Source of the DNA: Acetobacteraceae bacterium
GTDB taxonomy: Bacteria > Pseudomonadota > Alphaproteobacteria > Acetobacterales > Acetobacteraceae
Assembly: GCA_032249615.1 (NCBI GenBank)
Contig: JAVVHH010000001.1
Span: 1,122 to 65,121, forward strand
DNA: 64,000 bases
Reading direction: 5' to 3'
In this document: one piece after another, positions 1 to 64,000 of the stretch
Layout of the letters: every line of letters begins with the position of its first letter
Numbering within the stretch: position 1 is the first letter of the stretch
Position numbers and translations under genes: made by a program
The notes under the pieces: generated by a model
Seen by the model: only the letters and a program-made list of their open reading frames with translations
What the model was told of the DNA's origin: nothing
The model's database searches: none

Positions 1-3000
1 GGCTGGTTGTGCCGGTCTGGACGAAGTTGGCGGCGCCGCTCGCTCCGGGGCGGACGGCGAAGTTGCTGCCGCCGGGGGCGGGAGCGGCGCCGACTTGGGT
101 CGCCAGCGGCTGGCCGTCCGTGCGGATCTGGCCGTTGTCGAGAACCAGCGATCCCGTGCTGGCCACCGAGAGCAGGGGCGCGGCGAGCGGGCCGGCGATG
201 CGGAGCGGCACTTGGTCGTTGATGGCGATCGATTTCGTGGCCGTGAGCGGCCCTAGCGTCTCGAAGGAGGCCGGCGACAGGCTTCCGAGGTCGAGGCTGC
301 CGACACTGCCGGCGAGGGTGGCGACCAGGAGGTTTCCGGCGGTTTGGACAACGGCGCCCGGGCTGCTGAGGGCCAGCGCGGGCGCGAAGAGCGGCCCGGC
401 GAGGGTGATCGCGGGTGCGGACAGGGCGATGCCTGTGCGCTGGTCGCTCAGCGGGCCAGTGAGCGTCAGCGACAGGGTCGAGACGAGGGCGAACCCGCTT
501 TGGGTGCTGAAGGCGCCGACCGTGTCGAGCTGGTTCGGCCGCGTGAGTGCCGCGCTGGCCGCCGAGCCGGACAGGGTTCCTGCCACGAGCTGCCCGCCGG
601 ACCATTCCACGATGTCGCCGGTGGCGGTGAGCACGATGTTCGATGCGGTGATCGTGCTGGCGACCGTGAGCTTGCCGTCCACAGTCAGGCTGACGGTGTT
701 CGGGTCGACCGGGCCGGCGACGGTCAGGTCGCCACCGTTGGTGTAGGAGAAGTCGCCGGACGTGGCGAAGCCGGCCAGCGTGGTCACCCGGTTGCCCGTC
801 TGGTCGAGCGACGCAGTCGCCGCGCTGCCCGTCAGGGTGGTGGCCGAGAGCGAGCCGCTGGTTTGCCTGAGCTCGCCGGCCGCGTGCATCGCCAGCGTTC
901 CCGGCGTCGTCAGCGCCCCGGAGAGGACCAGGCCGGCATTGGTCGACAGGGTGATGTTGGCGCCGGAGACCGGGCCGATGACGGCGAGGCTGCTGGCGTC
1001 GCCCAGCACGAGGTCGCCCGTGGTGCTGAAGGCGCCTAGGGTGGCGATGGCGTTCGGCCCGGTCAGCCCGGCACTGGCGGCGCTGCCGCTCAGCTGGTTC
1101 GCCGTGATGATCCCCGCGGACTGACTGATCGCGCCGCGAGCGCTGAGGCTCAGCGTGTCCGAGACGGTGATCGCGCCCGCGGCGTCGAGATCGGCGGCCG
1201 TGGCGATCGAGGCGTTGGTGCCGGTCAACGCGAGCAGGGTGAGGGAGACCGTGTCGTTCAGGAGCACCGTGCCGGTTACCGCGATCGAGGCCGAATCGAA
1301 GCTGTTGGCGCCCGGCAGCGACAACGCCGTCGACCGGGCCGCCAGCGTGGTCGCGGTCATGCTGCCGCCGGACTGGATGATCGGGCCGCTCTGTGCGGAC
1401 AGCGTCAGGTTTGCGGGCGTCGCGATCTGCCCGCCGTTCTGGCTGATCCCGAGGGACCCGGAGAGATCGATCGCCGTCCCCGTGAGCGATCCGCCGGTGA
1501 CCAGGGTGCCGGCGCTGGCGAGCTGCAGGCTGTCCGTCGCGGAGACGTTCTGGGCGGACAGGGAGGAGCTGGATCGAACGGCGATTGGCCCGTCGGTGGC
1601 GTGGAGGTCGCTGACGGCGCCGATCCCGTTGGCGGCGGATCCCAGCACGACGCTCGGAGCGCTGCCCGAAAGGGTGGGCACGACGAAACGCGCGTTGCTG
1701 CCTTCGGTCACCGGGCCGACATTGCCCAGCACGAGGGTGCCGACCCGGCCGCCGAAATCGACGGTATCGCCGGCGTTGCCGATCTTGACCGGGCTGTCCG
1801 GGGCGGCGAGGACGAGGCTCGCGACATCGAGGCTGCCGGTCAGGGCCGCGTCGAGCGACAGAGAGGACGGGTCGGCAACGCTCTGGCCGATGAGTTCGAT
1901 CGGCCGGCCCGGGGTGTACGGGGTGACGGTCAGGGCGCCTTGCGTCACCGAGACGGCCGGGCCCGACCGCTCGGTCGCGTCGACCGAGAGGCCGTCGGCC
2001 ACGAGCGTCGCCGAGCCTGCCGCGACCTGAAGCTGACCGCCCCGCCTGCCAAGCACGAGTTGGGAGCCGGCGGTGGTGAGGGCGAAGTTGCCGCTCGGCT
2101 GGGTGAAGCTGCCCACGCCGCCGACCACGTTGCTGGCGTTGGTCAGCACCGTGTCGCCGAGAGAAGCGCCATCCAATTCCGGCGTGACGAGCCGCGACCC
2201 GCTCGCCTGCTGCAACCCGGCCGCGGTCAGGCTGACATAGCCTGTCGTGGACGAGACGCTGCCGGTGATCGTCAGCGCCGACCGGGTGTTCAGCACCAGG
2301 CCCGAATAGGTGACGAAATCACCGAGCGTGCCGATCGCGTTCGACCCGCTGAGGGACGCGTAGCCGGCTGCACCACCAAGGCTCGCCGCCGTGATCGTGC
2401 CGTCGGTCTGGAAGATCACCGGGTCCGTGGGCGTCGGCGTGTCGAGGCTGCTCGAGAGGCTATTGAGGTTGATGGACTGGCCGCTGATGGCGCCGGACAG
2501 CGTCATGCCATCCGGGCCGGCGGAGGACAGGGCGATGTCTCCGCCCACGGTGAGGTTGCCGACGGTCAGACTGCCATCGGTGTGCAGCGCGACGCTGTTG
2601 GCCGTGACCTCGGCGATCCGGCTGATCTGGTTGCCGGCCAGGGCGAGGCTGAGGCTGCCGACGGTGCCGGTCACGGCCGGCACGGCGAGCGGGCCTCCCT
2701 GCGTCACGGCGCCGGTCGTGTTCAGGCCGAGAGTGTTCAAGCCGAGCGCGGTGAGGTCGATGGCCTCGCTGGGGTTGCCCAGCACGATGGGACCGCTTTG
2801 GGCGGCCCGGGCTCCCCCGATGCTTCCCAGGGTCAGTTGGCTGGCGGAGATGCGGGCGAGTTCGGGTTGGGTGATCGTGAGAACCGTGGGCGCGCCCTCG
2901 CCCACAGCGGAGAGATTGCTGAGCACGATGGGGATTGTCGGCGTGTACGGCGTCAGGGCGACGGTGCCCCCGGGGGCGTTGATCGCCGTGCCGCCCGCGG

Positions 3001-6000
3001 GCGCGTTCAGCGACAGGTGGTCGCTCGTGATGCTCACCAGACCGCCGGCCTGGGTGGTGATGCCGCCCGGCGATCGGGCGTTGCCGATGGAAACGCCGTC
3101 GTTCAGGACCAACACGAAGCTGCCGCCCGTTCCAGTGACGTTGAAGGTACTGATCGCCTGGATGCTGTTCGTGGGCGATGGCAGGTTGGCCGATCCGGCG
3201 GTGCCGCTGAGCGTCGTGGTGGAGATCCCGCTCGGTCCCTCGCCGAACGTGCCGGTCGTGGAGATCACCAGATCGGTCGACAGCGACGGGCCGAGGACGA
3301 TGCCCCCCGTCCCGGCCGACAGCGACAGCGTGTTCGCGGCGCCCGTGCGGTTGAGCACGGTCAGCGATGCGGCCGGATCGTAGCCGGGGACGGACCGGTC
3401 GCCGGCGGAAAGCGTGATCGAGTCGCTGGCGGAAAGCGTGCCGCCGGCCGCCTCCGTGATGCTGCCGCCGGCGATGATCGTGAGGTTGTCCGCCCCGCTG
3501 TTGCCCGCAATCGTCAGGTTCCCTGCCGTCGTGAGGGTGGAGGGGCCATTCGTGCCGATGGTCAGCGTGTCGAACCGGTTGCCCGTGTTGGAGAGGGTGG
3601 CCGCACCGGTGTTCTGGATGTTGAGGCTCGCCACGGTCAGGGGACCACCCTGGTCGATATTGTTGTGGCTGCTTAGGACGAGCTGGGGAATGCCGGCGGC
3701 GGTGAAGTCGATGGCTTCGTCGGTCTGACCGATGGTGACGTTGCCATTGAGGGCACGGCTCCCGAGTTGGAGCGTGTTCACCGCAAGCAGCGATAGCTCG
3801 GCTGGTGTGACGACCAGGGCGGGCCCGTCCGGAAAGGTGGCCGATACCAGGATGGACAGGTCGCTGTTGGATGGCTGCAGCACGACGGTCGACGCCGTGA
3901 TCGCTTTGCCGCCCACGGGAGCGGCAAGCGATAAGGAATCCATGCTCAGCGTGACGGTCTGGCCGGTCGGCACCGAGATGCCGCCTCCACCCTGGGGCGT
4001 GCCAACCGTGAGGAACTGGCCCTGCGCCTCCGTAACCAGGACACCGCCGGCCGTGGTCGTCAGAGGGGCATTGAGCCTGTTGCCGATCCCGTCGATGGCG
4101 TTGGCGGCGGGAAGGTTGACGGAAGCAGCCGTGCCGGAAAGTTGCGGCGTGGTGAGGGTGCCGCCGGTCTGCGAGACCGGCCCGGTGGTGTTCAGCAGCA
4201 CGGCGGTGCCGGCCGTGACGTTGGCCGAGAGCGCGATTCCGCCGGTCCCGGCCGAGAGGGTGACGGTCGGACCGGAGAGTGGGGCGGCGATGGACAAGGC
4301 GCCGGTCGGGTCATAGCCGGCGATCGCGCTGGACGCGGCGAAGAGGTTCAGGTCGCCACTGGCGGTAACGCCGGGATCAGCCAAGATAATGGTGCCCGAC
4401 CCTGACCCACTGCTTCCGAGGCCTGCCGCAGCGGTGGCTGAAACAGTGAGGTTCCGGCCCGCTTCGAGGGTTACGCTGCCGCCATTGTAGCTGAAGCCAT
4501 TGGTGACGGTCAGGTCGCGTGTCGTCAGTACATGGAGGTTTCCGGTGAGCGCCTTCAGTTGCAGGGGCGTCACGTAGGCGTCGGTGGCGACCCCGCCCGC
4601 GTCGGCGGCGATGTTGGGGTCGGTATTGTCCTGCAGCGGCTGGTTGGGCGTTCCCGCCGACGGCGGATCGACGGCGATCGTGAGGTCCCGCGGGTCCAGC
4701 AGGATCGTGCCGGCGGTGCCATGCGGCGCGCTCGTGTCGGCGTGGCCAGTGAGGCGGAAGCCGGTCTCGCCGGACAGCTCGATAGTGCCGCCGTTGCCTG
4801 CCACGGCGCCGCCTTTGGCCTCGATCGTGCCCGCGACGGTGGTCGACGCCGTGCTGAGCACGGTCACCCGGCCACCGTTGCCGCGCTTGCCGGCGCTGGC
4901 CGACACGCGGGCGCCAGGAGCGATCGTGGTGCGCGCCGACGTGGTGGCGGGTGCCGGACCGGTCGTGCGGGCGCGGGCCAAGGTGGTGCCGATGGCGACC
5001 GTGCCGCCGCCGGCCGCGCCGTTGGCGGTCACGTGGGCCGTGTCGGCCAAGATCGTGGCGGCGCTGCCGTTCAGGACGATCGTGCCGCCATGGCCGCCCC
5101 CGTGCCCGTCGGCGGCGACCCGGCCGTCGATCACCACGGAGCCGCCCGTGCCCGCGATCTCGATCTGGCCCGTCGTTGTCCCGACCGTGTTGGCGCGGAT
5201 GGTGCCGCCGGCATCGACCAGACTCTGCACCACGCCGTCGGCGGCGCGGGCGCTGAGCTGGATGGTGCCCCCATCGGCGGCGATCGTGCCGGTATTGGTG
5301 ACCAGCGCGGTGACCGGTTTGCCGCCGGGTCCGACCGGGGCTTGCTGGACCTGCTTGGTGACGTCGATCGAGACCAGGCCGTCGCCGTACATATCCAGCG
5401 TCGCGGCGGCGGCACCGGCGAGCACCACGTGGCCCAAATGGGCGGTGATGGTGCCCGAGTTGGCCACGGACGGCGCGACGAGGGCGGCCAGGCCGGCTTG
5501 CTTGACCGTGATGGTGCCGGCGTTCTCGATCCGGGCTCGGGGATTGGCCGGGCGGTCGAAGACCATGCGGCCGGCCATGAAGTTATGTGTCGTGATGCCC
5601 GGCGCGCTGACGATGACGCTCTGGGCGTTGACCTGCGCGCCTTGGAAGAAGGTGACGCCGTTCGGGTTGGTCAGGATGATCTGGCCGTTGGCGCTGATGC
5701 GGCCGGCGATGGCGGAGGGGTCGGGTCCGGTGACCCGGTTGAGGGTGGCGCTGCTCGCCGAGGGCTGCTGGAACGTGACGGCCTGGTTGCGGCCGACATC
5801 GAACGAGCGCCAATCGATGGCGGCGCGGTCGGTGGTTTGGGTGATGGCGGTGGTTCCAGGCGTCCGCGCGATGGTGGCGCTGCCGGCGACCACTTTCCCG
5901 CCCTGAGGCTGCGCGTTCGGCGCGGGCTGGGCCTGGACCGGGTTGGCGATGGTGAGGACCGCGGCCGCCTGCAGCGCTGTGCTGCGGAGGAGGTCGGAAC

Positions 6001-6019
6001 GGCGGGCGGTTCTCGGCAT
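1..6019 (-). CDS. Two-partner-secretion exoprotein TpsA (filamentous-haemagglutinin-family giant exoprotein); 3' end lies beyond the window start
   Basis: Absent from the ORF track because there is no stop in the window. My translation from ATG 6019 gives MPRTARRSDLLRSTALQAAAVLTIANPVQAQ (signal). A TPS domain follows: GGKVVAGSATIARTPGTTAITQTTDRAAIDWRSFDVGRNQAVTFQQPSASSATLNRVTG...ISANGQIILTNPNGVTFF (NPNG motif). No minus-strand ORF with a stop is listed in this frame, and a spot check at 2-61 gives FAVRPGASGAANFVQTGTTS. The start is 4 nt downstream of the tpsB stop. Confidence 0.85.
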   Translation of the reverse strand, partial: MPRTARRSDLLRSTALQAAAVLTIANPVQAQPAPNAQPQGGKVVAGSATIARTPGTTAITQTTDRAAIDWRSFDVGRNQAVTFQQPSASSATLNRVTGPDPSAIAGRISANGQIILTNPNGVTFFQGAQVNAQSVIVSAPGITTHNFMAGRMVFDRPANPRARIENAGTITVKQAGLAALVAPSVANSGTITAHLGHVVLAGAAAATLDMYGDGLVSIDVTKQVQQAPVGPGGKPVTALVTNTGTIAADGGTIQLSARAADGVVQSLVDAGGTIRANTVGTTTGQIEIAGTGGSVVIDGRVAADGHGGGHGGTIVLNGSAATILADTAHVTANGAAGGGTVAIGTTLARARTTGPAPATTSARTTIAPGARVSASAGKRGNGGRVTVLSTASTTVAGTIEAKGGAVAGNGGTIELSGETGFRLTGHADTSAPHGTAGTILLDPRDLTIAVDPPSAGTPNQPLQDNTDPNIAADAGGVATDAYVTPLQLKALTGNLHVLTTRDLTVTNGFSYNGGSVTLEAGRNLTVSATAAAGLGSSGSGSGTIILADPGVTASGDLNLFAASSAIAGYDPTGALSIAAPLSGPTVTLSAGTGGIALSANVTAGTAVLLNTTGPVSQTGGTLTTPQLSGTAASVNLPAANAIDGIGNRLNAPLTTTAGGVLVTEAQGQFLTVGTPQGGGGISVPTGQTVTLSMDSLSLAAPVGGKAITASTVVLQPSNSDLSILVSATFPDGPALVVTPAELSLLAVNTLQLGSRALNGNVTIGQTDEAIDFTAAGIPQLVLSSHNNIDQGGPLTVASLNIQNTGAATLSNTGNRFDTLTIGTNGPSTLTTAGNLTIAGNSGADNLTIIAGGSITEAAGGTLSASDSITLSAGDRSVPGYDPAASLTVLNRTGAANTLSLSAGTGGIVLGPSLSTDLVISTTGTFGEGPSGISTTTLSGTAGSANLPSPTNSIQAISTFNVTGTGGSFVLVLNDGVSIGNARSPGGITTQAGGLVSITSDHLSLNAPAGGTAINAPGGTVALTPYTPTIPIVLSNLSAVGEGAPTVLTITQPELARISASQLTLGSIGGARAAQSGPIVLGNPSEAIDLTALGLNTLGLNTTGAVTQGGPLAVPAVTGTVGSLSLALAGNQISRIAEVTANSVALHTDGSLTVGNLTVGGDIALSSAGPDGMTLSGAISGQSINLNSLSSSLDTPTPTDPVIFQTDGTITAASLGGAAGYASLSGSNAIGTLGDFVTYSGLVLNTRSALTITGSVSSTTGYVSLTAAGLQQASGSRLVTPELDGASLGDTVLTNASNVVGGVGSFTQPSGNFALTTAGSQLVLGRRGGQLQVAAGSATLVADGLSVDATERSGPAVSVTQGALTVTPYTPGRPIELIGQSVADPSSLSLDAALTGSLDVASLVLAAPDSPVKIGNAGDTVDFGGRVGTLVLGNVGPVTEGSNARFVVPTLSGSAPSVVLGSAANGIGAVSDLHATDGPIAVRSSSSLSAQNVSATDSLQLASAGTLVTGGSLTGTAIDLSGSLGISQNGGQIATPANLTLSAQSGPIIQSGGSMTATTLAARSTALSLPGANSFDSASIAVTGTVLLNDTVSLTLLALTGTNASIATAADLDAAGAITVSDTLSLSARGAISQSAGIITANQLSGSAASAGLTGPNAIATLGAFSTTGDLVLGDASSLAVIGPVSGANITLSTNAGLVLSGALTTPGTLAMHAAGELRQTSGSLSATTLTGSAATASLDQTGNRVTTLAGFATSGDFSYTNGGDLTVAGPVDPNTVSLTVDGKLTVASTITASNIVLTATGDIVEWSGGQLVAGTLSGSAASAALTRPNQLDTVGAFSTQSGFALVSTLSLTLTGPLSDQRTGIALSAPAITLAGPLFAPALALSSPGAVVQTAGNLLVATLAGSVGSLDLGSLSPASFETLGPLTATKSIAINDQVPLRIAGPLAAPLLSVASTGSLVLDNGQIRTDGQPLATQVGAAPAPGGSNFAVRPGASGAANFVQTGTTS

Positions 6020-6023
6020 CGGC

Positions 6024-7811
6024 TCAGAACCGGGTCAGAACGCGCCAATAGGCGGCGTCTGCCTTGAGCGGGTGGACGATGCCCGCGGTGCCGACCGGCA
6101 GGCGCGTGTTGCGCACGACGCCCTCCACGTCGAACTCGGTGAAGCGTGTCACCGTGACGCGGGCGCCGACGCCAACCGAGGAGAGGCGCGCGTTCGGGTC
6201 GATGGACTGGTTCTCGAACGTCTGCCCCCGGTCGTAGAAGGTATAGAACTGGGCGCTCACGGGGATGGGCGTGTCGAACACCGTGAAGTTGGCGGCCGTA
6301 TTCAGTTGAAGCTCGAGCGACCAGGCCAGGGCATTGTCGCCGGTGACTTGGCCGGCATAGAACCCGCGGTTGATCTCGCTGCCGCCGAGAAAGAACTTCT
6401 CGGCCGGGGGCAGCACGCTATTGCTCACCTGCCCTTGCGCCGACGCCCGCAAAGCGACGCTGGACGCCGTTCCGACCGCGAACAGGGTCTGTGTCCGCGA
6501 GAGTTCGGCGGTGACCTTGATGAAATCGACCCGCTCGTTCAATCGTCCGGGAGTCAGGTTGTTGTTCCCGGAACTGCCCAGGAAGTTGAGCCCCTGCGAC
6601 CCGCGCAGACCGAGGAAGTTGACGGCTGGACGGTCGTCGCCGGCCAGGCTGTCCTGGATCGCGTATTCGAAGCCCACGCGGGCGACGCGGAGATCGTCGT
6701 TGCTGGTGCGGCGCGATTGCCCTTGCGGGCCCGTATCGGTCCGCGTGTCGGTCTCGATCGCGTCCAATCTCACGACGAGGTTAAGGCTCTGGTTGCGCGA
6801 GCGCACGACCGGGTAGGCGGCACCGAGGCCGAAGACGGTGGTGATGCCGCGATAGCCGACCGTACGCAGGAAGTCCGACGGCGCCGCCTCGCCATGGCCG
6901 CCGTAGAGCCGCAGCTTCAACCCGGAACCGCCGACATAGAACTCGGTCGAAGCCTGGCCGAAATTCTGCGTGTTGCCGTCGGTGTGGTATAAGGAGGCCT
7001 CCGAGCGTTCGCCGAACTCGGTGAAGCTGTTCGCGTCGATGACCAGCAGGCTTTCCACCGGACCGGTCTGCCGGAACGCCCGGTTATCGGCGGTCAGCAG
7101 CCCGTTGAAGGCCTGGCGCCGCACTTGCGCGACCAGGGTGAGGGCGCCGGGATCGCTGACGGAGGGCTGCAGCACGGCGTTCAGCGAGACGCCCGGAACA
7201 TCCTGCGCCAGCAGCAGCCAGCGCTCGATCGTGGCGTTGTCGATCGGTTGCACTTCCGTCAGGTGATTGAGGAAGCGGAGCACCTGAACGCCCGCGGGAC
7301 CGATGTCACCGTCGAGCTTCACGGCGGCGATCCGCCCCTCGACGACGTTGAAGCGGAGATCGCCCTGCGGTCCGATCGCCGCGGTCACGGTCGTCAGCAC
7401 GTAGCCGTTCGTGCGGTAGAGCGACAGCAGGTCCGCGCGGGCCTTTTCGACCCGGGCGACCGGGATGCCGGGGCCGACGAGGTTGGCGGTGAACCCTTGC
7501 AGTTGCGCCGCGGGAAAGGCGGTGGCGCCGGCGATAGCGACGCTGCGGATCGGCACGTTCAGCGCCGGCGAAGGGGCGGGCGCGGCCGGCCGGACGAGAC
7601 CGGTCTCCGGCGCCACGATGGGAGGAGAGGGCGGCAGAATACGCGGCAGCGGAGACCCTTGCGGCACGGCGTTGCCGGAGAAGGGGGCATCCGGACGTTG
7701 CGCGAGAGCGGGAGTGACCGTCGCGATCAGCGCGATCGGCAGCAACGCCGAAACGAAGTTCCAGCTCGGCCTTTGTTCGTTACGGCAACTCCATTGCTTG
7801 CCCAGCGTCAT
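6024..7811 (-). CDS. ShlB/FhaC/HecB-family TpsB outer-membrane transporter (POTRA domains plus beta-barrel)
   Basis: 595-aa ORF with a signal-like N-terminus (LLPIALIATVTPALAQ). It has a POTRA-like region and ends in ...AAYWRVLTRF (aromatic terminus typical of OMP barrels). It lies immediately upstream of tpsA. Confidence 0.85.
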   Translation of the reverse strand: MTLGKQWSCRNEQRPSWNFVSALLPIALIATVTPALAQRPDAPFSGNAVPQGSPLPRILPPSPPIVAPETGLVRPAAPAPSPALNVPIRSVAIAGATAFPAAQLQGFTANLVGPGIPVARVEKARADLLSLYRTNGYVLTTVTAAIGPQGDLRFNVVEGRIAAVKLDGDIGPAGVQVLRFLNHLTEVQPIDNATIERWLLLAQDVPGVSLNAVLQPSVSDPGALTLVAQVRRQAFNGLLTADNRAFRQTGPVESLLVIDANSFTEFGERSEASLYHTDGNTQNFGQASTEFYVGGSGLKLRLYGGHGEAAPSDFLRTVGYRGITTVFGLGAAYPVVRSRNQSLNLVVRLDAIETDTRTDTGPQGQSRRTSNDDLRVARVGFEYAIQDSLAGDDRPAVNFLGLRGSQGLNFLGSSGNNNLTPGRLNERVDFIKVTAELSRTQTLFAVGTASSVALRASAQGQVSNSVLPPAEKFFLGGSEINRGFYAGQVTGDNALAWSLELQLNTAANFTVFDTPIPVSAQFYTFYDRGQTFENQSIDPNARLSSVGVGARVTVTRFTEFDVEGVVRNTRLPVGTAGIVHPLKADAAYWRVLTRF

Positions 7812-7903
7812 GGCCTTCGGTTGCTTGATTCGTCCGCTTCCGAAATCGTTGTATCCCGTGGGGGCAACGATGTCACCAGTTGTGGAGAGGCTCGCCTATG
7901 GCC

Positions 7904-8611
7904 TTACGGCTGCACGACCACGGCGGTGACATTGTCGCGCACGCCAGCCAGGAGCGCCGATTCGACGAGGCGATTGGCCGGGTCAGCCGGGTCGGCGGTG
8001 AGCAGGGCCATGGTTGCGAGGTCGAGTGTCTTGCTGAGCCCGTCGCTGCACAACAGGAAGCGGTCACCCGGCACCAGGCGGCCGGTCACCTTGTCCAGCT
8101 CGAGCAGCGGCTCGTCGCCGCCGACCGCGCGGGTGATCACGTTGGCATGCGGGTGCCGCTCTGAATCCTCTTCCGACAGGCTGCCGGCGTCGATCAGCGT
8201 CTGCACGAGGCTGTGGTCGCGCGTGATCGGCGTCAGCGAGCCGTCACGGAGGATGTAGGCGCGCGAGTCGCCGGCCCACAGGCAGACGAAGTGGCTGTCG
8301 CGGACCAGGAGCACCACCACGGTGGAGGCGATCATGCCGCCCTCCTCGGCGGCCCGCGCGCGCAACGCGTCGTGCACGGCGGCGAGACGAAGCCGGATCT
8401 GCACCAAGCTCTCCTCCGAGCCCAGGGCGGACGGAATCCCGTCGAGCGCCGCCGCAATCATCGCCGAGGCGACCTCGCCCGCGCGATGCCCGCCTGCCCC
8501 GTCCGCCACCGCCCACAGCCCGGCGTCGGCGCGGCTGACCAGGGCGTCCTGGTTGTTCGGGCGGACGGCGCCGGGATGGGTCACCGCCCAATCATGCGCG
8601 GCGGCGATCAT
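7904..8611 (-). CDS. pppA: PP2C-family Ser/Thr phosphatase, T6SS-associated (PppA/TagG-like)
   Basis: MIAAAHDWAVTHPGAVRPNNQDALV...WAVADGAGGHRAGEVAS...FLLCSDGL...DNVTAVVV are PP2C motifs. The ATG at 8611 overlaps the tagF stop (ATGA). The track ORF extends to 8707, but that upstream part overlaps tagF. Confidence 0.85.
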   Translation of the reverse strand: MIAAAHDWAVTHPGAVRPNNQDALVSRADAGLWAVADGAGGHRAGEVASAMIAAALDGIPSALGSEESLVQIRLRLAAVHDALRARAAEEGGMIASTVVVLLVRDSHFVCLWAGDSRAYILRDGSLTPITRDHSLVQTLIDAGSLSEEDSERHPHANVITRAVGGDEPLLELDKVTGRLVPGDRFLLCSDGLSKTLDLATMALLTADPADPANRLVESALLAGVRDNVTAVVVQP

Positions 8612-9144
8612 GCGGCGTCTTCGAGCATGCGGACGAACTCCTCCGGTGTCGGCATCGCCGCAGCGTCGAGCGTCTTGGCCGCCACGCGCGGCGCACCTTC
8701 CGTCCACCAGACGCCGGTGTCCCCGCCCGGAGCGCCCCCCGGCTCGCCTAAGCCGTCCAGGGCGGCCTGGAGCGCGGCCGGGGTTCGATCGTCCTCGAGC
8801 GCCGCACGGGCAGTGTCCTCGGCGCCGAGCAGCCAGTTCTCGTCCCGCACCGCCCGCTCACCTTGGAACACCGCCGCAACCGTCAGCGGGAAGTAGCGCC
8901 CCGACGCGTCGACGGACGGCAGCCACAAGCCGAGCACGCCGTCCGGTCCGCACTGGCCGGCCGGCAGCAGGAAGCGCCAGACGGGGGCTTCCAGCCAGGC
9001 GTCTCGCCAAGCGTCCCCCATCTGTTCCCGGCTGAAAGCGAGGACGTTGGAAAGCCAGCGGTCCCACGCCGAGACGAAGCTCCCTGGCAGGCCGCTGCGG
9101 AGGAAGTCGCCGCGGCAGGGCAGCTTGCCGAAGAATCCCGCCAT
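8608..9144 (-). CDS. tagF: T6SS-associated protein TagF (DUF2094/ImpM-like)
   Basis: This is the last 178 aa of track ORF 8608..10884: MAGFFGKLPCRGDFLRSGLPGSFVSAWDRWL..., with the TagF GKLPxxGDF signature. The ATG at 9142-9144 overlaps the tssM stop (ATGA). Confidence 0.85.
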   Translation of the reverse strand: MAGFFGKLPCRGDFLRSGLPGSFVSAWDRWLSNVLAFSREQMGDAWRDAWLEAPVWRFLLPAGQCGPDGVLGLWLPSVDASGRYFPLTVAAVFQGERAVRDENWLLGAEDTARAALEDDRTPAALQAALDGLGEPGGAPGGDTGVWWTEGAPRVAAKTLDAAAMPTPEEFVRMLEDAA

Positions 9145-12100
9145 CACTCGAGCCGCGGGCATGAGAAGCTCTGGAGCAGGCCGGGGCTGAACGGGTTGTT
9201 GACCGACCCGGCGCGGATTTGGAACGTCACCTGCCGGTCGGCGAGATTGTAGCCGAGCTGATACAGCTCCGCGCCGTTCTGCTGCTGCAACTTGCCCTTG
9301 CCGACCATGCGGAACAGCGCCCACGGCCCCGTCGTCTGCAGCCCGGTCGCGCCGGTGGAGAGCGGCGGGTCGAACGTCAGCCGCACGGTGCCCATGCCCT
9401 GCGGACCCGGCCAGGTCACCTGGGTCGCCCGCTCCGGGCCGTGCACGTCGCTGATCGCGATGCCGTTCAGGTCCAGCGTGACTTGCCGCGAGGTAGAGTC
9501 GGAGCTGACGGGCGTGATCTCGAACTTCACCGAAGGCGTGGCGCCGCCGGACGCAAAGAACAGGTCGCGGATCATGGCGGCCCGCTGGAATTGGTCCAGG
9601 TCGGCTTGCGAGATGGGCGGCGCCACGCCAGCCACGGTTTGCAGCTTCCAACCGCCCGCCGCCTGATCGACGAACGCGCGGAGCTGCTGGTTGTAATACG
9701 CGTCCAGCAGCCCGCCCGGCGCGAACAGCTTGCCGAAATCGTCGAGCGGGATGTCGAGCGCGGAATCCGCCTTGAACGGGTAGCGGCCCTCCACCGCTTG
9801 GCGGCACAGGGAGCCGGGGCCGCCAGGTCCGTTGAACGCGGTGGCGGCCTGCTGCTTGGCGCCGGTGCCGCGCAGGCGGTCGGCGGTGGAGGCGAGCGTT
9901 TGCAGCCAGCCGGAGACGGGCGGCGGTTGCCGGAGCGCCTCGGCGCGGAGAAGCTGCGCCGGGTCGGCGCCCGTCGCCGCGACCGCGGGCGCGGCAGCAC
10001 CGGCCGGCGCCGCGGCTAGGGTCGCCAGCTGCTGCTGGAGGTCGTTCAGGAGCTTGAGGGTGATGTCGATGGGCGCACCGGGGCCCTTGCCGACATAGGC
10101 GCGCAAAGCCCGGAAACGGTCGTCGATCGCCTGACCCGGTGGCACCGCCGGCGGCGCGTTTTGGCCGAACAGCGCCGCAGGGCGGGTTGCGGCCGCAGCG
10201 GCGCCGGGAGCCGCTGCCCCGGCCGCGCCTGCAGCGGCCGGAGCGCCCGGCGCCGCGACGGGAGCGGTCAGCGTGAGCTGGTTGGCGATGGAGGTCAGCA
10301 GGTCTTTCAGCGGCGATTGCGGCGAGGAGAGCACGTAGAGGTCCTGGACTGCCGTCTGCAGGTCGCGGAGCGGCCGGATGGCGATGTCGGACAGCATCGC
10401 GTCCCAGCGCTTGGCGTAGTCGTTGGTGTAAAGCGCCACGACGTCGGTCTCGAGGGTCTTCAGCGCCGGGTCGTCGGCCGGATCGACCGCGGCGCCCGTG
10501 CCCAGGACCCAGCTTTCCGAGACCACCTCGCGCGTCGCCGGGGCCAGGGACGGCAGCAGGATCTTGTGGAAGCCGTCGACGGTGTAGAAGCCCGGCACGC
10601 CCTCGGTCAGCGGCTTGCCGGAGGGGCGGACGAACACCGCCGCGCCGGCCCCGCCCAGCGCATCGGCCGGCGTCCAGGGCGGGACCTGCTGGCCGGCGCC
10701 GGGGCGGATTCGGGAGTAGACGCGCTCGGCGAGGCTCACCCGGCTGAACGTGCGCCGGGCTGTCTCGACGAGTTGTCCGTCCAATTCCACGGCGGGCAGC
10801 GGGCCGGCTAGCAGAGCGGTCAGGTGCTCGTCGAGCGTCTTCCGCAAGGGCTCGCGGGTCAGGCCACCATAGGTGCTGGCCCAATCGGCGGCCATCCAGT
10901 CGCGCACCAGGCTGCGGTCGAGCGGGCCTTGGCTGCCTAGCATGAGGTAGATGCGAGTGGCTTCGTAGAGGAACTCGGGCCGGTTCATGGCGCCGCGCAT
11001 CTCCGCCTCGAGCTGCCAGAGCAGCCGGGGCAGCATCACCCAGTCGAGCGCGTGCCGGTAGGTGATCTGTGACGTGGCCGCGAGCTGGGCCGTTTGCGAC
11101 AGGCCCGACCAGCCGGACCGGCCGGCGGCGGCGCCGAAGGGCAAATTGCGCGCTTCGTCGAGCAACGGCAGCACGCGGGGCAGATCGCCGTCGGCCACGG
11201 GATCGAGCGGCAAGCTCGCCGCGATCTGCTGGTAGCGGGCCAGGGAAGCGCTGAGACGGTCGGTGTCGGCTTGGGCGGAGCGGTTCGCGGCCAGGATGAG
11301 GCCCATGGCCCCGAGCGTCACCAGCAGCACCGCCGCGAACGCGCCCGCCCGCATCAGCGAGCGGCGGCGCGCCAGGGCAGGCGGCTCGGAGACGAGCATC
11401 GACTCGCGGAACACGACCTCGCGTAGGAGCCGGTTGACGAAGTAACTGCGGCCTTGCGCCGGGGCGAGGCTGGCCAACCGTTGCGACGGCATGCCGAAGG
11501 CGCGCGCCATGCTGCCGGTCAGCCGGTCGATCGGTGTGCCGTATTGCGTGCCGGACAGGAGATAGAAGCCGCGCAGCAACGGCGCCGGGTCCAAGCGCGT
11601 GCCGCCGAAAGCCGCCGAGAGGAAAGCCTCGAGCGGTTCGGCCAGGCTCGCGACCTGGGCGGGGAAGCCGGCGATCAGCTGCCGCCGGTCCGGGCTCCGC
11701 TCGGCCTGCAGACGGTCGATCACCCGCTCTTCGACCCGCTCCAGCAGACGGGCATGCGCGGCGCGGAACTCGGCGGCCGGGCCCGCGGTATCGCCGCGGC
11801 CCAAGGGGAAGCTTTCGCCCCAGACCTGCTTGCGCTTCTCCGCATCCAGGTCGGCGAAGAACTCGGTGAAACCGGCGATCAGGTCCGCCTTGGTGAACAG
11901 CGCGTAGACCGGCAGCTGCACGCCGAGCTGCGTGTTCAGCTCCTTGATCCGCGCGCGGATGGCTACCGCGTGCGCCTCAGCTGCGGCCCGGTCGGCGACG
12001 ATTTCCGGCACGCTGATCGCTACCAGCACGCCGTTCAGCGGCTGGCGCGAGCGGGTTCGTTTCAGGAGTGCCAGGAAGCCCTGCCAGCCCGCGCGGTCCA

Positions 12101-12653
12101 CCGAGGCATCGCTATCCTGCGTGGTGTAGCGGCCGGCCGTGTCGATCAGAACCGCCTCGTCAGCAAACCACCAATCGCAGAGCCGGGTTCCGCCGACGCC
12201 GGCGACCGCCGCAGGCTTGCCGCCGGGTTCCGTCAGGAAGGTGAGCCCGCTGTTGACGAGCGCCGTGGTCTTGCCCGCGCCGGGCGGGCCGATGATTACA
12301 TACCACGGCTGCTCGTACAAGTAGCCGCGGGTTCCGTGAGCCCGCTTGAGCATCGCGGTGGCGGCCGCGAGCTTATCGTTCAGCGCGGCCACTTCCTCGG
12401 CAGAGGCGTCCGGCCCGGCCGGCGCCGCTACCCCACCCTTGAGCGCCGCCTCGGCGCGTCGGTGGCGGCGGTCGGCCAGCCAATTCGCGACCAACCAGAC
12501 CACGACCAGCAGGACCACGATGCCCAGCCGGATCGGCCACCCCTCCAGAAACGTCAGGAGAGGGCCGAGAAACCACACCAGCAGCGCCAAAAGCAGCACG
12601 CCGAGACCGGTCAGCGTCCAGCGCGAGAGAAGGACCCTTCGAAAGCCAGACAT
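9144..12653 (-). CDS. tssM: T6SS membrane-complex protein TssM (IcmF), full length
   Basis: 1169 aa with an N-terminal TM hairpin, Walker A (IIGPPGAGKTTAL) and Walker B-like VLIDTAGR. A third TM segment, a long periplasmic region and a C-terminal IcmF_C-like domain follow (...GRYPFKADSALDIPLDDFGKLFAPGG...). Confidence 0.95.
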   Translation of the reverse strand: MSGFRRVLLSRWTLTGLGVLLLALLVWFLGPLLTFLEGWPIRLGIVVLLVVVWLVANWLADRRHRRAEAALKGGVAAPAGPDASAEEVAALNDKLAAATAMLKRAHGTRGYLYEQPWYVIIGPPGAGKTTALVNSGLTFLTEPGGKPAAVAGVGGTRLCDWWFADEAVLIDTAGRYTTQDSDASVDRAGWQGFLALLKRTRSRQPLNGVLVAISVPEIVADRAAAEAHAVAIRARIKELNTQLGVQLPVYALFTKADLIAGFTEFFADLDAEKRKQVWGESFPLGRGDTAGPAAEFRAAHARLLERVEERVIDRLQAERSPDRRQLIAGFPAQVASLAEPLEAFLSAAFGGTRLDPAPLLRGFYLLSGTQYGTPIDRLTGSMARAFGMPSQRLASLAPAQGRSYFVNRLLREVVFRESMLVSEPPALARRRSLMRAGAFAAVLLVTLGAMGLILAANRSAQADTDRLSASLARYQQIAASLPLDPVADGDLPRVLPLLDEARNLPFGAAAGRSGWSGLSQTAQLAATSQITYRHALDWVMLPRLLWQLEAEMRGAMNRPEFLYEATRIYLMLGSQGPLDRSLVRDWMAADWASTYGGLTREPLRKTLDEHLTALLAGPLPAVELDGQLVETARRTFSRVSLAERVYSRIRPGAGQQVPPWTPADALGGAGAAVFVRPSGKPLTEGVPGFYTVDGFHKILLPSLAPATREVVSESWVLGTGAAVDPADDPALKTLETDVVALYTNDYAKRWDAMLSDIAIRPLRDLQTAVQDLYVLSSPQSPLKDLLTSIANQLTLTAPVAAPGAPAAAGAAGAAAPGAAAAATRPAALFGQNAPPAVPPGQAIDDRFRALRAYVGKGPGAPIDITLKLLNDLQQQLATLAAAPAGAAAPAVAATGADPAQLLRAEALRQPPPVSGWLQTLASTADRLRGTGAKQQAATAFNGPGGPGSLCRQAVEGRYPFKADSALDIPLDDFGKLFAPGGLLDAYYNQQLRAFVDQAAGGWKLQTVAGVAPPISQADLDQFQRAAMIRDLFFASGGATPSVKFEITPVSSDSTSRQVTLDLNGIAISDVHGPERATQVTWPGPQGMGTVRLTFDPPLSTGATGLQTTGPWALFRMVGKGKLQQQNGAELYQLGYNLADRQVTFQIRAGSVNNPFSPGLLQSFSCPRLE

Positions 12654-12662
12654 GGCGGCCTG

Positions 12663-14036
12663 CTACGATTGCCGGTGGAGGATGAGTTCGATCCGGCGGT
12701 TCTGCTCGCGCCCCTGCGCCGTCGCGTTGGAGGCTATCGGATCGGCGTCGGCCCGGCCTTCGGCCCGCAGCCGCTCCGTACCGCCCATGACACGGGCCAA
12801 CTCCGCCTCCGCCGCGGCGGCGCGTGCCGCCGAAAGTTTGAAGTTGGACGGGAACTTGACGGTTCGGATCGGCTGGTTGTCGGTATAGCCGAGCACATCC
12901 ACCTGACCCTTCTCGGCCGCCAGCGCCTTGCCGATCCGATCGAACAGCGACAGGAAGTTCTCGTTCAGCGTGGCGCTGCCGGATGCGAACAGGCCGCTGT
13001 TGTGGATGCGGACGATCGGCGTCGCGTCCGTGCCCAGGACCTCGACCAATTTCTGGTCGATCTCCGGCTTGAGGAACGTGCGGAGCCGATCCACGGCCGT
13101 GGGTTCGCTGGGGGGAGGCTGACGGGGTGGCGTGACGGCGACCGCCCGGCTGATGGCCGGCATGTGGCCGGGCGGCAGCGCCATCGCGCGGGCGAACAGG
13201 TCGTCCGACGCTTCAGCCAGGGTGCGGCTGGACCAGACGAACAGGGCCGCCGTGACAGCCAGCCCCGCAACCGCGGCGACCCACACCGGCAGCCGTGCGC
13301 GGGACGGTCGATAGGGGGCATTCTGCCCTTCCCAGCGCGGCGACAGAGCAGGCTCCGGCGCCCGCCGCTGCCGTGCGATGACGGCGTAGGTTTCCTCCCG
13401 CAGCCGATCGATTTCCGCCACGCCCCGCTGGGACAGGCGATGGCGGCCCATGAAGCCCAGCGACAGGCAGAGATACATCAGCTCCAGCACGGGGAGCATG
13501 GTGCCGGGGTTCTGGCGCATCTGGCCCAGCACATCGAAAAAACGGTCGCCGCTGCGGACTTCCTGATGGAAGGTCGACACCATGGAGCGAGAGGCCCACT
13601 CGCCGGTGCTGCCCCACGGCGTATTCAGCACCACGTCGTCGAGGCTGGCGCAGAGGGCGTAGTGAGCGGGGCGGAGCTGCTCCATCGGCACGCCGCCGTC
13701 GCGCGCGACCTGCTCGAACCGGCGCATCTCGGCGACGGCCCGCTCGCGCAGGCTGCCGCTGTCGGGCGCGGTGGCGGTGTTGCCGAGGCGGGCGAGGAGC
13801 TGGATGAGCGGACTTGCGGCGACGGCAAGCGGCGAGTTGCCGATCGCCAGGGCTGAGCGCGCGCCGGGCTCCTCGGGCGCGCTGGCGAAGGATGCGGCGG
13901 GCTGATCGACGAACGGGGCTGCTGCGGGCGCGGCGGCGGGCGGCCGTGCCGCCGGCCGCCGGCCGCCGGGAGCGGGGCGAATGATCGTCCGATCGCTGTC
14001 ATCCGGCTCGGCGAAAGGATTGTCGCTCGCCATCAT
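12663..14036 (-). CDS. tssL: TssL (DotU) long form with C-terminal OmpA/MotB peptidoglycan-binding domain
   Basis: 457 aa. The DotU region reads LELMYLCLSLGFMGRHRL. After a TM segment, the OmpA-like end reads VLGYTDNQPI...FPSNFKLSAARAAAA...NRRIELIL. Confidence 0.9.
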   Translation of the reverse strand: MMASDNPFAEPDDSDRTIIRPAPGGRRPAARPPAAAPAAAPFVDQPAASFASAPEEPGARSALAIGNSPLAVAASPLIQLLARLGNTATAPDSGSLRERAVAEMRRFEQVARDGGVPMEQLRPAHYALCASLDDVVLNTPWGSTGEWASRSMVSTFHQEVRSGDRFFDVLGQMRQNPGTMLPVLELMYLCLSLGFMGRHRLSQRGVAEIDRLREETYAVIARQRRAPEPALSPRWEGQNAPYRPSRARLPVWVAAVAGLAVTAALFVWSSRTLAEASDDLFARAMALPPGHMPAISRAVAVTPPRQPPPSEPTAVDRLRTFLKPEIDQKLVEVLGTDATPIVRIHNSGLFASGSATLNENFLSLFDRIGKALAAEKGQVDVLGYTDNQPIRTVKFPSNFKLSAARAAAAEAELARVMGGTERLRAEGRADADPIASNATAQGREQNRRIELILHRQS

Positions 14037-14097
14037 GTCCTCGATTGATCGTTACCGGACAAGGAACATTCCTCGTCATCATCGACATCAGCGGACG

Positions 14098-15426
14098 CTA
14101 CCCGCGAATTGCCCAAAGCTCCATGGTCAGATTGGGAAATTCGCCCGACACATGGATCGCGAAGCCGCCGGATGTCTGCATCTGCTGCCAGTGCGGCGAG
14201 TTGCGGTCGAGCTCGAAGTAGCTCGCGCCCGCGTGGAACGGGATTTGCCGCGGCGCTACGGGAAGTGGCACGATCGCGATCCCAGTCAGGGAGATGTTGA
14301 CCAGCTCGCGGATCTGCTCGACCGCGCCGATCTTGACCTGGCTCGGGAACAGCCGCCGCAGCGAATCGGTCGGCACGTCCGCCCGCACGCTCAACACGAA
14401 CGAGGCGGCTTGCAGAACGCCGCGGTCGGTGATCGCCCCCACGCGGACGCCGAACCGGCGCTCGACCAGCGGGATGCTGATGGCGTTCGTTTCGAGCACC
14501 GCCGACAGCGAGCGCCGCAGATCCGCAACGACCGGGGCGAAGGAGCGCTGCAGGTCCTCATGGCGATACGCGGGGTAAGGGGCGGGCCGCTTGCTCGCCT
14601 CGGTAAAGGTCGCGAACTCGCCGGCCATTTGCACCAGTGTCGCGTAGAGCGTTTCCGGGTGCGGCGTTCCGGCGTCGGCCCAGTGGCTCAGCAGCTTTTG
14701 CCAGCGGTTGAGCGATTGCAGCAGCAGGAAGTCGGCCACGTCGGCCACGCCGCGGGCGCCGGGCGCGGTGAGCCGCCCCGCCAGGGCCTCGCCGCGCTGG
14801 TTGATCATGCCGGCCAGCTCGGTCAGCAGCCCGGCGAGCACCGGGCTCGCCGCGCAGAGGAGGACGGAGGCGATCCAACGGTCGTCCAGCGTCACCCGTC
14901 GGTCCGACGACATCTCTACGATGCGGGCGAGCGGAATGCACAGCCAGCCCGCCCGCTCCTCGGTCTCGAGCAAGTAACGAAGCCGCAGCCGGCCGACGAC
15001 CAAATCGGCCGATTGAGGGGCCGCGGAATGCGTATCGAACGCTTCGAACTGGCTCACGCCGTAGCGGGCTTCCGGTCCGCCGGCCACCGCCAGCTCCGCC
15101 GACCCGGCTTGCTGGATCGGCACCCCCAAAAAGACCAGGGTGTTGCGCGCGTTCGGCGGCACGTCGAGCGGGAGCGGGTGATCCGCCTCTCCCGGCATGG
15201 AAAACGGAGTGCCGTCCTCGAACACGCCCGTCGCGGCCGATAGAGCGAAGCGGCCGGTGGCGAGCAGGTCACGGTCGATGGTGTAGTTGGACAAGCCCCA
15301 GCCGAACGGCTGCAGATGGGCGGTGCGGGCGCGCACCAGGTGCTCGAGACTGCGGTCCTGCTGCTGGAAGTGCTGCGCCCGGAGGAACATCCCCTCCTGC
15401 CAGGCGACCCGGTTGGTCCATGTCAT
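14098..15426 (-). CDS. tssK: T6SS baseplate protein TssK
   Basis: 442 aa. The N-terminus MTWTNRVAWQEGMFLRAQHFQQQDR is the canonical TssK start. The ATG overlaps the tssJ stop. Confidence 0.95.
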   Translation of the reverse strand: MTWTNRVAWQEGMFLRAQHFQQQDRSLEHLVRARTAHLQPFGWGLSNYTIDRDLLATGRFALSAATGVFEDGTPFSMPGEADHPLPLDVPPNARNTLVFLGVPIQQAGSAELAVAGGPEARYGVSQFEAFDTHSAAPQSADLVVGRLRLRYLLETEERAGWLCIPLARIVEMSSDRRVTLDDRWIASVLLCAASPVLAGLLTELAGMINQRGEALAGRLTAPGARGVADVADFLLLQSLNRWQKLLSHWADAGTPHPETLYATLVQMAGEFATFTEASKRPAPYPAYRHEDLQRSFAPVVADLRRSLSAVLETNAISIPLVERRFGVRVGAITDRGVLQAASFVLSVRADVPTDSLRRLFPSQVKIGAVEQIRELVNISLTGIAIVPLPVAPRQIPFHAGASYFELDRNSPHWQQMQTSGGFAIHVSGEFPNLTMELWAIRG

Positions 15427-15893
15427 GGTGCGGGGGCGGCGGGTTTCAGCGTGAGCACGATGCCGGCGGTTTTCGCTTCCAGCTTGGTCGGTCCGCTTGG
15501 TTTGACCGGCGCCTTCACGCGCCAGGTGGCGTGGTCGATGTCGCGGAATGCCGCGACCATGCCCAGCGCGGTGACGCCGGGCTTCAGCGGTTCATTGATC
15601 GAGACCGTGGCGCCCGGGGCGAGGAACACGGTTTCGCTGGCGGCCGCTTCGTCGCCCAGTGTCGCTTTCTCTTTGTCCAGCAACGCGAACACGTCGGCAT
15701 TGTCGAACTTGCCGGTGCCGGTGAGCTGGTAGACGTGGATCGCGACCGAGTTCGGTTTCCCGGCCGGATCGGGGTTCTGGTCGGCGCCGCCCGAGAGCGT
15801 CAGCGCGAGGACCGCGGGCGGCGGCGGCGGCGGACCGCCGCAGCCCGCCAGCGCGAACAGAAGAAGCAGGATGGGCCGCGCGATCGGGATCAT
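15423..15893 (-). CDS. tssJ: T6SS outer-membrane lipoprotein TssJ
   Basis: 156 aa with a lipobox (LLFALAGC). ...NSVAIHVYQLTGTGKFDNADVFALL is typical of TssJ/VasD. Confidence 0.9.
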   Translation of the reverse strand: MIPIARPILLLLFALAGCGGPPPPPPAVLALTLSGGADQNPDPAGKPNSVAIHVYQLTGTGKFDNADVFALLDKEKATLGDEAAASETVFLAPGATVSINEPLKPGVTALGMVAAFRDIDHATWRVKAPVKPSGPTKLEAKTAGIVLTLKPAAPAP

Positions 15894-17275
15894 GGGGATC
15901 GGACCTCATTCCTGGCGATATCGTCCTGCGCCCGCTCGTATGAGCGGGCAAAACTCTTGCCGAAGACACTGTCGAAATCGTCGGCGAGGCCGGCCGTGAC
16001 GGTGGCATGCAACGCCTCGAACGCATCCCAGGCGCGGGCCTTGCGCCCGAGCGGCACCGCGCCGCCGCCGGCATTCTGCTTGAGCACCGCCGGGTCGAGC
16101 CGGGCGACCAATTCGCGCACCGCCGATTGCAGCGCCGCCATGGTCGCCAGTTCGTGCAGGCGCATGTCCCGCAGCGCGTCGGCGACCGCGGCGGGGGCTG
16201 GCATGCTGGCGGGGCGGGTGCCGAGCAGGGCCGCGAGCGCATCGTTGTCGTCGGCGGAGAATTTCAGCGGATTGTTGCCGCTAGCGCTGATCATGGTGCG
16301 CTCGATGCGGAACTCGTTCTTGACCGCCGAGCGGGCGATCAGGGCCTGCCGAAGTCCGCTCACCATGGCGCGCATCGCGGCCCCCATCTGCTCCATCAAG
16401 GCTCCGGGGTCGGCGACGGAGACGCCTTCCATGCCGGCGCCCCGCAGGAAGCGCTCGAGCAGCGCGTGATCGGCAGCCGGCGGCGGGACTGGAGGGGCCG
16501 CGGGAGCCGTTGCCATGGGTGCTGCCGGCATGGGCGCCATCACTGGTTGCGGCATGGGTGCAGGCGCTGGGGTCGGCGGCGGTTCCGGGCGGCGGCTCAT
16601 CGGGGCCGGCGCTGGCTGCGCAGGGAGGCCGACCGGGCTCTGCATGGGCGGCGGCTGGGTCGAGGGGCCGGGCAGCAGATCGTCCGCCCAGTCGTCAGGC
16701 AGCAGGCTCGCGGCGACGGTTGGCGGGCGGAACGCGTCGCTGGTGGCGGGTGACGCGTCCGGCTGTGCGGGCCGCAGCCAGCTCGAATCCGGCCCCGGCG
16801 CCATCGGGTCGAAATCCGACGGCAGGCGGATGCCGGCCTCGAGCGGTGGCAATCCGTCGGCCGCGGGCGACCCCATCGGGTCGCTGCGGAACGGGTTCAC
16901 GAACGGGTCGTCATAGGCTTGCGGGACGTGGGGATCGGACCACGCGCTCGTCGAGCGGGCCGCGCTCAGCCGGACTTCCAGCTCGTATTGGCCGAGCTGC
17001 AGCCGATCACCGTCGGACAGGCGGCGCTGGCCGGATGCGCCGAGGGGATCGCTTTCGCCGTTGATGAAGGTGCCGTTGGACGACTGGTCCGCCACATGCC
17101 AAGCGCCGCCGCGGAAGGCGAGCGTGCAGTGCCGCTTGGAGAGGTGACGCTCCGGGTCGGCCAACACCCAGTCATTATCCGGCCCGCGGCCCAGGCTGAT
17201 GTCGCCGCCATCGAAGCTGCGCGTCTCGGTCACTGCGCTCGGCGGGCACCGCAGGATGGAGAGGGTCAGTCGCAT
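15890..17275 (-). CDS. tagH: FHA-domain T6SS protein TagH (Fha/ImpI)
   Basis: 461 aa. The N-terminal FHA domain reads ISLGRGPDNDWVLADPERHLSKRHCTLAFRGGAWHVADQSSNGTFING. A Pro-rich linker and a TagH-type C-terminal domain follow. Confidence 0.9.
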   Translation of the reverse strand: MRLTLSILRCPPSAVTETRSFDGGDISLGRGPDNDWVLADPERHLSKRHCTLAFRGGAWHVADQSSNGTFINGESDPLGASGQRRLSDGDRLQLGQYELEVRLSAARSTSAWSDPHVPQAYDDPFVNPFRSDPMGSPAADGLPPLEAGIRLPSDFDPMAPGPDSSWLRPAQPDASPATSDAFRPPTVAASLLPDDWADDLLPGPSTQPPPMQSPVGLPAQPAPAPMSRRPEPPPTPAPAPMPQPVMAPMPAAPMATAPAAPPVPPPAADHALLERFLRGAGMEGVSVADPGALMEQMGAAMRAMVSGLRQALIARSAVKNEFRIERTMISASGNNPLKFSADDNDALAALLGTRPASMPAPAAVADALRDMRLHELATMAALQSAVRELVARLDPAVLKQNAGGGAVPLGRKARAWDAFEALHATVTAGLADDFDSVFGKSFARSYERAQDDIARNEVRSP

Positions 17276-17281
17276 GGGCCT

Positions 17282-17572
17282 CTATCCAATCAGCACGGTA
17301 AAGCAGCCGAGCACGATCGTGCCGCCGTGCGCACACATGTCGCCCATCCGCGCGGCGGGCGTACCCCCGATCAACACGGTGAAGGACCCGAGAGCGATGG
17401 TGTCGGGCGGGCCGACGCACGTCGCCATGTCGCCCACACGCGCTGCGGGCAGCGAGCCGATGAGCACGGTCGGCGCTCCTGGCGGCAGGATGGGTCCGCC
17501 CACGTGCGGCACAATTCCGGTCACCATGGGGCAGACGTGCATGTCGGTGATGCGCGCGGCCGGCTGACCCAT
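17282..17572 (-). CDS. PAAR-domain spike-tip protein
   Basis: 96 aa with three PAAR-like repeats (QPAARITDM, LPAARVGDM, TPAARMGDM). The ATG overlaps the stop of the upstream gene (ATGA at 17570-17574). Confidence 0.92.
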   Translation of the reverse strand: MGQPAARITDMHVCPMVTGIVPHVGGPILPPGAPTVLIGSLPAARVGDMATCVGPPDTIALGSFTVLIGGTPAARMGDMCAHGGTIVLGCFTVLIG

Positions 17573-18162
17573 CAGTTCGCCTCCGGAGCCATGCGCCCGG
17601 GCCCACCCATGCCGATATCGCGGGCACTGGCCAGGAAGCGGCGGAGCCGGTCGGCTCGGCGCTCCGGAAAATCCCGCACCGAGGCCAGCGCAACCGCGCC
17701 GGCCACCGCGTTGGCGGCGACATGGTCCGGCGGCGCCACGGGCGCTTGGCCCACCGGGGCGAGGCTGTCACCGCTCCAGAACGCGCCCACCGCAGCCCAG
17801 GCCTCCGGGCTGTTGAAGCCGGCTTCCCCGGCATGGGCGAAGGCTGCGCGCCGCACCTCGTCGCTCTGCACCCGCACCCAGGTCTCGGCCGCTTCCAGCG
17901 CGGCGCGGTCGGCGGCGGGGAGCCCGGCCGGTGCGGTTGCGCGGGCGCACATGCACGCCCACCACACGGCTTCGCGACGCGGCAGCGCATGCGCCACCAG
18001 TCGCGTCGCCTCGACCAGCAGTTCCGCTGCGGCGAGATGATCGAGGGCGGCTTGGGTGCTCCGAATGCCCGCGATCTGCTCCGCCGCGGCGGGGGGAAGG
18101 CCCAGCCGCGGCAGCAGGGCCGCCACGTTGTCGTTGAGTTTGGTGGCGATCGATCCCGACAT
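17572..18162 (-). CDS. Hypothetical protein wedged between vgrG and PAAR (candidate T6SS accessory or adaptor; function unknown)
   Basis: 196-aa ORF with gene-like codon usage. It starts 4 nt after the vgrG stop and overlaps the PAAR start. There is no signal peptide or TM segment. I cannot place it in DUF4123, DUF2169 or DUF1795 by eye. Confidence 0.75.
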   Translation of the reverse strand: MSGSIATKLNDNVAALLPRLGLPPAAAEQIAGIRSTQAALDHLAAAELLVEATRLVAHALPRREAVWWACMCARATAPAGLPAADRAALEAAETWVRVQSDEVRRAAFAHAGEAGFNSPEAWAAVGAFWSGDSLAPVGQAPVAPPDHVAANAVAGAVALASVRDFPERRADRLRRFLASARDIGMGGPGRMAPEAN

Positions 18163-18166
18163 GGCG

Positions 18167-20107
18167 CTAGTTGATCATCGTGATGCCGCCCTTGAGGGTC
18201 AGCATCCCGTCGCCGTTCACCGTCGTCATGGGCGCCTTCACGTCCGTTTTTATGCTGCCCTCAATGGACACCTGGAGACCTTTCACCTCGATGCCACTCT
18301 GGCTGATCGTGATCGTGTTGCTGCCGACCTTCAGGGTGATCGACTGCAGCGCCTCCATCGAGATCGCCCCGCTGCTCACTTTGACGGTGAGGTCGCCAGC
18401 ATCGACGGTGAGCTTGTCTCCGCTGGCATTGATCGTCGTGGTGCGGCCGTTCTTGATCGTGTTGGTCTGTGAGTCGTCGACTTCGATCGTTTCTTTCTGC
18501 TTGACCGTGTGCGTGCGGTTGTTGTCGACCGTCAGCGTCTGGTCGTGCTTGACCTCGATCTTCTGGTCGTTCTCGACCTCGACCGTCATGTCCTTCTCGG
18601 CATGCGCGAAGAACAGCTCGGAGCCTTTGGTGTCGTCGAAGCTCAGCTCGGAGAAAGTCGACTTGTCGCCCGTCTTGGTCGAGCGGGTGCGCAGACCGCT
18701 CTTGTTCTGCTCATCCGGCACCGCGAACACCGGTTGCATGGTGCCGTTGTAGAGCCCGCCCAAGACGACCGGCCGGTCGGGATCGCCGTCCATGAAGCTG
18801 ACCGCGACCTCGGTACCGACACGCGGCAGGTGCTGCCAGCCCCAGGTGTTCCCCGCCCAAGGCTGCACCACCCGGGCCCACACGGCCTTGTCCGAGCTGG
18901 TGTCGCCGCGATGATCGAAGAACAGCATCACCTTGACGCGGCCCATGCTGTCGGCGTGGATCTCCTCGCCGTCCGCCCCGAGCACGATGGCGGCGTAGAC
19001 GCCCGCCATCACCGGACGGGGCGTGGTCATCGGCTCGCGCCAGGGGGTCGCCGCCGGCAGCGCGGATAACTCATTCGAGTAGGTGGCGACGCCCGCGTTA
19101 TTCACCCAACTATTGTCTTGTCCCTGATGCGTGATCCGGCGCACCACGTAATCCATGTCCTCGTCGCCGTTGAACGGATCGCGAAGGACCGTGAGTCGGG
19201 TGCCTGCGGATAAAAGGTTATTTTGACTCGCTCCGTCGCGTAACGACACCGCGGCCTCGGCAGCTTCCAACATATATTTCGCCTGCCGCGTGATTTCGGC
19301 GGAGACAAAGGACAGGGCGGGCCAGCGGAACACATCTCGCTTGGACGCACCGCTCGTTTCCAGGGTCGTCGCCTGCTGTTTGGTGAGGTCGGTGCCGGGC
19401 TTGGCCGGGTCGTAGTCCTTGAGCTGGAGTTGGCCGTAGGTGGTCGCGTGGGATTTGCGCCAGTCGGTCAATACGTCCGCGTTGCCACCCTCGTAGATCA
19501 CGGCCAGGGTCGGCTTCGGTTGAGTGGGAAAACCGCTGTTTTGGTCGGTCACCACCATCGTGTGATCGCTGTTGGTGTGTTCGAAATGGAAGTGATAGCC
19601 CTCGGCTTCCATCAACCGGCGCAGGAAATCGAGATCGGTTTCGTTGTACTGCGTCACATATTCCTTGGCCGTTGTACTGCCGTAGGTCTTGAGCGTCAGT
19701 GTTTGGCCGATTTCGGCGCAAATCGATTGGACGATGTTCGCAACTGGCAGGTTTTGAAAAATCCGGCAATCCATCGTCTGGGAGAGGAACCAGAAGCGGG
19801 GCACAATCTCGAGCGTGTAGGCCCAATGGTCGCGGATGGGCCGCCCGTTCCCGGAGAACGCCCGCACGAGACCATGAAAGTAACGATCGTCGAGATCCCC
19901 CCGCACGGTCAGACAAGCCGCGTTGTAGAGCACAGTGTCGGGATCGATGGAGGCTTCGGTCGAGACGGCTTCGACAACGACGGTGAATGGCTCGCCGATC
20001 GCCTCGTCAGCCCGGAACGCGACGGGGATGAGAACATCGTCTCCTAACGCCGTCGTGAGCGCGAGCAGGCGTTTGCCTCCCGCCGCTCCTCCTGATGCGC
20101 CCGACAT
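18167..20107 (-). CDS. vgrG: T6SS spike protein VgrG (TssI), no C-terminal effector extension
   Basis: About 646 aa: ...LLALTTALGDDVLIPVAFRADEAIGEPFTVVV... (gp27-like), then gp5-like beta-helix repeats (TLTVDNNRTHTVKQKETIEVDD...). The likely ATG at 20107 is preceded by AAGGAG; the track's first codon at 20110 is TTG. Confidence 0.93.
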   Translation of the reverse strand: MSGASGGAAGGKRLLALTTALGDDVLIPVAFRADEAIGEPFTVVVEAVSTEASIDPDTVLYNAACLTVRGDLDDRYFHGLVRAFSGNGRPIRDHWAYTLEIVPRFWFLSQTMDCRIFQNLPVANIVQSICAEIGQTLTLKTYGSTTAKEYVTQYNETDLDFLRRLMEAEGYHFHFEHTNSDHTMVVTDQNSGFPTQPKPTLAVIYEGGNADVLTDWRKSHATTYGQLQLKDYDPAKPGTDLTKQQATTLETSGASKRDVFRWPALSFVSAEITRQAKYMLEAAEAAVSLRDGASQNNLLSAGTRLTVLRDPFNGDEDMDYVVRRITHQGQDNSWVNNAGVATYSNELSALPAATPWREPMTTPRPVMAGVYAAIVLGADGEEIHADSMGRVKVMLFFDHRGDTSSDKAVWARVVQPWAGNTWGWQHLPRVGTEVAVSFMDGDPDRPVVLGGLYNGTMQPVFAVPDEQNKSGLRTRSTKTGDKSTFSELSFDDTKGSELFFAHAEKDMTVEVENDQKIEVKHDQTLTVDNNRTHTVKQKETIEVDDSQTNTIKNGRTTTINASGDKLTVDAGDLTVKVSSGAISMEALQSITLKVGSNTITISQSGIEVKGLQVSIEGSIKTDVKAPMTTVNGDGMLTLKGGITMIN

Positions 20108-20131
20108 CAATCACTCCTTCGCTTGCGCGCC

Positions 20132-20159
20132 ATACTACCTGGATATCAATGCGGAACAA
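20132..20159 (-). promoter_or_regulatory. Candidate sigma70-type promoter for vgrG (TTGTTC-16 nt-TAGTAT on the minus strand)
   Basis: Found in the 75-nt comparatively A/T-rich gap between the immunity candidate and vgrG. Hexamer match only. Confidence 0.25.
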
Positions 20160-20185
20160 CATCGCCCCGCAATCGTCTGCCGAAC

Positions 20186-20545
20186 TTAGCTCTCCGGGAC
20201 GCTGGCTGCCGCATACCAGTCGGCCAAGCTGGCAAATTCCGCATCCAGTTCCGAACCGGGCATCGCACCGTCGTGGACGATGATGACGGATCCTTTGGGC
20301 CGATGCGGGTCCCGCGTCACGACGCAGGCCACGTCGTCCCGGTCACCACGGCGTGCGAAAGGCAGGACGTCACGGCCCGGGAACTGCTCGGCCAGCGAAT
20401 CACGGTTGGCGACGGCGTTGCGCTCGGCCAGCATCCACCAGGGCCCGAACTCGCGTTCGATCGTCTCCAATTTTGCAGCGGTCTCGCTGGGCACATCGAC
20501 GCCGCGAAATTTCAGGGCGGGCACGAACCAGTCGAAGAAGCTCAC
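20186..20545 (-). CDS. Candidate immunity protein, SUKH (SMI1/KNR4)-like by motif resemblance
   Basis: 119 aa from GTG 20545, which overlaps the effector stop (TAGTG). The sequence reads MSFFDWFVPALKF...VLPFARRGDRDDVACVVTRDPHRPKGSVIIVHDGAMPGSELDAEFASLADWY. This resembles the SUKH C-terminal pattern (small acidic loop, C/V core, ...V..DH.., F.S..DW). The longer 173-aa track ORF overlaps the upstream gene and is Arg/Pro-rich there. Confidence 0.6.
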   Translation of the reverse strand: MSFFDWFVPALKFRGVDVPSETAAKLETIEREFGPWWMLAERNAVANRDSLAEQFPGRDVLPFARRGDRDDVACVVTRDPHRPKGSVIIVHDGAMPGSELDAEFASLADWYAAASVPES

Positions 20546-21843
20546 TATTTGGGTCCTGGAAGGGAGGGCGGGGTCAGTGTGCCGGTCGGCCCGAGCGGTG
20601 GGATCTGCCGGCTGGTCCGGTACGCGAGTGCCTCGCCCCAAGTCTGGCTCGGTCCGAAACGGGCGCTGTCGAGCATAGCCTGCGGCAACGGATCTCCCGG
20701 TTCCCAAATCCGGACAGGGATCGATGGTATGCCCTGTTCGCGCGCCACCGCAACGCGGGTGTTGTCGAGCGAGACCACTCCGTCAGGGATGCGCACGGCG
20801 TCGATCGGTGGGCCGTTCCAACCGTTCTCCGCCATCGAACGCCGAAGCGCGTCGGCGCGATTGTTGCCGCCCGCGCTGTTCTGGCTGAAGCGGACTTCCT
20901 TTGGATCGAGGTTTTCGACCGTCTGGCCAGGGCCGACGGCGCGGGCACTCGGAGCGCCACCGCCAGCACGCGATCGGCCTCCTCCTCCTCCAGTGCGGCT
21001 GGTCGTCTCTCCGGTGGACCTTGCCGATCCGGTGCCGCCGTAATCCGACGTTCTGCGGGCCGCGCGGGTGATGAAGATGGTCAAGAACGCCAAGCCCAGC
21101 ACCACGAAGGCGTCCGCCAGGTCTTTTGCCGCCGTGTCGAGATCGGCGTCGTTCTTGGCCGTCGTGGCGTCCGCCGCGGCAGCGGCCATTTGGTAGAGCG
21201 CCCGCACGCCGGCCAGTCCGGCGATGCCGTAAGCGATCCCGGCCAGGACCACGTCCGCAGCCTCGCCGTAGCCGAAGAATTGCGCCGCAGCCAGGCCGGC
21301 GAACGCGGCGACGGTGAGGCCGATCGAAGTGGGCGAGATGAGCTGGAGGAACGCTTCCTTCAGCGGCCCGGACAGATATTTCGGCACCAGCCGCAGCGCC
21401 GCTTCGACGCGCTCGGCATGCGACATGTCGCGCACCGCCTTGGCTTTCGCCGCCGCGACGGTCGGCCCCGGGGCGGCCGGCCCCGGCGCGGCCGCTGGCT
21501 TGAACCCGCTCGCGACCCGGATGTCCGGATCGATCGCGTGTGGGAAATACGCGACCGTGAGACGATGCGACGCAACCGCTGCATTCAGCAGATCGATCAT
21601 GTGCCGTTCCGACAGGCGCTCCGGCGCACCGGGCAGGCCGAGGCGGCGCCAGGCGCTGCGCAGGGTGGCGACGGCGCGCGGGTCGCGAAGCAGGGGCCGT
21701 AGCCGCTCGCCGGCATGCGCGCGGAAGGCGGTCGCTGCCGCGACCGACCCGAACGCGGCCGGCGGCGCCAGCACCAGCGTGCCGCCCGGCAACGGGATCG
21801 CGCACTCCGCCCGGGGCCGCGCGATGGCGATGCTAGTGGTCAA
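20545..21843 (-). CDS. Candidate T6SS effector: unknown N-domain, three TM helices, G/S/R-rich linker, and a C-terminal ParB/Srx-like (predicted nuclease) toxin domain
   Basis: 432 aa. The TM helices are ISPTSIGLTVAAFAGLAAAQFF, VVLAGIAYGIAGLAGVRALY and AFVVLGLAFLTIFIT. The linker reads GGTGSARSTGETTSRTGGGGGRSRAGGGAPS. The C-terminal domain reads LDPKEVRFSQNS...LRRSMAENGWNGPPIDAVRIPDGVVSLDNTRVAVAREQGIPSIPVRI, which are ParB-like motifs. Confidence 0.6.
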   Translation of the reverse strand: MTTSIAIARPRAECAIPLPGGTLVLAPPAAFGSVAAATAFRAHAGERLRPLLRDPRAVATLRSAWRRLGLPGAPERLSERHMIDLLNAAVASHRLTVAYFPHAIDPDIRVASGFKPAAAPGPAAPGPTVAAAKAKAVRDMSHAERVEAALRLVPKYLSGPLKEAFLQLISPTSIGLTVAAFAGLAAAQFFGYGEAADVVLAGIAYGIAGLAGVRALYQMAAAAADATTAKNDADLDTAAKDLADAFVVLGLAFLTIFITRAARRTSDYGGTGSARSTGETTSRTGGGGGRSRAGGGAPSARAVGPGQTVENLDPKEVRFSQNSAGGNNRADALRRSMAENGWNGPPIDAVRIPDGVVSLDNTRVAVAREQGIPSIPVRIWEPGDPLPQAMLDSARFGPSQTWGEALAYRTSRQIPPLGPTGTLTPPSLPGPK

Positions 21844-22567
21844 ACTGATCCATCCCGTACGTATGTATGACGTATTTCAGCGTGGTGCCGTATTGCGGGT
21901 CGGTCGCGTAGACGCCCGTCAGCGCGTCGGCGAAGGCGTCGGGGTCGGCGCGCTTGGCCATGGCGGGCTTGTAGGGTGCGGCCGTCGCCAGCAGCTTGCC
22001 GTGCTGGTCGAAGGCCTCGTTCAGCGACGCGAACTGACGGAACTTGGCCGAAATGGTGATCGACTGCCCGGCGACGACCTCTCGGGTCGCGCTCTCGACG
22101 CTCGGCTGATCGCCGACGGCCTTGATCCCGAACGGGTTGTTGCTGCCCGGCGGCATGGCGGCGCCCCACGCACTCTCCACCGCCCATTGTGCGACGGTTA
22201 CGGAAGCGGGCACGCCCCACTGCTTGAGCGATAGCTTGGCCGCCTCCTCGACCTCCGGCGGCACCTTGCCGAAATGGCCCACGAACGGTTTCTTCGGCTG
22301 CTCGATCAGGGGACGGGAGGCGAGCGAATAGTAGGTGGGGCTACCGGGCTCCACCAGCCCGGTGGGCGGCACCATGTTCATGACGACGGCCTGATAGGCC
22401 TCGATCGCCAGCGTGGTGCCCACGTCTTCCACGCCCGTCGCCGGCACCGGCGAATGGGGCTGCGGCAAGCGCTCGTCCAGCAACGATTGGATGATGAACA
22501 CATCGAGCGGCGAGTTCGCTCCGCCGCGTCCCACCGATTGGGTGATCGGCGGTGCGACCCGGCCCAT
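21833..22567 (-). CDS. Peptidoglycan-binding-like domain plus GH73 N-acetylglucosaminidase (FlgJ-type) protein
   Basis: GH73 motifs are VAQWAVESAWG (catalytic Glu context), SNNPFGIKA and YATDPQYGTTL. The N-terminal PG_binding_1-like pattern is VFIIQSLLD...TTLAIEAYQ...TGLVEPGSPTY. The start is uncertain: ATG 22567, a GTG around 22606 after GGAG, or ATG 22717. The track start at 22741 is TTG. Confidence 0.8.
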   Translation of the reverse strand: MGRVAPPITQSVGRGGANSPLDVFIIQSLLDERLPQPHSPVPATGVEDVGTTLAIEAYQAVVMNMVPPTGLVEPGSPTYYSLASRPLIEQPKKPFVGHFGKVPPEVEEAAKLSLKQWGVPASVTVAQWAVESAWGAAMPPGSNNPFGIKAVGDQPSVESATREVVAGQSITISAKFRQFASLNEAFDQHGKLLATAAPYKPAMAKRADPDAFADALTGVYATDPQYGTTLKYVIHTYGMDQFDH

Positions 22568-22740
22568 CACGTCGGTACTCAGAACGGTCGGGGACGGAAT
22601 CAAGGCCACAACGACAACTCCGGAACCGGGCCGTTCAGCGCACGCCCGCTTGCCAGGCGGTGCGTCAGGAACCCTTTCGCCTCCGTGTGAAAAGCGATAC
22701 CGCTGGTTAACGATCATCGCACGAAGGAGCGTGACCGACA

Positions 22741-25431
22741 ATGCGTGCCGGCAGAAACGCCCTCATGCTCAACCTTCTCATCAGCTTCGTCGGCGTTGCC
22801 CTCCTGGCGGTCTTGGTCTGGTTCCTCGGGCCGTTGGTGCCATGGCTGGATGGGGTCGTCGTGCGCGGGGCGATCTGCCTCGTTCTGCTCCTGGTCTGGG
22901 CCGGTTACGCGGTCTGGACGGTCGTGCGCTGGCGGAAGCAGGGCCGCGAGCTCGAGCGCGGCCTCGTCGCCGCGGCCGCCGCCGAAGAGGTCGGCGCCAT
23001 CCAGGAGCGGTTCGCCGCGGCGATCGCCACGCTGCGGCAAGCCGGCTCCCTCCATTCGCAGCCGTGGTATGTCATCATCGGCCCGCCCGGCGCGGGCAAG
23101 ACGACGGCGCTGCTCAACGCGGGCTTGAGTTTCCCGTTCGCCGGGAAGGCGGGCGGCGCCCACCTGGCCGGCGTCGGCGGGACCCGGGATTGCGACTGGT
23201 GGTTCACCGACGAGGCCGTGCTGATCGACACCGCCGGCCGCTACACGACCCAGGACAGCGACGGCGTCGCCGACAGCGCGGGGTGGGGCGCCTTTCTCGA
23301 CCTGCTGCGGCGCACCCGGCCGCGCCAGCCGCTGAACGGGATCATCGTCGCAATCCCGGCGGTCGAAATCGCCGGCGTTCCCCAAGCGCTGCGCAGCGCC
23401 CATGCCCGCGCGGTCCGCGAGCGCGTGGAGGAACTCAACGGCAAGCTCAAAACCGACCTGCCGGTCTATCTGCTATTTACCAAAGCCGACTTGCTCGCGG
23501 GCTTCACCGAGTTCTTCGACGATCTGGACGCGGAGAGGCGGGGCCAGGTCTGGGGCACCACCTTTCCGCTCAGCCGCCGGCCGCTGCCAGTGCCAGATAC
23601 CGGCAAGGCGCTGGAAGCCTTGGTCGCTCGGCTCGATGAGCGCGTGATCGACCGGCTGCAGGCCGAGCGCAGCCCAGAGCGCCGGCGGCTGATCGCCGGA
23701 TTTCCCACCCAGGTGGCAAGCTTGGTCCCGCTGCTCAGCAGCTTCGTGGAAGAGGCTTTCGGCGGCCACAAGCTGCGCCAGGCGCCGCTCCTGCGCGGCA
23801 TCTACCTGACCTCAGGCACCCAATCCGGCACGCCGGTCGATCGGCTGACCGCGGTGCTGGCGCGCTCCTTCGCGCTCGCGCCCGCCCGCCTGGCCAGCCT
23901 GCGCCCGGAGAAGGGGCGGAGCTACTTCCTGCATCGCCTGATGAGCGACGTGCTGCCGGGCGAGGCCATGTTGGTCTCCTCCCGCCCGGAAATCGTCCGC
24001 CGCCGCAGGCTACTGCGCGGCGCCGGCTACGCGGGCACCCTGCTGGCCACCGCAGCCGCCTGCGCCGCGATCTGGCATGTGCGCGCCGGCAATCTCCAGG
24101 CGCAAGCCGCCGTGGCGCAAGCGCTCTCCGCCCAGGCCGCCGAGGCAGCGCGCCTGCCGCTCGACCCGGTCGCCGACACCGACGCGTTGCGCCTGCTTCC
24201 GTTGCTGGATCAAGCGCAGGCGATGCCGTTACGGACGGCGGTGGAATCGCAGGGTAACCTGCTGGATCAGGACGCCACGCTGGGCGAGATCAGCCGCACC
24301 ACCTACCGCCTCGCCCTGCAACGCGACTTGCTGCCGCGATTGCTGCGGCGGCTCGAGGCGCAGCTCGCCGCGTCCTCCGACCGGCCGGAGGACGCCTACA
24401 ACGCGACCAGGGTTTATCTCATGCTGGGTGGCGCCGGGCCGCTCGATCCGGCGCTGGTGCGGAACTGGTTGCAGCAGGACTGGAACGAGCGCTGGGGCGG
24501 GGCGGCGCAGCAGCGGCAGCGCGATCAACTCGCCCAGCACCTCGACGCGCTCCTCGCGGCGCCGCTGCCTGCCGTCGAGTTGGACGGCGCGCTGGTGGAC
24601 CGCGCCCGTGCCGTGTTCAATCGCGTGTCGCCGGCCGCCCGCGTCTACAGCCGCATCCGCTCCTCCGCCGCCGGGCAAGCAGTTCCGCCCTGGCGCCCGC
24701 GCAGCGCGATGGGGCCGCTCGGCAGCGCCCTGTTCACGGTGAAATCCGGCCGCTCGCTCGACGACGGAGTGCCCGGCCTGTTCACGCCCGCCGGCTACTA
24801 CGACGCCTTCCTGCCCGCGATCGCGCCCACGATCCGCGCCGTCGCCGCCGAGAGTTGGGTGACCGGCAACCCGGTCAAGGCAGACGACGACTCCGCCCGC
24901 CTGGCCGCGATCGAGCAGGAGGTCGACGGGCTCTATCGGGCGGACTTCATCCGCACTTGGGACGGCTTCCTCGACGACCTGCAGTTCACGCCGTTCCGCA
25001 GCGTCGCCCAGGCCGCGCAGGACCTGTACGTGCTGACGTCGCCGCAATCGCCGATCAGGCAGATTCTGGGAAGCATCGCGCTTCAGGTGAGCCTGCCTCC
25101 GCCGCAGGGCGTGGCGGCCGCGCCCAAGCTGCCGGGTCAGCCGTCGCGTGCGTCCGGCCCCGCCGCCGCGATTGCCGCGCATTACCGGCCCCTGATCGAT
25201 CTGGTGGGGCAAGGCCCGGGCGCGCCGCTCGATCAAGCGCTCCGGTCGCTGACCGACCTCCAGCAGTGGTTGGCCAAGCTCGCGGCCGCAGCCATCAACG
25301 TCCCGGCGCCTTCGCCCGGCACCACCGACCCGGCCGCCGCCCTCAGTACAGAAGCGCAACGCTGGCCCGAACCGTTGCGTCGCTGGTTCATGACAATGGC
25401 CGACTCAGCGGCAGCGCTCAGGCCCAAGTAG
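22741..25431 (+). CDS. TssM (IcmF) paralogue lacking the C-terminal IcmF_C/TssJ-binding domain
   Basis: 896 aa, collinear by eye with residues 1 to about 895 of the tssM product at 9144-12653. Shared blocks include VLVWFLGPL, PWYVIIGPPGAGKTTAL, AVLIDTAGRYTTQDSD, VIDRLQAERSP.RR.LIAGFP and DLYVL.SPQSP. It ends at ...RRWFMTMADSAAALRPK, where the full-length protein continues for about 270 aa. An AAGGAG RBS lies 11 nt before the ATG. Confidence 0.9.
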   Translation: MRAGRNALMLNLLISFVGVALLAVLVWFLGPLVPWLDGVVVRGAICLVLLLVWAGYAVWTVVRWRKQGRELERGLVAAAAAEEVGAIQERFAAAIATLRQAGSLHSQPWYVIIGPPGAGKTTALLNAGLSFPFAGKAGGAHLAGVGGTRDCDWWFTDEAVLIDTAGRYTTQDSDGVADSAGWGAFLDLLRRTRPRQPLNGIIVAIPAVEIAGVPQALRSAHARAVRERVEELNGKLKTDLPVYLLFTKADLLAGFTEFFDDLDAERRGQVWGTTFPLSRRPLPVPDTGKALEALVARLDERVIDRLQAERSPERRRLIAGFPTQVASLVPLLSSFVEEAFGGHKLRQAPLLRGIYLTSGTQSGTPVDRLTAVLARSFALAPARLASLRPEKGRSYFLHRLMSDVLPGEAMLVSSRPEIVRRRRLLRGAGYAGTLLATAAACAAIWHVRAGNLQAQAAVAQALSAQAAEAARLPLDPVADTDALRLLPLLDQAQAMPLRTAVESQGNLLDQDATLGEISRTTYRLALQRDLLPRLLRRLEAQLAASSDRPEDAYNATRVYLMLGGAGPLDPALVRNWLQQDWNERWGGAAQQRQRDQLAQHLDALLAAPLPAVELDGALVDRARAVFNRVSPAARVYSRIRSSAAGQAVPPWRPRSAMGPLGSALFTVKSGRSLDDGVPGLFTPAGYYDAFLPAIAPTIRAVAAESWVTGNPVKADDDSARLAAIEQEVDGLYRADFIRTWDGFLDDLQFTPFRSVAQAAQDLYVLTSPQSPIRQILGSIALQVSLPPPQGVAAAPKLPGQPSRASGPAAAIAAHYRPLIDLVGQGPGAPLDQALRSLTDLQQWLAKLAAAAINVPAPSPGTTDPAAALSTEAQRWPEPLRRWFMTMADSAAALRPK

Positions 25432-25449
25432 AGGGCAGTACGCGGTCCC

Positions 25450-25470
25450 TTGACGCCAGAATCATGTCAA
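25450..25470. promoter_or_regulatory. Inverted repeat TTGAC-N11-GTCAA immediately upstream of the tssB promoter (candidate operator)
   Basis: cccTTGACgccagaatcatGTCAAgatggcaTTGACC; the third TTGAC copy is the -35 element. Confidence 0.3.
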
Positions 25471-25477
25471 GATGGCA

Positions 25478-25505
25478 TTGACCTCTTGGGGCCGGCAACT
25501 ATAGT
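25478..25505 (+). promoter_or_regulatory. Candidate sigma70-type promoter of the tssB operon (TTGACC-16 nt-TATAGT)
   Basis: -35 at 25478-25483 and -10 at 25500-25505, 30 nt upstream of the tssB ATG at 25535. Confidence 0.45.
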
Positions 25506-25534
25506 CGCGGCCATCATCCAATGGGGACTGGCAG

Positions 25535-26041
25535 ATGAGCGCAAGCATTCACGACAAGCTGAATCGCGTCCGCAAGCCGCGAGTTCACATCACTTATGAA
25601 GTCGAAACGGGCGATGCGCAGATCAAGCGGGAGCTTCCGTTCGTCATGGGCGTGATGGGCGATTTCTCGGGTGATCCGACGACGCCGCTGCGCCCGCTCG
25701 CCGACCGTAAGTTCATCCAGATCGACCGCGACAATTTCGACGACGTCATGTCGCGGGTCGGGCCCGGTCTCAAATTGAAGGTCGACAACACGCTGGCCGG
25801 CGACGGCAGCCAAATGGCGGTCGACCTCAAGTTCAACAGCATCGAGGATTTCGAGCCTGGCCGGGTCGTGCAGCAAGTGCCAGCGCTGAAGGCTTTGATG
25901 GACACGCGCAACAAGCTGCGTGACCTCATGAGCAAGGTCGACCGTTCCGAGGAGCTCGAAGGACTGCTGGAACAAGTTCTCCAGAACGAGAACGAGCTGA
26001 AGTCGCTATCCGGCCAACTCGGCCTCGGCAAGGAAGGATAA
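25535..26041 (+). CDS. tssB: T6SS contractile sheath small subunit TssB (VipA/ImpB)
   Basis: 168 aa; ...[31 protein letters not shown] is the canonical TssB sequence. Confidence 0.95.
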
Positions 26042-26045
26042 GCCC

Positions 26046-27536
26046 GTGTCGGCAACGCAATCCACTCCGGAATCGGCCGCGGCCGAAACCGTCGAAGGCA
26101 CGAACCTCCTCGACCAGGTCCTTTCGGCGACCAAGCAGACAGCGCCCGATCATGCGCAAGACCTCGTCAAGACGCTGGTCGAACAGGCGCTCGACGGCAC
26201 CGTCACCTTCGACCGCAACCTCACCCGGACCTTTGCGCGCGCGATCGAAGCCATCGACCGCAAGATGTCGGTCCAGCTGAACGCGGTGATGCACGACCCT
26301 AAATTCGTCAAGCTGGAAGGGTCGTGGCGGGGGCTGCACTACCTCGTCATGAACAGCGAGACCAGCACGTCGCTCAAGATCCGCATGATCAACGTGAGCA
26401 AGCGCGAGCTCAACCGCGACCTGACCAAGGCGGTGGAATTCGATCAGAGCCAGCTGTTCAAGAAGATCTACGAGAACGAGTTCGGCACCCCCGGTGGCGA
26501 GCCTTATGGCGCTTTCATCGGCGACTACGAGTGGACCAACCACCCCGACGACATCGAGACGTTGCGCTTGATGTCGAACGTGTCGGCCGCCGCCTTCGCC
26601 CCGTTCCTATCCGCCGCCAGCTCGCAAATGTTCGGTTTCGACGATTGGACTGAGCTGACCAAGCCGCGCGACCTCGCCAAGATCTTCGACACCAGCGAAT
26701 ACATGAAGTGGCGCTCCTTCCGTGACAGCGAGGACAGCCGCTTCGTTTCGCTCGTCATGCCGCGGGTCATCTCCCGCCTTCCCTACGGCGCGGCAACCAA
26801 GCCGATCGACGAGTTCGGCTACGAGGAAGCACCGGCCGATGCGGCCGGGGCCGCCAAGCCGATGGGGCATGGCGAATATTGCTGGATGAACGCCGCCTTC
26901 GTGATGGGCGCGCGCATGACGGACGCCTTCGCGAAATACGGCTTCTGCACCATGATCCGCGGCGCCGAGGGCGGCGGCAAGGTCGAGAACCTGCCGACGC
27001 ACCTGTTCCAGTCGGATGACGGCGATACCGACACGAAGTGCCCGACCGAAATCGGCATCACCGACCGGCGCGAATTCGAGCTCTCCAACCTCGGCTTCCT
27101 GCCGCTCTGCCACTACAAAAACACCGACTACGCCGTCTTCTTCGGCGGCCAGACGGTGCAGAAGCCCAAGAAATACGACCGTCCGGACGCAACCGCCAAC
27201 GCCGCGATCTCCGCCCGGCTGCCCTACATCATGGCGACGGCCCGCTTCGCGCACTACCTCAAGGTCATGGGCCGCGACAAGATCGGGTCGTTCATGGAAG
27301 CGACCGATTGCGAGAAGTGGCTGAACCGCTGGATCGGCAACTACGTCAACGGCAACGAAGCGGCCGGCGCCGAAGCAAAGGCGAAGTATCCGCTGCGCGA
27401 GGCCCGCGTCGAGGTAAAGGAAATCCCCGGCAAGCCCGGTTCCTACAATGCGGTCGCCTATCTCCGCCCCTGGCTCCAAATGGAGGAGTTGACCACCAGC
27501 CTGCGGATGGTGGCGCGCATCCCCGAAAAGGCCTGA
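26046..27536 (+). CDS. tssC: T6SS contractile sheath large subunit TssC (VipB/ImpC)
   Basis: 496 aa with a GTG start; ...[21 protein letters not shown]...[24 protein letters not shown]... Confidence 0.95.
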
Positions 27537-27552
27537 TGCTGCTTCGTCCCGC

Positions 27553-29067
27553 ATGGAAAGGCTAGCCGACGCGCCGGCTGAGGACGTCCTCCCGCCATTG
27601 CGGGACGAGGTTTTGGCCGGCCGTTTCTTCGGCCCCCGCGCGGCCGAAGCAACCCACCGCCTCGCCGGCCTGATCGCCGGCGCCTCGGTGTTCCAAACGC
27701 TAAACGAGTGGTTCGGCATGGCGAGGACGGCGGCGCTGGCCGTGTCCCCCGAACACCTGCGCGGCGCCCTCGACCGGGATATCGCCGCGATCGACGACCT
27801 CATCGGCGCGCAACTCGACGCCGTGCTGCACCATCCGCGCTTCGCGGCCATGGAGGGCAGGTGGCGTGGGCTCGATTGGCTCCTGCACAGCTATGATTCC
27901 GGCGCGCGCATCAAGGTGCGATTGCTCACAGTGACTTGGTCCGAGCTCGCTCGCGACCTCGATCGGGCGGCCGAGTTCGATCAGAGCCAAGTGTTCCAGC
28001 GCGTCTACGAGGACGAGTTCGGCATGCCGGGCGGTGAGCCGTTCGGCCTTCTGCTGATCGATCACGAGGTGCACCACCTCGCCGGGCCCGGCGGCGACAA
28101 CGTCTCTACGATCAAGCTGCTGGCGGCGGTCGCCGCGGCCGCCTTCGTGCCGATCGTCCTGCCCGCCTCGCCCCGTCTGCTCGAGGTCGACGGCTTTTCC
28201 GATCTGGCCTATTCGCAGCAGCCCGCTTCGCCGTTGCGGGCACCGAGCCATGCGCGGTGGCGGAGCTTGCGGCGCCATGAGGACATGCGCTTCATCTGCG
28301 TCGCGCTGCCTCGGCTGCTCGCTCGCACCACTTGGCGGGATGACCCGGCGCGCCACGACGGTTTCCGCTACGTCGAATACGCGCCAGACTCCGAGAGCCA
28401 TTGCTGGATGTCCGCCGGCTTCGCTTTCGCCTCCTGCGTCGCGCGCGCCTTCGCCGCGTTCTCGTGGCCAGCCGACGTGCGCGGGGTCGAGGTCGATCGC
28501 GAAGCCGGCGGCGTCGTGCTCGGCCTCCCCGTCGAGACCGACGCGACTGGCCACTGGGCACGGTCCGCGCTCGAGCTCGTGCTGACCGACGGACAGGAAC
28601 GGGACCTGATCGATGCGGGGCTGATGCCGGTCTGCGGCCTGCCCTTCAGCGAGGAGGCGACGTTCAGCGCCGTCCGCAGCCTGCAGGAGCCGGCGCGGTT
28701 GAACACGGAACTCGCGACCGCCAACGCCCACGTGTCGGCGCAAATCAACTCCATGCTCTGCGTGGGCCGTTTTGCACATTACATAAAAGTAATGGGCCGC
28801 GACATGGTCGGCTCGATGATGACTGCGGACGTCATCGAGCGCCGGCTGCAGAAATGGCTCGACAATTACGTCAATGGCAACGCAATCGCCACGCGCGACA
28901 GCCGCGCCAAGGCTCCGCTGACCGCCGGGCGGGTGACGGTTACCGAACGCCTGGGCAAGCCGGGCGTGTTCGGCTGCGTCGTGCACCTGCAGCCGCACTT
29001 TCAACTAGACGACGTGTCGACGACGTTTCGTCTCGTGACCGACTTGGCCGCCCCGGGCGGCCGTTAA
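27553..29067 (+). CDS. Second TssC-family paralogue (ImpD-like)
   Basis: 504 aa; ...VLHHPRFAAMEGRWRGLDWLL...FDQSQVFQRVYEDEFGMPGGEPFG... is parallel to, but diverged from, tssC. Confidence 0.9.
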   Translation: MERLADAPAEDVLPPLRDEVLAGRFFGPRAAEATHRLAGLIAGASVFQTLNEWFGMARTAALAVSPEHLRGALDRDIAAIDDLIGAQLDAVLHHPRFAAMEGRWRGLDWLLHSYDSGARIKVRLLTVTWSELARDLDRAAEFDQSQVFQRVYEDEFGMPGGEPFGLLLIDHEVHHLAGPGGDNVSTIKLLAAVAAAAFVPIVLPASPRLLEVDGFSDLAYSQQPASPLRAPSHARWRSLRRHEDMRFICVALPRLLARTTWRDDPARHDGFRYVEYAPDSESHCWMSAGFAFASCVARAFAAFSWPADVRGVEVDREAGGVVLGLPVETDATGHWARSALELVLTDGQERDLIDAGLMPVCGLPFSEEATFSAVRSLQEPARLNTELATANAHVSAQINSMLCVGRFAHYIKVMGRDMVGSMMTADVIERRLQKWLDNYVNGNAIATRDSRAKAPLTAGRVTVTERLGKPGVFGCVVHLQPHFQLDDVSTTFRLVTDLAAPGGR

Positions 29068-29093
29068 TCCACGCCAGATTTCAAGGAACACCC

Positions 29094-29924
29094 ATGAGCG
29101 AGTCGACGGAAGCGGGCAACCTGTTCAAGGCCGGACACCTGGACGAGGCCATCGCCGCAGCCAACGCCGCCGTGCGGAAGTCGCCGGCGGATCTCTCCGC
29201 GCGCGTCCTGCTGGCCGAGTTGCTGCTGTTCGCGGGGAACTTGGACAGGGCCGACTTGGTCCTGGATGCGGCGGCCGATCTGACCCCCGACGCGGCCATC
29301 GTGATCGCCGAATTCCGCCAGCTCCTGCGCGGCGAACAGGCGCGCCGGCAGCTCAGCCGCGACGGACGCCTGCCGGAGATGCTCGCCGAGCCGACGCCGG
29401 CGATCAGCGCCACTCTCGCGGCCTACGTCGCGCTGCGGAGCGGGGATCCCGCCGCCGCCGCCCAAAGTCTGGAAGCGGCGGAAGCGACGCGACCACCCGT
29501 CTCCGGCGATCACGACGAGACGGCGTTCGACGATCTCCGCGATGCCGACGATCTGTGCGCCGGGTTCTTCGAAGTGCTCACCACCACGGGCAAATACTAT
29601 TGGATCCCGACCGAACGGGTCGAAAGCGTGCTCTTCCATCCGCCGGTTCGCCCGCGCGACCTGTTCTGGCGCCGCGCCACCATGTCGGTCCGCGGCGGCC
29701 CGGATGGAGACGTCTACTTGCCGGCACTCTACGTTTCCGACGCGCCGGATCTCGCGGAAAGTCTCCGTCTCGGCCGCGAGACCGACTGGCGGCAGGAGGG
29801 CAATGGTCCCACCCGCGGGCTCGGCCAGCGAATGTTCCTCGTCGGCGAGGAAGCGTGCGGCATCATGGAGCTGGGTACGCTCACCTTTGGCGGGGCTGAA
29901 GCCGCGCCTGCCGGAGACGCATGA
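29094..29924 (+). CDS. tagJ: T6SS accessory protein TagJ (ImpE/SciE, TPR-like)
   Basis: The last 276 aa of track ORF 28401..29924: MSESTEAGNLFKAGHLDEAIAAANAAVRKSPADLSARVLLAELLLFAGNLDRAD...YYWIPTERVESV... Its position between tssC and tssE matches the imp gene order. Confidence 0.85.
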   Translation: MSESTEAGNLFKAGHLDEAIAAANAAVRKSPADLSARVLLAELLLFAGNLDRADLVLDAAADLTPDAAIVIAEFRQLLRGEQARRQLSRDGRLPEMLAEPTPAISATLAAYVALRSGDPAAAAQSLEAAEATRPPVSGDHDETAFDDLRDADDLCAGFFEVLTTTGKYYWIPTERVESVLFHPPVRPRDLFWRRATMSVRGGPDGDVYLPALYVSDAPDLAESLRLGRETDWRQEGNGPTRGLGQRMFLVGEEACGIMELGTLTFGGAEAAPAGDA

Positions 29925-30427
29925 GCGGTCGGCCGCGGCGGGGCGGCGAAGCTGCCCAGATCCCCTTGCTGGACCGGCTCATCGACAACGAGCCGGAACG
30001 GGCGACCGACCGGGCCCTGTCGCCAACCGAAACGCTGGCGATCCTCATGAACTCCGTCCGCCGCGACCTCGAAATGTTGCTCAACGCGCGCCGGCGGTTC
30101 CGCTCCTGGCCATCGGCGCTGCGGGAACTGGACACCTCGCCGCTGAATTTCGGCATTCCCGACTGCACCGCCGGGACCTTTAACGACCAGCGCGAGCGGG
30201 AGGCTTTCCGCGCCGAGGTGGAGGCCACCATCCGCCGCTTCGAGCCGCGCTTCCTGCGGGTCAGCGTGCAACTCCCGGACGCTGACCCGCGCAAGCTGTC
30301 GGCCAACCTCAACCTGCGCATCGAGGCACTCATGCACGCCGACCCGGCGCCCGAGGCGATCTCGTTCGAGACGATGGTGGACGCAACGACGTCCAACATC
30401 ACGATCCAAGCGGTGCATCAGGGGTGA
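29921..30427 (+). CDS. tssE: T6SS baseplate protein TssE (gp25-like)
   Basis: 168 aa; LLDRLIDNEP...SVRRDLEMLLNARR. The ATG overlaps the tagJ stop (ATGA). Confidence 0.92.
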   Translation: MSGRPRRGGEAAQIPLLDRLIDNEPERATDRALSPTETLAILMNSVRRDLEMLLNARRRFRSWPSALRELDTSPLNFGIPDCTAGTFNDQREREAFRAEVEATIRRFEPRFLRVSVQLPDADPRKLSANLNLRIEALMHADPAPEAISFETMVDATTSNITIQAVHQG

Positions 30428-30451
30428 CCGCGCCGGTTCGGGGGACACGCC

Positions 30452-32293
30452 GTGTCCGATAGCTTGCTGCCCTATTTCGACCGCGAGTTGAACGCGATCC
30501 GCGCGCTTGCCGGAGAGTTCGCGGCTGCCAATCCGAAAATCGCGGGACGGCTGCGCCTGTCCGCTGATGCGGTGGACGACCCGCACGTCGCCCGTCTGCT
30601 CGAGGGCGTCGCCTTCCTCGCCGCCCGTGTTCACCACCGGCTGGACGACGATTTCCCCGAGCTGACCGACGCGCTGCTGAGCACCCTCTACCCGCACTAT
30701 CTGGCGCCCGTCCCGTCCTGCACCATCGTACAGTTCCAGGCTCCGGACGACGCGCAAGGCCCGGCGACCGTGCCGGCCGGGCGGCTGCTCGACACCGAGC
30801 CGGTGCGCGGCGAGCCATGCCGCTTCCGCACGACCGCTCCCGCCACGGTTTGGCCCGTCAGCATCGAGGCCGCGCGGCTCTCCGGATTGCCGCTCGCGGC
30901 CCCCGCCAACCCGCAGGCGATCGGCCGCGATGGTTCACGGGCCGTCGCGGTGCTCCGGCTCACGGTGCGCTGCAACGTCGCCGCCATGACCTTGACCGGG
31001 CTCGGGCTGGATCGGCTGCGGCTCTTCCTGCGCGCGGCCTCGAACCTCTCGCTGCCGCTCTACGAGTTGCTGTCGGAAAACGTGCTTTCGGTCGCTTTGG
31101 CCGACGGGCCCAACGACCCGGCGCCCACCCTGCTGTCCGCCTCCAGCGTTCGCCCGGTCGGCTTCGAGCCGGACGAAGCGCTGCTCCCGTGGCCGGCCCG
31201 CTCCTTCTCCGGCTTCCGTCTGCTTACCGAATACTTCGCGTTTCCCGAGAAATTCATGTTCGTCGATCTCGTCGGGCTCGACGCACGGACGATGGTCGCG
31301 GCGGGACAAAGCCTCGACGTCTTCATCTACCTGAACCGTTCGGTGCAGGAACTGGAGCGCGTCCTGAATGCCGATAGCTTCGCCCTGGGCTGCGCTCCGG
31401 CGGTCAACCTGTTCTCCCAGCGCTGCGATCCGATCCCGCTCAACGGCTACACAACGGAATACCGTATCGAACCGGACCGGCGGAGACCGGGTTTGATGGA
31501 GGTCTGGACCGTCGAGCGGGTGCGGGAGAACCGCGCCGACAGCACGCAGCGCCTGCTCGCGCCGTTCTATCGGCTCAGCGCCGGGCTGGAGACGTCGACG
31601 GAAGAGCTGTCCAGCAGTTTCTATTCCACCTCCCGCCGCGCCTCGGCCACGCTGCTTGGCACGGAGGTGATGCTTGGATTGTATGACCCGTCCTTCGATC
31701 CGGAGCAGTCCGGCACCTCGGTGCTGTCGGTCGACGCGTTGTGTACCAACCGCGACTTGCCGAGCGAACTGCCCTTCGGCGGCGGCCATCCGCGGATCGC
31801 GCTGATCGACGGCATGGCATCGATCTCGAGCGTCGGCTGCCTGACCGCGCCCTCCTCGCCGTTGCGGAGGGCCTTGCGCGAGCGCGGCTTTTGGCAGCTC
31901 ATCTCCCATTTGTCGCTGAGCCATCTTTCCGTCGTCGGCGGCGCCGATGGGGCGAATGCGCTGCGGGAAGTGCTGCGGCTCTACGATCTGCGGATGACGC
32001 CCGAGACGGAGGCGGCGATCGAGTCGCTCGTGGGCGTCTCCGCCAGGCCGGGAACGGCGCGGGTGCCCGGGGCCCAGGTCGGCGCCTTCTGCCGTGGCCT
32101 CGACGTCACGCTCGAATTCGATGCGCGGGGTTGGCAGGCCGGTGGCCTATACCTGCTCGCCGCCGTCCTCGACCGCTTCTTGGCGCTGCATGCGACGGTG
32201 AACTCCTTCGTGCGGACCGCGGTGAGCCTGCGGGGCCGCCCCGGCACGGTGGCGAAATGGCCGGCGCGCGCCGGGTCGCATCCGCTCCTGTAA
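30452..32293 (+). CDS. tssF: T6SS baseplate protein TssF
   Basis: 613 aa; MSDSLLPYFDRELNAIRALAGEFAAANPKIAGRL...DPHVARLLEGVAFLAARV. Confidence 0.95.
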   Translation: MSDSLLPYFDRELNAIRALAGEFAAANPKIAGRLRLSADAVDDPHVARLLEGVAFLAARVHHRLDDDFPELTDALLSTLYPHYLAPVPSCTIVQFQAPDDAQGPATVPAGRLLDTEPVRGEPCRFRTTAPATVWPVSIEAARLSGLPLAAPANPQAIGRDGSRAVAVLRLTVRCNVAAMTLTGLGLDRLRLFLRAASNLSLPLYELLSENVLSVALADGPNDPAPTLLSASSVRPVGFEPDEALLPWPARSFSGFRLLTEYFAFPEKFMFVDLVGLDARTMVAAGQSLDVFIYLNRSVQELERVLNADSFALGCAPAVNLFSQRCDPIPLNGYTTEYRIEPDRRRPGLMEVWTVERVRENRADSTQRLLAPFYRLSAGLETSTEELSSSFYSTSRRASATLLGTEVMLGLYDPSFDPEQSGTSVLSVDALCTNRDLPSELPFGGGHPRIALIDGMASISSVGCLTAPSSPLRRALRERGFWQLISHLSLSHLSVVGGADGANALREVLRLYDLRMTPETEAAIESLVGVSARPGTARVPGAQVGAFCRGLDVTLEFDARGWQAGGLYLLAAVLDRFLALHATVNSFVRTAVSLRGRPGTVAKWPARAGSHPLL

Positions 32294-33324
32294 TGGCGCC
32301 GCCCCCCAACGCCTCGGCTTCGGCCCTCGACCGGCTCGTCGGCGAACCGCGTCATTTCGACTTCGACGCCGCGATCCGTCTGCTGCTGCTCGCGGCCCGC
32401 AACCCCGACCCGGCGGATGTCGTCCGGTTCCGCTCCGTCGCCAGCCTCGCCCAGCCGCCGGCCGAGGTGCTCTCGATCAGCGCTTCCAACAGCCACCTGC
32501 CGCCCAGCCTGGCGACCACCGTCTTCGGCCTGGTCGGCACGTCGGGCGTGCTGCCGCGCGGCTATACCGAGCTGGTCAGCAGCGTCAGCCGCGGCGGTTC
32601 GCGCGCGCTGCACGAGTTCATGGATATGCTGTCCCACCGGCTCGCGGCACACTACGCGCGGGCAGGGATGAAATATCGGCTCTCCCGGTCAGCCGAACTC
32701 GCCGCTCTGCTGCCTCAAGCGCCGCCCGACCCGTTCGCCACCGCGCTCCTGGCGCTGACCGGCTACGGCCTGGGCAACATGGTGGAGCGGCTGGCCGCGG
32801 GGGGCGAGCCGCTGTGCCACTACGCGGGCTTCTTCGCCACGCGGCCCCGCTCGGCCGACCGGCTCGGGGCGCTGGTTTCCGATTGGTGCGGCCGGCCGGT
32901 GGAGGTGGTGCAATTCGCCGGCACCTGGCTCGTGCTCCCGCCCGACGAGCAGACCCGGTTGCGCTTCGGCATCTTCGCCGGCCAGTTTGCCCGCCTCGGG
33001 GCGGACGCCACGATCGGCAGCCGCGTCTGGAACGCGCAGGCGAGGATCGTGCTCCGGATCGGCCCGCTTGATCTGCCCGCCTTCGACGCGCTCCTGCCCG
33101 GGGGCTCCGCGCTGCGCCGTCTCGTCTCGCTGGTTCGCAGCTTTCTCGGGCTCGAGACGGGGTTCGCGATCAACCCGGTGCTCGCTGCCGCCTCGATCCC
33201 CCCGCTGCAACTCGGGGGGGCGCGGCTGGGCTGGAACACGTGGTTCCCGAGCCATGGCCGCCGCCAGAAGGACGGAGCCGAAGCTCAATTCGAAGCGGAG
33301 ACGGTCGAGGCGCTGGAATGCTAG
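32293..33324 (+). CDS. tssG: T6SS baseplate protein TssG
   Basis: The last 343 aa of track ORF 31741..33324: MAPPPNASASALDRLVGEPRHFDFDAAIRLL...LVGTSGVLPRGYTE... The ATG overlaps the tssF stop (TAATG). Confidence 0.9.
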   Translation: MAPPPNASASALDRLVGEPRHFDFDAAIRLLLLAARNPDPADVVRFRSVASLAQPPAEVLSISASNSHLPPSLATTVFGLVGTSGVLPRGYTELVSSVSRGGSRALHEFMDMLSHRLAAHYARAGMKYRLSRSAELAALLPQAPPDPFATALLALTGYGLGNMVERLAAGGEPLCHYAGFFATRPRSADRLGALVSDWCGRPVEVVQFAGTWLVLPPDEQTRLRFGIFAGQFARLGADATIGSRVWNAQARIVLRIGPLDLPAFDALLPGGSALRRLVSLVRSFLGLETGFAINPVLAAASIPPLQLGGARLGWNTWFPSHGRRQKDGAEAQFEAETVEALEC

Positions 33325-33338
33325 AGTATTCGTCTTGA

Positions 33339-33960
33339 TCAAGCGGCCTTTGGCGCCCGGTTCCGCTGCTCGCGAAGGAGCGCGTTAGCGAGGATGGCGA
33401 GCTTTTGCATGGCGGCGATGATCGCGACTTTGGGCGGCTTTCCGGCGGCGAGCAGCGCCTGATACTTGGCCTTCATGTCGGCGTTGAAGCGGATCGCCAC
33501 CAGCGCCGGCATGTAGAGCGCCTGGCGTAGGTGAGCGCGTCCGCCGCGGATGAAGCGTTTGCCGCTGTGCTGTCCTGAGTCGCGAGCGATCGGCGCCAGG
33601 CCGGCGAGGCTGGCGATGCATTTGTTGTCGATCGCGCCCAGCTCGGGCATCTCGATCAGCATCGTCAGCGCGGTCGCCTCGCCGATGCCCGGATGCTGAC
33701 GAGGATATCAAGCCGCGCCTTCAACTCGGCATCGGCCCGGCACAGGGCACGCAGTTCGGCGTCGATTGCAGCGATCTGGCGCTCGATCTGGCGCAGCCGC
33801 TGGTCGGCCTTTTGCAGCGCATCGAGCGCGCCTAAGCGGGCGAGCATGGCGGCGTCGACGGCGTCGGTCTTAGCGCGCTGTCCAATAGCTTCGGCAAAGC
33901 GCCGTGCTTGCAGCGGATTGACCTTGACCATGGGCACGCCGTCCTCGCCGAGCTGGCGCT
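33339..33960 (-). pseudogene. IS110-family transposase remnant (N-terminally truncated, internally shortened, frameshifted)
   Basis: ORF 33339..33662 encodes a Transposase_20-type C-terminus (LAGLAPIARDSGQHSGKRFIRGGRAHLRQALYMPALVAIRFN). ORF 33665..34036 contains VKVNPLQARRFAEAIGQRAKTDAVDAAMLARLG. Adding one base in the C/G run near 33688-33692 restores SIPGIGEATALTMLIEMPELG across the two fragments. The DEDD N-domain is largely missing. Confidence 0.8.
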
Positions 33961-34035
33961 CCTGCTGCCGGCGAGTTCGCACCTCGTCGCCAGCACCCCA
34001 TCTTTGCCGGAAAGGGCAAGGAACGTCATAAGACA

Positions 34036-34073
34036 AGCACTACTCCCGAGCCAATTGGCTCGGGAGTAGTGCT
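34036..34073. repeat. Perfect 38-bp palindrome AGCACTACTCCCGAGCCAATTGGCTCGGGAGTAGTGCT
   Basis: Verified as self-complementary base by base. It lies at the truncated end of the IS110 remnant and about 100 nt downstream of the hcp stop. Confidence 0.9.
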
Positions 34074-34136
34074 CTAGCCGCATACGGCTGCCTGCAACGA
34101 TTGCCTAAACCATGGCCACGACCCATTGGGTCGAAA

Positions 34137-34166
34137 GAGGTGGTCAGGCTGGGGCCCGACCACCTC
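34137..34166 (-). terminator. Candidate hairpin terminator downstream of hcp
   Basis: A 9-bp stem (GAGGTGGTC/GACCACCTC) with a 12-nt loop, 10 nt after the hcp stop. On the minus strand it is followed only by UUUCGA, a short U-tract. Confidence 0.35.
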
Positions 34167-34176
34167 CTGGCCAGAA

Positions 34177-34659
34177 CTACGCAGCCACCGCAGTCGCAAG
34201 ATCGTAGCTGATGTTTGCCGGGCCTGCGCCGCTGCCGTCCGGCTTCATCTGGGTGCCCTTGTAAGTGATCTTGGTGAAGTTCAAGGAGATGCTCTCCTGC
34301 GGACGATCACCGCCGCTGCTCACGCTGTAGCCGCTGATCATCACGTTTTCCAGCTCGATGGTCAGATAGACCTGCATCTGGTCTTTGTTGGTACGACAGA
34401 AATCGAGCTGAACTTTGACGCCATCGCCTTGATAGGCTTCGGTCAACAGACCAACCGACGAGATGTCCTGTGGTTTGGTGACGACGATTTCGCTGATGCT
34501 GGGGGCGCTCGATTCGCGGTCTGCGCTGCCGCCGGTCGGGCTCGAGATTCCGCGCCCCACGCCCCACTGGAACGAATTGACTTCGATCCACTCCTTGTGG
34601 CCGGTCTCCGTCACGTCGCCCTTTAGTGCCCCTTCATTATAGTTCATGTAAATCGGCAT
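34177..34659 (-). CDS. hcp: T6SS inner-tube protein Hcp (TssD)
   Basis: 160 aa; MPIYMNYNEGALKGDVTETGHKEWIEVNSFQWGVGRGI... An AAGGAG RBS precedes the ATG. Confidence 0.95.
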   Translation of the reverse strand: MPIYMNYNEGALKGDVTETGHKEWIEVNSFQWGVGRGISSPTGGSADRESSAPSISEIVVTKPQDISSVGLLTEAYQGDGVKVQLDFCRTNKDQMQVYLTIELENVMISGYSVSSGGDRPQESISLNFTKITYKGTQMKPDGSGAGPANISYDLATAVAA

Positions 34660-34699
34660 TGTTCGCTCCTTCGTTATGGTAATGAACGGACTTCTCGGC

Positions 34700-37330
34700 T
34701 CATTCGAGCTGGTAGCCGAACGCGCCGGATGCTTCGATGCCGACGCTCACATGTCGGATCGATTCACCCTCGGCTAGACGTCCGAGCACCTGTGCCGAGA
34801 GGTCCGGCAACAGCCCGCGCGAAAGGATGTTCTCCACGTTGCGGGCTCCCGAACTGCTTTCCGTGCAGCGCTTGGCGATCTCGTCGGCCAACTCGGGCTG
34901 CCAGGACATGGTGGCGCGATAACTTTCCCAAACGCGCTTGCGGATCCGCTCGAGTTGCATGTCGACGATGCGGCGGATGATGGCCGGCGAGAGCGGAAAG
35001 TAGGGCACCAGCGAGACGCGGCCGAGGAACGCGGGCTTGAAAAATTTCGCCAATTCCGGGCGCAGCGCCTCGGCGAGCCCCGTCGCATCCGGTGCGCTAT
35101 CCGGATCGGCGAACAGCTTGGCGATGAGATCGGTGCCGGCGTTGGACGTCATGATGATGACGGTGTTCTTGAAATCGATGTCGCGGCCTTCGCCGTCCTT
35201 CATGTTCCCCTTGTCGAATACTTGAAAGAACACGTCCTGCACGCCCGGATGGGCTTTTTCCATTTCGTCGAGCAGGATCACGGAGTAGGGCCGCCGGCGC
35301 ACCGCTTCAGTAAGGATTCCGCCCTCGCCGTAGCCGACGTAGCCCGGCGGGCTGCCCATCAGCAGGCTGACCTTATGCTCTTCCTTGAACTCGGTCATGT
35401 TGATGACGGAGATGTTCTGCTCGCCACCATAGAGCAGATCGGCCAGCGCCAGCGCCGTCTCGGTCTTGCCCACGCCGGACGTCCCCACCATCAGGAACAC
35501 CCCGATCGGCTTGCGCGGATCGGTCAGCTTGGCGCGGGAGGTTTGAATCGCCTGCGCCACCGCTTCGAGCGCGTGCGGCTGCCCGATGACCCGGGCCTCC
35601 AGCCGCTCCTTCAGGTTCAGCACGGTGCGGATCTCGTCGCTCCGCATGCGGCCGGCCGGAATGCCGGTCCAGCTCTCCACGATCTCGGCAACCGCCTGGC
35701 CGTCGACCACAGGATGGATCAGCGGATGCTCGCCCTGTAAGGCGTGCAACTCGGTCGTGAGCGTGGCCAATTGGTCGCGCGCGGCGGACTGGCCGACCGC
35801 GTCGCCGGTCGCCGTCTCCAGAATCTCGCGGGCCGAGGCCATGCCGGAGGTCAGCTCTTTCTCGCGGTTCCAGCGCTCGGTCAGCGTCCCCAACTGGGCC
35901 TGGGCGGCGTCCCGCTCGGTCTGCAATTCTTCCTGGCGCGCCTCGTTGGCGGCCCCGGCCAGAGCCTCCCGCTGCAGGATACCGAGTTCGGTGTCGATCA
36001 GCGCCGTGCGGCGCTGCAGGTCCTCGATGGCGGCCGGCACGGCGGCCTGGCTCATGCCCACGCGGGCGCAGGCCGTGTCGATCAGCGACACCGCTTTGTC
36101 CGGCAGTTGGCGGGAGGGGATGAAGCGGGCCGACAGCCGCACCGCCTCGCTGACCGCCTCGTCGAGGATGCGCACCTTGTGGTGCTTCTCGAGCGTGCCG
36201 ACGAGGCCGCGGATCATGGCGATCGCCATCGGCTCGGACGGTTCTTCGACGCGAACGGTCTGGAACCGCCGCGTCAGCGCCGCGTCCTTTTCGAAATACT
36301 TTTTGTACTCGGCCCAGGTCGTGGCCGCCACGGTGCGCAACTCGCCGCGGGCCAGGGCTGGCTTCAGCAAGTTGGCCGCGTCGCCTTGGCCAGCCGTCCC
36401 GCCAGCGCCGATCAATGTATGCGCCTCGTCGATGAACAGGATGATCGGCTTGGGGCTCGCTTTGACCTCTTCGATCACCGATTTGAGCCGGTTCTCGAAC
36501 TCGCCCTTCACCCCCGCCCCGGCCTGCAGTAGGCCGAGGTCGAGTGTCCGCAGCGTCACGTCCTTCAGCGCGGGCGGCACGTCGCCGGCGGCGATCCGCA
36601 GCGCGAAACCCTCCACCACGGCGGTCTTGCCCACCCCGGCCTCACCGGTCAGGATCGGGTTGTTCTGCCGCCGCCGGGTCAGGATGTCGATGACTTGGCG
36701 GATTTCGGAGTCACGTCCCAGAATGGGGTCGATCTTGCCGGCACGCGCTTTGGCCGTGAGGTCTTCGGTGAACTGGTCGAGCGACCCGCCGCCCCCGCCC
36801 GGAGCGCCGGCGGGGCGCTCGGCTCCCGGCTCGGTGGGAGTGGCGGAATCCGCCTCGGTCCCGCCCGCCGTGATCGTCAGCATGTCTTTCTTGAGCGCAT
36901 CCGGCGGGATGCGCGCGAACTGGCCGGAGATTTCTCTCGTCCGGCGGGCTAGCGTCTCGTCGGCCAGCAGTGCCCACAGAAGATGCCCCGAGCGGACGCG
37001 GGGAAGGCCTTGCTCGACCGAAGCGAGCAGCCACGCCTGCTTGGCGGCTTCCACGATATCGGGCGACAAGCTCGGCGCGCGCGCGTTGCCCGTCTTGATC
37101 TTGTCGATCGACTTGTTGAGGTCCGCGCGTAAACGACCCTCATCGACTTCGTAATGACGCAAGATTGCTTCAATGTCGCAACCCCTCACGTCTAATAATT
37201 TGGCCAGCCAGTGCTCTATTTCAACATTGTAATGGCTACGCGAAAGCGTAAACCCCGCCGCTGCCTCGAGTGCGCGCCGGCATGTCTCATTGAGGCGCCC
37301 GACCAGCGCTTTCAGTTCCAGTGTGGCCAT
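34700..37330 (-). CDS. clpV: T6SS AAA+ ATPase ClpV (TssH)
   Basis: 876 aa with a Clp N-domain and two AAA+ modules (GEAGVGKTAVVEG; MVGTSGVGKTETA). Confidence 0.95.
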   Translation of the reverse strand: MATLELKALVGRLNETCRRALEAAAGFTLSRSHYNVEIEHWLAKLLDVRGCDIEAILRHYEVDEGRLRADLNKSIDKIKTGNARAPSLSPDIVEAAKQAWLLASVEQGLPRVRSGHLLWALLADETLARRTREISGQFARIPPDALKKDMLTITAGGTEADSATPTEPGAERPAGAPGGGGGSLDQFTEDLTAKARAGKIDPILGRDSEIRQVIDILTRRRQNNPILTGEAGVGKTAVVEGFALRIAAGDVPPALKDVTLRTLDLGLLQAGAGVKGEFENRLKSVIEEVKASPKPIILFIDEAHTLIGAGGTAGQGDAANLLKPALARGELRTVAATTWAEYKKYFEKDAALTRRFQTVRVEEPSEPMAIAMIRGLVGTLEKHHKVRILDEAVSEAVRLSARFIPSRQLPDKAVSLIDTACARVGMSQAAVPAAIEDLQRRTALIDTELGILQREALAGAANEARQEELQTERDAAQAQLGTLTERWNREKELTSGMASAREILETATGDAVGQSAARDQLATLTTELHALQGEHPLIHPVVDGQAVAEIVESWTGIPAGRMRSDEIRTVLNLKERLEARVIGQPHALEAVAQAIQTSRAKLTDPRKPIGVFLMVGTSGVGKTETALALADLLYGGEQNISVINMTEFKEEHKVSLLMGSPPGYVGYGEGGILTEAVRRRPYSVILLDEMEKAHPGVQDVFFQVFDKGNMKDGEGRDIDFKNTVIIMTSNAGTDLIAKLFADPDSAPDATGLAEALRPELAKFFKPAFLGRVSLVPYFPLSPAIIRRIVDMQLERIRKRVWESYRATMSWQPELADEIAKRCTESSSGARNVENILSRGLLPDLSAQVLGRLAEGESIRHVSVGIEASGAFGYQLE

Positions 37331-37440
37331 ACCCTAAAAACCACTCCCAGTCGCGCTGTTTCTCATGTCGTTACTACAAGCTAAAGGTATCGCGCGGGGG
37401 TGTCTAGACCCAGACCGCCTCGAATCAGGAGCGAAGTATC

Positions 37441-38565
37441 GTGTCACCCGACTTGAACCTGGACGTCCCATCGTTGCTCGCGCCGTTCGAGGGCGAGTCG
37501 CCGTGCGGAACGGATCCGCGCGAGGACGCATCCGGGCAGTCTCTCTACTACCGCCTGCGCGATGCGCGCGCGGAGGCCCGCGATGCCGAGCGCCGGGCCG
37601 ATGGCGGCGATGGCGATGACAGCGGCGCGTCGCCGCAGCAATGGCGGACCGTGCGCGAGCTCTCGACCAAAATCCTGCGCGAGCGCGCGAAAGACCTCGA
37701 AGTCGCGGCGTGGCTCACGGAAGCGCTCGTCCGCGAAGCGGGGGTCGCCGGGCTCACGGCGGGAGCCACGATCATGCGCGAGTTGGCCGCCGCGTTCTGG
37801 GACTCGGGATTGTTCCCCACCCCGGACGAGGATGGCATCGCCACGCTCGTCGCGCCGATCTCCGGCCTGAGCGGCGTGACCTCGGAAGGAACGCTCGCGC
37901 AGCCGCTGCGCAAGCAGGTGATGTTCACCCGCCCCGACGGTTCGGAGGTCACGTTCTGGCAATTCGCCCAATCTGTCGAGGTAGAAGGGATCGGCGACGC
38001 CGCCCGCAAGAAGGCGCGTCTCGATGCCGGCGTCCCCGTGTTCAGTGCGCTCGACAAGGAAGCCAGATCCGCAGGCGCCAAGCATTTCGTGGCACTTCGC
38101 GGGCAGCTGGACGAGGCCCTGCTGGCCTGGAACACGATGGCGTCGGTGTTGGACGAGAAAGCGGGGGTCGATGCTCCGTCCACCGGCCGGGTGAAGGAAT
38201 TGCTCGCGAGCTTCGAGGCTGGCATCGGCAGCTATGCGCCGCCCCGCGTCGCGGGGGGAGCCGAGGAGGAGCAGGCAGCCCCCGAGCAAACCACCGCCGA
38301 GCCCGGCGCCGCCGGTCCGGTGCAGATGGTCGCGGCTTCCCGTCCCGTCACACGCGAGGACATGCTCGGCGAGCTCGCGCGCATCGCCGACTACTTCCGG
38401 AAGTCGGAGCCGCAATCGCCGCTCTCGCTCACCTTGGAAGAGGCGGTTCGGCGGGCCCGGTTGAGCTGGCCCGAATTGCTGGCGGAGGTCGTGTCCGACA
38501 CGGCGACCCGCAACGCGATGCTGACGCAGCTGGGGATCCGTCCTCCGCCGCCGCCGGAGGCGTAG
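37441..38565 (+). CDS. tssA: T6SS protein TssA (ImpA N-terminal domain family)
   Basis: 374 aa with a GTG start after GGAG; LLAPFEGESPCGTDPREDASGQSLYYRLRDAR...ERAKDLEVAAWLTEAL is ImpA_N. Confidence 0.9.
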   Translation: MSPDLNLDVPSLLAPFEGESPCGTDPREDASGQSLYYRLRDARAEARDAERRADGGDGDDSGASPQQWRTVRELSTKILRERAKDLEVAAWLTEALVREAGVAGLTAGATIMRELAAAFWDSGLFPTPDEDGIATLVAPISGLSGVTSEGTLAQPLRKQVMFTRPDGSEVTFWQFAQSVEVEGIGDAARKKARLDAGVPVFSALDKEARSAGAKHFVALRGQLDEALLAWNTMASVLDEKAGVDAPSTGRVKELLASFEAGIGSYAPPRVAGGAEEEQAAPEQTTAEPGAAGPVQMVAASRPVTREDMLGELARIADYFRKSEPQSPLSLTLEEAVRRARLSWPELLAEVVSDTATRNAMLTQLGIRPPPPPEA

Positions 38566-38572
38566 CCGCCCG

Positions 38573-41500
38573 TCAGGCGTGCGGTTGCGCGACCGGAAAG
38601 GCGATCAGCTCGCCCGCGGCCTGGAAATGCGCACGCTGGCTGTGGCGGCGCTGGGCCGCGAGCGTGCCGACCCGGTCGCGCACGTAGCGGCATAATTCGA
38701 GGGCATCCAGCACGCCGCCGCTGGCCGGCGCCAGGCCGGTCAGCCCCTCCTTGACCGCGTGCCCGAACACGCCGTTCACGTCATCATAGCCGTCGAGAGC
38801 CTCCTCGTCGGAGCCGGATGCGGTCAACACGTAGCGGCCGGTCTCGTGCCCGAGGCGTCCGCCAACCTGCAGGTCGATCGCGTTGGCAAAGCACGTGTCC
38901 AGCATCAGCAGCGTGCGCGCCGCGCGGATGTTGGACAGCAGCCCGACGATGTCGTCCGCCGGCAGGCAGCCCTCCCCCCGATCGAGCGCGCCGTTCGCAT
39001 CGGTCACATTGGCCGTCACGAAGGCATAGTCGCCGCGGACGGACACGCCGTGACCGGACAGGTAGATCAACACGGCGTCGTCGCGTTCTGCCCGGAGCGC
39101 GATGTCCATCAGCGCGTTGCGCACCGCGTCGCGCGTTGCCGCCTCGTCGCGGAGAACGATCGGGGTGGCCAGCGCATCGTAGGCGCGCGGCAGCACTTGC
39201 GCGATCGTGGTCGCGAAGGTGCTCGCGTCCGACACGGCATAGCGCAGCGCGGGGATGGTCCCCGTGTAGCGGTCGATGCCCGCCGCGAGCACGCGCAGGG
39301 TCCCCGGGGTCGTGGCCGGGGCGGTCGCAGCGGCGGGCTCGCCCGGCGCGGTCAGCCGCCGGGTCACGACCACAGGCGCCGTCCGGTTGAAGCTGTTGGC
39401 GGCGCCGTAAGCGCGGAACTCGATCCGCGCCTCCTTCGACGGCAGGAAAACGATCTGCTCGGCCTGGGCGCCGGGCTTGTGGAACGCGCGTCCGGCGTTG
39501 ATGCCATTGACGAACGCATCGACCATGACCGGCGAGAATGAGGCCGAGACATCCAGCCGGACCCGGACCGCCTGCGTCGCGGGGTCGACCTCCACCGCGC
39601 CGCTGCCACCGGGCAGCGCGCGCTGCAGATCGTGGCAGGCCGCCGGCGCGGGAGGGTCCGGCTGGCTATCCAGCGTCGCGAGAAGGCGGGAGCGGCGCGC
39701 CCGCTCGGACACGTCGTCGCTGCCGCAGATCTGCAGCACCCGGATGGTGGGGGCGGTGTCGGCCGCCGCGGCCTTGAGCGCGGGCGCCACGTTTTGCCCC
39801 GCCTCGGCCCAGTGCGCGCCGGGCCGGGCCATGCCGCTCACGGCGGCCGGATCGTAGAGCTGGCGGTAGTGCTGGTCGATCGTCATCCAGCGGCTGGTCA
39901 GCGCCGCGGGATCGCTGCTGTCGTAGCGCCCGTTCTCGTGGAGGCCGACAAGGGTCTCGCCGCCGAGGTCGCTGTAGGCGAAGCGCCCGTCGTTACGCCA
40001 CGCGACCCATTTGCGGCGGTCCTGCTCGACGAAAACGCCACCGAGTTCGTGCAGCAGTGCGCCGGACGCCAACCCGTACCATCGCAATGTCCCGTCGCCA
40101 TGCGCCGCGACGATGATCCGGCCGTTGCCTGCGAAGCCGACCGCCCAGGCGGGGGTCGCGAGAAGGCGGCGCGCGAGCTCCGCCCCCTTGGCGTCGAGCA
40201 GAACGAGCGTCTCCTGCGTGCCGATCACAATCTGGCCGGTGCCGGGCGCGACGTCGCTCGACCGCACCCGCTCGCCGCGCCGCTCGAGATCGGGCGGCAG
40301 GCGGGCGAGGCCGGGTCCCGGCCTGTGCGAGGCCGTGCGCGGGGACGCCTCGGACAATTTGAGCTGCGCCAAGTCGAACCGCAGCGGTGGCTGGCCGGTC
40401 CCCGCCTGGAACTCCACCGCTTCGCCTGACTCGTCCACCTTCCAGCGGAGGCGTTCCGTCTCGCGGAAATCCAGCCGCTCCGACCGGCTCGCGTCGACGG
40501 TCAGCCGCATGGCGGCCCGCCCGACGGCGACCCGGCCCCAGCTCGCATCGGTGCTGCCGAACACCACCCCGCCGGCCGGGTGCCGCGACAGGCTGGCGAG
40601 ACTATCGTGGGCGACGAGCGCGCTGAGCGGATGGCCCGCCTGGCCGCCCTGCCATGCCAGCAGGAGATTGCCGCCGCCCGCCCTCTCCATCGTTCCGCCG
40701 GCGAACAGCCACTCGGCGCCATCGCCGCCCGTGCCCCAGGCGACGAGCGCCAGATTGCCGGGCCCGAACTCAGGCGGTGGCTCGATCAGGTTCAGGCGGC
40801 TGCTCTTTTGGTCGAGAACGGCGACGCTCCGGCGGTCGGAGAAGCCGATGGCGATGCGGTCGCCCGCCGCCGAAAACGCGAGCGACACCGGGCGACCCGG
40901 CAGGCGGCTTTCGAGCGACGCGGCCTGCAGCCTTGCCTCTTCCGTGACCGGGTAGAGCCGCAGAAGGTTCTTCTGCAGCAGCGTCGCGATGCTGCCCCCA
41001 TCGGGCGAGAAGGCCACCGCAACCATCGGGTTCGAGGGGTCGGCCGCCGACGCGAACCCGATCTTGACCGCGAGATCGGCGTCGTAGCGCAATACCGCGA
41101 GCCCCTCGAGCTCGGTGGCCAGCGCGACCACGCCGCCCCGAGGCGAGACGGCGAGCCCCGGATAGCGCCAGGCGTTGCTGGGCCGGCTGCCGATCGCCCG
41201 CCGGATCGCCCCGGTTGCGACGTCGAAGACGTAGATGATGCCGCGTGGCGCGCTGACCCAGTCGACCGCGGTGACGAACAGCAGCGCCGCATCCGGCGAG
41301 AAATCGAGCGCATCGATGCTGCCCACCTGGCCCTCTCCCAAAGGCGGGTGCCAGCGCCGGAGCAGCCGCCCGGTCTGGCCGCTCCAGATTCGGATGGAGC
41401 GGTCGGCACCGCCCGTGGCGACGAGAGCGCCGTCTGCCGAAACCGCCGTGGCCCGCACGGCGCCGAGATGGGCCGTCGTATCGGGCAGCAGCATCGGATC

Positions 41501-41638
41501 TTGCGAAGGCTGCGGTCTAATTTGTCCCCTAGCCGACGGCGGAAAACCGGCCAGGGCCCCGCCGGCGCAGGCGGCGCCCATCGCGAGGGCCGTGCGGCGA
41601 CGGATGGCGAAAGGGCCAGGGACGTGGGGACCGGTCAT
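38573..41638 (-). CDS. Exported WD40/beta-propeller protein with a C-terminal caspase-like (peptidase C14) domain
   Basis: 1021 aa. The N-terminus FAIRRRTALAMGAACAGGALAGFPPSARG is Tat/Sec signal-like. WD-like repeats include GGADRSIRIWSGQTGRLL and AAHGDGTLRWYGLASGALL. The C-terminal region ...DDAVLIYLSGHGVSVRGDY...RTLLMLDTCFAN carries the caspase His (SGHG) and Cys (DTC) dyad contexts. Confidence 0.85.
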   Translation of the reverse strand: MTGPHVPGPFAIRRRTALAMGAACAGGALAGFPPSARGQIRPQPSQDPMLLPDTTAHLGAVRATAVSADGALVATGGADRSIRIWSGQTGRLLRRWHPPLGEGQVGSIDALDFSPDAALLFVTAVDWVSAPRGIIYVFDVATGAIRRAIGSRPSNAWRYPGLAVSPRGGVVALATELEGLAVLRYDADLAVKIGFASAADPSNPMVAVAFSPDGGSIATLLQKNLLRLYPVTEEARLQAASLESRLPGRPVSLAFSAAGDRIAIGFSDRRSVAVLDQKSSRLNLIEPPPEFGPGNLALVAWGTGGDGAEWLFAGGTMERAGGGNLLLAWQGGQAGHPLSALVAHDSLASLSRHPAGGVVFGSTDASWGRVAVGRAAMRLTVDASRSERLDFRETERLRWKVDESGEAVEFQAGTGQPPLRFDLAQLKLSEASPRTASHRPGPGLARLPPDLERRGERVRSSDVAPGTGQIVIGTQETLVLLDAKGAELARRLLATPAWAVGFAGNGRIIVAAHGDGTLRWYGLASGALLHELGGVFVEQDRRKWVAWRNDGRFAYSDLGGETLVGLHENGRYDSSDPAALTSRWMTIDQHYRQLYDPAAVSGMARPGAHWAEAGQNVAPALKAAAADTAPTIRVLQICGSDDVSERARRSRLLATLDSQPDPPAPAACHDLQRALPGGSGAVEVDPATQAVRVRLDVSASFSPVMVDAFVNGINAGRAFHKPGAQAEQIVFLPSKEARIEFRAYGAANSFNRTAPVVVTRRLTAPGEPAAATAPATTPGTLRVLAAGIDRYTGTIPALRYAVSDASTFATTIAQVLPRAYDALATPIVLRDEAATRDAVRNALMDIALRAERDDAVLIYLSGHGVSVRGDYAFVTANVTDANGALDRGEGCLPADDIVGLLSNIRAARTLLMLDTCFANAIDLQVGGRLGHETGRYVLTASGSDEEALDGYDDVNGVFGHAVKEGLTGLAPASGGVLDALELCRYVRDRVGTLAAQRRHSQRAHFQAAGELIAFPVAQPHA

Positions 41639-42414
41639 GCCTCCCGCACGGCGGCGGAGGGTAGCAGGCTTGAGATGACGTCGAAGGCGCGTTCGCGCAC
41701 GGAGGAATCGACGGTCGCCGCCTGCGTGACGAGCGCCTTTTGGTTGGTCTGCACGGTCCGCCGAACCTGCGCCACCTCGGCCCGGCGCGGCGAGGACACC
41801 GGCTCGGCGCCCAGGCGCGTGTCGACGTCCGCAATCGCCGCTTGGAAACGCTGGGCTCGGGCGCTCAGCTGCGCATTGACGTCACGCGCGACGGCCGCGT
41901 CCGCGAGCGCCTGCGATCTGATCTCGGAGGCTCGCTCGGTCGCCTCCGGGCGCGTGATGCGCCGTGCCCGCAAGTCGCGGCGCAAGTGGGCAATCTCCTG
42001 CCGACGGCAGCGCACGAGACCGTCGAAGCTGGCTGCGAAATCCTGGATCAGTGCCGTGTCCTGATTGGCGCTGGCGGACAGGTCTTGCAGCATCGAGCCG
42101 AGACTGGAGGCGAGCGAGCCGACCGAAGGGATTTGAGAAGCGAGCGAATTGGTAAGGAGCCGGCCGAGCTCGGAGTTGGCGGCCGACGACGCGCCCTCGA
42201 GCGATTGCCGGTTCCGCTCGTTCGAGACTGCGTCCTGGCTGACGGCATAGAAACGCTGCCGCTGGCCCGAGCACGCGCCGTAATCCGGCGGCGGAGCCGG
42301 GATTCCCGAGTTGGCCGGGCCGAACTGTGGGGCGCAGCCGACAAGGCCGGTCGCCCCGATCGCCAACCATGTCGTCGCTGCCGCCACCCGGACGAATCCA
42401 AGCCTGGATGGCAT
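41635..42414 (-). CDS. Hypothetical lipoprotein (helical, Ser/Ala/Gln-rich), overlapping the caspase gene
   Basis: 259 aa with a lipobox-like AIGATGLVGC. Its stop overlaps the ATG of the downstream WD40-caspase gene (4-nt overlap). Confidence 0.75.
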   Translation of the reverse strand: MPSRLGFVRVAAATTWLAIGATGLVGCAPQFGPANSGIPAPPPDYGACSGQRQRFYAVSQDAVSNERNRQSLEGASSAANSELGRLLTNSLASQIPSVGSLASSLGSMLQDLSASANQDTALIQDFAASFDGLVRCRRQEIAHLRRDLRARRITRPEATERASEIRSQALADAAVARDVNAQLSARAQRFQAAIADVDTRLGAEPVSSPRRAEVAQVRRTVQTNQKALVTQAATVDSSVRERAFDVISSLLPSAAVREA

Positions 42415-42487
42415 CGCCTATCTCCCGATCGTTATTGCAACAGAATTGCGCACTCAACCGGTTAAAGGCAACACGGCCGCCGACCCG

Positions 42488-43129
42488 CTACTGGCTCGCC
42501 CAGATGATGCGATGGAGCCAAGCGACCTCCGTCACCTCGAAGCTCCGGTCGCGATGCGCCGGGTTGAGGCTCTTGAGTTCGATGCGCTTGGCCGATTTGC
42601 GGGTGAGCTGCTTGGCCATGACTTCGCCGGCCCAGGTCTTCGCGACCACGCGGTCCCCCCGGCGGATGGGCGCGGACGGTGAGACGACCACCATGTCGCC
42701 TTCGCGGAACACCGGTTCCATGCTGTCCCCGGAGATCTCGAGCGCATAGGCGTTGGGGTCGCCGATCTCCGGCACGCTGACCTCGTCCCAGCTGCCGCCG
42801 ACCGGGAAGCCGCCATCGTCGAAGAAACCGTCGCCGCCCGCCTGCGCGAGCCCGAGCAGCGGGATTCGGTTCGGCAGCCGGATGGAGTTGACGGCCCGGG
42901 GCGAGCCGGTGACGAGCGCGGTGAACGCCTCCATCGACTCGCCGACCGCGCCGAGGACCTTGGCGATGCTCTCCGTGCTTGGCCAGCGAAGCCGGCCGTC
43001 CGGCATCCGGCGCTTGCTCGGATTGAACGTCGTCGCGTCGAGGCCGGACCGTTTGGCCAGGCCGGAGGGCGACAATCCGTGCTCCGCCGCGAGCGTGTCC
43101 AAGGCTCGCCAAATGTCATCGTGCTTCAT
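42488..43129 (-). CDS. HTH (XRE-like) plus S24 LexA/CI-type peptidase-domain repressor
   Basis: MKHDDIWRALDTLAAEHGLSPSGLAKRSGLDATTF is the HTH region. ...YALEISGDSMEPVFREGDMVVVSP...VVAKTWAGEVMAKQL contains the S24 Ser (GDSM) and Lys contexts. It is not a canonical LexA sequence. The ATG at 43129 is preferred over the track start at 43165. Confidence 0.85.
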   Translation of the reverse strand: MKHDDIWRALDTLAAEHGLSPSGLAKRSGLDATTFNPSKRRMPDGRLRWPSTESIAKVLGAVGESMEAFTALVTGSPRAVNSIRLPNRIPLLGLAQAGGDGFFDDGGFPVGGSWDEVSVPEIGDPNAYALEISGDSMEPVFREGDMVVVSPSAPIRRGDRVVAKTWAGEVMAKQLTRKSAKRIELKSLNPAHRDRSFEVTEVAWLHRIIWASQ

Positions 43130-43210
43130 AACAAAGAGTGTGCCTAGGAATTTAGACCGTGGCAACTGGGAAAATGAGCCTGGACGCTCTTGTTTGCGCG
43201 GAGCGAGAAT

Positions 43211-43225
43211 GTTCTTGTTTAGTTC
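43211..43225. promoter_or_regulatory. GTTC-N7-GTTC direct repeat matching the alphaproteobacterial LexA (SOS) box
   Basis: gaatGTTCttgtttaGTTCtcat, 19 nt upstream of ATG 43244 and 82 nt upstream of the divergent repressor start at 43129. Confidence 0.45.
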
Positions 43226-43243
43226 TCATCAGAGGACCGCAGA

Positions 43244-43573
43244 ATGCAACCGTCCATCGAGCCCGCCCGCCCGTTTGCCTCCGTCGAGGCCGCCTGGTTT
43301 TCCACGGCCCGTGCTCTGCAAAGCGGACGGGGTGCGCACGACCACGTCGACGGAGTCCTCCGCTGCCTCGATCGGCTCTATCGCAACCGCCGGATAGAAC
43401 TGCTGCACGCGCGCATTCTGCGGATCTGGGGCGGCCGCGGCATCGCCCCCAACCCGGCCTATCCCCGCGAGCGCAGCGACTGGCGGATTTGGCGGGAAGC
43501 GCTCGACCGCCTTGAAGGCCCGTTGCGCGCCCAGGGCATCGTCGTCCACTGCCAGCCCGCGCCGGCCGAATGA
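43244..43573 (+). CDS. Hypothetical 109-aa protein divergent from the S24 repressor
   Basis: GC3-rich, gene-like codon usage. An AGAGGA RBS lies 7 nt before the ATG. I recognise no domain. Confidence 0.6.
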   Translation: MQPSIEPARPFASVEAAWFSTARALQSGRGAHDHVDGVLRCLDRLYRNRRIELLHARILRIWGGRGIAPNPAYPRERSDWRIWREALDRLEGPLRAQGIVVHCQPAPAE

Positions 43574-43574
43574 T

Positions 43575-44717
43575 TCAGTGCAGCCGGTCCCAGCCGGCGC
43601 CACTGAGGTAGCCGACGCGGCCGGCGGCGAAAGTGGCGACCACCCGGGGACCGGCCGGGTCGACGAGCACGACGTCGGCCCGCTTGCCGTCCTCGATCGT
43701 GCCGCGGTCGTGGAGCCCGGCGGCTGCGGCCGCGTTGGCAGAAACGAGCGCCCAGGCCTGCCCGAGCGACAGCGCCCCGCGATGGCCGAGCGACCAGGCG
43801 GCGGGCAGCATGGCCGGGTAGAAATAGTCGCTGCACAGCACCGTGCAGACGCCTCGCTCGGCAAGCGCGCCGGCCGACGCCCAGCCGAGATGGGAGCCGC
43901 CACGCACGACGTTGGGGCAACCCATGACGACCGCGTCGCCCGAATCCCGCGCGTCCTCCCCCACTGCTTCGGCCATCGGGAACTCGCAGATGCGGGCGCC
44001 GAGGGCCCGGAACCGCTCGCGCACGGCCACGGCGTCGTCGTCGTGGCTGGCCATCGGCAAGCCGTGCCGGCGCGCGGCGGCGGCCAGGCGGGCAGTCGCG
44101 GCGGGAACGTCGGATTGGCCGGCGGCGATCGCCTCCGCAAGCTGGCGGAACTGGGCGACCGGCATGCCGCTGCGCTGGCTGTATTTCGCCGCGCCCGCCG
44201 GCTGCGCCATCTCGCGCAGAACGGAGCCCATGTGGTCGTTGAAGCTGACCAGCCCCACCCGGCCCGCCTCGACATCGGCGAGCGCCACCTCGAGCGCGAG
44301 CAGGTTATAGAGTTCCCACCGCATATGCAGGCGCATGTCGCACACCATGGCCGGGCGGTGCGCCTCCAGCGCCTCGACCATCAGGCGCCAGTTCTCCAGG
44401 CCGCGCAGGCCGGGCTCCCAGGACAGGGTGACGGCGTGCAGGGCCGTGGTGATGCCGTTGGCCAGCAGCTGCGCCTCCGTGTCGCGCAGGGCGAGCGGCA
44501 GCGGGAAGTTCACGCCGGGCCGGGGCTGCATCTGGCGTTCGAACGCGTCGCCATGTAGGTCGACGATGCCGGGCAGCGCGAACAGCCCGCGTGCATCGAA
44601 GTGCCGTCCCGCGCCCGTCCCGCCGAGCCGCAACGTGCCTTGCGCCTCGAGCCGCAACGACGTTTCCGCCACCGTTCCGTCGGCCAGCAGCACCTGGGCG
44701 CCTTGAATGTCGAGCAT
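43575..44717 (-). CDS. PhnM-like amidohydrolase (alpha-D-ribose 1-methylphosphonate 5-triphosphate diphosphatase family)
   Basis: LPGIVDLHGDAFERQ..., SFNDH, ASHDD and VLCSDYFYP motifs. The start at ATG 44717 (MLDIQGAQVLL) is preferred over the track start. Confidence 0.8.
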   Translation of the reverse strand: MLDIQGAQVLLADGTVAETSLRLEAQGTLRLGGTGAGRHFDARGLFALPGIVDLHGDAFERQMQPRPGVNFPLPLALRDTEAQLLANGITTALHAVTLSWEPGLRGLENWRLMVEALEAHRPAMVCDMRLHMRWELYNLLALEVALADVEAGRVGLVSFNDHMGSVLREMAQPAGAAKYSQRSGMPVAQFRQLAEAIAAGQSDVPAATARLAAAARRHGLPMASHDDDAVAVRERFRALGARICEFPMAEAVGEDARDSGDAVVMGCPNVVRGGSHLGWASAGALAERGVCTVLCSDYFYPAMLPAAWSLGHRGALSLGQAWALVSANAAAAAGLHDRGTIEDGKRADVVLVDPAGPRVVATFAAGRVGYLSGAGWDRLH

Positions 44718-44830
44718 GGCCCGTTCTAGCCAGGCGCGGGGCGCCGGACCAGAGTGCGAGCTGCCGTGCAACGGAATTCGGGATTGCTCGTTTCGATCGT
44801 CACAGATCGACCAACCCGAAGGAGCGCTCC

Positions 44831-45295
44831 ATGATTTCGACCCGCCGGACGTTGCTGCCCGCCCTCGCCAGCGTCCTGATGCTCAGCGCGGCAGTGGTCT
44901 CCCGCGCGAACGCCGCCCCCGATCCGGCGGCGCCCGGCCCCGTCACCGCTACGCTCACCCTCAGCGCGCAAGGTGCCGCGGCAGGCGTCGGCTACACCTG
45001 GGGCGACGGCATCCTGATGTTCCACGGCAAGAAATACCGCTTTTCGGTCAACGGCGTGTCGATCGCCGATGTCGGCTACTCCAAGGTGACCGGCCACGGG
45101 CGGGTCTACCACTTGAAGAACGTTCAGGATTTCAGCGGGACCTACGCGGCGACGACCGGGCAGGCCACGGTCGGTAATGGGCTCGGCGGCCAGCTGCTGC
45201 AGAATGCGAACGGCGTGCAGATCCGCATCGACCAGATGACCCGCGGCGCCCGTCTGGAAGGCTCGGTCGGCGGGATCACGCTCACGCTGAAATAA
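44831..45295 (+). CDS. Secreted hypothetical protein
   Basis: 154 aa (the end of track ORF 44591..45295) with signal peptide MISTRRTLLPALASVLMLSAAVVSRANA. The mature part is Gly-rich and beta-type. Confidence 0.75.
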   Translation: MISTRRTLLPALASVLMLSAAVVSRANAAPDPAAPGPVTATLTLSAQGAAAGVGYTWGDGILMFHGKKYRFSVNGVSIADVGYSKVTGHGRVYHLKNVQDFSGTYAATTGQATVGNGLGGQLLQNANGVQIRIDQMTRGARLEGSVGGITLTLK

Positions 45296-45363
45296 GCGCG
45301 CCACAAGCCGTCGGATCGTCCGGCGGCTTGTGCGACTCCGGCGGGGTGCCCTCATATGGGGCG

Positions 45364-45813
45364 ATGCCTCTGCGCGCTCGACCTGCTGCGACGTCCGTCC
45401 ACCTGATGAAGCTCGCGGTGGGGGTGAGCTCGATCGAGGCCTTCGAGGAGCGGGTGGCCACGCATCGCGCCTCCGGCAGCGGCATGCAGGTCTGGACCCG
45501 CAACTTCCCGAAGCGGGCCGAGCAGGTGATCGGCGAGGGATCGCTCTACTGGGTCGTCGCCGGGCTGCTCTCGGTCCGCATGCCGGTGCTGGGCATCGCG
45601 GAAGATACCTACGACGACGGGTCGCGTTGCGCGCGGATCGAGTTGGAGCCAACCCTGATCCGGGTCACGCCGGTACGCATGCGTCCCTTCCAGGGCTGGC
45701 GGTATCTCGACCCGGCAGCCGCGCCCGCCGATCTGCGGCAGGTAGGTGCAAGCGGGATCGACGCGCTGCCGCCGCAGGTGCTGCGCGAATTGCGGGACCT
45801 CTGCCTGGTATAA
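45364..45813 (+). CDS. DUF1489-family protein
   Basis: HLMKLAVGVSSIEAFEE...GSLYWVVAGLL...RPFQGWRYLDPAAAPADL matches my recollection of DUF1489. The start is either ATG 45364 or ATG 45406. Confidence 0.75.
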   Translation: MPLRARPAATSVHLMKLAVGVSSIEAFEERVATHRASGSGMQVWTRNFPKRAEQVIGEGSLYWVVAGLLSVRMPVLGIAEDTYDDGSRCARIELEPTLIRVTPVRMRPFQGWRYLDPAAAPADLRQVGASGIDALPPQVLRELRDLCLV

Positions 45814-45814
45814 C

Positions 45815-46507
45815 TTAAAGCCGGATGATTTCGCCGTGCCGGGTCTCCGCCTCGCCGCACAGCGCGGCGATCGACGGCGCGACATCGGCTGGTTTCGGCA
45901 GGGTCTCGGGGTCCTCGCCGGGGAACGCCTCGGTCCTGAGGCGGCTCGCCACGGCGCCGGGATCGACCAGGTTGACGCGCAACGCCGTCGTGGCGACCTC
46001 TTGCGCCCAGGTGAGCACGAGGTGGTCGAGCGCGGCCTTGGTGGCGCCGTATGCGCCCCAGTAGGCGCGCGGCTCGGCGGCGCGTTGCGTCGTCAGAAAC
46101 AGGGCGCGGCCGGCGGGCGCGACCTGCAGCACCGGTGCGCAACTGCGGATGAGCCGCCACGCTGCTGCGAGGTTCACGCCGACGACGGCGTTCCAGTCCG
46201 CCGGGAGGATGTGAGGCACCGGGGTCAACCGCCCAAGCGCGCCCGCGCTGTGGACCAGCACGTCGAGCCGGCCGAACCGATCGAACACGCTCGGCCCGAT
46301 CATGTCGACGCCGGCCCCATCCAGCAGGTCGAGCGGCAGCAGCGTCGCACTGCCGCCCTCGGCCCTGATCGCGTCGTCGACGTCGGCGAGGCCGCCTTCC
46401 GTGCGCGCGGTGAGAACCACGTGCATCCCGGCCCGCGCGAGTTCGAGCGCGACGGCCGCCCCGATGCCGCGGCTGGCACCGGTGACGAGAGCGACTTTCT
46501 GGTCCAT
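45815..46507 (-). CDS. SDR-family oxidoreductase
   Basis: 230 aa; VALVTGASRGIGAAVA (TGxxxGxG) with a YxxxK context (YGATKAAL). Confidence 0.9.
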   Translation of the reverse strand: MDQKVALVTGASRGIGAAVALELARAGMHVVLTARTEGGLADVDDAIRAEGGSATLLPLDLLDGAGVDMIGPSVFDRFGRLDVLVHSAGALGRLTPVPHILPADWNAVVGVNLAAAWRLIRSCAPVLQVAPAGRALFLTTQRAAEPRAYWGAYGATKAALDHLVLTWAQEVATTALRVNLVDPGAVASRLRTEAFPGEDPETLPKPADVAPSIAALCGEAETRHGEIIRL

Positions 46508-47985
46508 CAGCTTTCGGTCAGCAGGCTGAGTTGCTTGTCGGCATTGTCCTGCATGTCCGTCAGCTGGATCGGGTAGTTGCCTGTGAAGCAGGCGTCGCAG
46601 AAGTGCGGGCGCGCCGGGTCGCGCGTGGCCTGCCCGAGCGCGCGATAGAGGCCGTCAAGCGAGATGAAGGCCAGGCTGTCGGCACCGATGATGCTGGCCA
46701 TCTCGTCAACCGTGTGCCGCGCGGCCAGCAGCTTGCCGCGTTCCGGCGTGTCGATACCGTAGAAGCAGGAATGAGTGGTCGGCGGGGAGGAAATTCGCAT
46801 GTGCACCTCGGCGGCCCCCGCGGCGCGCACCATCTCGACGATCTTCCGGCTGGTCGTGCCGCGGACGATGCTGTCGTCGACCAGGATGACCCGCTTGCCG
46901 GCGAGCACCGCGTGGTTGGCCGAGTGCTTCAGCTTCACGCCGAGATTGCGGATGTTGTCGGTCGGCTCGATGAAAGTCCGCCCGACATAGTGGTTGCGGA
47001 TGATGCCGAGTTCGAACGGCACTCCGCTCTGGGTGCTGTAGCCCATCGCGGACGGCACGCCGCTATCCGGGACCGGCACCACGACATCTGCCTCGACGCT
47101 GCTTTCGCGGGCAAGTTCCGCGCCGATCCGCTTGCGCGCCTCGTACACCGGCATGGCCTCCATGCGGGAGTCCGGCCGGGCGAAGTAGATGTATTCAAAC
47201 ACGCAGAAGCGGCTCTTGGTGGCGCCGAAGGGCTTGATGCTGCGGACGCCCTGGTCGTTGATGACGACGATCTCGCCGGGCTCCACGTCGCGCACGAAAT
47301 GGGCGCCGACGATGTCGAGCGCGCAGGTTTCGCTCGCCAGCACCCAGCCCCCGGTGCCCTCCCGGCCGATGCGGCCCAGGATCAACGGGCGCACCCCGAG
47401 CGGATCGCGTACGCCCATCAGCGCCTCGTTCGACATCGCCACGAGCGAGTAGGCGCCGACCACTTGCTTGAGGGCATCGATCAGGCGGTCGACCACGGTG
47501 GAGTAGAGCGAGATGGCGATGAGGTGGACGAACACCTCGCTATCCGTCGTGCTCTGGAACAGGCAGCCGCGGCGGACGAGTTGGCGATGCAGGTGGTGGG
47601 CGTTGGTCAGGTTGCCGTTATGCGCCACGGCGAAGCCGCCGAACTCGAAATCGGCGTAGAGCGGCTGGACGTTGCGCAGCACGGTGTCGCCGGTGGTGGC
47701 GTAGCGATTGTGGCCCACGGCTGACGGCCCCGGGAGCCCGGCGATGATCTTGGCCTCGCTAAAGTTGTCACCCACCAGGCCGAGGCCGCGGTGGCTGTGG
47801 AAGCGCCGGCCGTCATAGGAGACGATGCCGGTGGCTTCCTGCCCGCGATGTTGCAGCGCGTGGAGCCCGAGCGCGGTGACGGCGGCCGCGTCGCTCACGC
47901 CCCAGACGCCGAACACTCCGCACTCCTCGTGCAGCTTGTCGTCGTCGCCGGCTTGCTCGTTCCAACCGTCCACGCTGTGCGACAC
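46507..47985 (-). CDS. purF: Amidophosphoribosyltransferase
   Basis: ...DDDKLHEECGVFGVWG...LQHRGQEATGI... with a PRTase motif (VILVDDSIVRGTT). The GTG at 47985 is preceded by AGGAGA, just after the cvpA stop. Confidence 0.93.
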   Translation of the reverse strand: MSHSVDGWNEQAGDDDKLHEECGVFGVWGVSDAAAVTALGLHALQHRGQEATGIVSYDGRRFHSHRGLGLVGDNFSEAKIIAGLPGPSAVGHNRYATTGDTVLRNVQPLYADFEFGGFAVAHNGNLTNAHHLHRQLVRRGCLFQSTTDSEVFVHLIAISLYSTVVDRLIDALKQVVGAYSLVAMSNEALMGVRDPLGVRPLILGRIGREGTGGWVLASETCALDIVGAHFVRDVEPGEIVVINDQGVRSIKPFGATKSRFCVFEYIYFARPDSRMEAMPVYEARKRIGAELARESSVEADVVVPVPDSGVPSAMGYSTQSGVPFELGIIRNHYVGRTFIEPTDNIRNLGVKLKHSANHAVLAGKRVILVDDSIVRGTTSRKIVEMVRAAGAAEVHMRISSPPTTHSCFYGIDTPERGKLLAARHTVDEMASIIGADSLAFISLDGLYRALGQATRDPARPHFCDACFTGNYPIQLTDMQDNADKQLSLLTES

Positions 47986-47995
47986 GATCGATCTC

Positions 47996-48580
47996 CTAGT
48001 CACGCGTGGGCCGGGCGCCAAGCGCGCGACCCACCGGATTGGCGTGCAGCAGTTCCGCCGAGTTCGTCACCCGCCCTGGGGGCACGGCGACCACGGGCCG
48101 GAACCCCGGCGGCATTTGGTCGGACGCCCAGGCCGCGCCGCGATACACGAACGGCAAGGAGCGGGCATCCAAAACGGGGGCAGGCCATTGATTCATGGGA
48201 ACCGCAAGCCCAGCCAAGATATAGGCAACGCAAACCAGCGCCGCACCCCGCAGCAAGCCGAATACCAGACCCAACGTCCGGTCGAGGCTTCCGAGCGCGG
48301 AACCCCGGACGGCGCTGGCGATCGCACCCGCCAGTAGCGACAGCAGAATGAGCACGATCACGAACACACCGACGAAGGCGAGCGTATCGGCCAGCGCGGT
48401 GTCGCGGACCTGCATACGGGCCCAGGGCTGCACGAGCGGGAACACGCCCAGCGGGCTCGCCACATAGGCTGCAATGGCCCAGGCGCCGAGGCCGAGTGCC
48501 TCCCGCACCAAGCCACGCGCAAAAGCGAGCAAGCCCGAGATCAGGATCACCCCAAGGACGACGAGGTCCACCCAGTTCAT
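47996..48580 (-). CDS. cvpA: CvpA-family membrane protein
   Basis: 194 aa; MNWVDLVVLGVILISGLLAFARGLVRE, in the classic cvpA-purF arrangement. Confidence 0.88.
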   Translation of the reverse strand: MNWVDLVVLGVILISGLLAFARGLVREALGLGAWAIAAYVASPLGVFPLVQPWARMQVRDTALADTLAFVGVFVIVLILLSLLAGAIASAVRGSALGSLDRTLGLVFGLLRGAALVCVAYILAGLAVPMNQWPAPVLDARSLPFVYRGAAWASDQMPPGFRPVVAVPPGRVTNSAELLHANPVGRALGARPTRD

Positions 48581-48633
48581 CGAACTGCCATGATGTTCGC
48601 CGCCGATATACGCGGCGCGCCCCCGCCGGGCAA

Positions 48634-50013
48634 TTAGCGCGGACCCGTCCGGCCCGAGAAAGCGCCCACCAAATCGGTGAGGTGGCCGATTTCGTCGACG
48701 GTCAGACCCTCCGGCGCGACCAGCTTGCGTCCGCCGAGCCGCCGCGGCAGGCAGGCCCGGGTGAAGCCGAGTTTTTGCGCTTCTTTCAACCGCGCCTCCG
48801 CCTGGGCAACCTGCCGCACCTCGCCGGACAGCCCGACCTCGCCGAAATACACCAGGCCGGCGCTCGTCGGCGTTTCGGTCGCGGCCGAGGTCAGCGCCGC
48901 GGCCACCGCGAGATCGGCGGCCGGCTCATTGATGCGCAGGCCGCCCGCCACGTTCAGATACACGTCCGAATTCGACAGCCGCAGCCCGGCCCGCGCATCG
49001 AGCACGGCCAGCAGCATCCCGAGCCGCCCGCCATCCCAGCCGACCACCGAGCGGCGCGGCGAGCCGCCGGCATTCGGCGCGAGCAGGGCCTGCACCTCGA
49101 CCAACACCGGCCGCGTGCCCTCGAGCCCGGCGAAAACGGCGGAGCCCGCGATGTTGCCGCGCCGCTCCGCGAGAAACAGCGCCGACGGGTTGGCCACTTC
49201 CGCCAGCCCGCCCTCCGTCATCTCGAACACGCCGATCTCGTCGGTGGCGCCGAACCGGTTCTTGACGGCGCGGAGGATGCGGAACTGGTGCCCGCGGTCG
49301 CCTTCGAAATACAGGACCGCATCGACCATGTGTTCCAGCACCCGCGGCCCGGCAATCGCGCCTTCTTTGGTGACGTGTCCCACCAGCACGAGGGCGAAGC
49401 CGCGCGACTTGGCCAGCCGGATCAACTCGAAGCCGGAGGCGCGCACTTGGCTCACGCTGCCGGGCGCACTTTCCACCGTGTCGAGCCACATGGTCTGAAT
49501 GGAATCGATGACGACCAGGCCGAGGTCGCGCTCGGCCTCGAGCGTGGCGGCGATGTCGCGCACGTTGATGGCGGCCGCAAGTTCGAGCGGCGCGTCGGCC
49601 AGGCCGAGGCGGCGCGCCCGGAGCCGGACCTGGTCGACCGACTCTTCGCCCGACACGTAGCGCACCCGCTTGCCGGCGCGTGCTAGTGTGGCGGCGGCCT
49701 GGAGCATGAGGGTGGATTTGCCGATGCCTGGATCGCCGCCGACGAGCACGACCGAGGCTGGTACGAAGCCGCCGCCCAGCACGCGGTCGAGCTCTGCGAT
49801 GCCGGCCGGCTCGCGCGACGGCGGTGCGGCGCCGCCTTCGAGCCCGACGAAGGAGACCCGCTTGCCGCCCGCCTTGACCGGCGCGCCCGGCCGGCTCTCA
49901 ACCGCCTCTTCGACGAGCGTGTTCCACTCCCCGCACGCATCGCAGCGCCCAGCCCACTTCGGATACGCGGCACCACAATTCTGGCATACGTAACGAGCAG
50001 TGGGCTTAGCCAC
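48634..50013 (-). CDS. radA: DNA repair protein RadA (Sms)
   Basis: 459 aa. It has a zinc ribbon (YVCQNCGAAYPKWAGRCDACGEWNT), Walker A (GGDPGIGKST), KNRFG, and a Lon-like C-terminal domain. GTG start. Confidence 0.95.
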   Translation of the reverse strand: MAKPTARYVCQNCGAAYPKWAGRCDACGEWNTLVEEAVESRPGAPVKAGGKRVSFVGLEGGAAPPSREPAGIAELDRVLGGGFVPASVVLVGGDPGIGKSTLMLQAAATLARAGKRVRYVSGEESVDQVRLRARRLGLADAPLELAAAINVRDIAATLEAERDLGLVVIDSIQTMWLDTVESAPGSVSQVRASGFELIRLAKSRGFALVLVGHVTKEGAIAGPRVLEHMVDAVLYFEGDRGHQFRILRAVKNRFGATDEIGVFEMTEGGLAEVANPSALFLAERRGNIAGSAVFAGLEGTRPVLVEVQALLAPNAGGSPRRSVVGWDGGRLGMLLAVLDARAGLRLSNSDVYLNVAGGLRINEPAADLAVAAALTSAATETPTSAGLVYFGEVGLSGEVRQVAQAEARLKEAQKLGFTRACLPRRLGGRKLVAPEGLTVDEIGHLTDLVGAFSGRTGPR

Positions 50014-50509
50014 GGCGCCCCCACCGATCGGAGAGCAGGGCCGCTAGCAAGAACGCACGCGCTTCGTCGGTACCCGCAATGGCGGCAAAGGCCAATGCGG
50101 CGCGCCGGGCTGACAGCACGCGCCCTGACATGAACTCGAGGCTGATCGTCTCACTCAGGTCGTAATCGGAAGCGATCCGCGCCGCTTGGAGCTCGATGAC
50201 CGTCGAGGCCACGAGCCGGATTTCGTCCGACGGCTTCGCAGGGAATAGCCGATCCCACGGCGGATCGAAGCGCTCCCTCCAGACCCGCTCGCTCACCGTC
50301 CGGAGGAGGGCATGGTTGAAGCTGCGTGAGATCTGCGCGCGTTGTGCGTCGGGCCCGCAGGTCAGTAACGCCGCGCCTGCCTCCGTCAGGGTATGAAACA
50401 GGCCGTAATAAGCCGTCGACACCGCCCGTCGGCGTGCGGCCTCGGAAGGCGGCGGCGCCGTCCCGGCGAGGCGTTCCGCCTCATCGAGAAATTCGTGCGC
50501 CTTGATCAC
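50006..50509 (-). CDS. Hypothetical all-helical protein, weakly HEPN-like
   Basis: 167 aa; ...EAARRRAVSTAYYGLFHTLTEAG... and ...LQAARIASDYD... (R-x4-Y where HEPN families have R-x4-6-H). Its stop overlaps the radA GTG (GTGGCTAA), and its start overlaps the upstream 103-aa gene. Confidence 0.6.
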   Translation of the reverse strand: MIKAHEFLDEAERLAGTAPPPSEAARRRAVSTAYYGLFHTLTEAGAALLTCGPDAQRAQISRSFNHALLRTVSERVWRERFDPPWDRLFPAKPSDEIRLVASTVIELQAARIASDYDLSETISLEFMSGRVLSARRAALAFAAIAGTDEARAFLLAALLSDRWGRRG

Positions 50510-50817
50510 CCGGCGCTCGGATCAGCCCGCACGATTTTGGAGTAAGGAAGTCGGTCCTCGAAGGCGTGCAACAGTTCCGTCAGGATGACGTGGTCGATCT
50601 GCCCGTAGGCCTCGGCCCGACGTAGGATCTCATCTTGACCGGGCGCTCCGTCGAACGGCGCGGCGGAATAGACGACGTAGAGCGCAGGCTCACCTTCCAT
50701 CTCCCCGAGCTCGATCTCGAAACCCGTGATGAAGTCCGGCAACTCGTGGCGCGCCACAATCTCGCGCGCCCGGGCAATCTCCTGGGCAGCTCGAACCGGG
50801 GGCCTGACGTCGTTCAT
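50506..50817 (-). CDS. Hypothetical 103-aa protein (first gene of the small cassette)
   Basis: Acidic, with no HTH or nucleotidyltransferase motif visible. It has a 4-nt overlap with the downstream 167-aa gene. Confidence 0.6.
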   Translation of the reverse strand: MNDVRPPVRAAQEIARAREIVARHELPDFITGFEIELGEMEGEPALYVVYSAAPFDGAPGQDEILRRAEAYGQIDHVILTELLHAFEDRLPYSKIVRADPSAG

Positions 50818-50835
50818 GACGTCACCTTAGCACGG

Positions 50836-51612
50836 TCACCGCCGCAGCTGCATCTGGATCGGACCGTCACGGCGCCCGTGGGTGAACTGGTCGACCAGCG
50901 CGTTGCCGCTCGAGAGGACCTCCGCCGCCGGGCCCTCCCAGACAATGCGGCCGCCATACAGCATGGCGGCGCGGTCGCCGATCCGGGTGGCGCTCGCCAT
51001 GTCGTGGGTGATCGCGATCGCCGTGCTGCCGAGCCGCTTGACGCAGTCGACGATCAAACCGTCGATCACCGCGCCCATGATCGGATCGAGGCCCGTGGTT
51101 GGCTCGTCGAAGAACAGGATCTCCGGCTGCGCGGCGATCGCCCGGGCCAGGCCGACGCGCTTCTGCATGCCGCCCGACAGCTCGGACGGCGCCAGGTCGC
51201 CGACGCTCGCGTCGAGCCCCACCTGCGCCAGCACCTCGTCGGCCCGGCGCCGCGCCTCCGCCCGCGCCACCGATCGCCGCGCCAGCAGCCCGAACGCCAC
51301 GTTCTCCCATACGGTCAGGCTGTCGAACAGAGCGGCGGCCTGGAACAGCATGCCGATCCGCGCATTGACCGTCTCGCGTGCGTGCCGGTCCAGCTTCAGT
51401 ACGTCGACCCCGTCGATCTCGATCGACCCGGCGTCGGGCTCGATCAGCCCCAGGATGCAGCGCAGCAGCACCGACTTGCCGCTGCCGGAACCGCCGATCA
51501 CCACCATGGACGTGCCGGCTGCGATGTCGAGGTCGACCCCGTCCAGCACCGCCTTGGTGCCGAAAGCCTTGGCGAGGCCGCGCACCCTGATCTTCGGCAG
51601 CGCCGGGCTCAT
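50836..51612 (-). CDS. mlaF: ABC transporter ATP-binding protein, MlaF-like
   Basis: 258 aa with Walker A (GGSGSGKS), signature LSGGMQKRVGLARA, and Walker B (ILFFDEPT). Confidence 0.9.
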   Translation of the reverse strand: MSPALPKIRVRGLAKAFGTKAVLDGVDLDIAAGTSMVVIGGSGSGKSVLLRCILGLIEPDAGSIEIDGVDVLKLDRHARETVNARIGMLFQAAALFDSLTVWENVAFGLLARRSVARAEARRRADEVLAQVGLDASVGDLAPSELSGGMQKRVGLARAIAAQPEILFFDEPTTGLDPIMGAVIDGLIVDCVKRLGSTAIAITHDMASATRIGDRAAMLYGGRIVWEGPAAEVLSSGNALVDQFTHGRRDGPIQMQLRR

Positions 51613-52397
51613 CGGGCGAAGAAAAGCTCGGTCATCACGTAGTCGAACGCCAGGATCAGGATGCTGGCCGACACGACCGCGCTGGTCGTCGCGGCACCCA
51701 CGCCCTCCGCGCCGCCCTTGCTGTTGTAGCCGTGATAGCAGCCCATCAGCGCGATGATGAAACCGAAAACCCCGGCCTTGGCCAGGCCGACGACGATGTC
51801 GGACGTGGTCAGGATGTCGAACGTGCTCGAGAGGTAGAGGTGCGGGCTGAACCCCAGCTTGACCGTCGCCACGATGAACCCGCCGGCAACCCCGATGATG
51901 TCGGCCACCACGGCCAACAGCGGCAGCGCGAGCACGCCGGCCAGGAGCCGCGGCGTGACGAGATACTTGACCGGGTTGGTCGACAGCGTCGTCAGCGCGT
52001 CGATCTGGTCGGTGACCCGCATGGTGCCCAACTCGGCCGCCATCGCCGCGCCGACCCGGCCGGCCACCAGCAAAGCCGCGAGCACAGGCGCCAGCTCGCG
52101 CACCACGGACAGGGCCACAACGGAGGCGACCGCGCTCTCCGCATTGAAGCGGGAGAAGCCGGTGTAGGATTGCAGCGCGATCACCATCCCGGAGAACACC
52201 GCCGTCAGCGCCACCACGGGCAGGCTGAAATAGGCGAACTCGACGAAGGAGCGCGCGAACATGCGCCCGTAGAAGGGCGGCCGCACCAGGTGGGAGAGTC
52301 CGACGCCGCCAAACAGCGCCGCCGCTCCGGTGCCGCGCACCGCGCCGATCGTCCCGCGTCCGACCGCGGCTACCGCATCCAGAGGAGAGACTCGCAT
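51609..52397 (-). CDS. mlaE: ABC transporter permease, MlaE family
   Basis: 262 aa; ...VRELAPVLAALLVAGRVGAAMAAELGTMRVTDQIDAL... Confidence 0.9.
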   Translation of the reverse strand: MRVSPLDAVAAVGRGTIGAVRGTGAAALFGGVGLSHLVRPPFYGRMFARSFVEFAYFSLPVVALTAVFSGMVIALQSYTGFSRFNAESAVASVVALSVVRELAPVLAALLVAGRVGAAMAAELGTMRVTDQIDALTTLSTNPVKYLVTPRLLAGVLALPLLAVVADIIGVAGGFIVATVKLGFSPHLYLSSTFDILTTSDIVVGLAKAGVFGFIIALMGCYHGYNSKGGAEGVGAATTSAVVSASILILAFDYVMTELFFAR

Positions 52398-52449
52398 CGG
52401 GGCGATGCCCTACAGCGTCGCTCCTGAGACGTCAAAGCGGCGCGCCGGG

Positions 52450-53940
52450 CTATCCCGGGTCGTGATGCAGGTCGAGGTCGGCGTAGCGGGTGAACTCGCC
52501 CTCGAACAGAAGGTCGATCTTGCCGGTAGGCCCATGCCGCTGCTTCTCGATCAGCAGTTCGGCGCGGTTGTGCACGGTTTCCATGTCGCGCTGCCATTTG
52601 TCCAACGCGTCGTGGAAATCGTTCTCGCTCTTGAACGCCATCTGCTTCGGCGCGCGCTGCTGCAGGTAATATTCGTCCCGGTAGATGAACATGACCATGT
52701 CGGCGTCCTGTTCGATCGATCCGCTCTCGCGGAGGTCGGCGAGCTGCGGGCGCTTGTCCTCCCGACTCTCGACCGCGCGCGAGAGCTGCGACAGCGCGAT
52801 GACCGGAATGGACATCTCCTTGGCGAGCGCTTTCAGCCCCTGGGTGATCTGGCTGATCTCCTGCACCCGGTTCTCCTGCTTGGTGCCGATGCTGGGACGC
52901 ATGAGCTGGAGGTAGTCGACGACCACGAGGCTCAGCCCCTGCGTACGCTGCAGCCGGCGGCACCGGGTCCGCATGGCCGACAGCGTGAGGGCGGGCGTGT
53001 CGTCGATGTGCAGGGGTAGGCTGGCGATCTCGCGGCTCACCTGGATGAAACGGTCGAAGTCTTTCTGCCCGATCTCGCCGCGCCGGATCCGGTCCCCCGA
53101 GACGCGAGCCTCCTCGGCAAGCAGACGGGTCGCAAGCTGTTCGGAACTCATTTCCAGGGAGAAGATCGCCACGCTCCCCTTGGCAACCTGATCCGGGTCC
53201 TTGTCCTGCGCGTCCCGCTGCAGCGCGCGCGCGGCGCCGAACGCGATCTTGGTGGCCAACGCCGTCTTGCCCATGCCGGGACGGCCCGCGAGGATGACCA
53301 GGTCGGACGGGTGCAGCCCGCCGGTCTTCTTGTCGAGGTCGCGCAGCCCGGTCGAGAGCCCGCTGACGTGCCCGGCGTTCTTGAACGCCCGCTCGGCGCC
53401 GCGAATCGCTTCCGTCAGCGCCGACTCGAACGTGACGAACCCGCTCGGGCTGCCGCCATCCTTGGCCAGGCGGAACAGTTCGCTTTCGGCTAGTTCGATC
53501 TGCGCCTTGCCGTCCAGCTCGCCCGGCGCGCCGAACGCGTTGTTCACGACCACTTCGCCGATCTCGATGAGCTGCCGGCGGATCCAGGCGTCGTGGATCG
53601 CCCGGCCATACTCGCCCGCGTTGATGATGCCGACCATCGCCGACAGCAATTGCGCGAGGTAGGCGGTCCCGCCGACCTCGTCCAACGCGCCGGAATGCTC
53701 GAACTCGGCCTTCAGCGTCACCGCGTCGGCCAACTGTCCCGCTTCGACCCGGCGCGCGATCGATTGGTAGATGCGGCCATGCACCGGATCGACGAAATGG
53801 TCGGGGACCAGGAATTCGCTGACCCGCTCATAAGCCTTGTTGTTGGCCAGCAGCGCCCCGAGCAACGCCATCTCGGCGCGGTCGTTGGAGGGCGGCTGAC
53901 GCTGCGAGAGACCGGTGAGCGGCGAATCGAATGCATTCAT
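52450..53940 (-). CDS. dnaB: Replicative DNA helicase DnaB
   Basis: The C-terminal 496 aa of track ORF 52450..54882, from ATG 53940: MNAFDSPL...PPSNDRAEMALLGALL...ILAGRPGMGKTALA...SLEMS...IALSQLSR. Confidence 0.93.
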   Translation of the reverse strand: MNAFDSPLTGLSQRQPPSNDRAEMALLGALLANNKAYERVSEFLVPDHFVDPVHGRIYQSIARRVEAGQLADAVTLKAEFEHSGALDEVGGTAYLAQLLSAMVGIINAGEYGRAIHDAWIRRQLIEIGEVVVNNAFGAPGELDGKAQIELAESELFRLAKDGGSPSGFVTFESALTEAIRGAERAFKNAGHVSGLSTGLRDLDKKTGGLHPSDLVILAGRPGMGKTALATKIAFGAARALQRDAQDKDPDQVAKGSVAIFSLEMSSEQLATRLLAEEARVSGDRIRRGEIGQKDFDRFIQVSREIASLPLHIDDTPALTLSAMRTRCRRLQRTQGLSLVVVDYLQLMRPSIGTKQENRVQEISQITQGLKALAKEMSIPVIALSQLSRAVESREDKRPQLADLRESGSIEQDADMVMFIYRDEYYLQQRAPKQMAFKSENDFHDALDKWQRDMETVHNRAELLIEKQRHGPTGKIDLLFEGEFTRYADLDLHHDPG

Positions 53941-54052
53941 GCTGGATGCAGCATAGCCGATTGCCGTCGCGAGCGGGCCTGTGGATAGGTGTGGTACACG
54001 GGGATGACTGCCCCCGATTGCCGCCGCGCGCCCGCTGTGGCAGTCGGGGCGC

Positions 54053-54937
54053 GTGCGCATCCTCTTCGTCTCAGCCAACCGCCTCGGCGATGCAGTGATC
54101 ACGTGCGGTGTTCTCGACCACCTCATCCGGACCCACCCGACCGCGTCGTTCACGATCGCCTGCGGTACTCCGGCGGCTGGGCTCTTCAGCCGGATGCCCC
54201 AGCTCGAGCGGGTGATCGTGTTCGACAAGCACAAGAACGACTCGCACTGGCCGAAGCTCTGGCGGGAGGTCGTCTTCACCTGGTGGGATCTGGTGGTCGA
54301 TATGCGCGCATCCGCGCTCGCTTTCCTCATCCCGGCCAAACGCCGCGCCATCCGGCGCAAGCGGCCCGGCCGCATGTTCGAGCAGCACGCGGCCATGCTC
54401 GGGATCGACCCTGCCCCGCTGCCCGTCGTCTGGACCGCCCAGTCGGACCGCGACCGGGCCGCTGCGTTGCTCTCGACGGACCGTCCGGTCATCGGGCTCG
54501 GCGTCACCGCCAGCTGGGCGGGGAAAGTTTGGCCGCCGGAACACTTCGCCGCCTTGTTCGAGCGTCTTTCGACGGGTCTGCTGCCCGGCGCGGTGCCCGC
54601 CATCTTCGCCGGCCCCGGTGCCGCGGAGCGCGCGCTGGCCGCCCCGGCGCTGGCGCTGCTGCCGCAAGCGATCGATCTTTGCGGGGCGCTCACCGTGCCG
54701 GAAGCCGCCGCCGCGATCGAGCGCTGCGCCCTGTTCGTCGGCAACGACAGCGGGTTGATGCATCTCGCCGCCGCAACCGGCACCCCCACCGTCGGCCTCT
54801 GCGGCACGACCCGCGACCGAGCTGCCGAGATGGCCCCGGCGGGCAAGCAGGCTCTCTGGGCCGAGGCGGATGAGCCCAGCATGGAGGCGTTGACCGTCTC
54901 CGCCGTCGCGGCTGCCTGTGCCTCAGTGCTGACCTGA
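54053..54937 (+). CDS. Glycosyltransferase family 9 (heptosyltransferase-like)
   Basis: 294 aa; MRILFVSANRLGDAVIT... and ...LFVGNDSGLMHLAAATGTPTVGL. Confidence 0.85.
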   Translation: MRILFVSANRLGDAVITCGVLDHLIRTHPTASFTIACGTPAAGLFSRMPQLERVIVFDKHKNDSHWPKLWREVVFTWWDLVVDMRASALAFLIPAKRRAIRRKRPGRMFEQHAAMLGIDPAPLPVVWTAQSDRDRAAALLSTDRPVIGLGVTASWAGKVWPPEHFAALFERLSTGLLPGAVPAIFAGPGAAERALAAPALALLPQAIDLCGALTVPEAAAAIERCALFVGNDSGLMHLAAATGTPTVGLCGTTRDRAAEMAPAGKQALWAEADEPSMEALTVSAVAAACASVLT

Positions 54938-54971
54938 GCAGGGCATCCGGCGATCGCGACGAAGGTGGGGT

Positions 54972-56213
54972 CTAACCGGCCAGGTAATCCCGGGTGAGTG
55001 GAACAGTCTGCTGATCGCGGGCGAGTTGAAGCTGCCAGACCATGTGGCCGGTCCGCGTGAACGCGAGCTCGGCGCCGGCGAGATAGAACTCCATCATGCG
55101 CAGGAAACGCTCGTCGTAGAGGGCGCGAATGGCGGCCCGGTGACGCTCGAGGTTGCCGCGCCAGCGGGAGAGCGTCTTGGCGTAGTGCAAGCGGAGGATC
55201 TCGATGTCGGTCGCGATCAGGCCGGACCGCTCGAGCGGCGGCAGCACCTCGCTCAGCGCGGGGGAATAGCCGCCCGGGAAGATGTATTTGCCGAGCCAGG
55301 CATTGGTCGCGCGGGGCCCGTCGCTGCGGCCGATCGCGTGGATCAGGGCAACGCCGTCCGGCAGCAGGCAGCGGCCGATCATGTCGAAGAAGCTGCGGTA
55401 GTGGTTGATGCCGACGTGCTCGAACATGCCGACCGAGAGGATGCGGTCGAAACGCTCTGTGACCGCGCGGTAGTCGAGCAGGTTGAACCGCACCCGGTCG
55501 CTCAACCCAGCCTCCGCCGCGCGCTGCCGGGCGACGCCCAGCTGTTCCTCGGAGAGCGTGATGCCGGTGACCTCCGCACCGTAGTCGCGCGCCAGGGTGA
55601 TCGCCGTGCCGCCCCAGCCACAGCCGATGTCGAGCACTTGCAGGCCCGGCCGGTCCAGCAGGAGCTTCTTGGCGATGTGCCGCTTCTTGGCGCGCTGGGC
55701 TTCGTCGATCGTCTCATCGCCCCGGCGGAAATAGGCGCAGGAGTATTGCCGGTCCGCGTCGAGCAGCAGCCGGTAGAACTCCCCGTTCAGGTCGTAGTGA
55801 TGCGCGACGTTGCGCCGGGCGATCGGGGCCGGGTTGAATTGCTGCAGCCGCCGTCCCAGCCAGGCCAGCGTGTCGCGAAGCGTCAGCACCGGGCCGCGGT
55901 GGCGGCGTTCGACGGCGAACAGGCTGTCCATGAACTCGAAGATGCTGCCCTCGAGCATGACGAAGCCGCCGTCGACATAGGCCTCGCCGAAAGCCAACCC
56001 CGGATTGGCGACCATGCGCCGCGCCCAGCTCCAACTGGTGATCTGCACGCGTAAGACCGGGTCAGCGCTTCGGACGATGCGCCGCTCGGAGCCGTCGGGG
56101 AAGGTGAGCGTCAAGGTGCCGTGGGCCATGTGCTGGCCCAGCATCACCTCGACGATCCACGTAATAAGACGTGGGCGGCCCGGCGCCTGGGCTCCAGACG
56201 CCGCGTCGACCAC
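54972..56213 (-). CDS. Cyclopropane-fatty-acyl-phospholipid synthase family SAM methyltransferase
   Basis: NVAHHYDLNGEFYRLLLD...YSCAYF...VLDIGCGWGG. The start may instead be ATG 56144. Confidence 0.88.
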   Translation of the reverse strand: MVDAASGAQAPGRPRLITWIVEVMLGQHMAHGTLTLTFPDGSERRIVRSADPVLRVQITSWSWARRMVANPGLAFGEAYVDGGFVMLEGSIFEFMDSLFAVERRHRGPVLTLRDTLAWLGRRLQQFNPAPIARRNVAHHYDLNGEFYRLLLDADRQYSCAYFRRGDETIDEAQRAKKRHIAKKLLLDRPGLQVLDIGCGWGGTAITLARDYGAEVTGITLSEEQLGVARQRAAEAGLSDRVRFNLLDYRAVTERFDRILSVGMFEHVGINHYRSFFDMIGRCLLPDGVALIHAIGRSDGPRATNAWLGKYIFPGGYSPALSEVLPPLERSGLIATDIEILRLHYAKTLSRWRGNLERHRAAIRALYDERFLRMMEFYLAGAELAFTRTGHMVWQLQLARDQQTVPLTRDYLAG

Positions 56214-56225
56214 GGCAGCCAGTCC

Positions 56226-56801
56226 TTAGGACCGGTCGCCGCCCGCTTCTGCGAGCGCCGCGCCGAACTCGAACTCGTCCTCTTGTTCGACCTCCTCCTC
56301 GCCGGCGAGGCCAACCTGCTCGCCGCGGGCCTGCTTGTCGGCCTCTTCCACGCTACGGGCCACGTTGACCGTCACCGTCAGGCTCACCTCCGGGTGCAGC
56401 ACGAGGCGCACCGGCGTCAGGCCGAGGGTCTTGATCGGGTTTTCCAGCACGATCTGGTTGCGGTTGGTGGTGAGCCCCGCCGCCGTGCACGCCTCGGCGA
56501 TGTCGCGACCAGACACCGAGCCATACAGGCTGCCGCTTTCGCCGGCCTGGCGGATGACGACCACCTTCAGGCCCTCCATCCGCTCGAGCAGGCGCTCGGC
56601 CTCCTCGCGGCGGCGCAGGTTCTGCGCCTCGAGCTGCGCGCGCTGGCTCTCGAACTCGGCGCGGTTGGCTTTGTTGGCCCGCAGCGCCTTCTTTTGCGGG
56701 AGCAGGAAGTTGCGGGCGTAGCCGGGCTTGACGCGAACCACGTCGCCCATCTGCCCGAGTTTCTCGATCCGCTGCAGCAGGATCAGTTCAACGGCGGCCA
56801 T
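56226..56801 (-). CDS. rplI: 50S ribosomal protein L9
   Basis: [36 protein letters not shown]. Confidence 0.95.
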
Positions 56802-56810
56802 GATCCCTCC

Positions 56811-57119
56811 TCAGGCGACGACGTAGGGGAGAAGGGCCAGGAACCGCGCCCGTTTGATGGCGGTCGCGAGCTCGCGCTGCTTCTTTGCGGAAACGGCGGT
56901 GATGCGGCTCGGCACGATCTTGCCGCGTTCGCTTAGGAAGCGGGACAGCAGGCGGACGTCCTTGTAGTCGATCTTGGGCGCGTTGGGGCCGCTGAACGGG
57001 CAGCTTTTGCGACGGCGATAGAATGGGCGGCGCGCGCCGCCTCCCCGCTCGTCGCGGTCACCCCCGCGCTCGCCACGATCACCACCCTGGGAACGATCGG
57101 ATTGCAGTCGGTCGGACAT
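56811..57119 (-). CDS. rpsR: 30S ribosomal protein S18
   Basis: ...[46 protein letters not shown]. Confidence 0.95.
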
Positions 57120-57124
57120 CTCTC

Positions 57125-57589
57125 TTACTCCTCGACCGCTTCGTCGCGGTTACGGAACTCGGGGTCGCGGGCGCGGAACTCCTCGCGGTCGTCGAAGCCG
57201 CGCTTGCGGCCGCTCTCGAAGCGTCCGGCCGGCTTCGGCCCGCGGAAGGCGCGCTCGCGGTCGTCGGACTTGCGGGTCAGGATCGCGCTCGGCGCCTCAT
57301 CCAGCTCGTCGACCCGAAGGGTCATGAAACGGAGTACGTCTTCGTTGAGGCGGAGCAGCCGCTCCATCTCGGTGATGAACGCAGGCTTCGCGTCGAGGCC
57401 GAGCAGCATGTAGTGGCCTTTCCGGTTCTTCTTGACCCGGTAGGCGAGGCTGCGCAGGCCCCAGTATTCGCGCTTCTGGACGCTGCCGCCATCGGCCTCG
57501 AGATCCGTCCCGATCCCGTCGGCGACGGCCTCGACCTGCTGCTGCGTCACATCGTTGCGCGCAATGAGCACGCATTCATAAAGCGGCAT
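57125..57589 (-). CDS. rpsF: 30S ribosomal protein S6
   Basis: [20 protein letters not shown]...[21 protein letters not shown]. Confidence 0.95.
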
Positions 57590-57711
57590 GAGTATTCCCT
57601 TTGGCTGGAGTCAGCCCAAAACGGGCATAGCCGGGACGGATGCCACCATCCCGGCAGGGGAGGCGGCCGTATACGCCGATCTGTCCAAAAAGCAAGCGTT
57701 ACCGTGCGGCC

Positions 57712-58497
57712 TCAGGCAGCCCGGACGCACTCCGGCGCGCCCAGCAGCTCCAGCTCACGGCCGGGCCGGCAGACGAGCGTGCCCCCGGCCGGCACCGACT
57801 GCCAGTTGCCGCGAACGCCGTCGATCGGTTCGGACACCAGGAGCAACCCGCCCGGCATCGTCTTGTAATAGAGAGACGGCGGCCGCGCGTCCGTGGACCA
57901 GCGGAACGCCCACAGCGTTTCGCCATCCGTGAGCGTCGCGGTGAAGCGCAGCGCCTCCGTGATGCCTTCCGCGCCCATCATGCCGGCGATCTCGCTGAAG
58001 GCTTCGTAGAGCGCCGCCACCGGGTCGTGCTCCAGGCCGCGCCCGAGTGCCGCGAGAAAGATCGCCTCGCTATCCGTCGTGCCGGTGCGCGCCGCATACA
58101 GCGCGTCCGGGATCATCGCCTCGACCCGGCGCCGCATCCGCGGCCAGCCGCCGATCTGGCCGTTATGCATGAACAGGAAGCGGCCCTGCGCGAACGGGTG
58201 GCAGTTGGCGCGGCTGGTGGGCGTGCCGGTCGCTGCGCGGACATGCGCGAAGAACAGGCGGCTGCGGACCTGGGCGGCGATGCTGCGCAGGTTCTCGTCC
58301 GACCAGGCCGGGCGCACCTCGCGGTAGAGACCCGGCGTTGACCGCTCGCCATACCAGCCGACGCCGAATCCGTCACCGTTCGTCTCGGTCTTGCCTTCCG
58401 ACGCGTGCATCGATTGATGGATCAGGCTGTGCGACGGTGCCGTCACCAGCGTCTCGATCAGGATTGGCTCACCTTCATACGCAAGAAAGCGGCACAT
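57712..58497 (-). CDS. Class II (Ntn) glutamine amidotransferase, YafJ/EgtC-like
   Basis: Starts MCRFLAYEG (nucleophile Cys2), then ...NGDGFGVGWY...FAHVRAATG...HPF...FMHNG. ATG 58497 is preferred over the track start at 58617. Confidence 0.85.
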   Translation of the reverse strand: MCRFLAYEGEPILIETLVTAPSHSLIHQSMHASEGKTETNGDGFGVGWYGERSTPGLYREVRPAWSDENLRSIAAQVRSRLFFAHVRAATGTPTSRANCHPFAQGRFLFMHNGQIGGWPRMRRRVEAMIPDALYAARTGTTDSEAIFLAALGRGLEHDPVAALYEAFSEIAGMMGAEGITEALRFTATLTDGETLWAFRWSTDARPPSLYYKTMPGGLLLVSEPIDGVRGNWQSVPAGGTLVCRPGRELELLGAPECVRAA

Positions 58498-58692
58498 GGC
58501 AGGCTCCGGCGATATGACCACCATGTTACAGCCGATCGAGGGGGCTTGCCATAACCGAGTGTCGACGCATGAGAGGGCTGCGCAGTGTCTTGGGGCAGTG
58601 TCTTGGGTTTGACACATGAGCCTCGCGGCGCAATACCGCCCTCACCCAGAACGGCCACCCTGCAAGGCCGCTGACGAGGAACTTCTCCGCCG

Positions 58693-59664
58693 ATGCCCGT
58701 TCACGCGTTCCTCTTTCCGGGTCAAGGGAGTCAGAGCGTCGGGATGGGTCGCGCCTTGGCGGGCGCGTTCGCCCCGGCCAGGGAAGTGTTCCAGGAAGTC
58801 GACGACGTCCTCAAGCGGCATCTGTCCAAGCTCATGTTCGAGGGGCCGCCGGAAGAGCTGACGCTGACCGAAAACGCGCAGCCGGCACTGATGGCGATGT
58901 CGATGGCGGTGCTGCGCGTGCTGGAGCATGCGGGCGGCTGGCGGCTCGCCGACAAGGCGGTCCTGGTGATGGGGCACTCGCTGGGCGAATACAGCGCGCT
59001 GTGTGCCGCCGGAACCTTCACGCTGGCCGACGCCGCGCGCTTGCTGCAGCGGCGAGGCCAGGCGATGCAGCATGCGGTCGCCCCCGGAGAGGGCGCGATG
59101 GCGGCGATGCTGGGGGCGGAGGTCTCCGCCGTCCAGCCGATCTGCGCCGACGCCGCGGTGCTGCGGCACGAGGACGGGCGCGAGGAAACCCAGACCGTGC
59201 AGGTTGCCAACGATAATGGCGGCGGCCAGGTGGTGATCTCCGGCCACGCGGCCGCGGTGGAGCGCGCGATTGCACTGGCCAAGGAGCGCGGCATCCGCCG
59301 CGCCATGCTGCTGCCGGTGTCGGCGCCGTTTCATTGCGCGTTGATGGCCCCGGCCGCCGACACGATGCGGGACGTGCTGGGCGAGACGTCGATGCTGGCG
59401 CCCTCCGTGCCGCTGGTGGCGAACGTGACGGCCGAGCGGGAGATGGATCCCGGCGTGATCCGCGATCTGCTGGTCGATCAGGTCACCGGCATGGTGCGCT
59501 GGCGCGAGAGCATGTTGGCGGCGGCCGCGATCGGAGTGACCAGCGTGGTCGAACTCGGCGCGGGCAAGGTGCTGTCGGGCCTGGCCAAGCGGATCAATCC
59601 GGACTTGATCGTCTCGTCCGCCGGCACGCCGGACGAGATCGAAGCGTTGCTGAAGATCATTTGA
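58693..59664 (+). CDS. fabD: Malonyl-CoA:ACP transacylase
   Basis: FLFPGQGSQSVGMG...GHSLGEYSAL. Confidence 0.95.
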   Translation: MPVHAFLFPGQGSQSVGMGRALAGAFAPAREVFQEVDDVLKRHLSKLMFEGPPEELTLTENAQPALMAMSMAVLRVLEHAGGWRLADKAVLVMGHSLGEYSALCAAGTFTLADAARLLQRRGQAMQHAVAPGEGAMAAMLGAEVSAVQPICADAAVLRHEDGREETQTVQVANDNGGGQVVISGHAAAVERAIALAKERGIRRAMLLPVSAPFHCALMAPAADTMRDVLGETSMLAPSVPLVANVTAEREMDPGVIRDLLVDQVTGMVRWRESMLAAAAIGVTSVVELGAGKVLSGLAKRINPDLIVSSAGTPDEIEALLKII

Positions 59665-60401
59665 TGTTTCGGCTCGATGGCAAATCCGCTTTGGTCACCG
59701 GCGCCTCTGGCGGAATCGGTGCGGCAATCGCCCGCGCCCTGCACGCCCAAGGCGCGGCGGTGGCGCTGTCCGGCACCCGGCGGGACGCGCTCGAAGCCCT
59801 TGCGGCGGAGTTGGCAGACCGCGTTGCCGTATGCCCGGCGGACTTGCGCGAAGCCGGCGCCGCCGACGGGCTGATTGCGGCGGCCGAGGCGGCGTGCGGC
59901 CCGCTCGGGATTCTGGTCAACAATGCGGGGCTCACGCGGGATGGGCTGGCAATGCGGATGAAGGACGAGGATTGGGCCACCGTGCTCGATGTCGACCTCG
60001 CCGCCCCGTTCCGGCTGGCCCGGGCCAGCCTGCGCGGCATGCTGAAGCGCCGCGCCGGGCGGATCATCGGGATCGGCAGCGTCGTCGGCACGACCGGCAA
60101 TGGCGGGCAGGCAAACTATGCGGCGGCCAAGGCCGGGCTGGTCGGCATGAGCAAGGCGCTTGCCCAGGAGGTCGGCAGCCGCGGCGTCACCGTCAACGTG
60201 GTGGCGCCGGGCTTCATCGAAACCGCGATGACCGAGGCGTTGGGTGCCGAGCAACGGGCGCGGCTGCTGGGCGGGATCCCGCTCGGCCGCACCGGTACCC
60301 CGGCCGATGTCGCGGCGGCCGTCGTTTATCTGGCGTCCGACGAAGCGGCGTGGATCACCGGGACCGTGCTTCACGTCAACGGCGGAATGGCAATGGTTTA
60401 G
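59664..60401 (+). CDS. fabG: 3-oxoacyl-ACP reductase
   Basis: MFRLDGKSALVTGASGGIGAAIA...NYAAAKAG...; the ATG overlaps the fabD stop (TGATG). Confidence 0.93.
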   Translation: MFRLDGKSALVTGASGGIGAAIARALHAQGAAVALSGTRRDALEALAAELADRVAVCPADLREAGAADGLIAAAEAACGPLGILVNNAGLTRDGLAMRMKDEDWATVLDVDLAAPFRLARASLRGMLKRRAGRIIGIGSVVGTTGNGGQANYAAAKAGLVGMSKALAQEVGSRGVTVNVVAPGFIETAMTEALGAEQRARLLGGIPLGRTGTPADVAAAVVYLASDEAAWITGTVLHVNGGMAMV

Positions 60402-60524
60402 CCATGGCCGCCGTCGCGCGCTCGGCTGCCTTGGCGCGGCGTTGAGAACCATGTTATGCGCCACGGCTTCCGGCGCGCTGTGCCGTGCGTCGCACCTTTT
60501 CGAACAGCGGAATCAGAGGATCAG

Positions 60525-60764
60525 ATGAGCGAAGTTGCCGACCGGGTTAAGAAGATCGTCGTCGAGCACCTGGGCGTCGAGGAAAGCAAGGTTACGCCCG
60601 AGGCGTCGTTCATCGACGACCTCGGTGCGGACAGCCTCGACACGGTCGAGCTGGTAATGGCTTTCGAAGAGGCCTTCAGCGTTGAGATTCCCGAAGATGC
60701 CGCCGAGAAGATCGGCACCGTGAAGGACGCGATCGATTTCATCGAGAAGCAGAAGGCGGCCTAA
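60525..60764 (+). CDS. acpP: Acyl carrier protein
   Basis: 79 aa; ...[21 protein letters not shown] (DSLD phosphopantetheine site). Confidence 0.95.
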
Positions 60765-60797
60765 GCCGACCGGATACCTGGAACGAGGGGTGTGACG

Positions 60798-62060
60798 ATG
60801 CGGCGCGTGGTGGTGACGGGGATGGGTCTGGCCTGTCCTCTCGGCCTCGGCGTGGAACACGTCTGGTCGCGGTTGATCAATGGCGACAGCGGGATCACCG
60901 CGATCCAGGCCTTCGACACGAAGGAATTGGCCTCCAAGGTGGCCGGCCAGGTGCCCGCCGGTTCCAAGGACGAGAACAAGCTCGACATCAGCGAGTGGAT
61001 CCCGGTCAAAGACCAGAAAAAGATGGACCGGTTCATCCATCTCGGCGTCGTGGCTGCGAGCCAAGCCGTCGAGGATAGTGGATGGGAGCCGCAGACGGAA
61101 GAGGACCGCTGGGCGACCGGCGTCATGATCGGGTCCGGCATCGGCGGCCTCGGCATGATCTACGAAGCGTCGGTCATGGTCTACAATGGCAAGGCGCGCC
61201 GCCTGTCGCCCTTCTTCATCCCGTCGGCGCTGATCAACCTGGTTTCCGGTCACGTCTCCATCAAATACGGCTTCAAGGGCCCGAACCACTCGGCCGTGAC
61301 GGCCTGCGCCACCGGCGTGCATGCGATCGGCGACGCCGCGCGGCTCATCGGCTTGGGTGATGCCGACGTCATGGTGGCGGGCGGCGCGGAAGCGGCGGTC
61401 AACGAGCTCGGGATTGCCGGGTTCTGCGCCAGTCGTGCGCTCTCGACCGCCTTCAACGACCGTCCGCCGGAAGCCTCCCGCCCGTGGGACCGCGATCGCG
61501 ACGGGTTCGTGATGGGCGAGGGGGCCGGCGTTCTGGTGCTCGAGGAGCTCGAGCACGCCAAGGCGCGCGGGGCCAAGATCTACGCCGAAGTGTGCGGATA
61601 CGGGATGTCGGGCGACGCCCACCACATCACGGCGCCCGCCGACGGTCATGACGGCGCGTTCCGGGCCATGCGGGCCGCGTTCAAGAACGGCCAGCTCAGC
61701 CCGGCCGACGTCCAATACATCAACGCGCACGGCACCAGCACCCCGCTCGGGGACGATCTCGAGCTCGAGGCGGTCGAGCGCATGTTCGGCAGCGCCGCCA
61801 GCACGGTCGCCATGTCGTCTACCAAGTCGGCGACCGGACATCTGCTGGGTGCGGCGGGGGCGGTCGAATCGATCTTCTCGATCCTGGCCATCCGCGACGG
61901 CGTCGTGCCGCCCACGCTCAACCTGGACAATCCGAGCCGCGAGAGCGTGATCAATCGGGTGCCGAAGCAAGCCCAGGAACGCAAGGTCGACATCGCGCTG
62001 TCCAACAGCTTCGGGTTCGGCGGCACCAACGCGAGTATCTTGTTCAAGCGCGCCGCGTAA
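60798..62060 (+). CDS. fabF: 3-oxoacyl-ACP synthase II
   Basis: MRRVVVTGMG...AVTACATG...NAHGTSTPLGD...NSFGFGGTNAS. Confidence 0.95.
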   Translation: MRRVVVTGMGLACPLGLGVEHVWSRLINGDSGITAIQAFDTKELASKVAGQVPAGSKDENKLDISEWIPVKDQKKMDRFIHLGVVAASQAVEDSGWEPQTEEDRWATGVMIGSGIGGLGMIYEASVMVYNGKARRLSPFFIPSALINLVSGHVSIKYGFKGPNHSAVTACATGVHAIGDAARLIGLGDADVMVAGGAEAAVNELGIAGFCASRALSTAFNDRPPEASRPWDRDRDGFVMGEGAGVLVLEELEHAKARGAKIYAEVCGYGMSGDAHHITAPADGHDGAFRAMRAAFKNGQLSPADVQYINAHGTSTPLGDDLELEAVERMFGSAASTVAMSSTKSATGHLLGAAGAVESIFSILAIRDGVVPPTLNLDNPSRESVINRVPKQAQERKVDIALSNSFGFGGTNASILFKRAA

Positions 62061-62072
62061 GGCGGGGCGCGT

Positions 62073-63053
62073 ATGCGCCTCCTGATCGGTCTCGGCGCGG
62101 GGGCTGCCGTGCTTGCCGCCGCGCTCGCGGGAGCCGCGTTCTACGCGACCAAGGCTTATGACGAGCCAGGTCCACTCGCGGCCGAGCGTGCTGTCGTCGT
62201 CCCGCATGGCGGGCTCGGCGAGATCGCGGCCACGCTGAAAGCGCAGGGCGTGATCCGCGCCCCGTGGCAGTTCGAAGCAGCCGCCGTGGCGACGCGCGGC
62301 AGCGGGGCGTTGAGAGCCGCGGAATATCAGTTCCCGCCGGCGGCAAGCCTGCACCAAGTGCTGGTCGTCCTGCGGACGGGCAAGCCGGTTCAGCACAAGC
62401 TGACGATCGCGGAAGGTCTCACCGCGGTCCAGGTGGTCGCCCTGGTCAGCCGCGCCGACGCGCTGGACGGCCCAACCCCTGCGATTGCGGAAGGCAGCGT
62501 GCTGCCGGAGACGTATGTCTATGAGCGCGGGACGGCGCGGACCGCATTGGTCGGGCGTGCCACCCGGGCGATGGACGCCGAGCTGGCCAGTGCCTGGTCA
62601 ACCCGGTCCCCCGACCTGCCGCTCGCAACGCCCCGCGACGCGCTCATCCTGGCCAGCATCGTCGAGCGGGAGACGGCCAAGCCGGACGAGCGCAAGCTGG
62701 TCGCCTCCGTCTACCTGAACCGGCTACGCCGCGGCATGAAGCTGCAATCGGACCCGACCGTCGTCTACGGCGCCAGCAACGGGGCTGGCGTGCTCGATCA
62801 CGGATTGACGCGAGCGGAACTCGACGCGGACGATCCCTATAACAGCTATCGGTATCCCGGGCTGCCCCCCGGACCGATCTGCATGCCCGGGCGCGCCTCG
62901 ATCGAGGCGGCGACCCATCCGGCCGACAGCACCGACTTGTTCTTCGTCGCGGACGGCACGGGCGGTCACTCGTTCGCCAAGACCGAGCAGGAGCATGCCC
63001 GCAACGTGCAGCGCTGGCGAGCGGCCGAGCGCGCCCGCCACCCCAACCCTTGA
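62073..63053 (+). CDS. mltG: Endolytic murein transglycosylase MltG (YceG-like)
   Basis: N-terminal TM segment; ...ASIVERETAKPDERKLVASVYLNRLRRGMKLQSDPTVVYG...YNSYRYPGLPPGPI. Confidence 0.92.
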   Translation: MRLLIGLGAGAAVLAAALAGAAFYATKAYDEPGPLAAERAVVVPHGGLGEIAATLKAQGVIRAPWQFEAAAVATRGSGALRAAEYQFPPAASLHQVLVVLRTGKPVQHKLTIAEGLTAVQVVALVSRADALDGPTPAIAEGSVLPETYVYERGTARTALVGRATRAMDAELASAWSTRSPDLPLATPRDALILASIVERETAKPDERKLVASVYLNRLRRGMKLQSDPTVVYGASNGAGVLDHGLTRAELDADDPYNSYRYPGLPPGPICMPGRASIEAATHPADSTDLFFVADGTGGHSFAKTEQEHARNVQRWRAAERARHPNP

Positions 63054-63063
63054 AAGTACGCCC

Positions 63064-63945
63064 ATGAGCCTCGCCTCCATGACCGGGTTCGGCCGGGCCG
63101 AGGGCAGCGTCGGCGGCGTCGCATGGGCGTGGGAGTTGCGCAGCGTGAACGGACGCGGGCTCGAGTTGCGGCTGCGGATGCCAACCGGGCTCGATCATCT
63201 CGAGCCCGGCCTGCGCGATACGGCGGCAACCTCTCTCAAGCGCGGCAACATCAACGGCACGCTGACGATCCGCCGCGAGGACAGGCCGAGGATCGCCGTC
63301 GACCCCGAGCTGCTGTCGGAACTGCTGCGCCTGGCGGCGGAAATCTCCGACCGGATTCCGGGCGCGCCGCCGCTGCGCGCCGAAAGCCTGCTCGCGCTGC
63401 CCGGCGTGTTGCGGGCGTCCGCGCCGGAGGAAGCCTGGAGCGCCGATCTCCTCGCCCATGTGAAGGAGGGCTTCGGTACCGCCCTGGCCGCCCTGGTCGC
63501 CGCCCGGCGGGGCGAAGGCGCCAAGCTGCACGGGCTGCTGCTCGCGCAGCTCGCCGAGGTCGACGCGCTTCGCCGGGTCGCGGTGTCGGAAGCAGCCGAC
63601 CAGCCCGAGCGGCAGCGGCACCGGCTGCTGGAGAGCCTGGCCGGGCTGCTGCGTGATCAGCCCGGCTTGCCGGCGGAGCGCATCGCCCAGGAGGTGGCGC
63701 TGCTGGCCACCCGCTCCGACGTGCGGGAGGAGCTGGACCGGTTGCAGGCCCATATCGAGGCCGCCCGGTTGCTGCTGGCCGAAGCCACGCCCGTGGGGCG
63801 GCGGTTCGATTTTCTGGTGCAGGAGTTCGTCCGCGAGATCAACACGCTGTGCAGCAAGTCGGCATCGGTTCCGCTGACGGCGACGGGTCTGCGGCTGAAA
63901 GCGGTTATCGAGCAGATGCGCGAGCAAGTGCAGAATGTCGAGTAG
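63064..63945 (+). CDS. yicC: YicC-family stress-induced protein
   Basis: MSLASMTGFGRAEG...WELRSVNGRGLE...FLVQEFVREINTLCSKS. Confidence 0.9.
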   Translation: MSLASMTGFGRAEGSVGGVAWAWELRSVNGRGLELRLRMPTGLDHLEPGLRDTAATSLKRGNINGTLTIRREDRPRIAVDPELLSELLRLAAEISDRIPGAPPLRAESLLALPGVLRASAPEEAWSADLLAHVKEGFGTALAALVAARRGEGAKLHGLLLAQLAEVDALRRVAVSEAADQPERQRHRLLESLAGLLRDQPGLPAERIAQEVALLATRSDVREELDRLQAHIEAARLLLAEATPVGRRFDFLVQEFVREINTLCSKSASVPLTATGLRLKAVIEQMREQVQNVE

Positions 63946-64000
63946 CTATCCCGCCCGCCGCGGCGTGTGCTTGGTCCTCGCGGCGCCGTCGGGCGCTGGC
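63935..64000 (+). CDS. gmk: Guanylate kinase, first 22 codons only (continues beyond the window)
   Basis: My translation is MSSSYPARRGVCLVLAAPSGAG, the beginning of the P-loop. It overlaps the yicC 3' end by 11 nt, and yicC-gmk synteny is common. Confidence 0.55.
   Translation, partial: MSSSYPARRGVCLVLAAPSGAG

Follow-up and report, generated by a model that had tools for sequence, protein, structure and literature searches.

Organization of the locus

The window analyzed here is a stretch of 64,000 nucleotides from an Acetobacteraceae bacterium (contig JAVVHH010000001.1), and all of its genes given with coordinates below lie on the reverse strand. From 15.4 to 22.7 kb, it carries, besides a putative effector gene, genes for a glucosaminidase, an immunity protein, VgrG, a DUF6931 protein, PAAR, TagH, and TssJ. 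The putative polymorphic T6SS effector is a protein of 432 amino acids (20545 to 21843) with a TTG start, which is supported because six homologs align from their first residues. Its TAG stop (20547 to 20545) shares one base with the GTG start (20545 to 20543) of a gene for a 119-amino-acid protein (20186 to 20545), the predicted cognate immunity protein of the SUKH (SMI1/KNR4) superfamily. The start of this smaller ORF agrees with those of two homologs (P0019 and P0020), an AGGA lies 8 nt upstream of its GTG, and the gene is translationally coupled to the effector gene across the TAGTG overlap. On the other side, the stop of the glucosaminidase gene (PF01832; 21833 to 22567, probably a 244-amino-acid form) and the effector start share an overlap of 11 nt. 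The effector gene overlaps both flanking genes and is part of one operon with vgrG, PAAR, and tagH-tssJKLM. The VgrG spike protein (18167 to 20110) matched TIGR03361 (2e-139) and contains Phage_GPD, Phage_base_V, and Gp5_trimer_C domains. It is followed by the DUF6931 protein (196 amino acids, 17572 to 18162; PF22011, 1.9e-45), which gave no match in the PDB or NCBIfam, and by a stand-alone PAAR protein (96 amino acids, 17282 to 17572; PF05488, 5.8e-27).

The initial annotation had described a 432-amino-acid ORF with three hydrophobic helices, a linker, and a compact C-terminal domain, followed by a 119-amino-acid ORF across a TAGTG overlap upstream of vgrG, and all of these elements were present at the positions given, the sequence of the C-terminal domain included. 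Third-position GC was 0.76 to 0.87 across the effector and immunity ORFs, dipping to 0.76 to 0.78 in the toxin and immunity genes compared with 0.82 to 0.88 in the flanking genes. Spurious ORFs of high-GC DNA were considered and rejected, since the third-position GC and the clear homologs show that both ORFs are coding.

An N-terminal module reused with different toxin domains

The effector begins with a soluble region (amino acids 1 to 134; 21442 to 21843) that, according to the alignments, is conserved only in Acetobacteraceae-type relatives. This region matched nothing in the PDB or Pfam and appears to be a candidate for the part that docks on the spike. It is followed by a conserved membrane module (amino acids 135 to 263; 21055 to 21441), delimited by hydropathy and by its conservation in six homologs (P0002 to P0007), in which the sequences AVRDMSxxER and ISPTS...FFGYGEAxD precede three hydrophobic helices. 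The corresponding 19-residue Kyte-Doolittle maxima were centered at 173 to 183, 204 to 208, and 247 to 255, and a glycine-zipper-like GIAYGIAGLAG lies within the three-helix stretch. There is no Pfam model for the membrane module, a profile of the N-terminal module had no significant match in the PDB, and the full effector had no direct match in Pfam (E ≤ 1) or NCBIfam. A linker rich in Gly, Ser, Arg, and Thr (amino acids 264 to 305; 20929 to 21054), recognized by its composition and by divergence in the alignment, connects the module with the C-terminal domain; of the 44 residues from 263 to 306, 14 are Gly, 7 are Arg, 6 are Ser, and 6 are Thr.

Among the effector homologs recovered (P0002 to P0017), the first six were 44 to 64% identical to the effector over residues 1 to 263, and their similarity stopped just before the linker, after RAARR/K, with divergence past residue 263. 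At least these six relatives join the N-terminal module to four other, unrelated C termini. The adjacent small gene differs with each exchange of the C-terminal domain, and the small genes downstream of the module relatives in two assemblies (L001 and L002) are unrelated to the 119-amino-acid protein. The module of residues 1 to 263 is reused with different toxin domains at the matching place of the T6SS cluster. A metagenome scan with the whole N-terminal module found no relatives, and one with the helices only found three distant relatives (L085 to L087; 31 to 40% identity), which had no T6SS genes within 6 kb.

Pore-forming T6SS effectors exist, and the three-helix module might itself be the weapon, as a pore former, or might anchor the protein in the inner membrane of the producer, with no role in translocation. 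Such a role would fit the likeness of its glycine-rich stretch to a glycine zipper, its conservation while the C termini vary, and the position of its distant relatives away from T6SS genes. However, the module has no conserved membrane immunity gene beside it, the only adjacent small gene instead tracks the C-terminal domain, and the module is always joined through a flexible linker to a C-terminal domain that varies, as is typical of delivery modules. We therefore regard a weapon or anchor function as improbable and favor a function in delivery.

Predicted fold of the toxin domain

The C-terminal toxin domain (amino acids 306 to 432; 20548 to 20928) comprises approximately 125 amino acids. 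It was classified as Tox-ParBL1-like, with a predicted ParB/Srx fold, by AF2, Foldseek, and hhalign. With the AF2 model of the domain (pLDDT, 93.4) as the query, all of the top 50 Foldseek matches in the PDB were ParB/Srx proteins, with probabilities of 0.96 to 1.00, E values of 8.9e-5 to 4e-2, and TM scores of up to 0.63 when normalized to the Srx target. They included ParB-CDP (6sdk; E value, 8.9e-5), sulfiredoxin, PadC, KorB, Noc, SbnI, and serine kinase. According to this model, the toxin domain has a ParB/sulfiredoxin fold, in agreement with the initial annotation. The assignment is based on one AF2 model and Foldseek because the sequence-only links to ParB are weak: the domain had no ParBc match in Pfam at an E value of ≤1, hmmsearch of the PDB with toxin profiles gave nothing significant (the best ParB/Srx match was SbnI, with an E value of 1.6), and hhalign against Spo0J, for which an approximate sequence was used, reached a probability of 27% (P = 6.6e-4).

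Two motifs, FSQ and DNTR, both singled out in the initial annotation, are the most conserved positions across the toxin family (141 sequences). The R-F-S-Q motif (amino acids 318 to 321; 20881 to 20892), followed by an AGGxxR (AGGxGR) loop (amino acids 324 to 329), is located between strand 2 and helix 1 of the AF2 model; the arginine is present in 123/141 sequences, S/T320 in 140/141, and Q321 in 139/141. The glutamine after strand 2 probably corresponds to that of the ParB QPR motif; we infer this correspondence of Gln321 because the alignments stopped short of the region. The D-N-T-R motif (amino acids 360 to 363; 20755 to 20766) opens the helix at model residues 68 to 76, which is the position of the Arg motif at the second helix, and is in register with GERR of ParB, GCHR of Srx, and DGVHR of SbnI. 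The register agreed among the SbnI, Spo0J, and Srx alignments, of which those for Spo0J and human Srx used approximate sequences, were weak, and served only to match residues. D360 was invariant (141/141), T362 and R363 were each found in 140/141 sequences, and the second position was N in 87 and H in 54 (38%). The toxin domain thus resembles ParB/Srx proteins in its predicted core fold and in carrying D-N-T-R where the second helix begins, like GERR, GCHR, or DGxHR. It differs from them in having no significant sequence match to them, in lacking DNA-binding and dimerization domains, in having a family-specific C-terminal extension (RFG...TWGEA...R...Q...G...P) in place of the ParB box III region, and in its predicted use as a toxin that is secreted and countered by an inhibitor protein.

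Distribution of the toxin family

The toxin domain constitutes a transferable cassette, and its family contains at least 1,035 clusters at 50% identity, and in 140 of 158 matches the domain ended 10 or fewer residues from the C terminus. Its carriers include RHS, PT-HINT, filamentous hemagglutinin, SpvB/TcdB, Mu portal, LXG (in Bacillus and Listeria), PT-VENN, and CDI proteins, and it also terminates a gonococcal MafB. Besides gonococci, the hosts include Streptococcus suis, Listeria, and Enterococcus as well as Pseudomonas, Burkholderia, Ralstonia, and Pectobacterium.

The initial annotation had called the pair uncharacterized, and this holds at the experimental level: a literature search on ParBL1, ParB-like T6SS effectors, DUF6931, MafB-ParB, and the Acetobacteraceae T6SS found no experiments on the family. 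One candidate, the MafB2 structure paper, was rejected, as it concerns an unrelated RNase A fold. The pairing of the domains, on the other hand, was predicted in 2012 as Tox-ParBL1/Imm-SUKH by Zhang, de Souza, Anantharaman, Iyer, and Aravind (PMC3482391), in a purely computational description with the Neisseria gonorrhoeae MafB NGK_2271 as the prototype. The present toxin shares with Tox-ParBL1 the predicted ParB fold, a SUKH immunity gene directly downstream, the conserved N-terminal Ser/Thr (S320), the [NT][RT][RT] motif (N361-T362-R363) that is the equivalent of DGHHR, and the RHS, hemagglutinin, HINT, LXG, and MafB carriers. In addition, the family profile matched a gonococcal MafB C terminus (L088, which is not necessarily NGK_2271) with an hhalign probability of 98.8% and an E value of 9e-17, and the immunity family profile matched gonococcal MafI with a probability of 98.6%. 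The present family differs in having His instead of Asn/Thr at the first motif position in 38% of its members, and the carrier module found here is absent from the 2012 list (PMC3482391). We found no Pfam model for Tox-ParBL1 or the present toxin family.

The homolog P0013 (in L090) carries a toxin domain of approximately 55 to 65% identity, likewise with the SUKH immunity family downstream and in a vgrG-PAAR island. However, its N-terminal region shows no relationship to that of the effector described here, and the locus includes a gene for an FHA-DUF4123 adaptor; the toxin-immunity pair sits behind VgrG-PAAR-DUF4123. One toxin cassette therefore appears to use different loading routes in different lineages. 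A 118-amino-acid gene upstream of P0013 was considered as its immunity gene and rejected as unrelated; the true immunity homolog is an uncalled ORF downstream.

The predicted immunity partner

The 119-amino-acid protein itself matched no Pfam or NCBIfam family at an E value of ≤1 other than one chance match (0.14), and a profile of its family had no significant match among PDB sequences. Its relatives were more informative: of the 54 family members, 10 matched Pfam SUKH-1 (PF09346; best E value, 1.7e-7), 6 matched SUKH_6, and 4 matched SUKH_5, and many relatives carry SMI1/KNR4 names in NCBI or UniRef. An AF2 model (pLDDT, 92), for which the alignment was built from database matches, had the SMI1/KNR4 protein BF1740 (3d5p) as its top Foldseek match (probability, 0.99; TM, 0.55/0.50; E value, 1.5e-2), with Syd (3ffv) lower among the matches. 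These results bear out the SUKH-like character proposed for the partner. In a genome scan with a toxin profile from a 9-sequence alignment, 66 of 80 genomes, from many phyla, had the gene for a homolog of the 119-amino-acid protein immediately after the toxin domain. This co-occurrence, together with the change of the downstream gene with the C-terminal domain, upholds the claim of an effector-immunity pair, and the 432- and 119-amino-acid proteins fit an effector and its predicted cognate immunity protein.

Possible chemistry of the toxin

Among the relatives by fold, ParB, Noc, KorB, and PadC bind CTP, sulfiredoxin is an ATP phosphotransferase, and SerK and SbnI are serine kinases; the solved ParB/Srx proteins among the matches were deposited with CDP, CTP analogs, ADP, ATP, or AMP. 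ParB has been reinterpreted as a CTP-dependent switch, which puts the old label of "ParB-like nuclease" in question. We regard nucleotide-dependent chemistry as no less likely than nuclease activity, and our preferred reading, held at slightly less than even odds, is that the toxin catalyzes NTP-dependent phosphoryl transfer or NTP hydrolysis, acting on a nucleotide, a nucleic acid, or a protein.

In the main alternative, which follows the nuclease-type toxin proposed in the initial annotation, the protein would be a DNase or RNase that needs metal but no nucleotide cofactor and degrades the nucleic acid of the prey. Osa, a ParB/Srx protein, and a plant sulfiredoxin have reported DNase activity, which counts for this alternative. 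Like many nuclease inhibitors, the immunity protein is acidic (pI 4.7) and cytoplasmic. Moreover, ParB-fold toxins were argued to be possible nucleases given the predominance of nucleases in the repertoires of polymorphic toxins (Zhang et al. 2012, PMC3482391). The same paper, however, calls the original ParB nuclease label erroneous and lists SUKH partners also for proteases, deaminases, and DOC toxins, all neutralized by SUKH proteins, so a SUKH partner says little about the target (PMC3482391). The nucleotides bound in the solved ParB/Srx structures also speak against a nuclease, as do the most conserved residues of the family, which form motifs corresponding to phosphate-binding motifs, including the glycine-rich AGGxGR loop. 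The pI of the toxin domain (8.5) is only mildly basic and therefore favors neither DNA nor a nucleotide as the substrate. We consider nuclease activity a plausible but less favored explanation than nucleotide-dependent phosphoryl transfer or hydrolysis.

Association with the T6SS and possible loading route

The location in a T6SS cluster, as initially proposed, was borne out by a similar gene order in three other assemblies. The order of glucosaminidase, effector, small gene, and vgrG recurs in L001 and L002 and is most likely the same in L089, where the fourth gene is partial; DUF6931 and then PAAR follow vgrG in L001, L002, and the window. A glucosaminidase ortholog of 244 to 246 amino acids occupies the matching position in all three assemblies. 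The slot between glucosaminidase and vgrG is kept in all four contexts while the toxin domain swaps, although these contexts come from close relatives and are not independent evidence of T6SS loading.

A Pfam scan of the effector found no PAAR, MIX, FIX, Rhs, or DUF4123 feature, and the protein showed neither a signal peptide nor another secretion signal. The operon has no DUF4123, DUF2169, or DUF1795 adaptor gene, and no chaperone for the hydrophobic helices was identified within it. The DUF6931 protein is, speculatively, a candidate adaptor or chaperone. The glucosaminidase was considered as an Eag-like chaperone and rejected, being an ordinary PF01832 enzyme in which inspection by eye showed no signal peptide. 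A prePAAR effector was likewise rejected: the N terminus reads MTTSIAIARPRAECAIPLPGG, with no AARxxDxxxH motif and no PAAR match. The initial annotation had suggested an unconventional loading route, and this stands insofar as the effector lacks PAAR, MIX, Rhs, and DUF4123; the spike itself, however, is conventional, since stand-alone PAAR and DUF6931 genes follow vgrG.

The lack of a recognized T6SS loading domain might also mean that the pair is not T6SS cargo but an orphan cassette, or the cargo of another route, that lies in the cluster by chance. In L003, the same toxin-immunity pair is indeed an orphan located next to transporter genes, and the distant module relatives do not adjoin T6SS genes. 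The conserved position despite the toxin swaps, the gene overlaps on both sides within a single T6SS operon, and the absence of any visible secretion signal make such a chance location very unlikely. We thus prefer, with a probability of roughly 0.7, the interpretation that the pair is a T6SS-linked polymorphic toxin with its cognate immunity protein, the effector having three parts with the proposed delivery and chemistry.

Two known systems offer a comparison for the delivery step. Effectors of the Tse6-EagT6 type also have hydrophobic, glycine-rich helices upstream of a toxin domain that acts in the cytoplasm, and these helices have been proposed to cross the prey inner membrane (Ahmad et al. 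2020, PMC7773334). In contrast, the effector described here has no prePAAR motif or PAAR domain (PAAR being the separate 96-amino-acid protein), no DUF1795 (Eag) gene adjoins it, and its helices are internal (amino acids 166 to 262) rather than N-terminal. Tde1 of Agrobacterium is an Ntox15 DNase loaded by the DUF4123 adaptor Tap-1. Like the putative effector described here, it is an alphaproteobacterial T6SS cargo effector, and its glycine-zipper-like stretch has been proposed to take the toxin, which acts in the cytoplasm, through the membrane of the prey (Ali et al. 2023, PMC10240207). The present effector differs in that there is no DUF4123 and in that the helices form a conserved module of 130 amino acids.

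The following sequence of events may be proposed. The N-terminal region would dock the effector on the VgrG/PAAR spike, and the DUF6931 protein may assist docking or shield the hydrophobic helices. After firing into the prey periplasm, the helices would insert into the prey inner membrane and then deliver the linker, together with the small toxin domain, to the prey cytoplasm, a mechanism also proposed for effectors of the Tse6 type and for Tde1. There, R-x-S/T-Q, the AGGxGR loop, and D-N/H-T-R would together make up a ParB/Srx-type nucleotide pocket used by the toxin. Within the producing cell, the acidic SUKH protein would bind the toxin domain and block its activity.

Implications

What is new at this locus is the N-terminal three-helix carrier; the pairing of a ParB-type toxin with SUKH was already known as a prediction. 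The module, with internal helices and neither PAAR, prePAAR, nor Eag, presents a new case for how cargo is kept soluble, loaded, and passed through the inner membrane. The toxin family is large and widespread, it has no Pfam model, and no biochemical study of it was found in the literature; a compact toxin of 125 amino acids, paired with an inhibitor, lends itself well to the study of a ParB/Srx fold selected to kill.

A more far-reaching conjecture, which we regard as doubtful, is that ParBL1 is a nucleotide-dependent enzyme, such as a kinase or one that consumes NTP, rather than a nuclease and that, in addition, the GYGE module mediates self-translocation and loading independently of PAAR and Eag. 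If this were true, a nonnuclease ParBL1 would be the first interbacterial toxin with nucleotide-dependent ParB/Srx chemistry, and such chemistry would be present in a family that extends from Acetobacteraceae to gonococcal MafB and the LXG toxins of Firmicutes. The GYGE three-helix module, in turn, would be a previously unrecognized self-translocation and loading module for T6SS cargo effectors.

Genomic context of the gene pair

The effector gene (20545..21843, minus strand, TTG start) and the immunity gene (20186..20545, minus strand, GTG start) are ORFs of 432 and 119 amino acids inside a complete T6SS cluster, with the minus-strand order glucosaminidase, effector, immunity gene, vgrG, DUF6931, PAAR, tagH, tssJ, tssK, tssL, and tssM. 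As described in the initial annotation, the pair lies upstream of vgrG (18167..20110, minus), which directly follows the immunity gene, and the two frames overlap at TAGTG. The junction reads ...CCC AAA TAG TGA GC..., so the effector stop (20547-20545) and the immunity GTG (20545-20543) have one base in common; AGGA is found 8 nt upstream of the GTG. The three hydrophobic helices and Gly/Ser/Arg stretch noted earlier were also recovered, with hydrophobic segments centered at residues 173-183, 204-208, and 247-255 (Kyte-Doolittle) and 14 Gly, 7 Arg, 6 Ser, and 6 Thr among the 44 residues of stretch 263-306. Both ORFs are real genes, since third-position GC is high and homologues can be aligned from the first residue. 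Third-position GC was 0.76 to 0.78 in the toxin domain and immunity gene (20186-20928, minus) versus 0.82 to 0.88 in flanking T6SS genes, a drop that fits a recently acquired cassette.

The PF01832 glucosaminidase gene (21833..22567, minus; probable 244-amino-acid form) has a stop overlapping the effector start by 11 nt, a position conserved in three relatives. Its product has a peptidoglycan-binding-like N-terminal region; no signal peptide was seen by eye, and no immunity gene adjoins it. The enzyme may act on the cell wall as a second effector delivered together with the first, or it may serve in assembly. In the window and at two relatives' T6SS sites (L001 and L002), the DUF6931 gene (17572..18162, minus) sits between vgrG and a stand-alone PAAR gene (17282..17572, minus). 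The DUF6931 protein had no NCBIfam or PDB match, a literature search on the family found one paper with a passing mention, and the protein is a candidate adaptor or chaperone. The plus strand carries a short TssM paralogue (896 amino acids, 22741-25431), followed by sheath and baseplate genes. It is 50% identical to the full TssM (1169 amino acids, 9144-12653, minus), the second TssM gene of the cluster, without the last ~240 residues (IcmF_C domain). L001 and L002 have orthologues (896 and 906 amino acids) at the corresponding position, which identifies the short form as a conserved paralogue and not as an artifact of truncation. Two sheath large-subunit genes stand in tandem (26046-27536 and 27553-29067, plus), both with VipB and VipB_2 domains (scores, 5e-133 and 5e-89).

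Modular structure of the effector and fold of the toxin domain

Direct Pfam and NCBIfam scans gave no match for either protein, and a database search divided the effector into two halves with separate relatives. Six homologues (P0002 to P0007) have residues 1-263 in common with it, at 44 to 64% identity, and share no similarity past the last helix (RAARR/K), ending in two domains of no known type, one deaminase-like domain (assigned by eye from HAE...PVCxxC motifs), and one DUF6883. The small genes downstream in L001 and L002, both translated, are unrelated to the 119-amino-acid protein and to one another. Ten others (P0008 to P0017) have only residues ~305-432 in common with the effector, behind unrelated N termini that include RHS, and genes with the same toxin domain are followed by a homologue of the immunity gene. 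The downstream gene therefore goes with the toxin domain and not with the N-module, which is a polymorphic-toxin signature.

An exhaustive profile search placed the toxin domain in a family of 1035 clusters, carried by RHS, PT-HINT, filamentous hemagglutinin/DUF637, SpvB/TcdB, Mu portal, LXG, and PT-VENN proteins and by a gonococcal MafB. The domain ended within 10 residues of the C terminus in 140 of 158 matches, and no Pfam model matched it in any family member. One protein (P0021, 1122 amino acids) has three tandem copies at residues 10-140, 143-276, and 290-429. In Brevibacillus ruminantium (L004 6001-8038), an RHS fragment that ends in the domain lies among arrayed cassettes of orphan RHS tips and small genes, and the gene downstream encodes an unrelated 220-amino-acid protein outside the SUKH family.

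The ParB/Srx-like fold that had been suggested for the C-terminal domain was upheld at the level of predicted structure, while sequence alone (Pfam scan and PDB sequence searches) gave no significant link to ParB. From 40 diverse sequences, AlphaFold2 gave a model (pLDDT, 93.4) that indicates a ParB/Srx fold for the toxin domain: the 50 best fold matches in the PDB are without exception ParB/Srx proteins, including ParB with CDP (E value, 8.9e-5), sulfiredoxin, PadC, KorB, Noc, SbnI, and free serine kinase.

Immunity protein

A protein with exactly the sequence of the immunity protein occurs in a metagenome-assembled genome of Acetobacteraceae. Among the best 80 toxin-domain loci from a scan of one genome per species (Acetobacteraceae, Planctomycetota, Streptomyces, Pseudomonas, Enterococcus, Listeria, Bacillus, Streptococcus, Pectobacterium, Aeromonas, and others), 66 have a homologue of it whose start lies no more than a few bases away from the stop of the toxin gene. 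In the other 14, four Planctomycetota loci (L007, L009, L011, and L013) share a second small family (~110 amino acids, ...RIDSDDVLFE...YAVVHLTWSG) that looks SUKH-like by eye, and two (L021 and L022) share a third. The SUKH-like character first assigned to the partner held up: PF09346 (SUKH-1) matched 10 of 54 family members (best, 1.7e-7), SUKH_6 matched 6, and SUKH_5 matched 4, and many database relatives are named SMI1/KNR4. The AlphaFold2 model (pLDDT, 92) had the SMI1/KNR4 protein 3d5p as its best PDB match (probability, 0.99; TM, 0.55; E value only 1.5e-2). The protein is acidic (pI 4.7), versus pI 8.5 for the toxin domain.

Carrier module and loading

The order of glucosaminidase, N-module effector, variable small gene, and vgrG recurs in L001 and L002, with DUF6931 and PAAR after vgrG, and most likely also in a third relative (L089), where the fourth gene is incomplete in the sequence; because these are close relatives, the sites count as one line of evidence, not four. 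The sequence and a Pfam scan revealed no prePAAR motif, PAAR, MIX, or Rhs in the effector, and no DUF4123, DUF2169, or DUF1795 among its neighbor genes, in agreement with the lack of PAAR, MIX, Rhs, and DUF4123-linked features reported initially; a loading route outside the described ones, first proposed from that lack, is a possible reading. In another lineage (P0013, at L090), the same toxin-immunity pair lies behind a classical vgrG-PAAR-DUF4123 island, so the cassette is independent of the loading route. No gene was called in the source assembly for the immunity homologue there (L090 6710-7327).

The helix region (residues 135-263) has a conserved core, ISPTS...GHFxGYGEAxD, and no covering entry in Pfam, NCBIfam, or PDB. 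Distant relatives (31 to 40% identity) on three metagenome contigs have other N and C termini and no T6SS genes within 6 kb. One (L087 5317-7629) carries a PG_binding_1 domain at its N terminus, has a C terminus of no known type, and is followed by a gene for a pentapeptide-repeat protein that may be its immunity protein; another has an HExxH C terminus.

Classification and proposed mechanism

Tox-ParBL1 was defined in 2012 by Zhang et al. as a predicted ParB fold with a conserved N-terminal Ser/Thr and [NT][RT][RT], partnered by Imm-SUKH, carried by MafB, T5SS, T6SS, and T7SS proteins, and with a prototype from Neisseria gonorrhoeae (PMC3482391). A gonococcal mafA-mafB-mafI locus was found by tblastn (L088, NZ_CP119142.1 1817800-1824129); the MafB C terminus (SFSQ...DNTR...TWGEA) matched the toxin profile at 98.8% probability, and MafI matched the immunity profile at 98.6%. 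PLSDB enters this 2.17-Mb replicon as a plasmid with 17 annotated features, and the locus is unannotated in its table. Since the pair agrees with the published description and the gonococcal proteins match both profiles, we provisionally file it under Tox-ParBL1/Imm-SUKH. The definition has [NT] at the first motif position, whereas 38% of the window's toxin family has His. A literature search found no experimental work on this family; the sole solved MafB toxin has an RNase A fold, unrelated to the ParB/Srx toxin domain.

Over 141 family members (effector numbering), D360 is invariant, S/T320, T362, and R363 are each present in 140, Q321 in 139, R395, T401, W402, and G403 in 137 to 139, R409 in 137, D348 in 136, A324-G-G326 in 133 to 135, Q413 in 129, R318 in 123, and x-G-R329 in 119 (G) and 120 (R); position 361 is N in 87 and H in 54. 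D-N-T-R starts the model's second helix, the place of ParB GERR, Srx GCHR, and SbnI DGVHR, a residue correspondence for which the Spo0J and Srx alignments are in register but weak. The nuclease-type activity initially proposed is a possible reading, somewhat less likely than nucleotide-dependent chemistry: solved ParB/Srx proteins among the fold matches were deposited with nucleotides bound, the best-conserved residues lie in motifs corresponding to phosphate-binding motifs, the glycine-rich loop included, and the naming of ParB as a "nuclease" is a historical error (PMC3482391). For these reasons we favor nucleotide-dependent phosphoryl transfer or NTP hydrolysis, with a probability of roughly 45%, over a plain nuclease, which we rate not far below it.

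We regard the architecture, toxin-immunity pairing, and T6SS linkage as established, and likewise the fold as predicted from structure modeling. In the mechanism that we propose, the N-terminal region would dock on the spike, possibly with DUF6931, and the helices would insert into the inner membrane of the prey, a step modeled on Tse6-type effectors (PMC7773334) and Tde1 (PMC10240207), so that the linker and small toxin domain could pass through; the SUKH protein would neutralize the toxin in the producer. The toxin and its immunity protein add a new pair to a family known from prediction, and the carrier module is undescribed.

What the first reader, a model, noticed from the sequence alone, without database searches (positions are those of the whole stretch)
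22741..25431. Intact-looking TssM paralogue that stops exactly before the IcmF_C/TssJ-binding domain, heading the tssB operon
Seen: the 896-aa product aligns collinearly by eye with residues 1 to about 895 of the full-length TssM at 9144-12653. The shared features are the TM hairpin, the Walker A and B motifs, the third TM segment and the periplasmic helical region. It ends at ...MADSAAALRPK, where the full-length protein continues with about 270 aa. Only about 100 bp carrying a promoter-like element separate it from tssB, so no decayed C-terminal remnant follows. The long open frame, the AAGGAG RBS and the conserved motifs argue against a pseudogene. Established: the TssM C-terminal domain contacts TssJ to build the trans-envelope complex. 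In the Rhizobium imp prototype, impA (tssA) sits upstream of impB, whereas here tssA is relocated next to clpV. Inference: a TssJ-blind TssM could co-assemble with full-length TssM, or compete with it, to modulate membrane-complex assembly or NTPase-dependent signalling. I am not aware of a functional description of such a paralogue.
Basis: partly seen in the sequence, partly recalled or inferred. Interest (0 to 1): 0.75.

Follow-up and report, generated by a model that had tools for sequence, protein, structure and literature searches.

The report
Conserved short TssM lacking TssJ-binding domain
This is an intact, selection-maintained second copy of the type VI secretion membrane protein TssM that ends just before the part that binds the outer-membrane lipoprotein TssJ; related bacteria keep the same short copy beside a cell-wall hydrolase gene, and it resembles the short TssM length variant that Citrobacter needs for secretion.

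Summary
ORF 22741-25431(+) encodes an 896-aa TssM. It has the TM hairpin, Walker A/B, a third TM helix and the periplasmic helical region, but no IcmF_helical or IcmF_C domain. It is 50% identical to residues 1-928 of the full-length TssM at 9144-12653(-). No C-terminal remnant exists anywhere in the window.

It is not a pseudogene or an assembly artefact. Thirteen orthologue clusters (863-928 aa, 55-68% identity) form a clade with 100% bootstrap support and end at the same point. dN/dS is 0.13 in the least saturated pair. Each domain is as conserved as in full-length TssMs.

The end maps to E. coli (EAEC) TssM residue ~868, where the crystallised TssJ-binding fragment begins. At least two further lineages lost the same domain at the same boundary.

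"Heading the tssB operon" is specific to this window. The conserved neighbour is a divergent FlgJ-like GH73 glucosaminidase with no signal peptide.

Citrobacter rodentium makes TssM[1-807] plus the full-length protein by transcriptional slippage, and needs both.

Most likely this is a separately encoded short TssM variant that works with full-length TssM and TssL. That mechanism is inferred, not shown. I rate it a new variant of a known kind.

The parts
22741..25431 (+). Short tssM paralogue (896 aa): TM hairpin, Walker A GPPGAGKTTAL, LIDTAGRYTTQDSD, third TM helix around residues 428-447, periplasmic helical region; no IcmF_helical or IcmF_C domain
22671..22701 (+). Conserved upstream motif ACCCTTTCGC-N13-GCGATACC, about 40 nt before the ATG. 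It is present upstream of 5 independent lineage-1 orthologue loci, with diverged copies in two more. It is unique in the window. Probable promoter or regulatory site of the short tssM.
22724..22729 (+). AAGGAG Shine-Dalgarno-like element, 11 nt before the ATG at 22741
21833..22567 (-). Divergently transcribed GH73 (FlgJ-like) N-acetylglucosaminidase, 244 aa from the ATG (the conserved PSPTVLSTD N-terminus suggests a GTG start near 22618). No signal peptide. Conserved neighbour of every short tssM seen.
9144..12653 (-). Full-length tssM (1169 aa) with IcmF_helical and IcmF_C domains; co-resident canonical copy
12663..14036 (-). tssL (DotU plus OmpA-like peptidoglycan-binding domain); the only tssL in the cluster
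15423..15893 (-). tssJ lipoprotein, partner of the C-terminal domain that the short copy lacks
25478..25505 (+). Sigma-70-like promoter match TTGACC-16-TATAGT (10 of 12) between the short tssM stop and tssB
25535..26041 (+). tssB, first gene of the tssB-tssC-tssC2-tagJ-tssE-tssF-tssG block. Its position after the short tssM is specific to this window.
33339..33707 (-). IS110-family transposase fragment at the tssG/hcp junction; marks the local rearrangement
34177..34659 (-). hcp (160 aa). In relatives hcp lies just downstream of and convergent with the short tssM, directly or after one small ORF.

Best explanation
The gene encodes a functional accessory TssM that cannot bind TssJ.

Shown:
- It is an intact inner-membrane NTPase-type TssM ending at the domain boundary before the TssJ-binding fragment.
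- It belongs to an old, monophyletic clade under purifying selection.
- It has its own conserved upstream element.
- It coexists in one T6SS cluster with a full-length TssM, a single TssL and TssJ.

Inferred:
- It inserts in the inner membrane through its three TM helices.
- It keeps the cytoplasmic NTP-binding domain and the proximal periplasmic helical 'foot/pillar' region that TssM uses to contact TssL, TssK and other TssM copies.
- It joins or assists the base of the TssJLM membrane complex without reaching the outer membrane.
- It is therefore a separately encoded counterpart of the short TssM length variant. C. rodentium makes that variant by transcriptional slippage and needs it, in a defined ratio, together with full-length TssM.

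Having two genes would let the cell set the short:long ratio by promoter strength.
For: Conserved clade: top homologues P0002-P0013 and P0020 are all 863-928 aa without PF06744. Full-length TssMs begin at 54% identity or less.

Common end point: clade members whose terminus aligns cleanly end at long-copy residues 930-933, after the W-x-P-L-R-R-W-L-x-x-I-A-D-x-x-x-x-L-R motif; P0011, P0013 and P0020 carry a 5-15-residue tail after the same motif.

Monophyly: 100/100 NJ bootstraps.

Selection:
- dN/dS is 0.13 at dS 0.53 for L001-L005, against tssA 0.16 and tssF 0.10.
- For the window-L002 pair it is 0.39 for the short copy and 0.33 for the long copy.
- Per-domain identity within the short clade equals that within long TssMs: NTPase 0.83 vs 0.89, periplasmic regions 0.61-0.68 vs 0.61-0.69.

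Structure:
- AF2 gives mean pLDDT 79.8, with confident terminal helices.
- A profile alignment to the EAEC TssM sequence of PDB entries 6IXH/6HS7 puts the end at about V867-L868. The crystallised TssJ-binding fragment starts at 869 (PMC6517824).

Co-residence: a second TssM gene lies in the same cluster in the window, L002, L003, L007 and L008; it is full-length in the window, L002 and L003 and cut by the locus end in L007 and L008.

Recurrence: lineage 2 (P0140, P0285-P0287) and P0288 lost the same domain at the same boundary. Joint monophyly with lineage 1 appears in 0/60 bootstraps.

Precedent: both TssM1[1-807] and full-length TssM1, and their ratio, are required in C. rodentium. Short ~85-kDa TssM forms are also seen in A. 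tumefaciens and EAEC (PMC4256274).
Against: - There are no expression, localisation or interaction data.
- All lineage-1 members are from metagenomes or MAGs.
- The C. rodentium short form ends about 60 residues earlier, and its role is itself unknown.
- The solved 15:10:10 TssJ:TssL:TssM complex has no obvious slot for a TssM without the tip domain.
- In lineages 2 and 3 the short TssM follows its own tssL, and a co-resident full-length TssM could not be verified. A two-variant model may therefore not be general.
- dS is near saturation for most pairs.
Confidence: 0.55

Rival explanations
1. The short TssM and the adjacent signal-peptide-less GH73 glucosaminidase form a cell-wall-remodelling or anchoring sub-module. 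In some lineages the module also includes an extra TssL. The periplasmic helical region of the short TssM would recruit or activate the hydrolase to open peptidoglycan for membrane-complex insertion. This is analogous to TssM-MltE in EAEC and to TagX in Acinetobacter.
For: - The glucosaminidase abuts the short tssM in all 7 lineage-1 loci and in lineages 2 and 3, in three different orientations.
- It is one of the most conserved genes of the cluster: 70-84% identity and dN/dS 0.09-0.23. It stays 75% identical where core proteins are 36-55% identical (L017).
- It has a FlgJ-like catalytic domain.
- The variable effector slot lies elsewhere.
- MltE and TagX are documented precedents for peptidoglycan hydrolases serving the membrane complex (PMC13584744).
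Against: - The same glucosaminidase also sits next to full-length tssL-tssM or fha-tssJKLM operons in at least 13 loci. The linkage is therefore to membrane-complex genes in general, not to the short form.
- It has no signal peptide or TM segment, so how it would reach the periplasm is unexplained.
- It could instead be a conserved secreted effector.
Confidence: 0.2
2. The short TssM is a negative regulator or decoy. It titrates TssL, TssK or full-length TssM into complexes that cannot reach TssJ. This would limit the number or timing of T6SS assemblies.
For: - It retains all cytoplasmic and TM interaction regions but lacks the outer-membrane-connecting domain.
- It has its own conserved upstream element, which would allow independent regulation.
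- In C. rodentium an altered short:long ratio abolishes function.
Against: - In C. rodentium the short form is required, not merely inhibitory.
- The periplasmic region is as constrained as in structural TssMs. That would be unnecessary for a simple cytoplasmic decoy.
- Convergent retention in three lineages suggests a positive role.
Confidence: 0.15
3. It is a decaying remnant of a duplicated or second T6SS cluster (a pseudogene), or the truncation is an assembly or sequencing artefact.
For: - Some relatives carry two tssL-tssM sets side by side (L049, L070), so a duplication origin is plausible.
- An IS110 fragment shows that the cluster has been rearranged.
Against: - Intact ORFs with the same end point occur in 13 clusters from independent assemblies, including contigs of 4.1 and 5.4 Mb.
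- dN/dS is well below 1, and per-domain conservation equals that of full-length TssM.
- NTPase motifs are invariant.
- No C-terminal remnant or frameshifted continuation exists.
Confidence: 0.03

Closest known systems
C. rodentium TssM1[1-807] / TssM1-FL and Y. pseudotuberculosis TssM3 length variants (Gueguen et al. 2014, PMC4256274)
   Same: One T6SS has a TssM lacking the C-terminal TssJ-binding domain alongside a full-length TssM. The short form keeps the three TM helices, the cytoplasmic domain and most of the periplasmic helical region. In C. rodentium both forms and their ratio are required.
   Different: There, both forms come from one gene by transcriptional slippage on a poly-A tract, and the C-terminal domain is encoded downstream in another frame. 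Here they are two diverged paralogues (50% identity) with separate promoters, no slippery tract and no downstream remnant. The truncation point here (EAEC ~868) is about 60 residues later than residue 807.
TagP (e.g. [quoted passage not shown] 2010)
   Same: It is an accessory TssM-derived protein encoded in a T6SS cluster in addition to the canonical TssM.
   Different: The protein here has no PF00691 or any other added domain. It is a pure truncation that keeps the full IcmF-related periplasmic region.
Canonical TssM/IcmF (TIGR03348; EAEC Sci-1 TssM, PDB 6HS7/6IXH/4Y7O)
   Same: Same family and collinear architecture over residues 1 to about 930, including NTPase motifs and topology.
   Different: It lacks the helical subdomain, the beta domain and the C-terminal helix (EAEC 869-1129). 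Those parts bind TssJ and form the tip of the membrane complex.
~85-kDa TssM products in A. tumefaciens and EAEC (noted in PMC4256274)
   Same: A short TssM species of similar size coexists with the full-length protein. The A. tumefaciens imp-type system may be related to the one here; that relatedness is from memory and was not tested.
   Different: Those arise post-translationally and their function is untested. Here the short form is encoded by its own gene.
Peptidoglycan hydrolases serving the T6SS membrane complex: MltE (EAEC) and TagX (Acinetobacter, Burkholderia) (PMC13584744)
   Same: The neighbouring GH73 enzyme is tightly linked to tssL/tssM genes, as expected for a dedicated wall-remodelling factor.
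   Different: It is a different enzyme class (a GH73 FlgJ-like glucosaminidase, not a lytic transglycosylase or an L,D-endopeptidase). It has no signal peptide or TM anchor. Its role is untested.

Membership tests
TssM / IcmF family (TIGR03348, type VI secretion membrane subunit) | Whole-protein score above the curated cut-off of the equivalog model | tested here: met
   805.8 bits against a cut-off of 388.15, but only profile positions 2-929 of 1168 are covered
TssM / IcmF family (TIGR03348, type VI secretion membrane subunit) | N-terminal TM hairpin plus a third TM helix flanking a cytoplasmic domain | tested here: met
   Hydrophobic windows at residues ~4-40 and ~31-63. AF2 helices 2-32, 39-80 and 416-471. 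Collinear with the long copy.
TssM / IcmF family (TIGR03348, type VI secretion membrane subunit) | Walker A/B NTPase motifs and the IcmF-related_N domain (PF14331) | tested here: met
   GPPGAGKTTAL and LIDTAGRYTTQDSD are invariant in 13 short-clade sequences. PF14331 E=2.7e-85. The cytoplasmic domain gives weak GTPase-like fold hits (G-alpha, EF-Tu; E 1.5e-3 and weaker, TM 0.09-0.14 on the query, rmsd 12-19 A).
TssM / IcmF family (TIGR03348, type VI secretion membrane subunit) | Periplasmic IcmF-related helical region (PF06761) | tested here: met
   PF06761 E=5.6e-81 at residues 486-782. Foldseek hit to TssM in 6IXH.
TssM / IcmF family (TIGR03348, type VI secretion membrane subunit) | C-terminal IcmF_helical (PF21070) plus IcmF_C (PF06744) TssJ-binding module | tested here: not met
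   Absent from the protein and from all six frames of the window apart from the long gene. The end aligns to EAEC residue ~868, just before the crystallised fragment 869-1107.
Two-length-variant TssM by transcriptional slippage (C. rodentium type) | Poly-A slippery tract before the stop, and the C-terminal domain encoded downstream in another frame | tested here: not met
   The 3' end reads ...GCGCTCAGGCCCAAGTAG, with no homopolymer run. There is no downstream C-terminal coding sequence.
Two-length-variant TssM by transcriptional slippage (C. rodentium type) | A short and a full-length TssM both produced for the same T6SS | tested here: inconclusive
   Both are encoded in one cluster here and in L002 and L003; L007 and L008 show a second tssM cut by the locus end. 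Production of the proteins was not tested.
Two-length-variant TssM by transcriptional slippage (C. rodentium type) | Both forms required for Hcp secretion and killing | not testable with these tools
   Needs genetics in a carrier organism
TagP (TssM derivative with a peptidoglycan-binding domain) | C-terminal OmpA-like domain PF00691 | tested here: not met
   No PF00691 hit in the short TssM. It is present only in TssL.
GH73 / FlgJ-type glucosaminidase (neighbouring gene 21833-22567) | PF01832 domain with the catalytic Glu motif (..AxxESxWG..) and the YATDxxY motif | tested here: met
   PF01832 E=2.7e-25. AQWAVESAWG and YATDP.YG are invariant in 7 orthologues; assigning them as the GH73 catalytic motifs is from memory. 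FlgJ structures match at E 1e-13 to 1e-17, with one weaker FlgJ entry at 2.4e-4; the best hit, E 6.6e-19, is a 'Peptidoglycan hydrolase' entry (7QFU).

The most novel reading that the evidence does not exclude
Short TssM proteins, a signal-peptide-less GH73 glucosaminidase with a conserved ~100-aa N-terminal domain of unidentified type and, in some lineages, an extra TssL together form a previously undescribed T6SS accessory module. The module has arisen convergently at least three times by loss of the TssJ-binding domain at one precise boundary. The short TssM would recruit, activate or even help deliver the hydrolase, to breach or re-anchor the cell wall at the assembly site. That would also give the unexplained 'short TssM' requirement of C. 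rodentium a mechanistic meaning.
Probability: 0.2. Interest if true: 0.8.

Novelty: new variant of a known kind. Interest (0 to 1): 0.62.

Why it matters
Since 2014 it has been known that one T6SS needs both a truncated and a full-length TssM, but not why. Published membrane-complex structures contain only full-length TssM.

The finding here is that natural lineages encode the short form as a separate gene under purifying selection. At least three lineages reached the same truncation point independently. This argues that a TssJ-independent TssM has a general, selected role and is not a Citrobacter oddity.

Separate genes also make the two forms individually deletable and taggable, so the question becomes directly testable.

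The tight linkage of a FlgJ-like hydrolase to tssL/tssM points to a candidate wall-remodelling accessory factor. That factor is absent from a 2026 catalogue of T6SS accessory genes.

Tried and rejected
It gave no taxonomic census of the short clade, though it did reveal the wider glucosaminidase linkage.
- The 50%-identity representative library merges the short clade into full-length representatives. It was useful only for finding P0140.
- phmmer of the long TssM against PDB found nothing. A profile search was needed.
- P0014 (950 aa) first looked like a short form but is a contig-end partial of a full-length TssM.
- L007/P0007 comes from a 3x-coverage assembly with many split genes and was excluded from end-point and tree analyses.
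- A sister relationship between the short clade and glucosaminidase-side full-length TssMs appeared in one NJ tree but has only 45% bootstrap support, so the origin is unresolved.
- dN/dS between the two window paralogues was not attempted, because 50% amino-acid identity means saturated dS.
- Rejected ideas: a split gene with a separately encoded IcmF_C (none in the window); TagP membership (no OmpA domain); a sigma-54 reading of the conserved upstream motif (GG/GC spacing does not fit, by eye only).
- Literature searches for Acetobacteraceae T6SS tssM, and for glucosaminidase with TssM, found nothing relevant.
Full report
**Observation**

The window is 68.8% G+C. ORF 22741-25431(+) is the only long frame there with coding-type codon-position G+C: 0.73/0.53/0.88 for positions 1/2/3. 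Its 896-aa product carries PF14331 (residues 177-432) and PF06761 (486-782) but neither PF21070 nor PF06744. The 1169-aa TssM at 9144-12653(-) has all four.

NCBIfam TIGR03348 scores 806 bits but covers only profile positions 2-929 of 1168. BLASTP aligns short residues 27-894 collinearly with long residues 27-928 at 50% identity. tblastn with the last 244 residues of the long protein finds nothing else in the window. There is therefore no decayed or separately encoded C-terminal domain.

AAGGAG lies 11 nt before the ATG. The MRA... start is shared by orthologues. NCBI's 888-aa call for the identical MAG protein (P0001, 'Acetobacteraceae bacterium') starts 8 codons later.

The 103-bp spacer to tssB holds a TTGACC-16-TATAGT match and no terminator-like site.

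**The cluster**

Searches give the following gene order.

| Coordinates | Strand | Gene or product |
|---|---|---|
| 7904-8707 | - | PP2C phosphatase |
| 9144-12653 | - | tssM (full length) |
| 12663-14036 | - | tssL (DotU plus OmpA-like domain) |
| 14098-15426 | - | tssK |
| 15423-15893 | - | tssJ |
| 15890-17275 | - | fha |
| 17282-17572 | - | PAAR |
| 17572-18162 | - | DUF6931 |
| 18167-20110 | - | vgrG |
| 20545-21843 | - | 432-aa protein with hydrophobic, TM-like segments (by eye) and no Pfam hit |
| 21833-22741 (ORF; ATG at 22567) | - | GH73 glucosaminidase |
| 22741-25431 | + | short tssM |
| 25535-26041 | + | tssB |
| 26046-27536 | + | tssC |
| 27553-29067 | + | second tssC paralogue |
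| ~29064-29924 | + | ImpE/TagJ |
| 29921-30427 | + | tssE |
| 30452-32293 | + | tssF |
| ~32290-33324 | + | tssG |
| 33339-33707 | - | IS110 fragment |
| 34177-34659 | - | hcp |
| 34700-37330 | - | clpV |
| 37441-38565 | + | tssA |

This is one complete T6SS with a single tssL, tssJ and tssK but two tssM genes.

**Not a pseudogene or artefact**

The closest proteins in a 5.8-billion-sequence search are all short. P0002-P0013 and P0020 are 863-928 aa, 55-68% identical, and lack PF06744. Full-length TssMs begin at about 54% identity or less.

- **Common end point.** Clade members whose terminus aligns cleanly end at long-copy residues 930-933, directly after the conserved W-x-P-L-R-R-W-L-x-x-I-A-D-x-x-x-x-L-R motif; P0011, P0013 and P0020 carry a 5-15-residue tail after the same motif.
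- **Monophyly.** On 876 shared columns and 120 taxa the short clade is monophyletic in 100/100 NJ bootstraps. It is as internally diverse (0.47 substitutions per site) as the sampled full-length TssMs.
- **Selection.** Nei-Gojobori dN/dS is 0.13 for the least saturated orthologue pair (L001-L005, dS 0.53). In the same pair tssA gives 0.16, tssF 0.10 and hcp 0.08. Between the window and L002 the short gene gives 0.39 and the co-resident long gene 0.33.
- **Domain-wise conservation.** Mean identity within the short clade matches that within full-length TssMs: NTPase core 0.83 vs 0.89, and the periplasmic segments 0.61-0.68 vs 0.61-0.69. Walker A (GPPGAGKTTAL) and LIDTAGRYTTQDSD are invariant.
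- **Independent assemblies.** Orthologues come from separate assemblies, including contigs of 4.1 and 5.4 Mb. That excludes an assembly error.

**Where it is cut**

An AF2 model (mean pLDDT 79.8; periplasmic part mostly above 85) ends in three confident helices. It matches TssM in the EAEC membrane-complex structure 6IXH.

A profile built from short plus long sequences aligns to EAEC TssM (6IXH/6HS7). This places the terminal '...ALR' at about V867-L868. The crystallised fragments 4Y7L/4Y7M start about three profile positions later. Rapisarda et al. state that residues 579-869 were missing from the crystal structure of the TssJ-binding fragment, and that the gate loop is 776-786 (PMC6517824).

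The short protein therefore keeps the foot, the pillar and the gate-loop region. It lacks exactly the module that binds TssJ and forms the tip.

**Genomic context in relatives**

In six independent loci the short tssM is divergently adjacent (80-160 bp) to the GH73 glucosaminidase gene: L001, L002, L003 (also recovered as L004 and L095), L005 (a shorter contig, L006, carries the same protein), L007 and L008. That gene closes the operon tssM(long)-tssL-K-J-fha-PAAR-DUF6931-vgrG-(variable genes).

The downstream neighbour varies. It is a convergent hcp, directly or after one small ORF, followed by clpV in five loci, and an MFS gene in L002. Only in the window is it tssB. There an IS110 fragment sits at the other end of the tssB-tssG block.

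'Heading the tssB operon' is therefore a local rearrangement, and tssB probably uses its own promoter.

A second tssM follows tssL wherever that position is visible. It is complete and full-length in the window, L002 (1143 aa) and L003 (1159 aa), and cut by the locus end in L007 and L008.

A 30-nt motif, CCCTTnCGC-N12-GCGwTACC, lies about 40 nt upstream of the start codon at 22671-22701. It is found upstream of 5 independent lineage-1 orthologue loci (window, L001, L002, L003, L005), with diverged copies in L007 and L008, although synonymous sites are near saturation. It is unique in the window. Across 1.87 Mb of fetched loci the loose pattern otherwise matches only twice (L049, L071), neither upstream of a short tssM. 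I read it as the gene's own promoter or regulatory site. This is inference.

**The glucosaminidase**

Seven orthologues show 81% mean column identity and no signal peptide or TM segment. The motifs AQWAVESAWG and YATDP.YG are invariant; reading them as the GH73 catalytic motifs is from memory. The N-terminal ~100 residues are strongly conserved and matched no Pfam or PDB family. The catalytic half matches FlgJ-type hydrolases at E about 1e-16 to 1e-19.

The same protein (64-75% identical) also lies beside full-length membrane-complex genes:

- divergent from tssM in L009;
- divergent from tssL-tssM in L013, L017, L041, L089 and L091;
- divergent from fha-tssJ-K-L-M in L012, L015 and L024;
- co-directional and upstream of tssL(-tssM) in L093, L096, L101, L102, L105, L108 and L111;
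- next to a second tssL-tssM set in L049 and L070.

In L017 it is 75% identical while the core T6SS proteins there are only 36-55% identical. Such conservation is unusual for an effector, no immunity gene accompanies it, and the linkage to tssL/tssM is constant. Together these suggest a dedicated wall-remodelling accessory factor. How a protein without a signal peptide would reach the periplasm is unexplained, and a conserved secreted effector is not excluded. The word 'glucosaminidase' does not occur in a 2026 review of T6SS accessory genes (PMC13584744).

**Recurrence**

The representative search turned up P0140 (934 aa). A follow-up search found P0285, P0286 and P0287 (933-938 aa, 64-87% identical to P0140), P0341 (878 aa) and P0288 (949 aa). 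All lack PF06744 and end within 8 residues of the same ALR motif.

Their contexts are:

- tssL - short tssM, convergent with the glucosaminidase, then a PDZ-kinase gene and vgrG (L115, on a 1.05-Mb contig; also the P0140 contig and L104);
- tssC...hcp...tssL - short tssM - glucosaminidase (L116).

No IcmF_C remnant is present in L115 or L116. In NJ bootstraps lineage 1 and lineage 2 are each recovered 60/60. Any joint clade of short forms is recovered 0/60, and the nearest neighbours of P0140 and P0288 are full-length TssMs.

The same domain has therefore probably been lost at the same boundary at least three times. Distance-based trees on long branches are not decisive, so likelihood-based topology tests are still needed.

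**What is known**

Gueguen et al. (PMC4256274) showed that C. rodentium tssM1 yields TssM1[1-807] and, by transcriptional slippage on a poly-A tract, full-length TssM1 (1129 aa). Each form alone is non-functional, and inverting their 3-4:1 ratio abolishes secretion. Y. pseudotuberculosis tssM3 also makes two forms. They also note ~85-kDa TssM species in A. tumefaciens and EAEC. The role of the short form is still unknown.

TagP is a described 'TssM derivative' with an added OmpA-like domain (PMC5363822). TssM NTP binding and hydrolysis drive Hcp recruitment to TssM-TssL in A. tumefaciens (PMC3346141). I found no description of a stand-alone, C-terminally truncated tssM paralogue. Absence from the searchable library is not proof.

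**Interpretation**

- **Shown:** an intact, conserved, purifying-selected TssM without the TssJ-binding module, with its own upstream element, co-resident with full-length TssM.
- **Inferred (about 0.55):** it is the genetically separate equivalent of the short TssM length variant. It would sit in the inner membrane and work with TssL and full-length TssM at the base of the membrane complex.
- **Rivals:** a hydrolase-recruiting wall-remodelling module with the GH73 enzyme (about 0.2); an assembly-limiting decoy (about 0.15); a remnant or artefact (about 0.03).
- **Novelty:** a new variant of a known kind.

**Limits**

All lineage-1 members are from metagenomes or MAGs. For lineages 2 and 3 a co-resident full-length TssM could not be checked. 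dS is saturated for most pairs. No experimental data exist.

Noticed in passing
window 21833-22567(-), possibly starting near 22618; also L001-L009, L012-L017, L024, L041, L049, L070, L089-L116: A FlgJ-like GH73 glucosaminidase without a signal peptide or TM segment is a highly conserved T6SS-cluster gene (64-84% identity; 75% where core proteins are 36-55%). It abuts tssL, tssM or fha-tssJKLM operons in every locus whose flanks could be read (about 35 of ~45), in varying orientation. The word does not occur in a 2026 review of T6SS accessory genes. It is a candidate new wall-remodelling accessory factor, or a conserved effector.
   Followed up: partly
L115:10001-12802, L116:4130-6979, L104:3062-3754(-), proteins P0140, P0285-P0288, P0341: Two further lineages of TssM lack the IcmF_C module and end within 8 residues of the same ALR motif. 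Each follows its own tssL and lies next to the same glucosaminidase. They do not group with the window's clade (0/60 bootstraps), which suggests convergent domain loss.
   Followed up: partly
window 22671-22701(+): A conserved motif, ACCCTTTCGC-N13-GCGATACC, lies about 40 nt upstream of the short tssM start. It is found upstream of 5 independent lineage-1 orthologue loci (diverged copies in two more), is unique in the window, and was not found next to full-length tssM genes.
   Followed up: partly
window 33339-33707(-) and 25535-33324(+): An IS110-family transposase fragment lies between tssG and hcp. The tssB-tssG block sits between the short tssM and hcp here, whereas in L001 and L005 it lies beyond tssA in the opposite orientation. 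This looks like an IS-associated rearrangement.
   Followed up: partly
window 26046-27536(+) and 27553-29067(+): Two tandem TssC (VipB) paralogues, also present in L001, L005 and L009. From memory this resembles TssC41/TssC40 of Agrobacterium imp-type clusters; that was not checked.
   Followed up: no
window 20545-21843(-): A 432-aa protein with hydrophobic segments and no Pfam match occupies the slot between vgrG and the glucosaminidase. That slot is variable in relatives (Ntox46 plus Tsi6 in L003, 458-aa plus 117-aa unknowns in L001/L005, a 322-aa unknown in L007, empty in L008), so it is probably an effector slot.
   Followed up: no
window 38573-41638(-); L008:17372-18415: A 1021-aa WD40 plus caspase-like (Peptidase_C14) protein lies next to tssA. 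In L008 a Peptidase_C14 plus peptidoglycan-binding protein occupies the equivalent position beside tssA.
   Followed up: no
L049:639-5624 and 8749-13216; L070:820-5779 and 8865-13264: Two Rhodospirillales/Alphaproteobacteria MAG loci carry two complete tssL-tssM pairs side by side, separated by PP2C and the glucosaminidase. This is a possible precursor state for the short-TssM arrangement.
   Followed up: partly
window 6024-7811(-) and 1601-6067(+): A ShlB/FhaC-type two-partner-secretion transporter lies beside the T6SS cluster. Three upstream ORFs of 194-691 aa have no Pfam match.
   Followed up: no
window 22741 vs 22765: The public annotation of the identical MAG protein (P0001) is 888 aa, starting 8 codons downstream. 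The upstream ATG with AAGGAG and the conserved MRA N-terminus in orthologues favour 22741.
   Followed up: yes

Follow-up and report, generated by a model that had tools for sequence, protein, structure and literature searches.

The window, by which we mean the whole 64,000-nucleotide stretch of Acetobacteraceae bacterium DNA that was analysed (GCA_032249615.1 JAVVHH010000001.1:1122-65121), carries at one edge of a T6SS gene cluster two minus-strand open reading frames, which were delimited by an ORF scan. The features of the locus are as follows.

41635-42414, minus strand: lipoprotein gene, 259 aa (ORF)
42334-42414, minus strand: predicted signal peptide and lipobox of the lipoprotein, aa 1-27 (sequence MPSRLGFVRVAAATTWLAIGATGLVGC; Cys invariant)
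41635-41638, minus strand: ATGA, shared by the lipoprotein stop codon and the start codon of the caspase gene (sequence read)
38573-41638, minus strand: gene for the predicted exported caspase-like protein, 1021 aa (ORF, Pfam and NCBIfam matches, homologue alignments, AF2)
41525-41638, minus strand: predicted signal peptide region, aa 1-38 (AF2 helix 12-28 at low pLDDT; homologues)
39929-41494, minus strand: WD40-type β-propeller region, aa ~49-570 (Pfam WD40/β-propeller families, Foldseek, PDB profile search)
39359-39910, minus strand: helical linker (aa 577-626) and β-sandwich (aa 631-760) (AF2 secondary structure)
38588-39304, minus strand: C14 caspase/metacaspase-like domain, aa 779-1017 (PF00656, metacaspase alignment)
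39050-39052, minus strand: codon of catalytic His863, in a YLSGHG context
38891-38893, minus strand: codon of catalytic Cys916, in an LDTCF context
37441-38565, plus strand: tssA, the last T6SS gene on this side, convergent with the caspase gene (TIGR03363 212.6 bits, ImpA_N 103.9 bits)
7904-37330, no single strand assigned: rest of the T6SS cluster (NCBIfam and Pfam scans), in the order pppA, tssM, tssL (long form), tssK, tssJ, tagH, PAAR, DUF6931, vgrG, an unknown 432-aa gene, glucosaminidase, a truncated tssM-like gene, tssB, two copies of tssC, tssE, tssF, tssG, an IS110 fragment and clpV

Both reading frames appear to be real genes, as their GC3 values (0.83 for the lipoprotein gene and 0.88 for the caspase gene) are those expected in a window of ~69% GC. 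At their junction (GAGGC-ATGA-CC), the TGA of the lipoprotein gene shares four nucleotides with the ATG of the caspase gene, and a GGGAGG stretch lies 2 nt 5' of this ATG; the overlap suggests that the two genes are translationally coupled. On the other side, the stop codons of tssA (38563-38565) and the caspase gene (38573-38575) are separated by only 7 nt. Thus, the layout described in the first-pass annotation, a lipobox protein gene running into the ATG of a much longer gene that converges on tssA, is correct, and because of this convergence, co-transcription of the window pair with the T6SS genes is impossible. The HTH-S24 gene reported just upstream is also present on the same strand (42488-43165, minus, 225 aa; Peptidase_S24 81.9 bits), but it is not a conserved neighbour across the related loci.

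The 259-aa protein begins with a signal peptide that ends in the lipobox LVGC with Cys27. This cysteine, together with Cys48 and Cys136, is invariant in the alignment of nine close homologues, and the conserved core of the protein (aa 129-190) is rich in Arg. The Ala at position +2 makes the outer membrane the most likely anchoring site of the lipoprotein. The AF2 model (pLDDT 76) is an all-helical bundle with four long helices, for which a PDB fold search returned no significant match. In Azospirillum and Pseudoroseomonas, the caspase gene is preceded by ‘YMGG-like glycine zipper’ genes, whose products are homologous to this protein; the window protein is a short form that lacks the SH3 domain, and a Pfam scan gave no glycine-zipper match. 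Lipoboxes are found in most of the genes upstream of the caspase gene at the related loci.

The AF2 model of the 1021-aa protein (pLDDT 80.9, pTM 0.81) is composed of propellers, a β-sandwich and a caspase domain. The WD-type repeats recognized in the first pass are supported by both profile and fold: the WD40 family PF00400 scored 39.4 bits against a cutoff of 27, the best Foldseek matches were tandem WD40 propellers (such as 2ymu, Utp21 and β'-COP, with E-values of 1e-17 to 1e-21), and the PDB profile search retrieved 2ymu with an E-value of 3.6e-96. The most conserved motif of the family, VAAHGDGTLRWY (aa 508-520), lies within the propeller region, and its residues D515, G516, R519 and W520 are invariant in the homologue alignment. 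In the linker and β-sandwich region, the alignment consensus contains two Cys positions, which may form a disulfide; conserved Cys pairs are present in both the lipoprotein and the caspase protein, in keeping with export.

The C-terminal domain belongs to the C14 family by profile, with a Peptidase_C14 match (PF00656, aa 784-923) of 26.7 bits that is modestly above the gathering cutoff of 21.4. It also matched NF047832 (68 bits, E 7.5e-19, under the subfamily cutoff of 140) and the PADLOC caspase model (E 2.3e-11). The His863/Cys916 dyad aligns residue by residue with that of Arabidopsis metacaspase-4 (PDB 6w8s). In the homologue alignments of 18-21 sequences, D804, H863, G864 and D914 are invariant, while C916 is invariant in 18 sequences and at least 90% conserved in 21. 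The two catalytic contexts noted earlier are therefore retained, and the loss of the dyad in orthologues, which the first-pass annotation had named as a potential refutation, was not observed. D804 aligns with the Asp of the GCVND motif, and D914 precedes the catalytic Cys by two residues; they are the equivalents of Asp95 and Asp211, the acidic S1-pocket residues of TbMC2 (PMC6426788). Since the dyad and both S1 aspartates are conserved, the domain is likely to be catalytically competent, and it probably cleaves after Arg or Lys. In the PADLOC analysis, the caspase protein gave only the generic caspase match, and neither the lipoprotein nor the S24 protein gave any. A known caspase-containing anti-phage defence system was rejected on the basis of this generic match, the lack of cognate partners and the apparent export of the protein.

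The N-terminus of the 1021-aa protein resembles a signal peptide, with an RRR n-region, an Ala/Gly-rich h-region and a SARG|Q c-region. Signal-like N-termini, basic and then hydrophobic, precede a conserved PPxxPxLRIE motif in 71 of the 72 homologues with N-terminal data, which implies that export is a conserved feature, and the family as a whole is predicted to be export-targeted, in agreement with the envelope targeting originally proposed. The twin-arginine element of that proposal is less general: only 31 of 74 homologues have an RR, many of the family carry plain Sec-like signals, and the window protein (IRRRTALA) has the least hydrophobic h-region in the family. The Tat route is therefore uncertain.

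Clustered at 50% identity, the caspase protein family forms more than 100 groups. In 67 of 81 loci, the gene immediately 5' of the caspase gene encodes a lipoprotein homologue in the same orientation, and eight of the other 14 loci are truncated at their start. The linkage on which the first-pass annotation had made its proposal depend is thus borne out, and the lipoprotein-caspase pair is a conserved module in many alphaproteobacteria. In the survey of neighbours at these loci, only a second caspase gene recurred besides the T6SS genes, the rest being generic transporters; this recurrent neighbour, a second C14 protease with DUF4384, was found at 13 loci. The closest relatives of the window pair (54-71% identity) are located on a plasmid-like contig or beside transporters, and their loci contain no T6SS genes.

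T6SS genes lie within 10 kb of the pair in 15 of 83 loci, whereas about 68 (~80%) have none within this distance. The T6SS-linked pairs adjoin vgrG, tssL, pppA or tssA in at least five gene arrangements, are directly adjacent to the cluster at four different ends, and occupy at least seven separate places on the protein tree. Examples of linked pairs are those of Azospirillum lipoferum 4B (AZOLI_RS23685/23690) and of a Roseococcus/Roseomonas strain whose lipoprotein and caspase genes are arranged in an operon with vgrG. In the linked loci, the pair is always at the cluster edge and never inside. Codirectional genes are separated by gaps of 65-199 bp, and several linked loci have operon-like gaps of 65-107 bp or a shared divergent promoter region. 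In about 10 loci, the pair directly adjoins vgrG, on its upstream side and not downstream with the DUF6931 and PAAR genes. With an assumed chance rate of T6SS linkage of ~1% per genome, the binomial estimate for at least seven of 40 lineages is ~1e-7. The T6SS linkage suspected from the window alone therefore recurs far above chance, but it is facultative and absent from the closest relatives. By location, the pair qualifies as a T6SS-associated gene (TAG) set, and the best reading of its distribution is repeated, independent recruitment to T6SS clusters in Acetobacteraceae, Azospirillaceae and relatives.

Bacterial caspase homologues have mostly been discussed as cytoplasmic cell-death or immunity enzymes. 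An exported family with an obligate lipoprotein partner instead points to a role for proteolysis of the caspase type in the envelope of Gram-negative bacteria. Among the accessory domains of prokaryotic metacaspases, WD40 is the one found most often, and N-terminal transmembrane or signal segments have also been described in these proteins (PMC3501461); a cyanobacterial pseudo-orthocaspase is reported to carry a Tat-like signal (PMC6426788). The window protein shares with the WD40 orthocaspases and metacaspases the C14 domain, the catalytic His and Cys, and both acidic residues of the S1 pocket. On the other hand, its domain order is reversed, with N-terminal propellers and a C-terminal caspase domain, it has no NACHT/STAND NTPase, and it combines predicted export with the obligate upstream lipoprotein and the recurrent T6SS-edge position. 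A literature search found no description of reversed order, export, a lipoprotein partner or T6SS-edge placement for WD40 orthocaspases.

A pairing of a lipoprotein with a periplasmic protease has precedents. In NlpI-Prc of E. coli and LbcA-CtpA of P. aeruginosa, an outer-membrane lipoprotein directs a periplasmic protease to envelope substrates, and the present pair would be similar in logic. However, Prc and CtpA are S41 serine peptidases with TPR adaptors, while the pair described here would couple a C14 cysteine peptidase with a helical-bundle lipoprotein that has no PDB match. Among the T6SSs, a close parallel is TagQ/TagR of the P. aeruginosa H1-T6SS, an outer-membrane lipoprotein with a periplasmic partner, thought to report envelope damage (PMC13584744). 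Like TagQ-TagR (with TagS/TagT), our pair would place a lipoprotein and a periplasmic partner at the edge of an FHA/PP2C-type T6SS cluster, which is an analogy only. At one locus (L004), the order pppA, FHA-ABC transporter, lipoprotein, caspase, with the ABC transporter between pppA and the pair, recalls tagQRST-ppkA-pppA. The two pairs have no sequence relationship, though, and the lipoprotein-caspase pair, unlike tagQRST, is mostly found away from T6SS genes. TagR is a non-protease of the COG1262 (FGE-sulfatase) type, a domain that the Pfam and NCBIfam scans did not detect in the caspase protein. A search of the window and seven linked loci for a Hanks-type kinase motif found none, so that a TagQR-like route via PpkA would have no visible target at these loci. 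A TagQ/TagR sensor module was rejected on these two grounds. TagX, TagL, TagV, TagM1, TagU and RtkS are envelope T6SS accessory factors restricted to some lineages (PMC13584744). They resemble the pair in being lineage-restricted, envelope-type genes in or beside T6SS clusters, but they include no caspase, WD40 protein or general protease, and the terms ‘caspase’, ‘WD40’, ‘protease’ and ‘propeller’ are absent from the text of that 2026 review of T6SS accessories. The repeated independent recruitment to T6SS clusters makes the pair a concrete, previously undescribed candidate for a new T6SS accessory factor.

Taken together, the conserved pairing and the repeated T6SS-edge position are best accommodated, with a probability of about 0.5, by a periplasmic, lipoprotein-tethered, Arg/Lys-specific protease module that has repeatedly been recruited as a T6SS accessory; the function that we give it is inferred. 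The first gene would encode an outer-membrane lipoprotein with a helical bundle as its periplasmic part, and the second, translationally coupled to the first, a ~105-kDa protein exported to the periplasm. There, the WD40 propeller platform and the β-sandwich would present an active protease of the metacaspase/orthocaspase type. By interacting with it, the lipoprotein would tether the protease to the inner face of the outer membrane, and might gate it or be cleaved by it, while the propellers would bring in protein substrates from the envelope or pick up a damage signal. In most genomes, the module exists on its own. Where it has been recruited to the edge of FHA/PP2C-type T6SS clusters, as in the window, it would most plausibly serve as a TAG and use proteolysis to link T6SS assembly or activity to the condition of the envelope; in function it would resemble TagQ/TagR, to which it is unrelated in sequence. 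An envelope surveillance or processing role, as the first-pass annotation had suggested, is likewise an inference, and the pair could help to explain the control of FHA/PP2C-type T6SSs without a visible kinase.

A bolder version, which we consider rather unlikely in its full form, makes the pair a new class of T6SS accessory, a proteolytic envelope sensor that replaces the kinase-activating TagQRST/RtkS inputs. The lipoprotein would restrain the protease until envelope damage or an incoming attack frees or activates it. Cleavage of part of the TssJLM membrane complex, of the OmpA-like domain of the long-form TssL or of an inhibitor would then turn T6SS assembly on or off. Such a sensor would substitute for these inputs in alphaproteobacterial clusters in which TagH and PppA are present and no PpkA is visible.

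The tethered-protease module with recruitment to T6SSs has one serious competitor, to which we give roughly one chance in three: a module for general proteolysis or quality control in the periplasm that has no specific T6SS role and whose adjacency to these clusters reflects shared variable regions or plasmids. Such a module would account for the many loci and nearest relatives without T6SS linkage, the strict edge position, the convergence with tssA outside any shared operon, and the 13 loci at which a second C14 protease with DUF4384 is the recurrent neighbour. It is harder to reconcile with adjacency arising independently at four cluster ends and at least seven tree positions, against a chance expectation of ~1% per genome, with the operon-like gaps or shared divergent promoter region in several cases, and with the lack of any other functional system recurring beside the pair. 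Effector-immunity pairs also typically adjoin vgrG or T6SS cluster edges, and many immunity proteins are periplasmic lipoproteins, as one partner here is predicted to be, which could make the locus an effector-immunity pair or an orphan immunity locus. However, T6SS effectors are cytoplasmically loaded proteins without Sec or Tat export signals, whereas both proteins of the pair have conserved ones; moreover, the pair lies upstream of vgrG, is mostly without any T6SS nearby, and contains no PAAR, Rhs, MIX or other delivery domain in Pfam. For these reasons, the T6SS effector class was rejected, and an effector-immunity origin is very improbable.

It is just as improbable that the protein acts in the cytoplasm in cell death or immunity, as a caspase of the usual bacterial STAND/WD40 or CHAT-like kind, translated from Met49 with the ‘signal peptide’ as an untranslated leader. 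This start is the one chosen in the public gene call (P0001, 973 aa), the first 48 codons have a GC3 of 0.71 as compared to 0.88 for the whole gene, and the nearest NCBIfam model, although scoring below its cutoff, is a conflict-system caspase type. In addition, many of the bacterial metacaspases that have WD40 as their commonest partner are cytoplasmic (PMC3501461). In contrast, Met49 is replaced by Leu, Ile or Phe in other homologues, which share the signal-like N-termini, no Shine-Dalgarno-like match precedes it, and the upstream ATG shares nucleotides with the stop codon of the lipoprotein gene. Furthermore, the obligate partner is a lipoprotein, and no NTPase, gasdermin or other defence partner accompanies the generic PADLOC caspase match. 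The evidence thus favours the upstream ATG as the true start of the caspase gene. As a practical point of annotation, the public call would begin 48 codons too late and omit the signal peptide, thereby hiding the export signal.

The lipoprotein gene and the protease gene downstream are both present exactly as the first-pass annotation had described them:

41635-42414, minus strand, ORF of the lipoprotein gene (259 aa)
38573-41638, minus strand, ORF of the caspase-like protease gene (1021 aa)

Their third-position GC contents, 0.83 for the lipoprotein gene and 0.88 for the caspase gene, are typical of real genes in a window of ~69% GC. The minus-strand junction reads ...GGGAGGC-ATGA-CC, so that the TGA of the lipoprotein gene and the ATG of the caspase gene share the 4-nt ATGA, as had been claimed, and the purine-rich GGGAGG ends 2 nt 5' of this ATG. 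The gene converging on the protease gene is indeed tssA (TIGR03363, 212.6 bits; ImpA_N, 103.9 bits), with 7 nt between the two stops. The repressor-type S24 gene reported upstream was also recovered (Peptidase_S24, 81.9 bits, in a 225-aa product); it is not a conserved neighbour across related loci and was dropped as a part of the module. A promoter and terminator scan of 38300-43500 gave nothing informative. About 2 kb beyond the pair, a small exported-looking protein (44591-45295, plus strand) matches EipA (envelope integrity protein A) weakly, at 18.9 bits and below the cutoff.

The public database version of the protease, P0001, is 973 aa long: its gene call begins at Met49, and the signal-like N-terminus is lost. 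In an alignment of 18 homologues (25-56% identity), a basic-plus-hydrophobic N-terminal segment precedes a conserved PPxxPxLRIExGxHTG motif in all but one, the exception being the N-terminally truncated P0012, and most have Leu, Ile or Phe at position 49. A Shine-Dalgarno-like sequence was sought before Met49 and none was found, while the GC3 of codons 1-48 (0.71 vs 0.88 for the whole gene) is neutral on start-codon choice. N-terminal data exist for 72 of 74 full-length homologues from genomes; in 71 of these, basic residues are followed by a hydrophobic 12-mer (Kyte-Doolittle mean >1.5), and an AxA|Q-like site usually ends the hydrophobic segment. Judging from the homologue N-termini, the variable position 49 and the missing Shine-Dalgarno sequence at Met49, the true start is the upstream ATG and export is a conserved, predicted property of the protein; a downstream true start, which the first-pass annotation had named as part of what would refute its proposal, is thus disfavoured. 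The comparison indicates that the public start of P0001 is mis-annotated and omits a conserved signal peptide (38573-41638, minus strand, codons 1-48). Envelope targeting, first proposed for the window protein, therefore appears to extend across the family. The twin-arginine part of that proposal does not: the window protein carries RRR, but RR is found in only 31 of the 74 homologues and is not conserved. Since the RRR is combined with the least hydrophobic h-region of the whole family, the window protein may use the Tat route.

The WD-type repeats and the C-terminal C14 domain both score above cutoff in the 1021-aa protein (WD40, 39.4 bits against 27, together with several beta-propeller families; Peptidase_C14, 26.7 bits against 21.4, aa 784-923). 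The nearest NCBIfam model, 'caspase, EACC1-associated type', scores 68 bits, under its cutoff of 140. An AlphaFold2 model built with 21 sequences was confident (pLDDT 80.9, pTM 0.81) and divides the protease as follows:

aa 12-28, signal helix
aa ~49-570, beta-propeller strands
aa 577-626, helical linker
aa 631-760, beta-sandwich
aa 779-1017, alpha/beta caspase domain

Foldseek against the PDB retrieved the tandem WD40 propellers 2ymu, Utp21, beta'-COP and Aip1 (E 1e-17 to 1e-21); this full-length search was swamped by the propellers and thus gave no independent fold confirmation for the caspase or beta-sandwich domains.

The His and Cys of the two catalytic contexts noted at first reading are conserved among the homologues. 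In alignments of 18 and 21 sequences, D804, H863, G864 and D914 are invariant, and C916 is invariant in the 18 and at least 90% conserved in the 21. When the PDB was searched with just the caspase-domain sequence, the matches were marginal (metacaspase-4, E 0.086; MALT1, E 0.44), and the first of them served for residue correspondence only: in the residue-level alignment with Arabidopsis metacaspase-4 (PDB 6w8s), SGHG falls on SGHG, LDTC on SDSC and AVSD(804) on GCVND. Cys92, Asp95, Ser159 and Asp211 coordinate the substrate in T. brucei MC2, where the two aspartates make room for basic P1 residues (PMC6426788). Because D804 and D914 lie at the positions of these aspartates, we infer a probable Arg/Lys preference, and from its conserved residues the protease looks like an active metacaspase/orthocaspase type.

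In the lipoprotein, the lipobox LVGC ends in an invariant Cys27 with Ala at +2, C48 and C136 are further invariant cysteines, and an Arg-rich conserved core spans aa 129-190. The model consists of four long helices (pLDDT 76), for which Foldseek found no significant match in the PDB, only generic helical bundles with all E above 0.1. Pfam gave no match, including no glycine zipper, in the window lipoprotein (41635-42414, minus strand), which belongs to a short subfamily of ~260 aa; the commoner homologues of ~330 aa, compared using the related locus L077 (8744-9757), have in addition a YMGG glycine zipper and a C-terminal SH3_3 domain. The conserved cysteines of both proteins would fit an oxidising, periplasmic location.

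The pairing of the two genes is conserved across genomes. With tblastn against plasmids, full-length protease homologues of ~35% identity were found in three Azospirillum species and Pseudoroseomonas cervicalis, and in both of the two loci inspected the protease gene follows one named 'YMGG-like glycine zipper', a homologue of the window lipoprotein gene (E 1e-13 and 2e-6). A plasmid megablast with the region hit clpV and nothing else. A one-genome-per-species scan yielded 80 more loci, most of them from Acetobacteraceae, Azospirillaceae, Geminicoccaceae and Elioraea. By iterative HMM search of all locus ORFs, the gene immediately preceding the caspase gene, on its strand, encodes a lipoprotein homologue in 67 of 81 loci; eight of the 14 exceptions are truncated at the locus start, and the other six are the most distant homologues (e.g. 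Gallionella, Pyrinomonadales). The protease family is sizeable: with the C-terminal 422 aa as query against clusters at 50% identity, 50 representatives matched at E<=1e-30 and 1499 reached E<=1e-10, the best matches being mostly 1000-1100 aa long and aligned at their C-terminus.

When the neighbouring genes of the 81 loci were clustered, only ubiquitous transporter families recurred besides T6SS genes and a second caspase, and no other functional system did. This second C14 protease, with DUF4384, is encoded near the pair in 13 loci (L001, L006, L016, L021, L023, L028, L031, L037, L048, L056, L063, L064 and L071) and is absent from the window; its presence hints that the periplasmic caspase system is more extensive in some lineages. 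An example is:

L001 6118-7773, minus strand, second caspase gene, ~550 aa, Peptidase_C14 plus DUF4384, exported-looking

The first-pass annotation had placed the pair at the edge of a T6SS island and had allowed that the two might be unrelated. The window cluster is complete, in the order pppA, tssM, tssL (long form), tssK, tssJ, tagH, PAAR, DUF6931, vgrG, two further genes, a truncated tssM-like gene, tssB, two tssC, tssE, tssF, tssG, an IS110 fragment, clpV and tssA. With its T6SS proteins as queries, 15 of 83 loci proved to have T6SS genes no more than 10 kb from the pair, in these arrangements:

lipoprotein and caspase genes, then vgrG-DUF6931-PAAR-tagH-tssK-tssL-tssM, with 65-107 bp gaps (L017, L030, L033, L054, L068; L021 similar)
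the same order from the pair to vgrG and onward, with a small opposite-strand gene interposed (L002, L027, L029, L038)
the pair, then tssL-tssM after a 199 bp gap (Azospirillum lipoferum, L001)
tssM...pppA, then the pair (L053; L004 with an FHA-ABC transporter interposed)
the pair divergent from vgrG (L055)
the pair convergent with tssA (this window)

In a neighbour-joining tree built from the protease, the linked loci occupy at least seven separate places, interleaved with unlinked relatives. Assuming a ~1% likelihood that a random gene has a T6SS cluster within 10 kb, the rough probability of at least 7 of 40 lineages being linked by chance is P ~1e-7. The linkage thus stands for a part of the family, but not for the ~80% of loci in which it is lacking within 10 kb.

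The data support a two-protein envelope module, predicted from sequence to comprise a helical lipoprotein anchored in the outer membrane and, translationally coupled to it, a protease in the periplasm whose propellers would form a platform for binding. If the pair works like NlpI-Prc and LbcA-CtpA, which we take to be its parallels, the lipoprotein may tether or gate the protease, and may itself be cut by it by way of the conserved Arg-rich helix. That FHA/PP2C-type T6SS clusters have recruited the pair repeatedly suggests that the module, in the linked genomes and possibly in that of the window, could be an accessory factor coupling envelope state to T6SS activity. The main alternative is an envelope function independent of the T6SS, with the tssA adjacency in the window incidental. 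It draws on the large unlinked majority, on the confinement of the pair to the cluster edge in every linked locus, and on the closest relatives (54-71% identity), which have no T6SS genes and occur in two kinds of surroundings. One is beside amidohydrolase and ABC-transporter genes; L083, the contig with the 54% identical homologue P0004, is plasmid-like, with ParA, Rep3, toxin-antitoxin, integrase and resolvase genes. Set against the separate linkages on the tree, this alternative seems to us a serious if somewhat doubtful one. In L083 a CHASE2-domain gene follows the pair; it is absent next to the pair in other loci and was rejected as a module part.

Two other readings were rejected, as the export signals are conserved on both proteins: a cytoplasmic cell-death caspase, for which defence-system partners are absent, and an effector-immunity pair, for which delivery partners are absent.

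For the envelope module, the outer-membrane lipoprotein TagQ and the periplasmic protein TagR (PMC13584744) would be functional analogues. TagR, however, belongs to COG1262, and no domain of this kind is present in the protease, which places the pair outside the TagQ/TagR family. A further difference is that, despite PppA and TagH, no Hanks-type Ser/Thr kinase motif was found in the whole 64-kb window or in seven T6SS-linked related loci, so the kinase that would complete the phosphorylation pathway is either missing or encoded elsewhere. In L004 alone, a 782-aa fusion of FHA and ABC transporter (ATPase plus ABC-2 permease; 6586-8934, plus strand) lies between pppA and the pair, a layout that recalls tagQRST-ppkA-pppA.

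Among the domains that accompany prokaryotic metacaspases, WD40 is the most frequent, and some of these proteins have N-terminal TM or signal segments (PMC3501461), and a cyanobacterial pseudo-orthocaspase has a Tat-like signal (PMC6426788); an exported C14 protein is thus not unprecedented. Our literature searches turned up no paper that describes this architecture, the obligate lipoprotein paired with it, or a T6SS accessory gene of the caspase type, and the words caspase, WD40, propeller and protease are absent from the text of a 2026 review of T6SS accessory factors. The pair is a concrete, testable candidate T6SS-associated gene set with a proposed function, and would be evidence for caspase-type proteolysis in the periplasm.

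Several other features of the window accompany the T6SS cluster:

1601-3676, plus strand, large ORF without Pfam match
4532-6067, plus strand, large ORF without Pfam match
6024-7811, minus strand, ShlB/FhaC-type (TpsB) outer-membrane transporter gene, directly after pppA
7904-8707, minus strand, pppA-like PP2C phosphatase gene
15890-17275, minus strand, TagH (FHA) gene
20545-21843, minus strand, unknown 432-aa gene, upstream of vgrG
21833-22741, minus strand, glucosaminidase-domain gene, upstream of vgrG
22741-25431, plus strand, second TssM-like gene, truncated, 896 aa, divergent from the two preceding genes
26046-27536 and 27553-29067, plus strand, two TssC paralogues (sheath large subunit) in tandem, scoring 695 and 380 bits against TIGR03355
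33339-33662, minus strand, IS110-family transposase fragment, 107 aa, C-terminal part only, between tssG and clpV

The second TssM-like protein matches positions 2-929 of the 1168 of TIGR03348 and thus lacks the C-terminal periplasmic part. The two TssC paralogues recall what we presume to be a comparable pair, TssC40/TssC41 of Agrobacterium-type clusters. The TpsB gene and the large ORFs near it may form a two-partner secretion locus abutting the T6SS.
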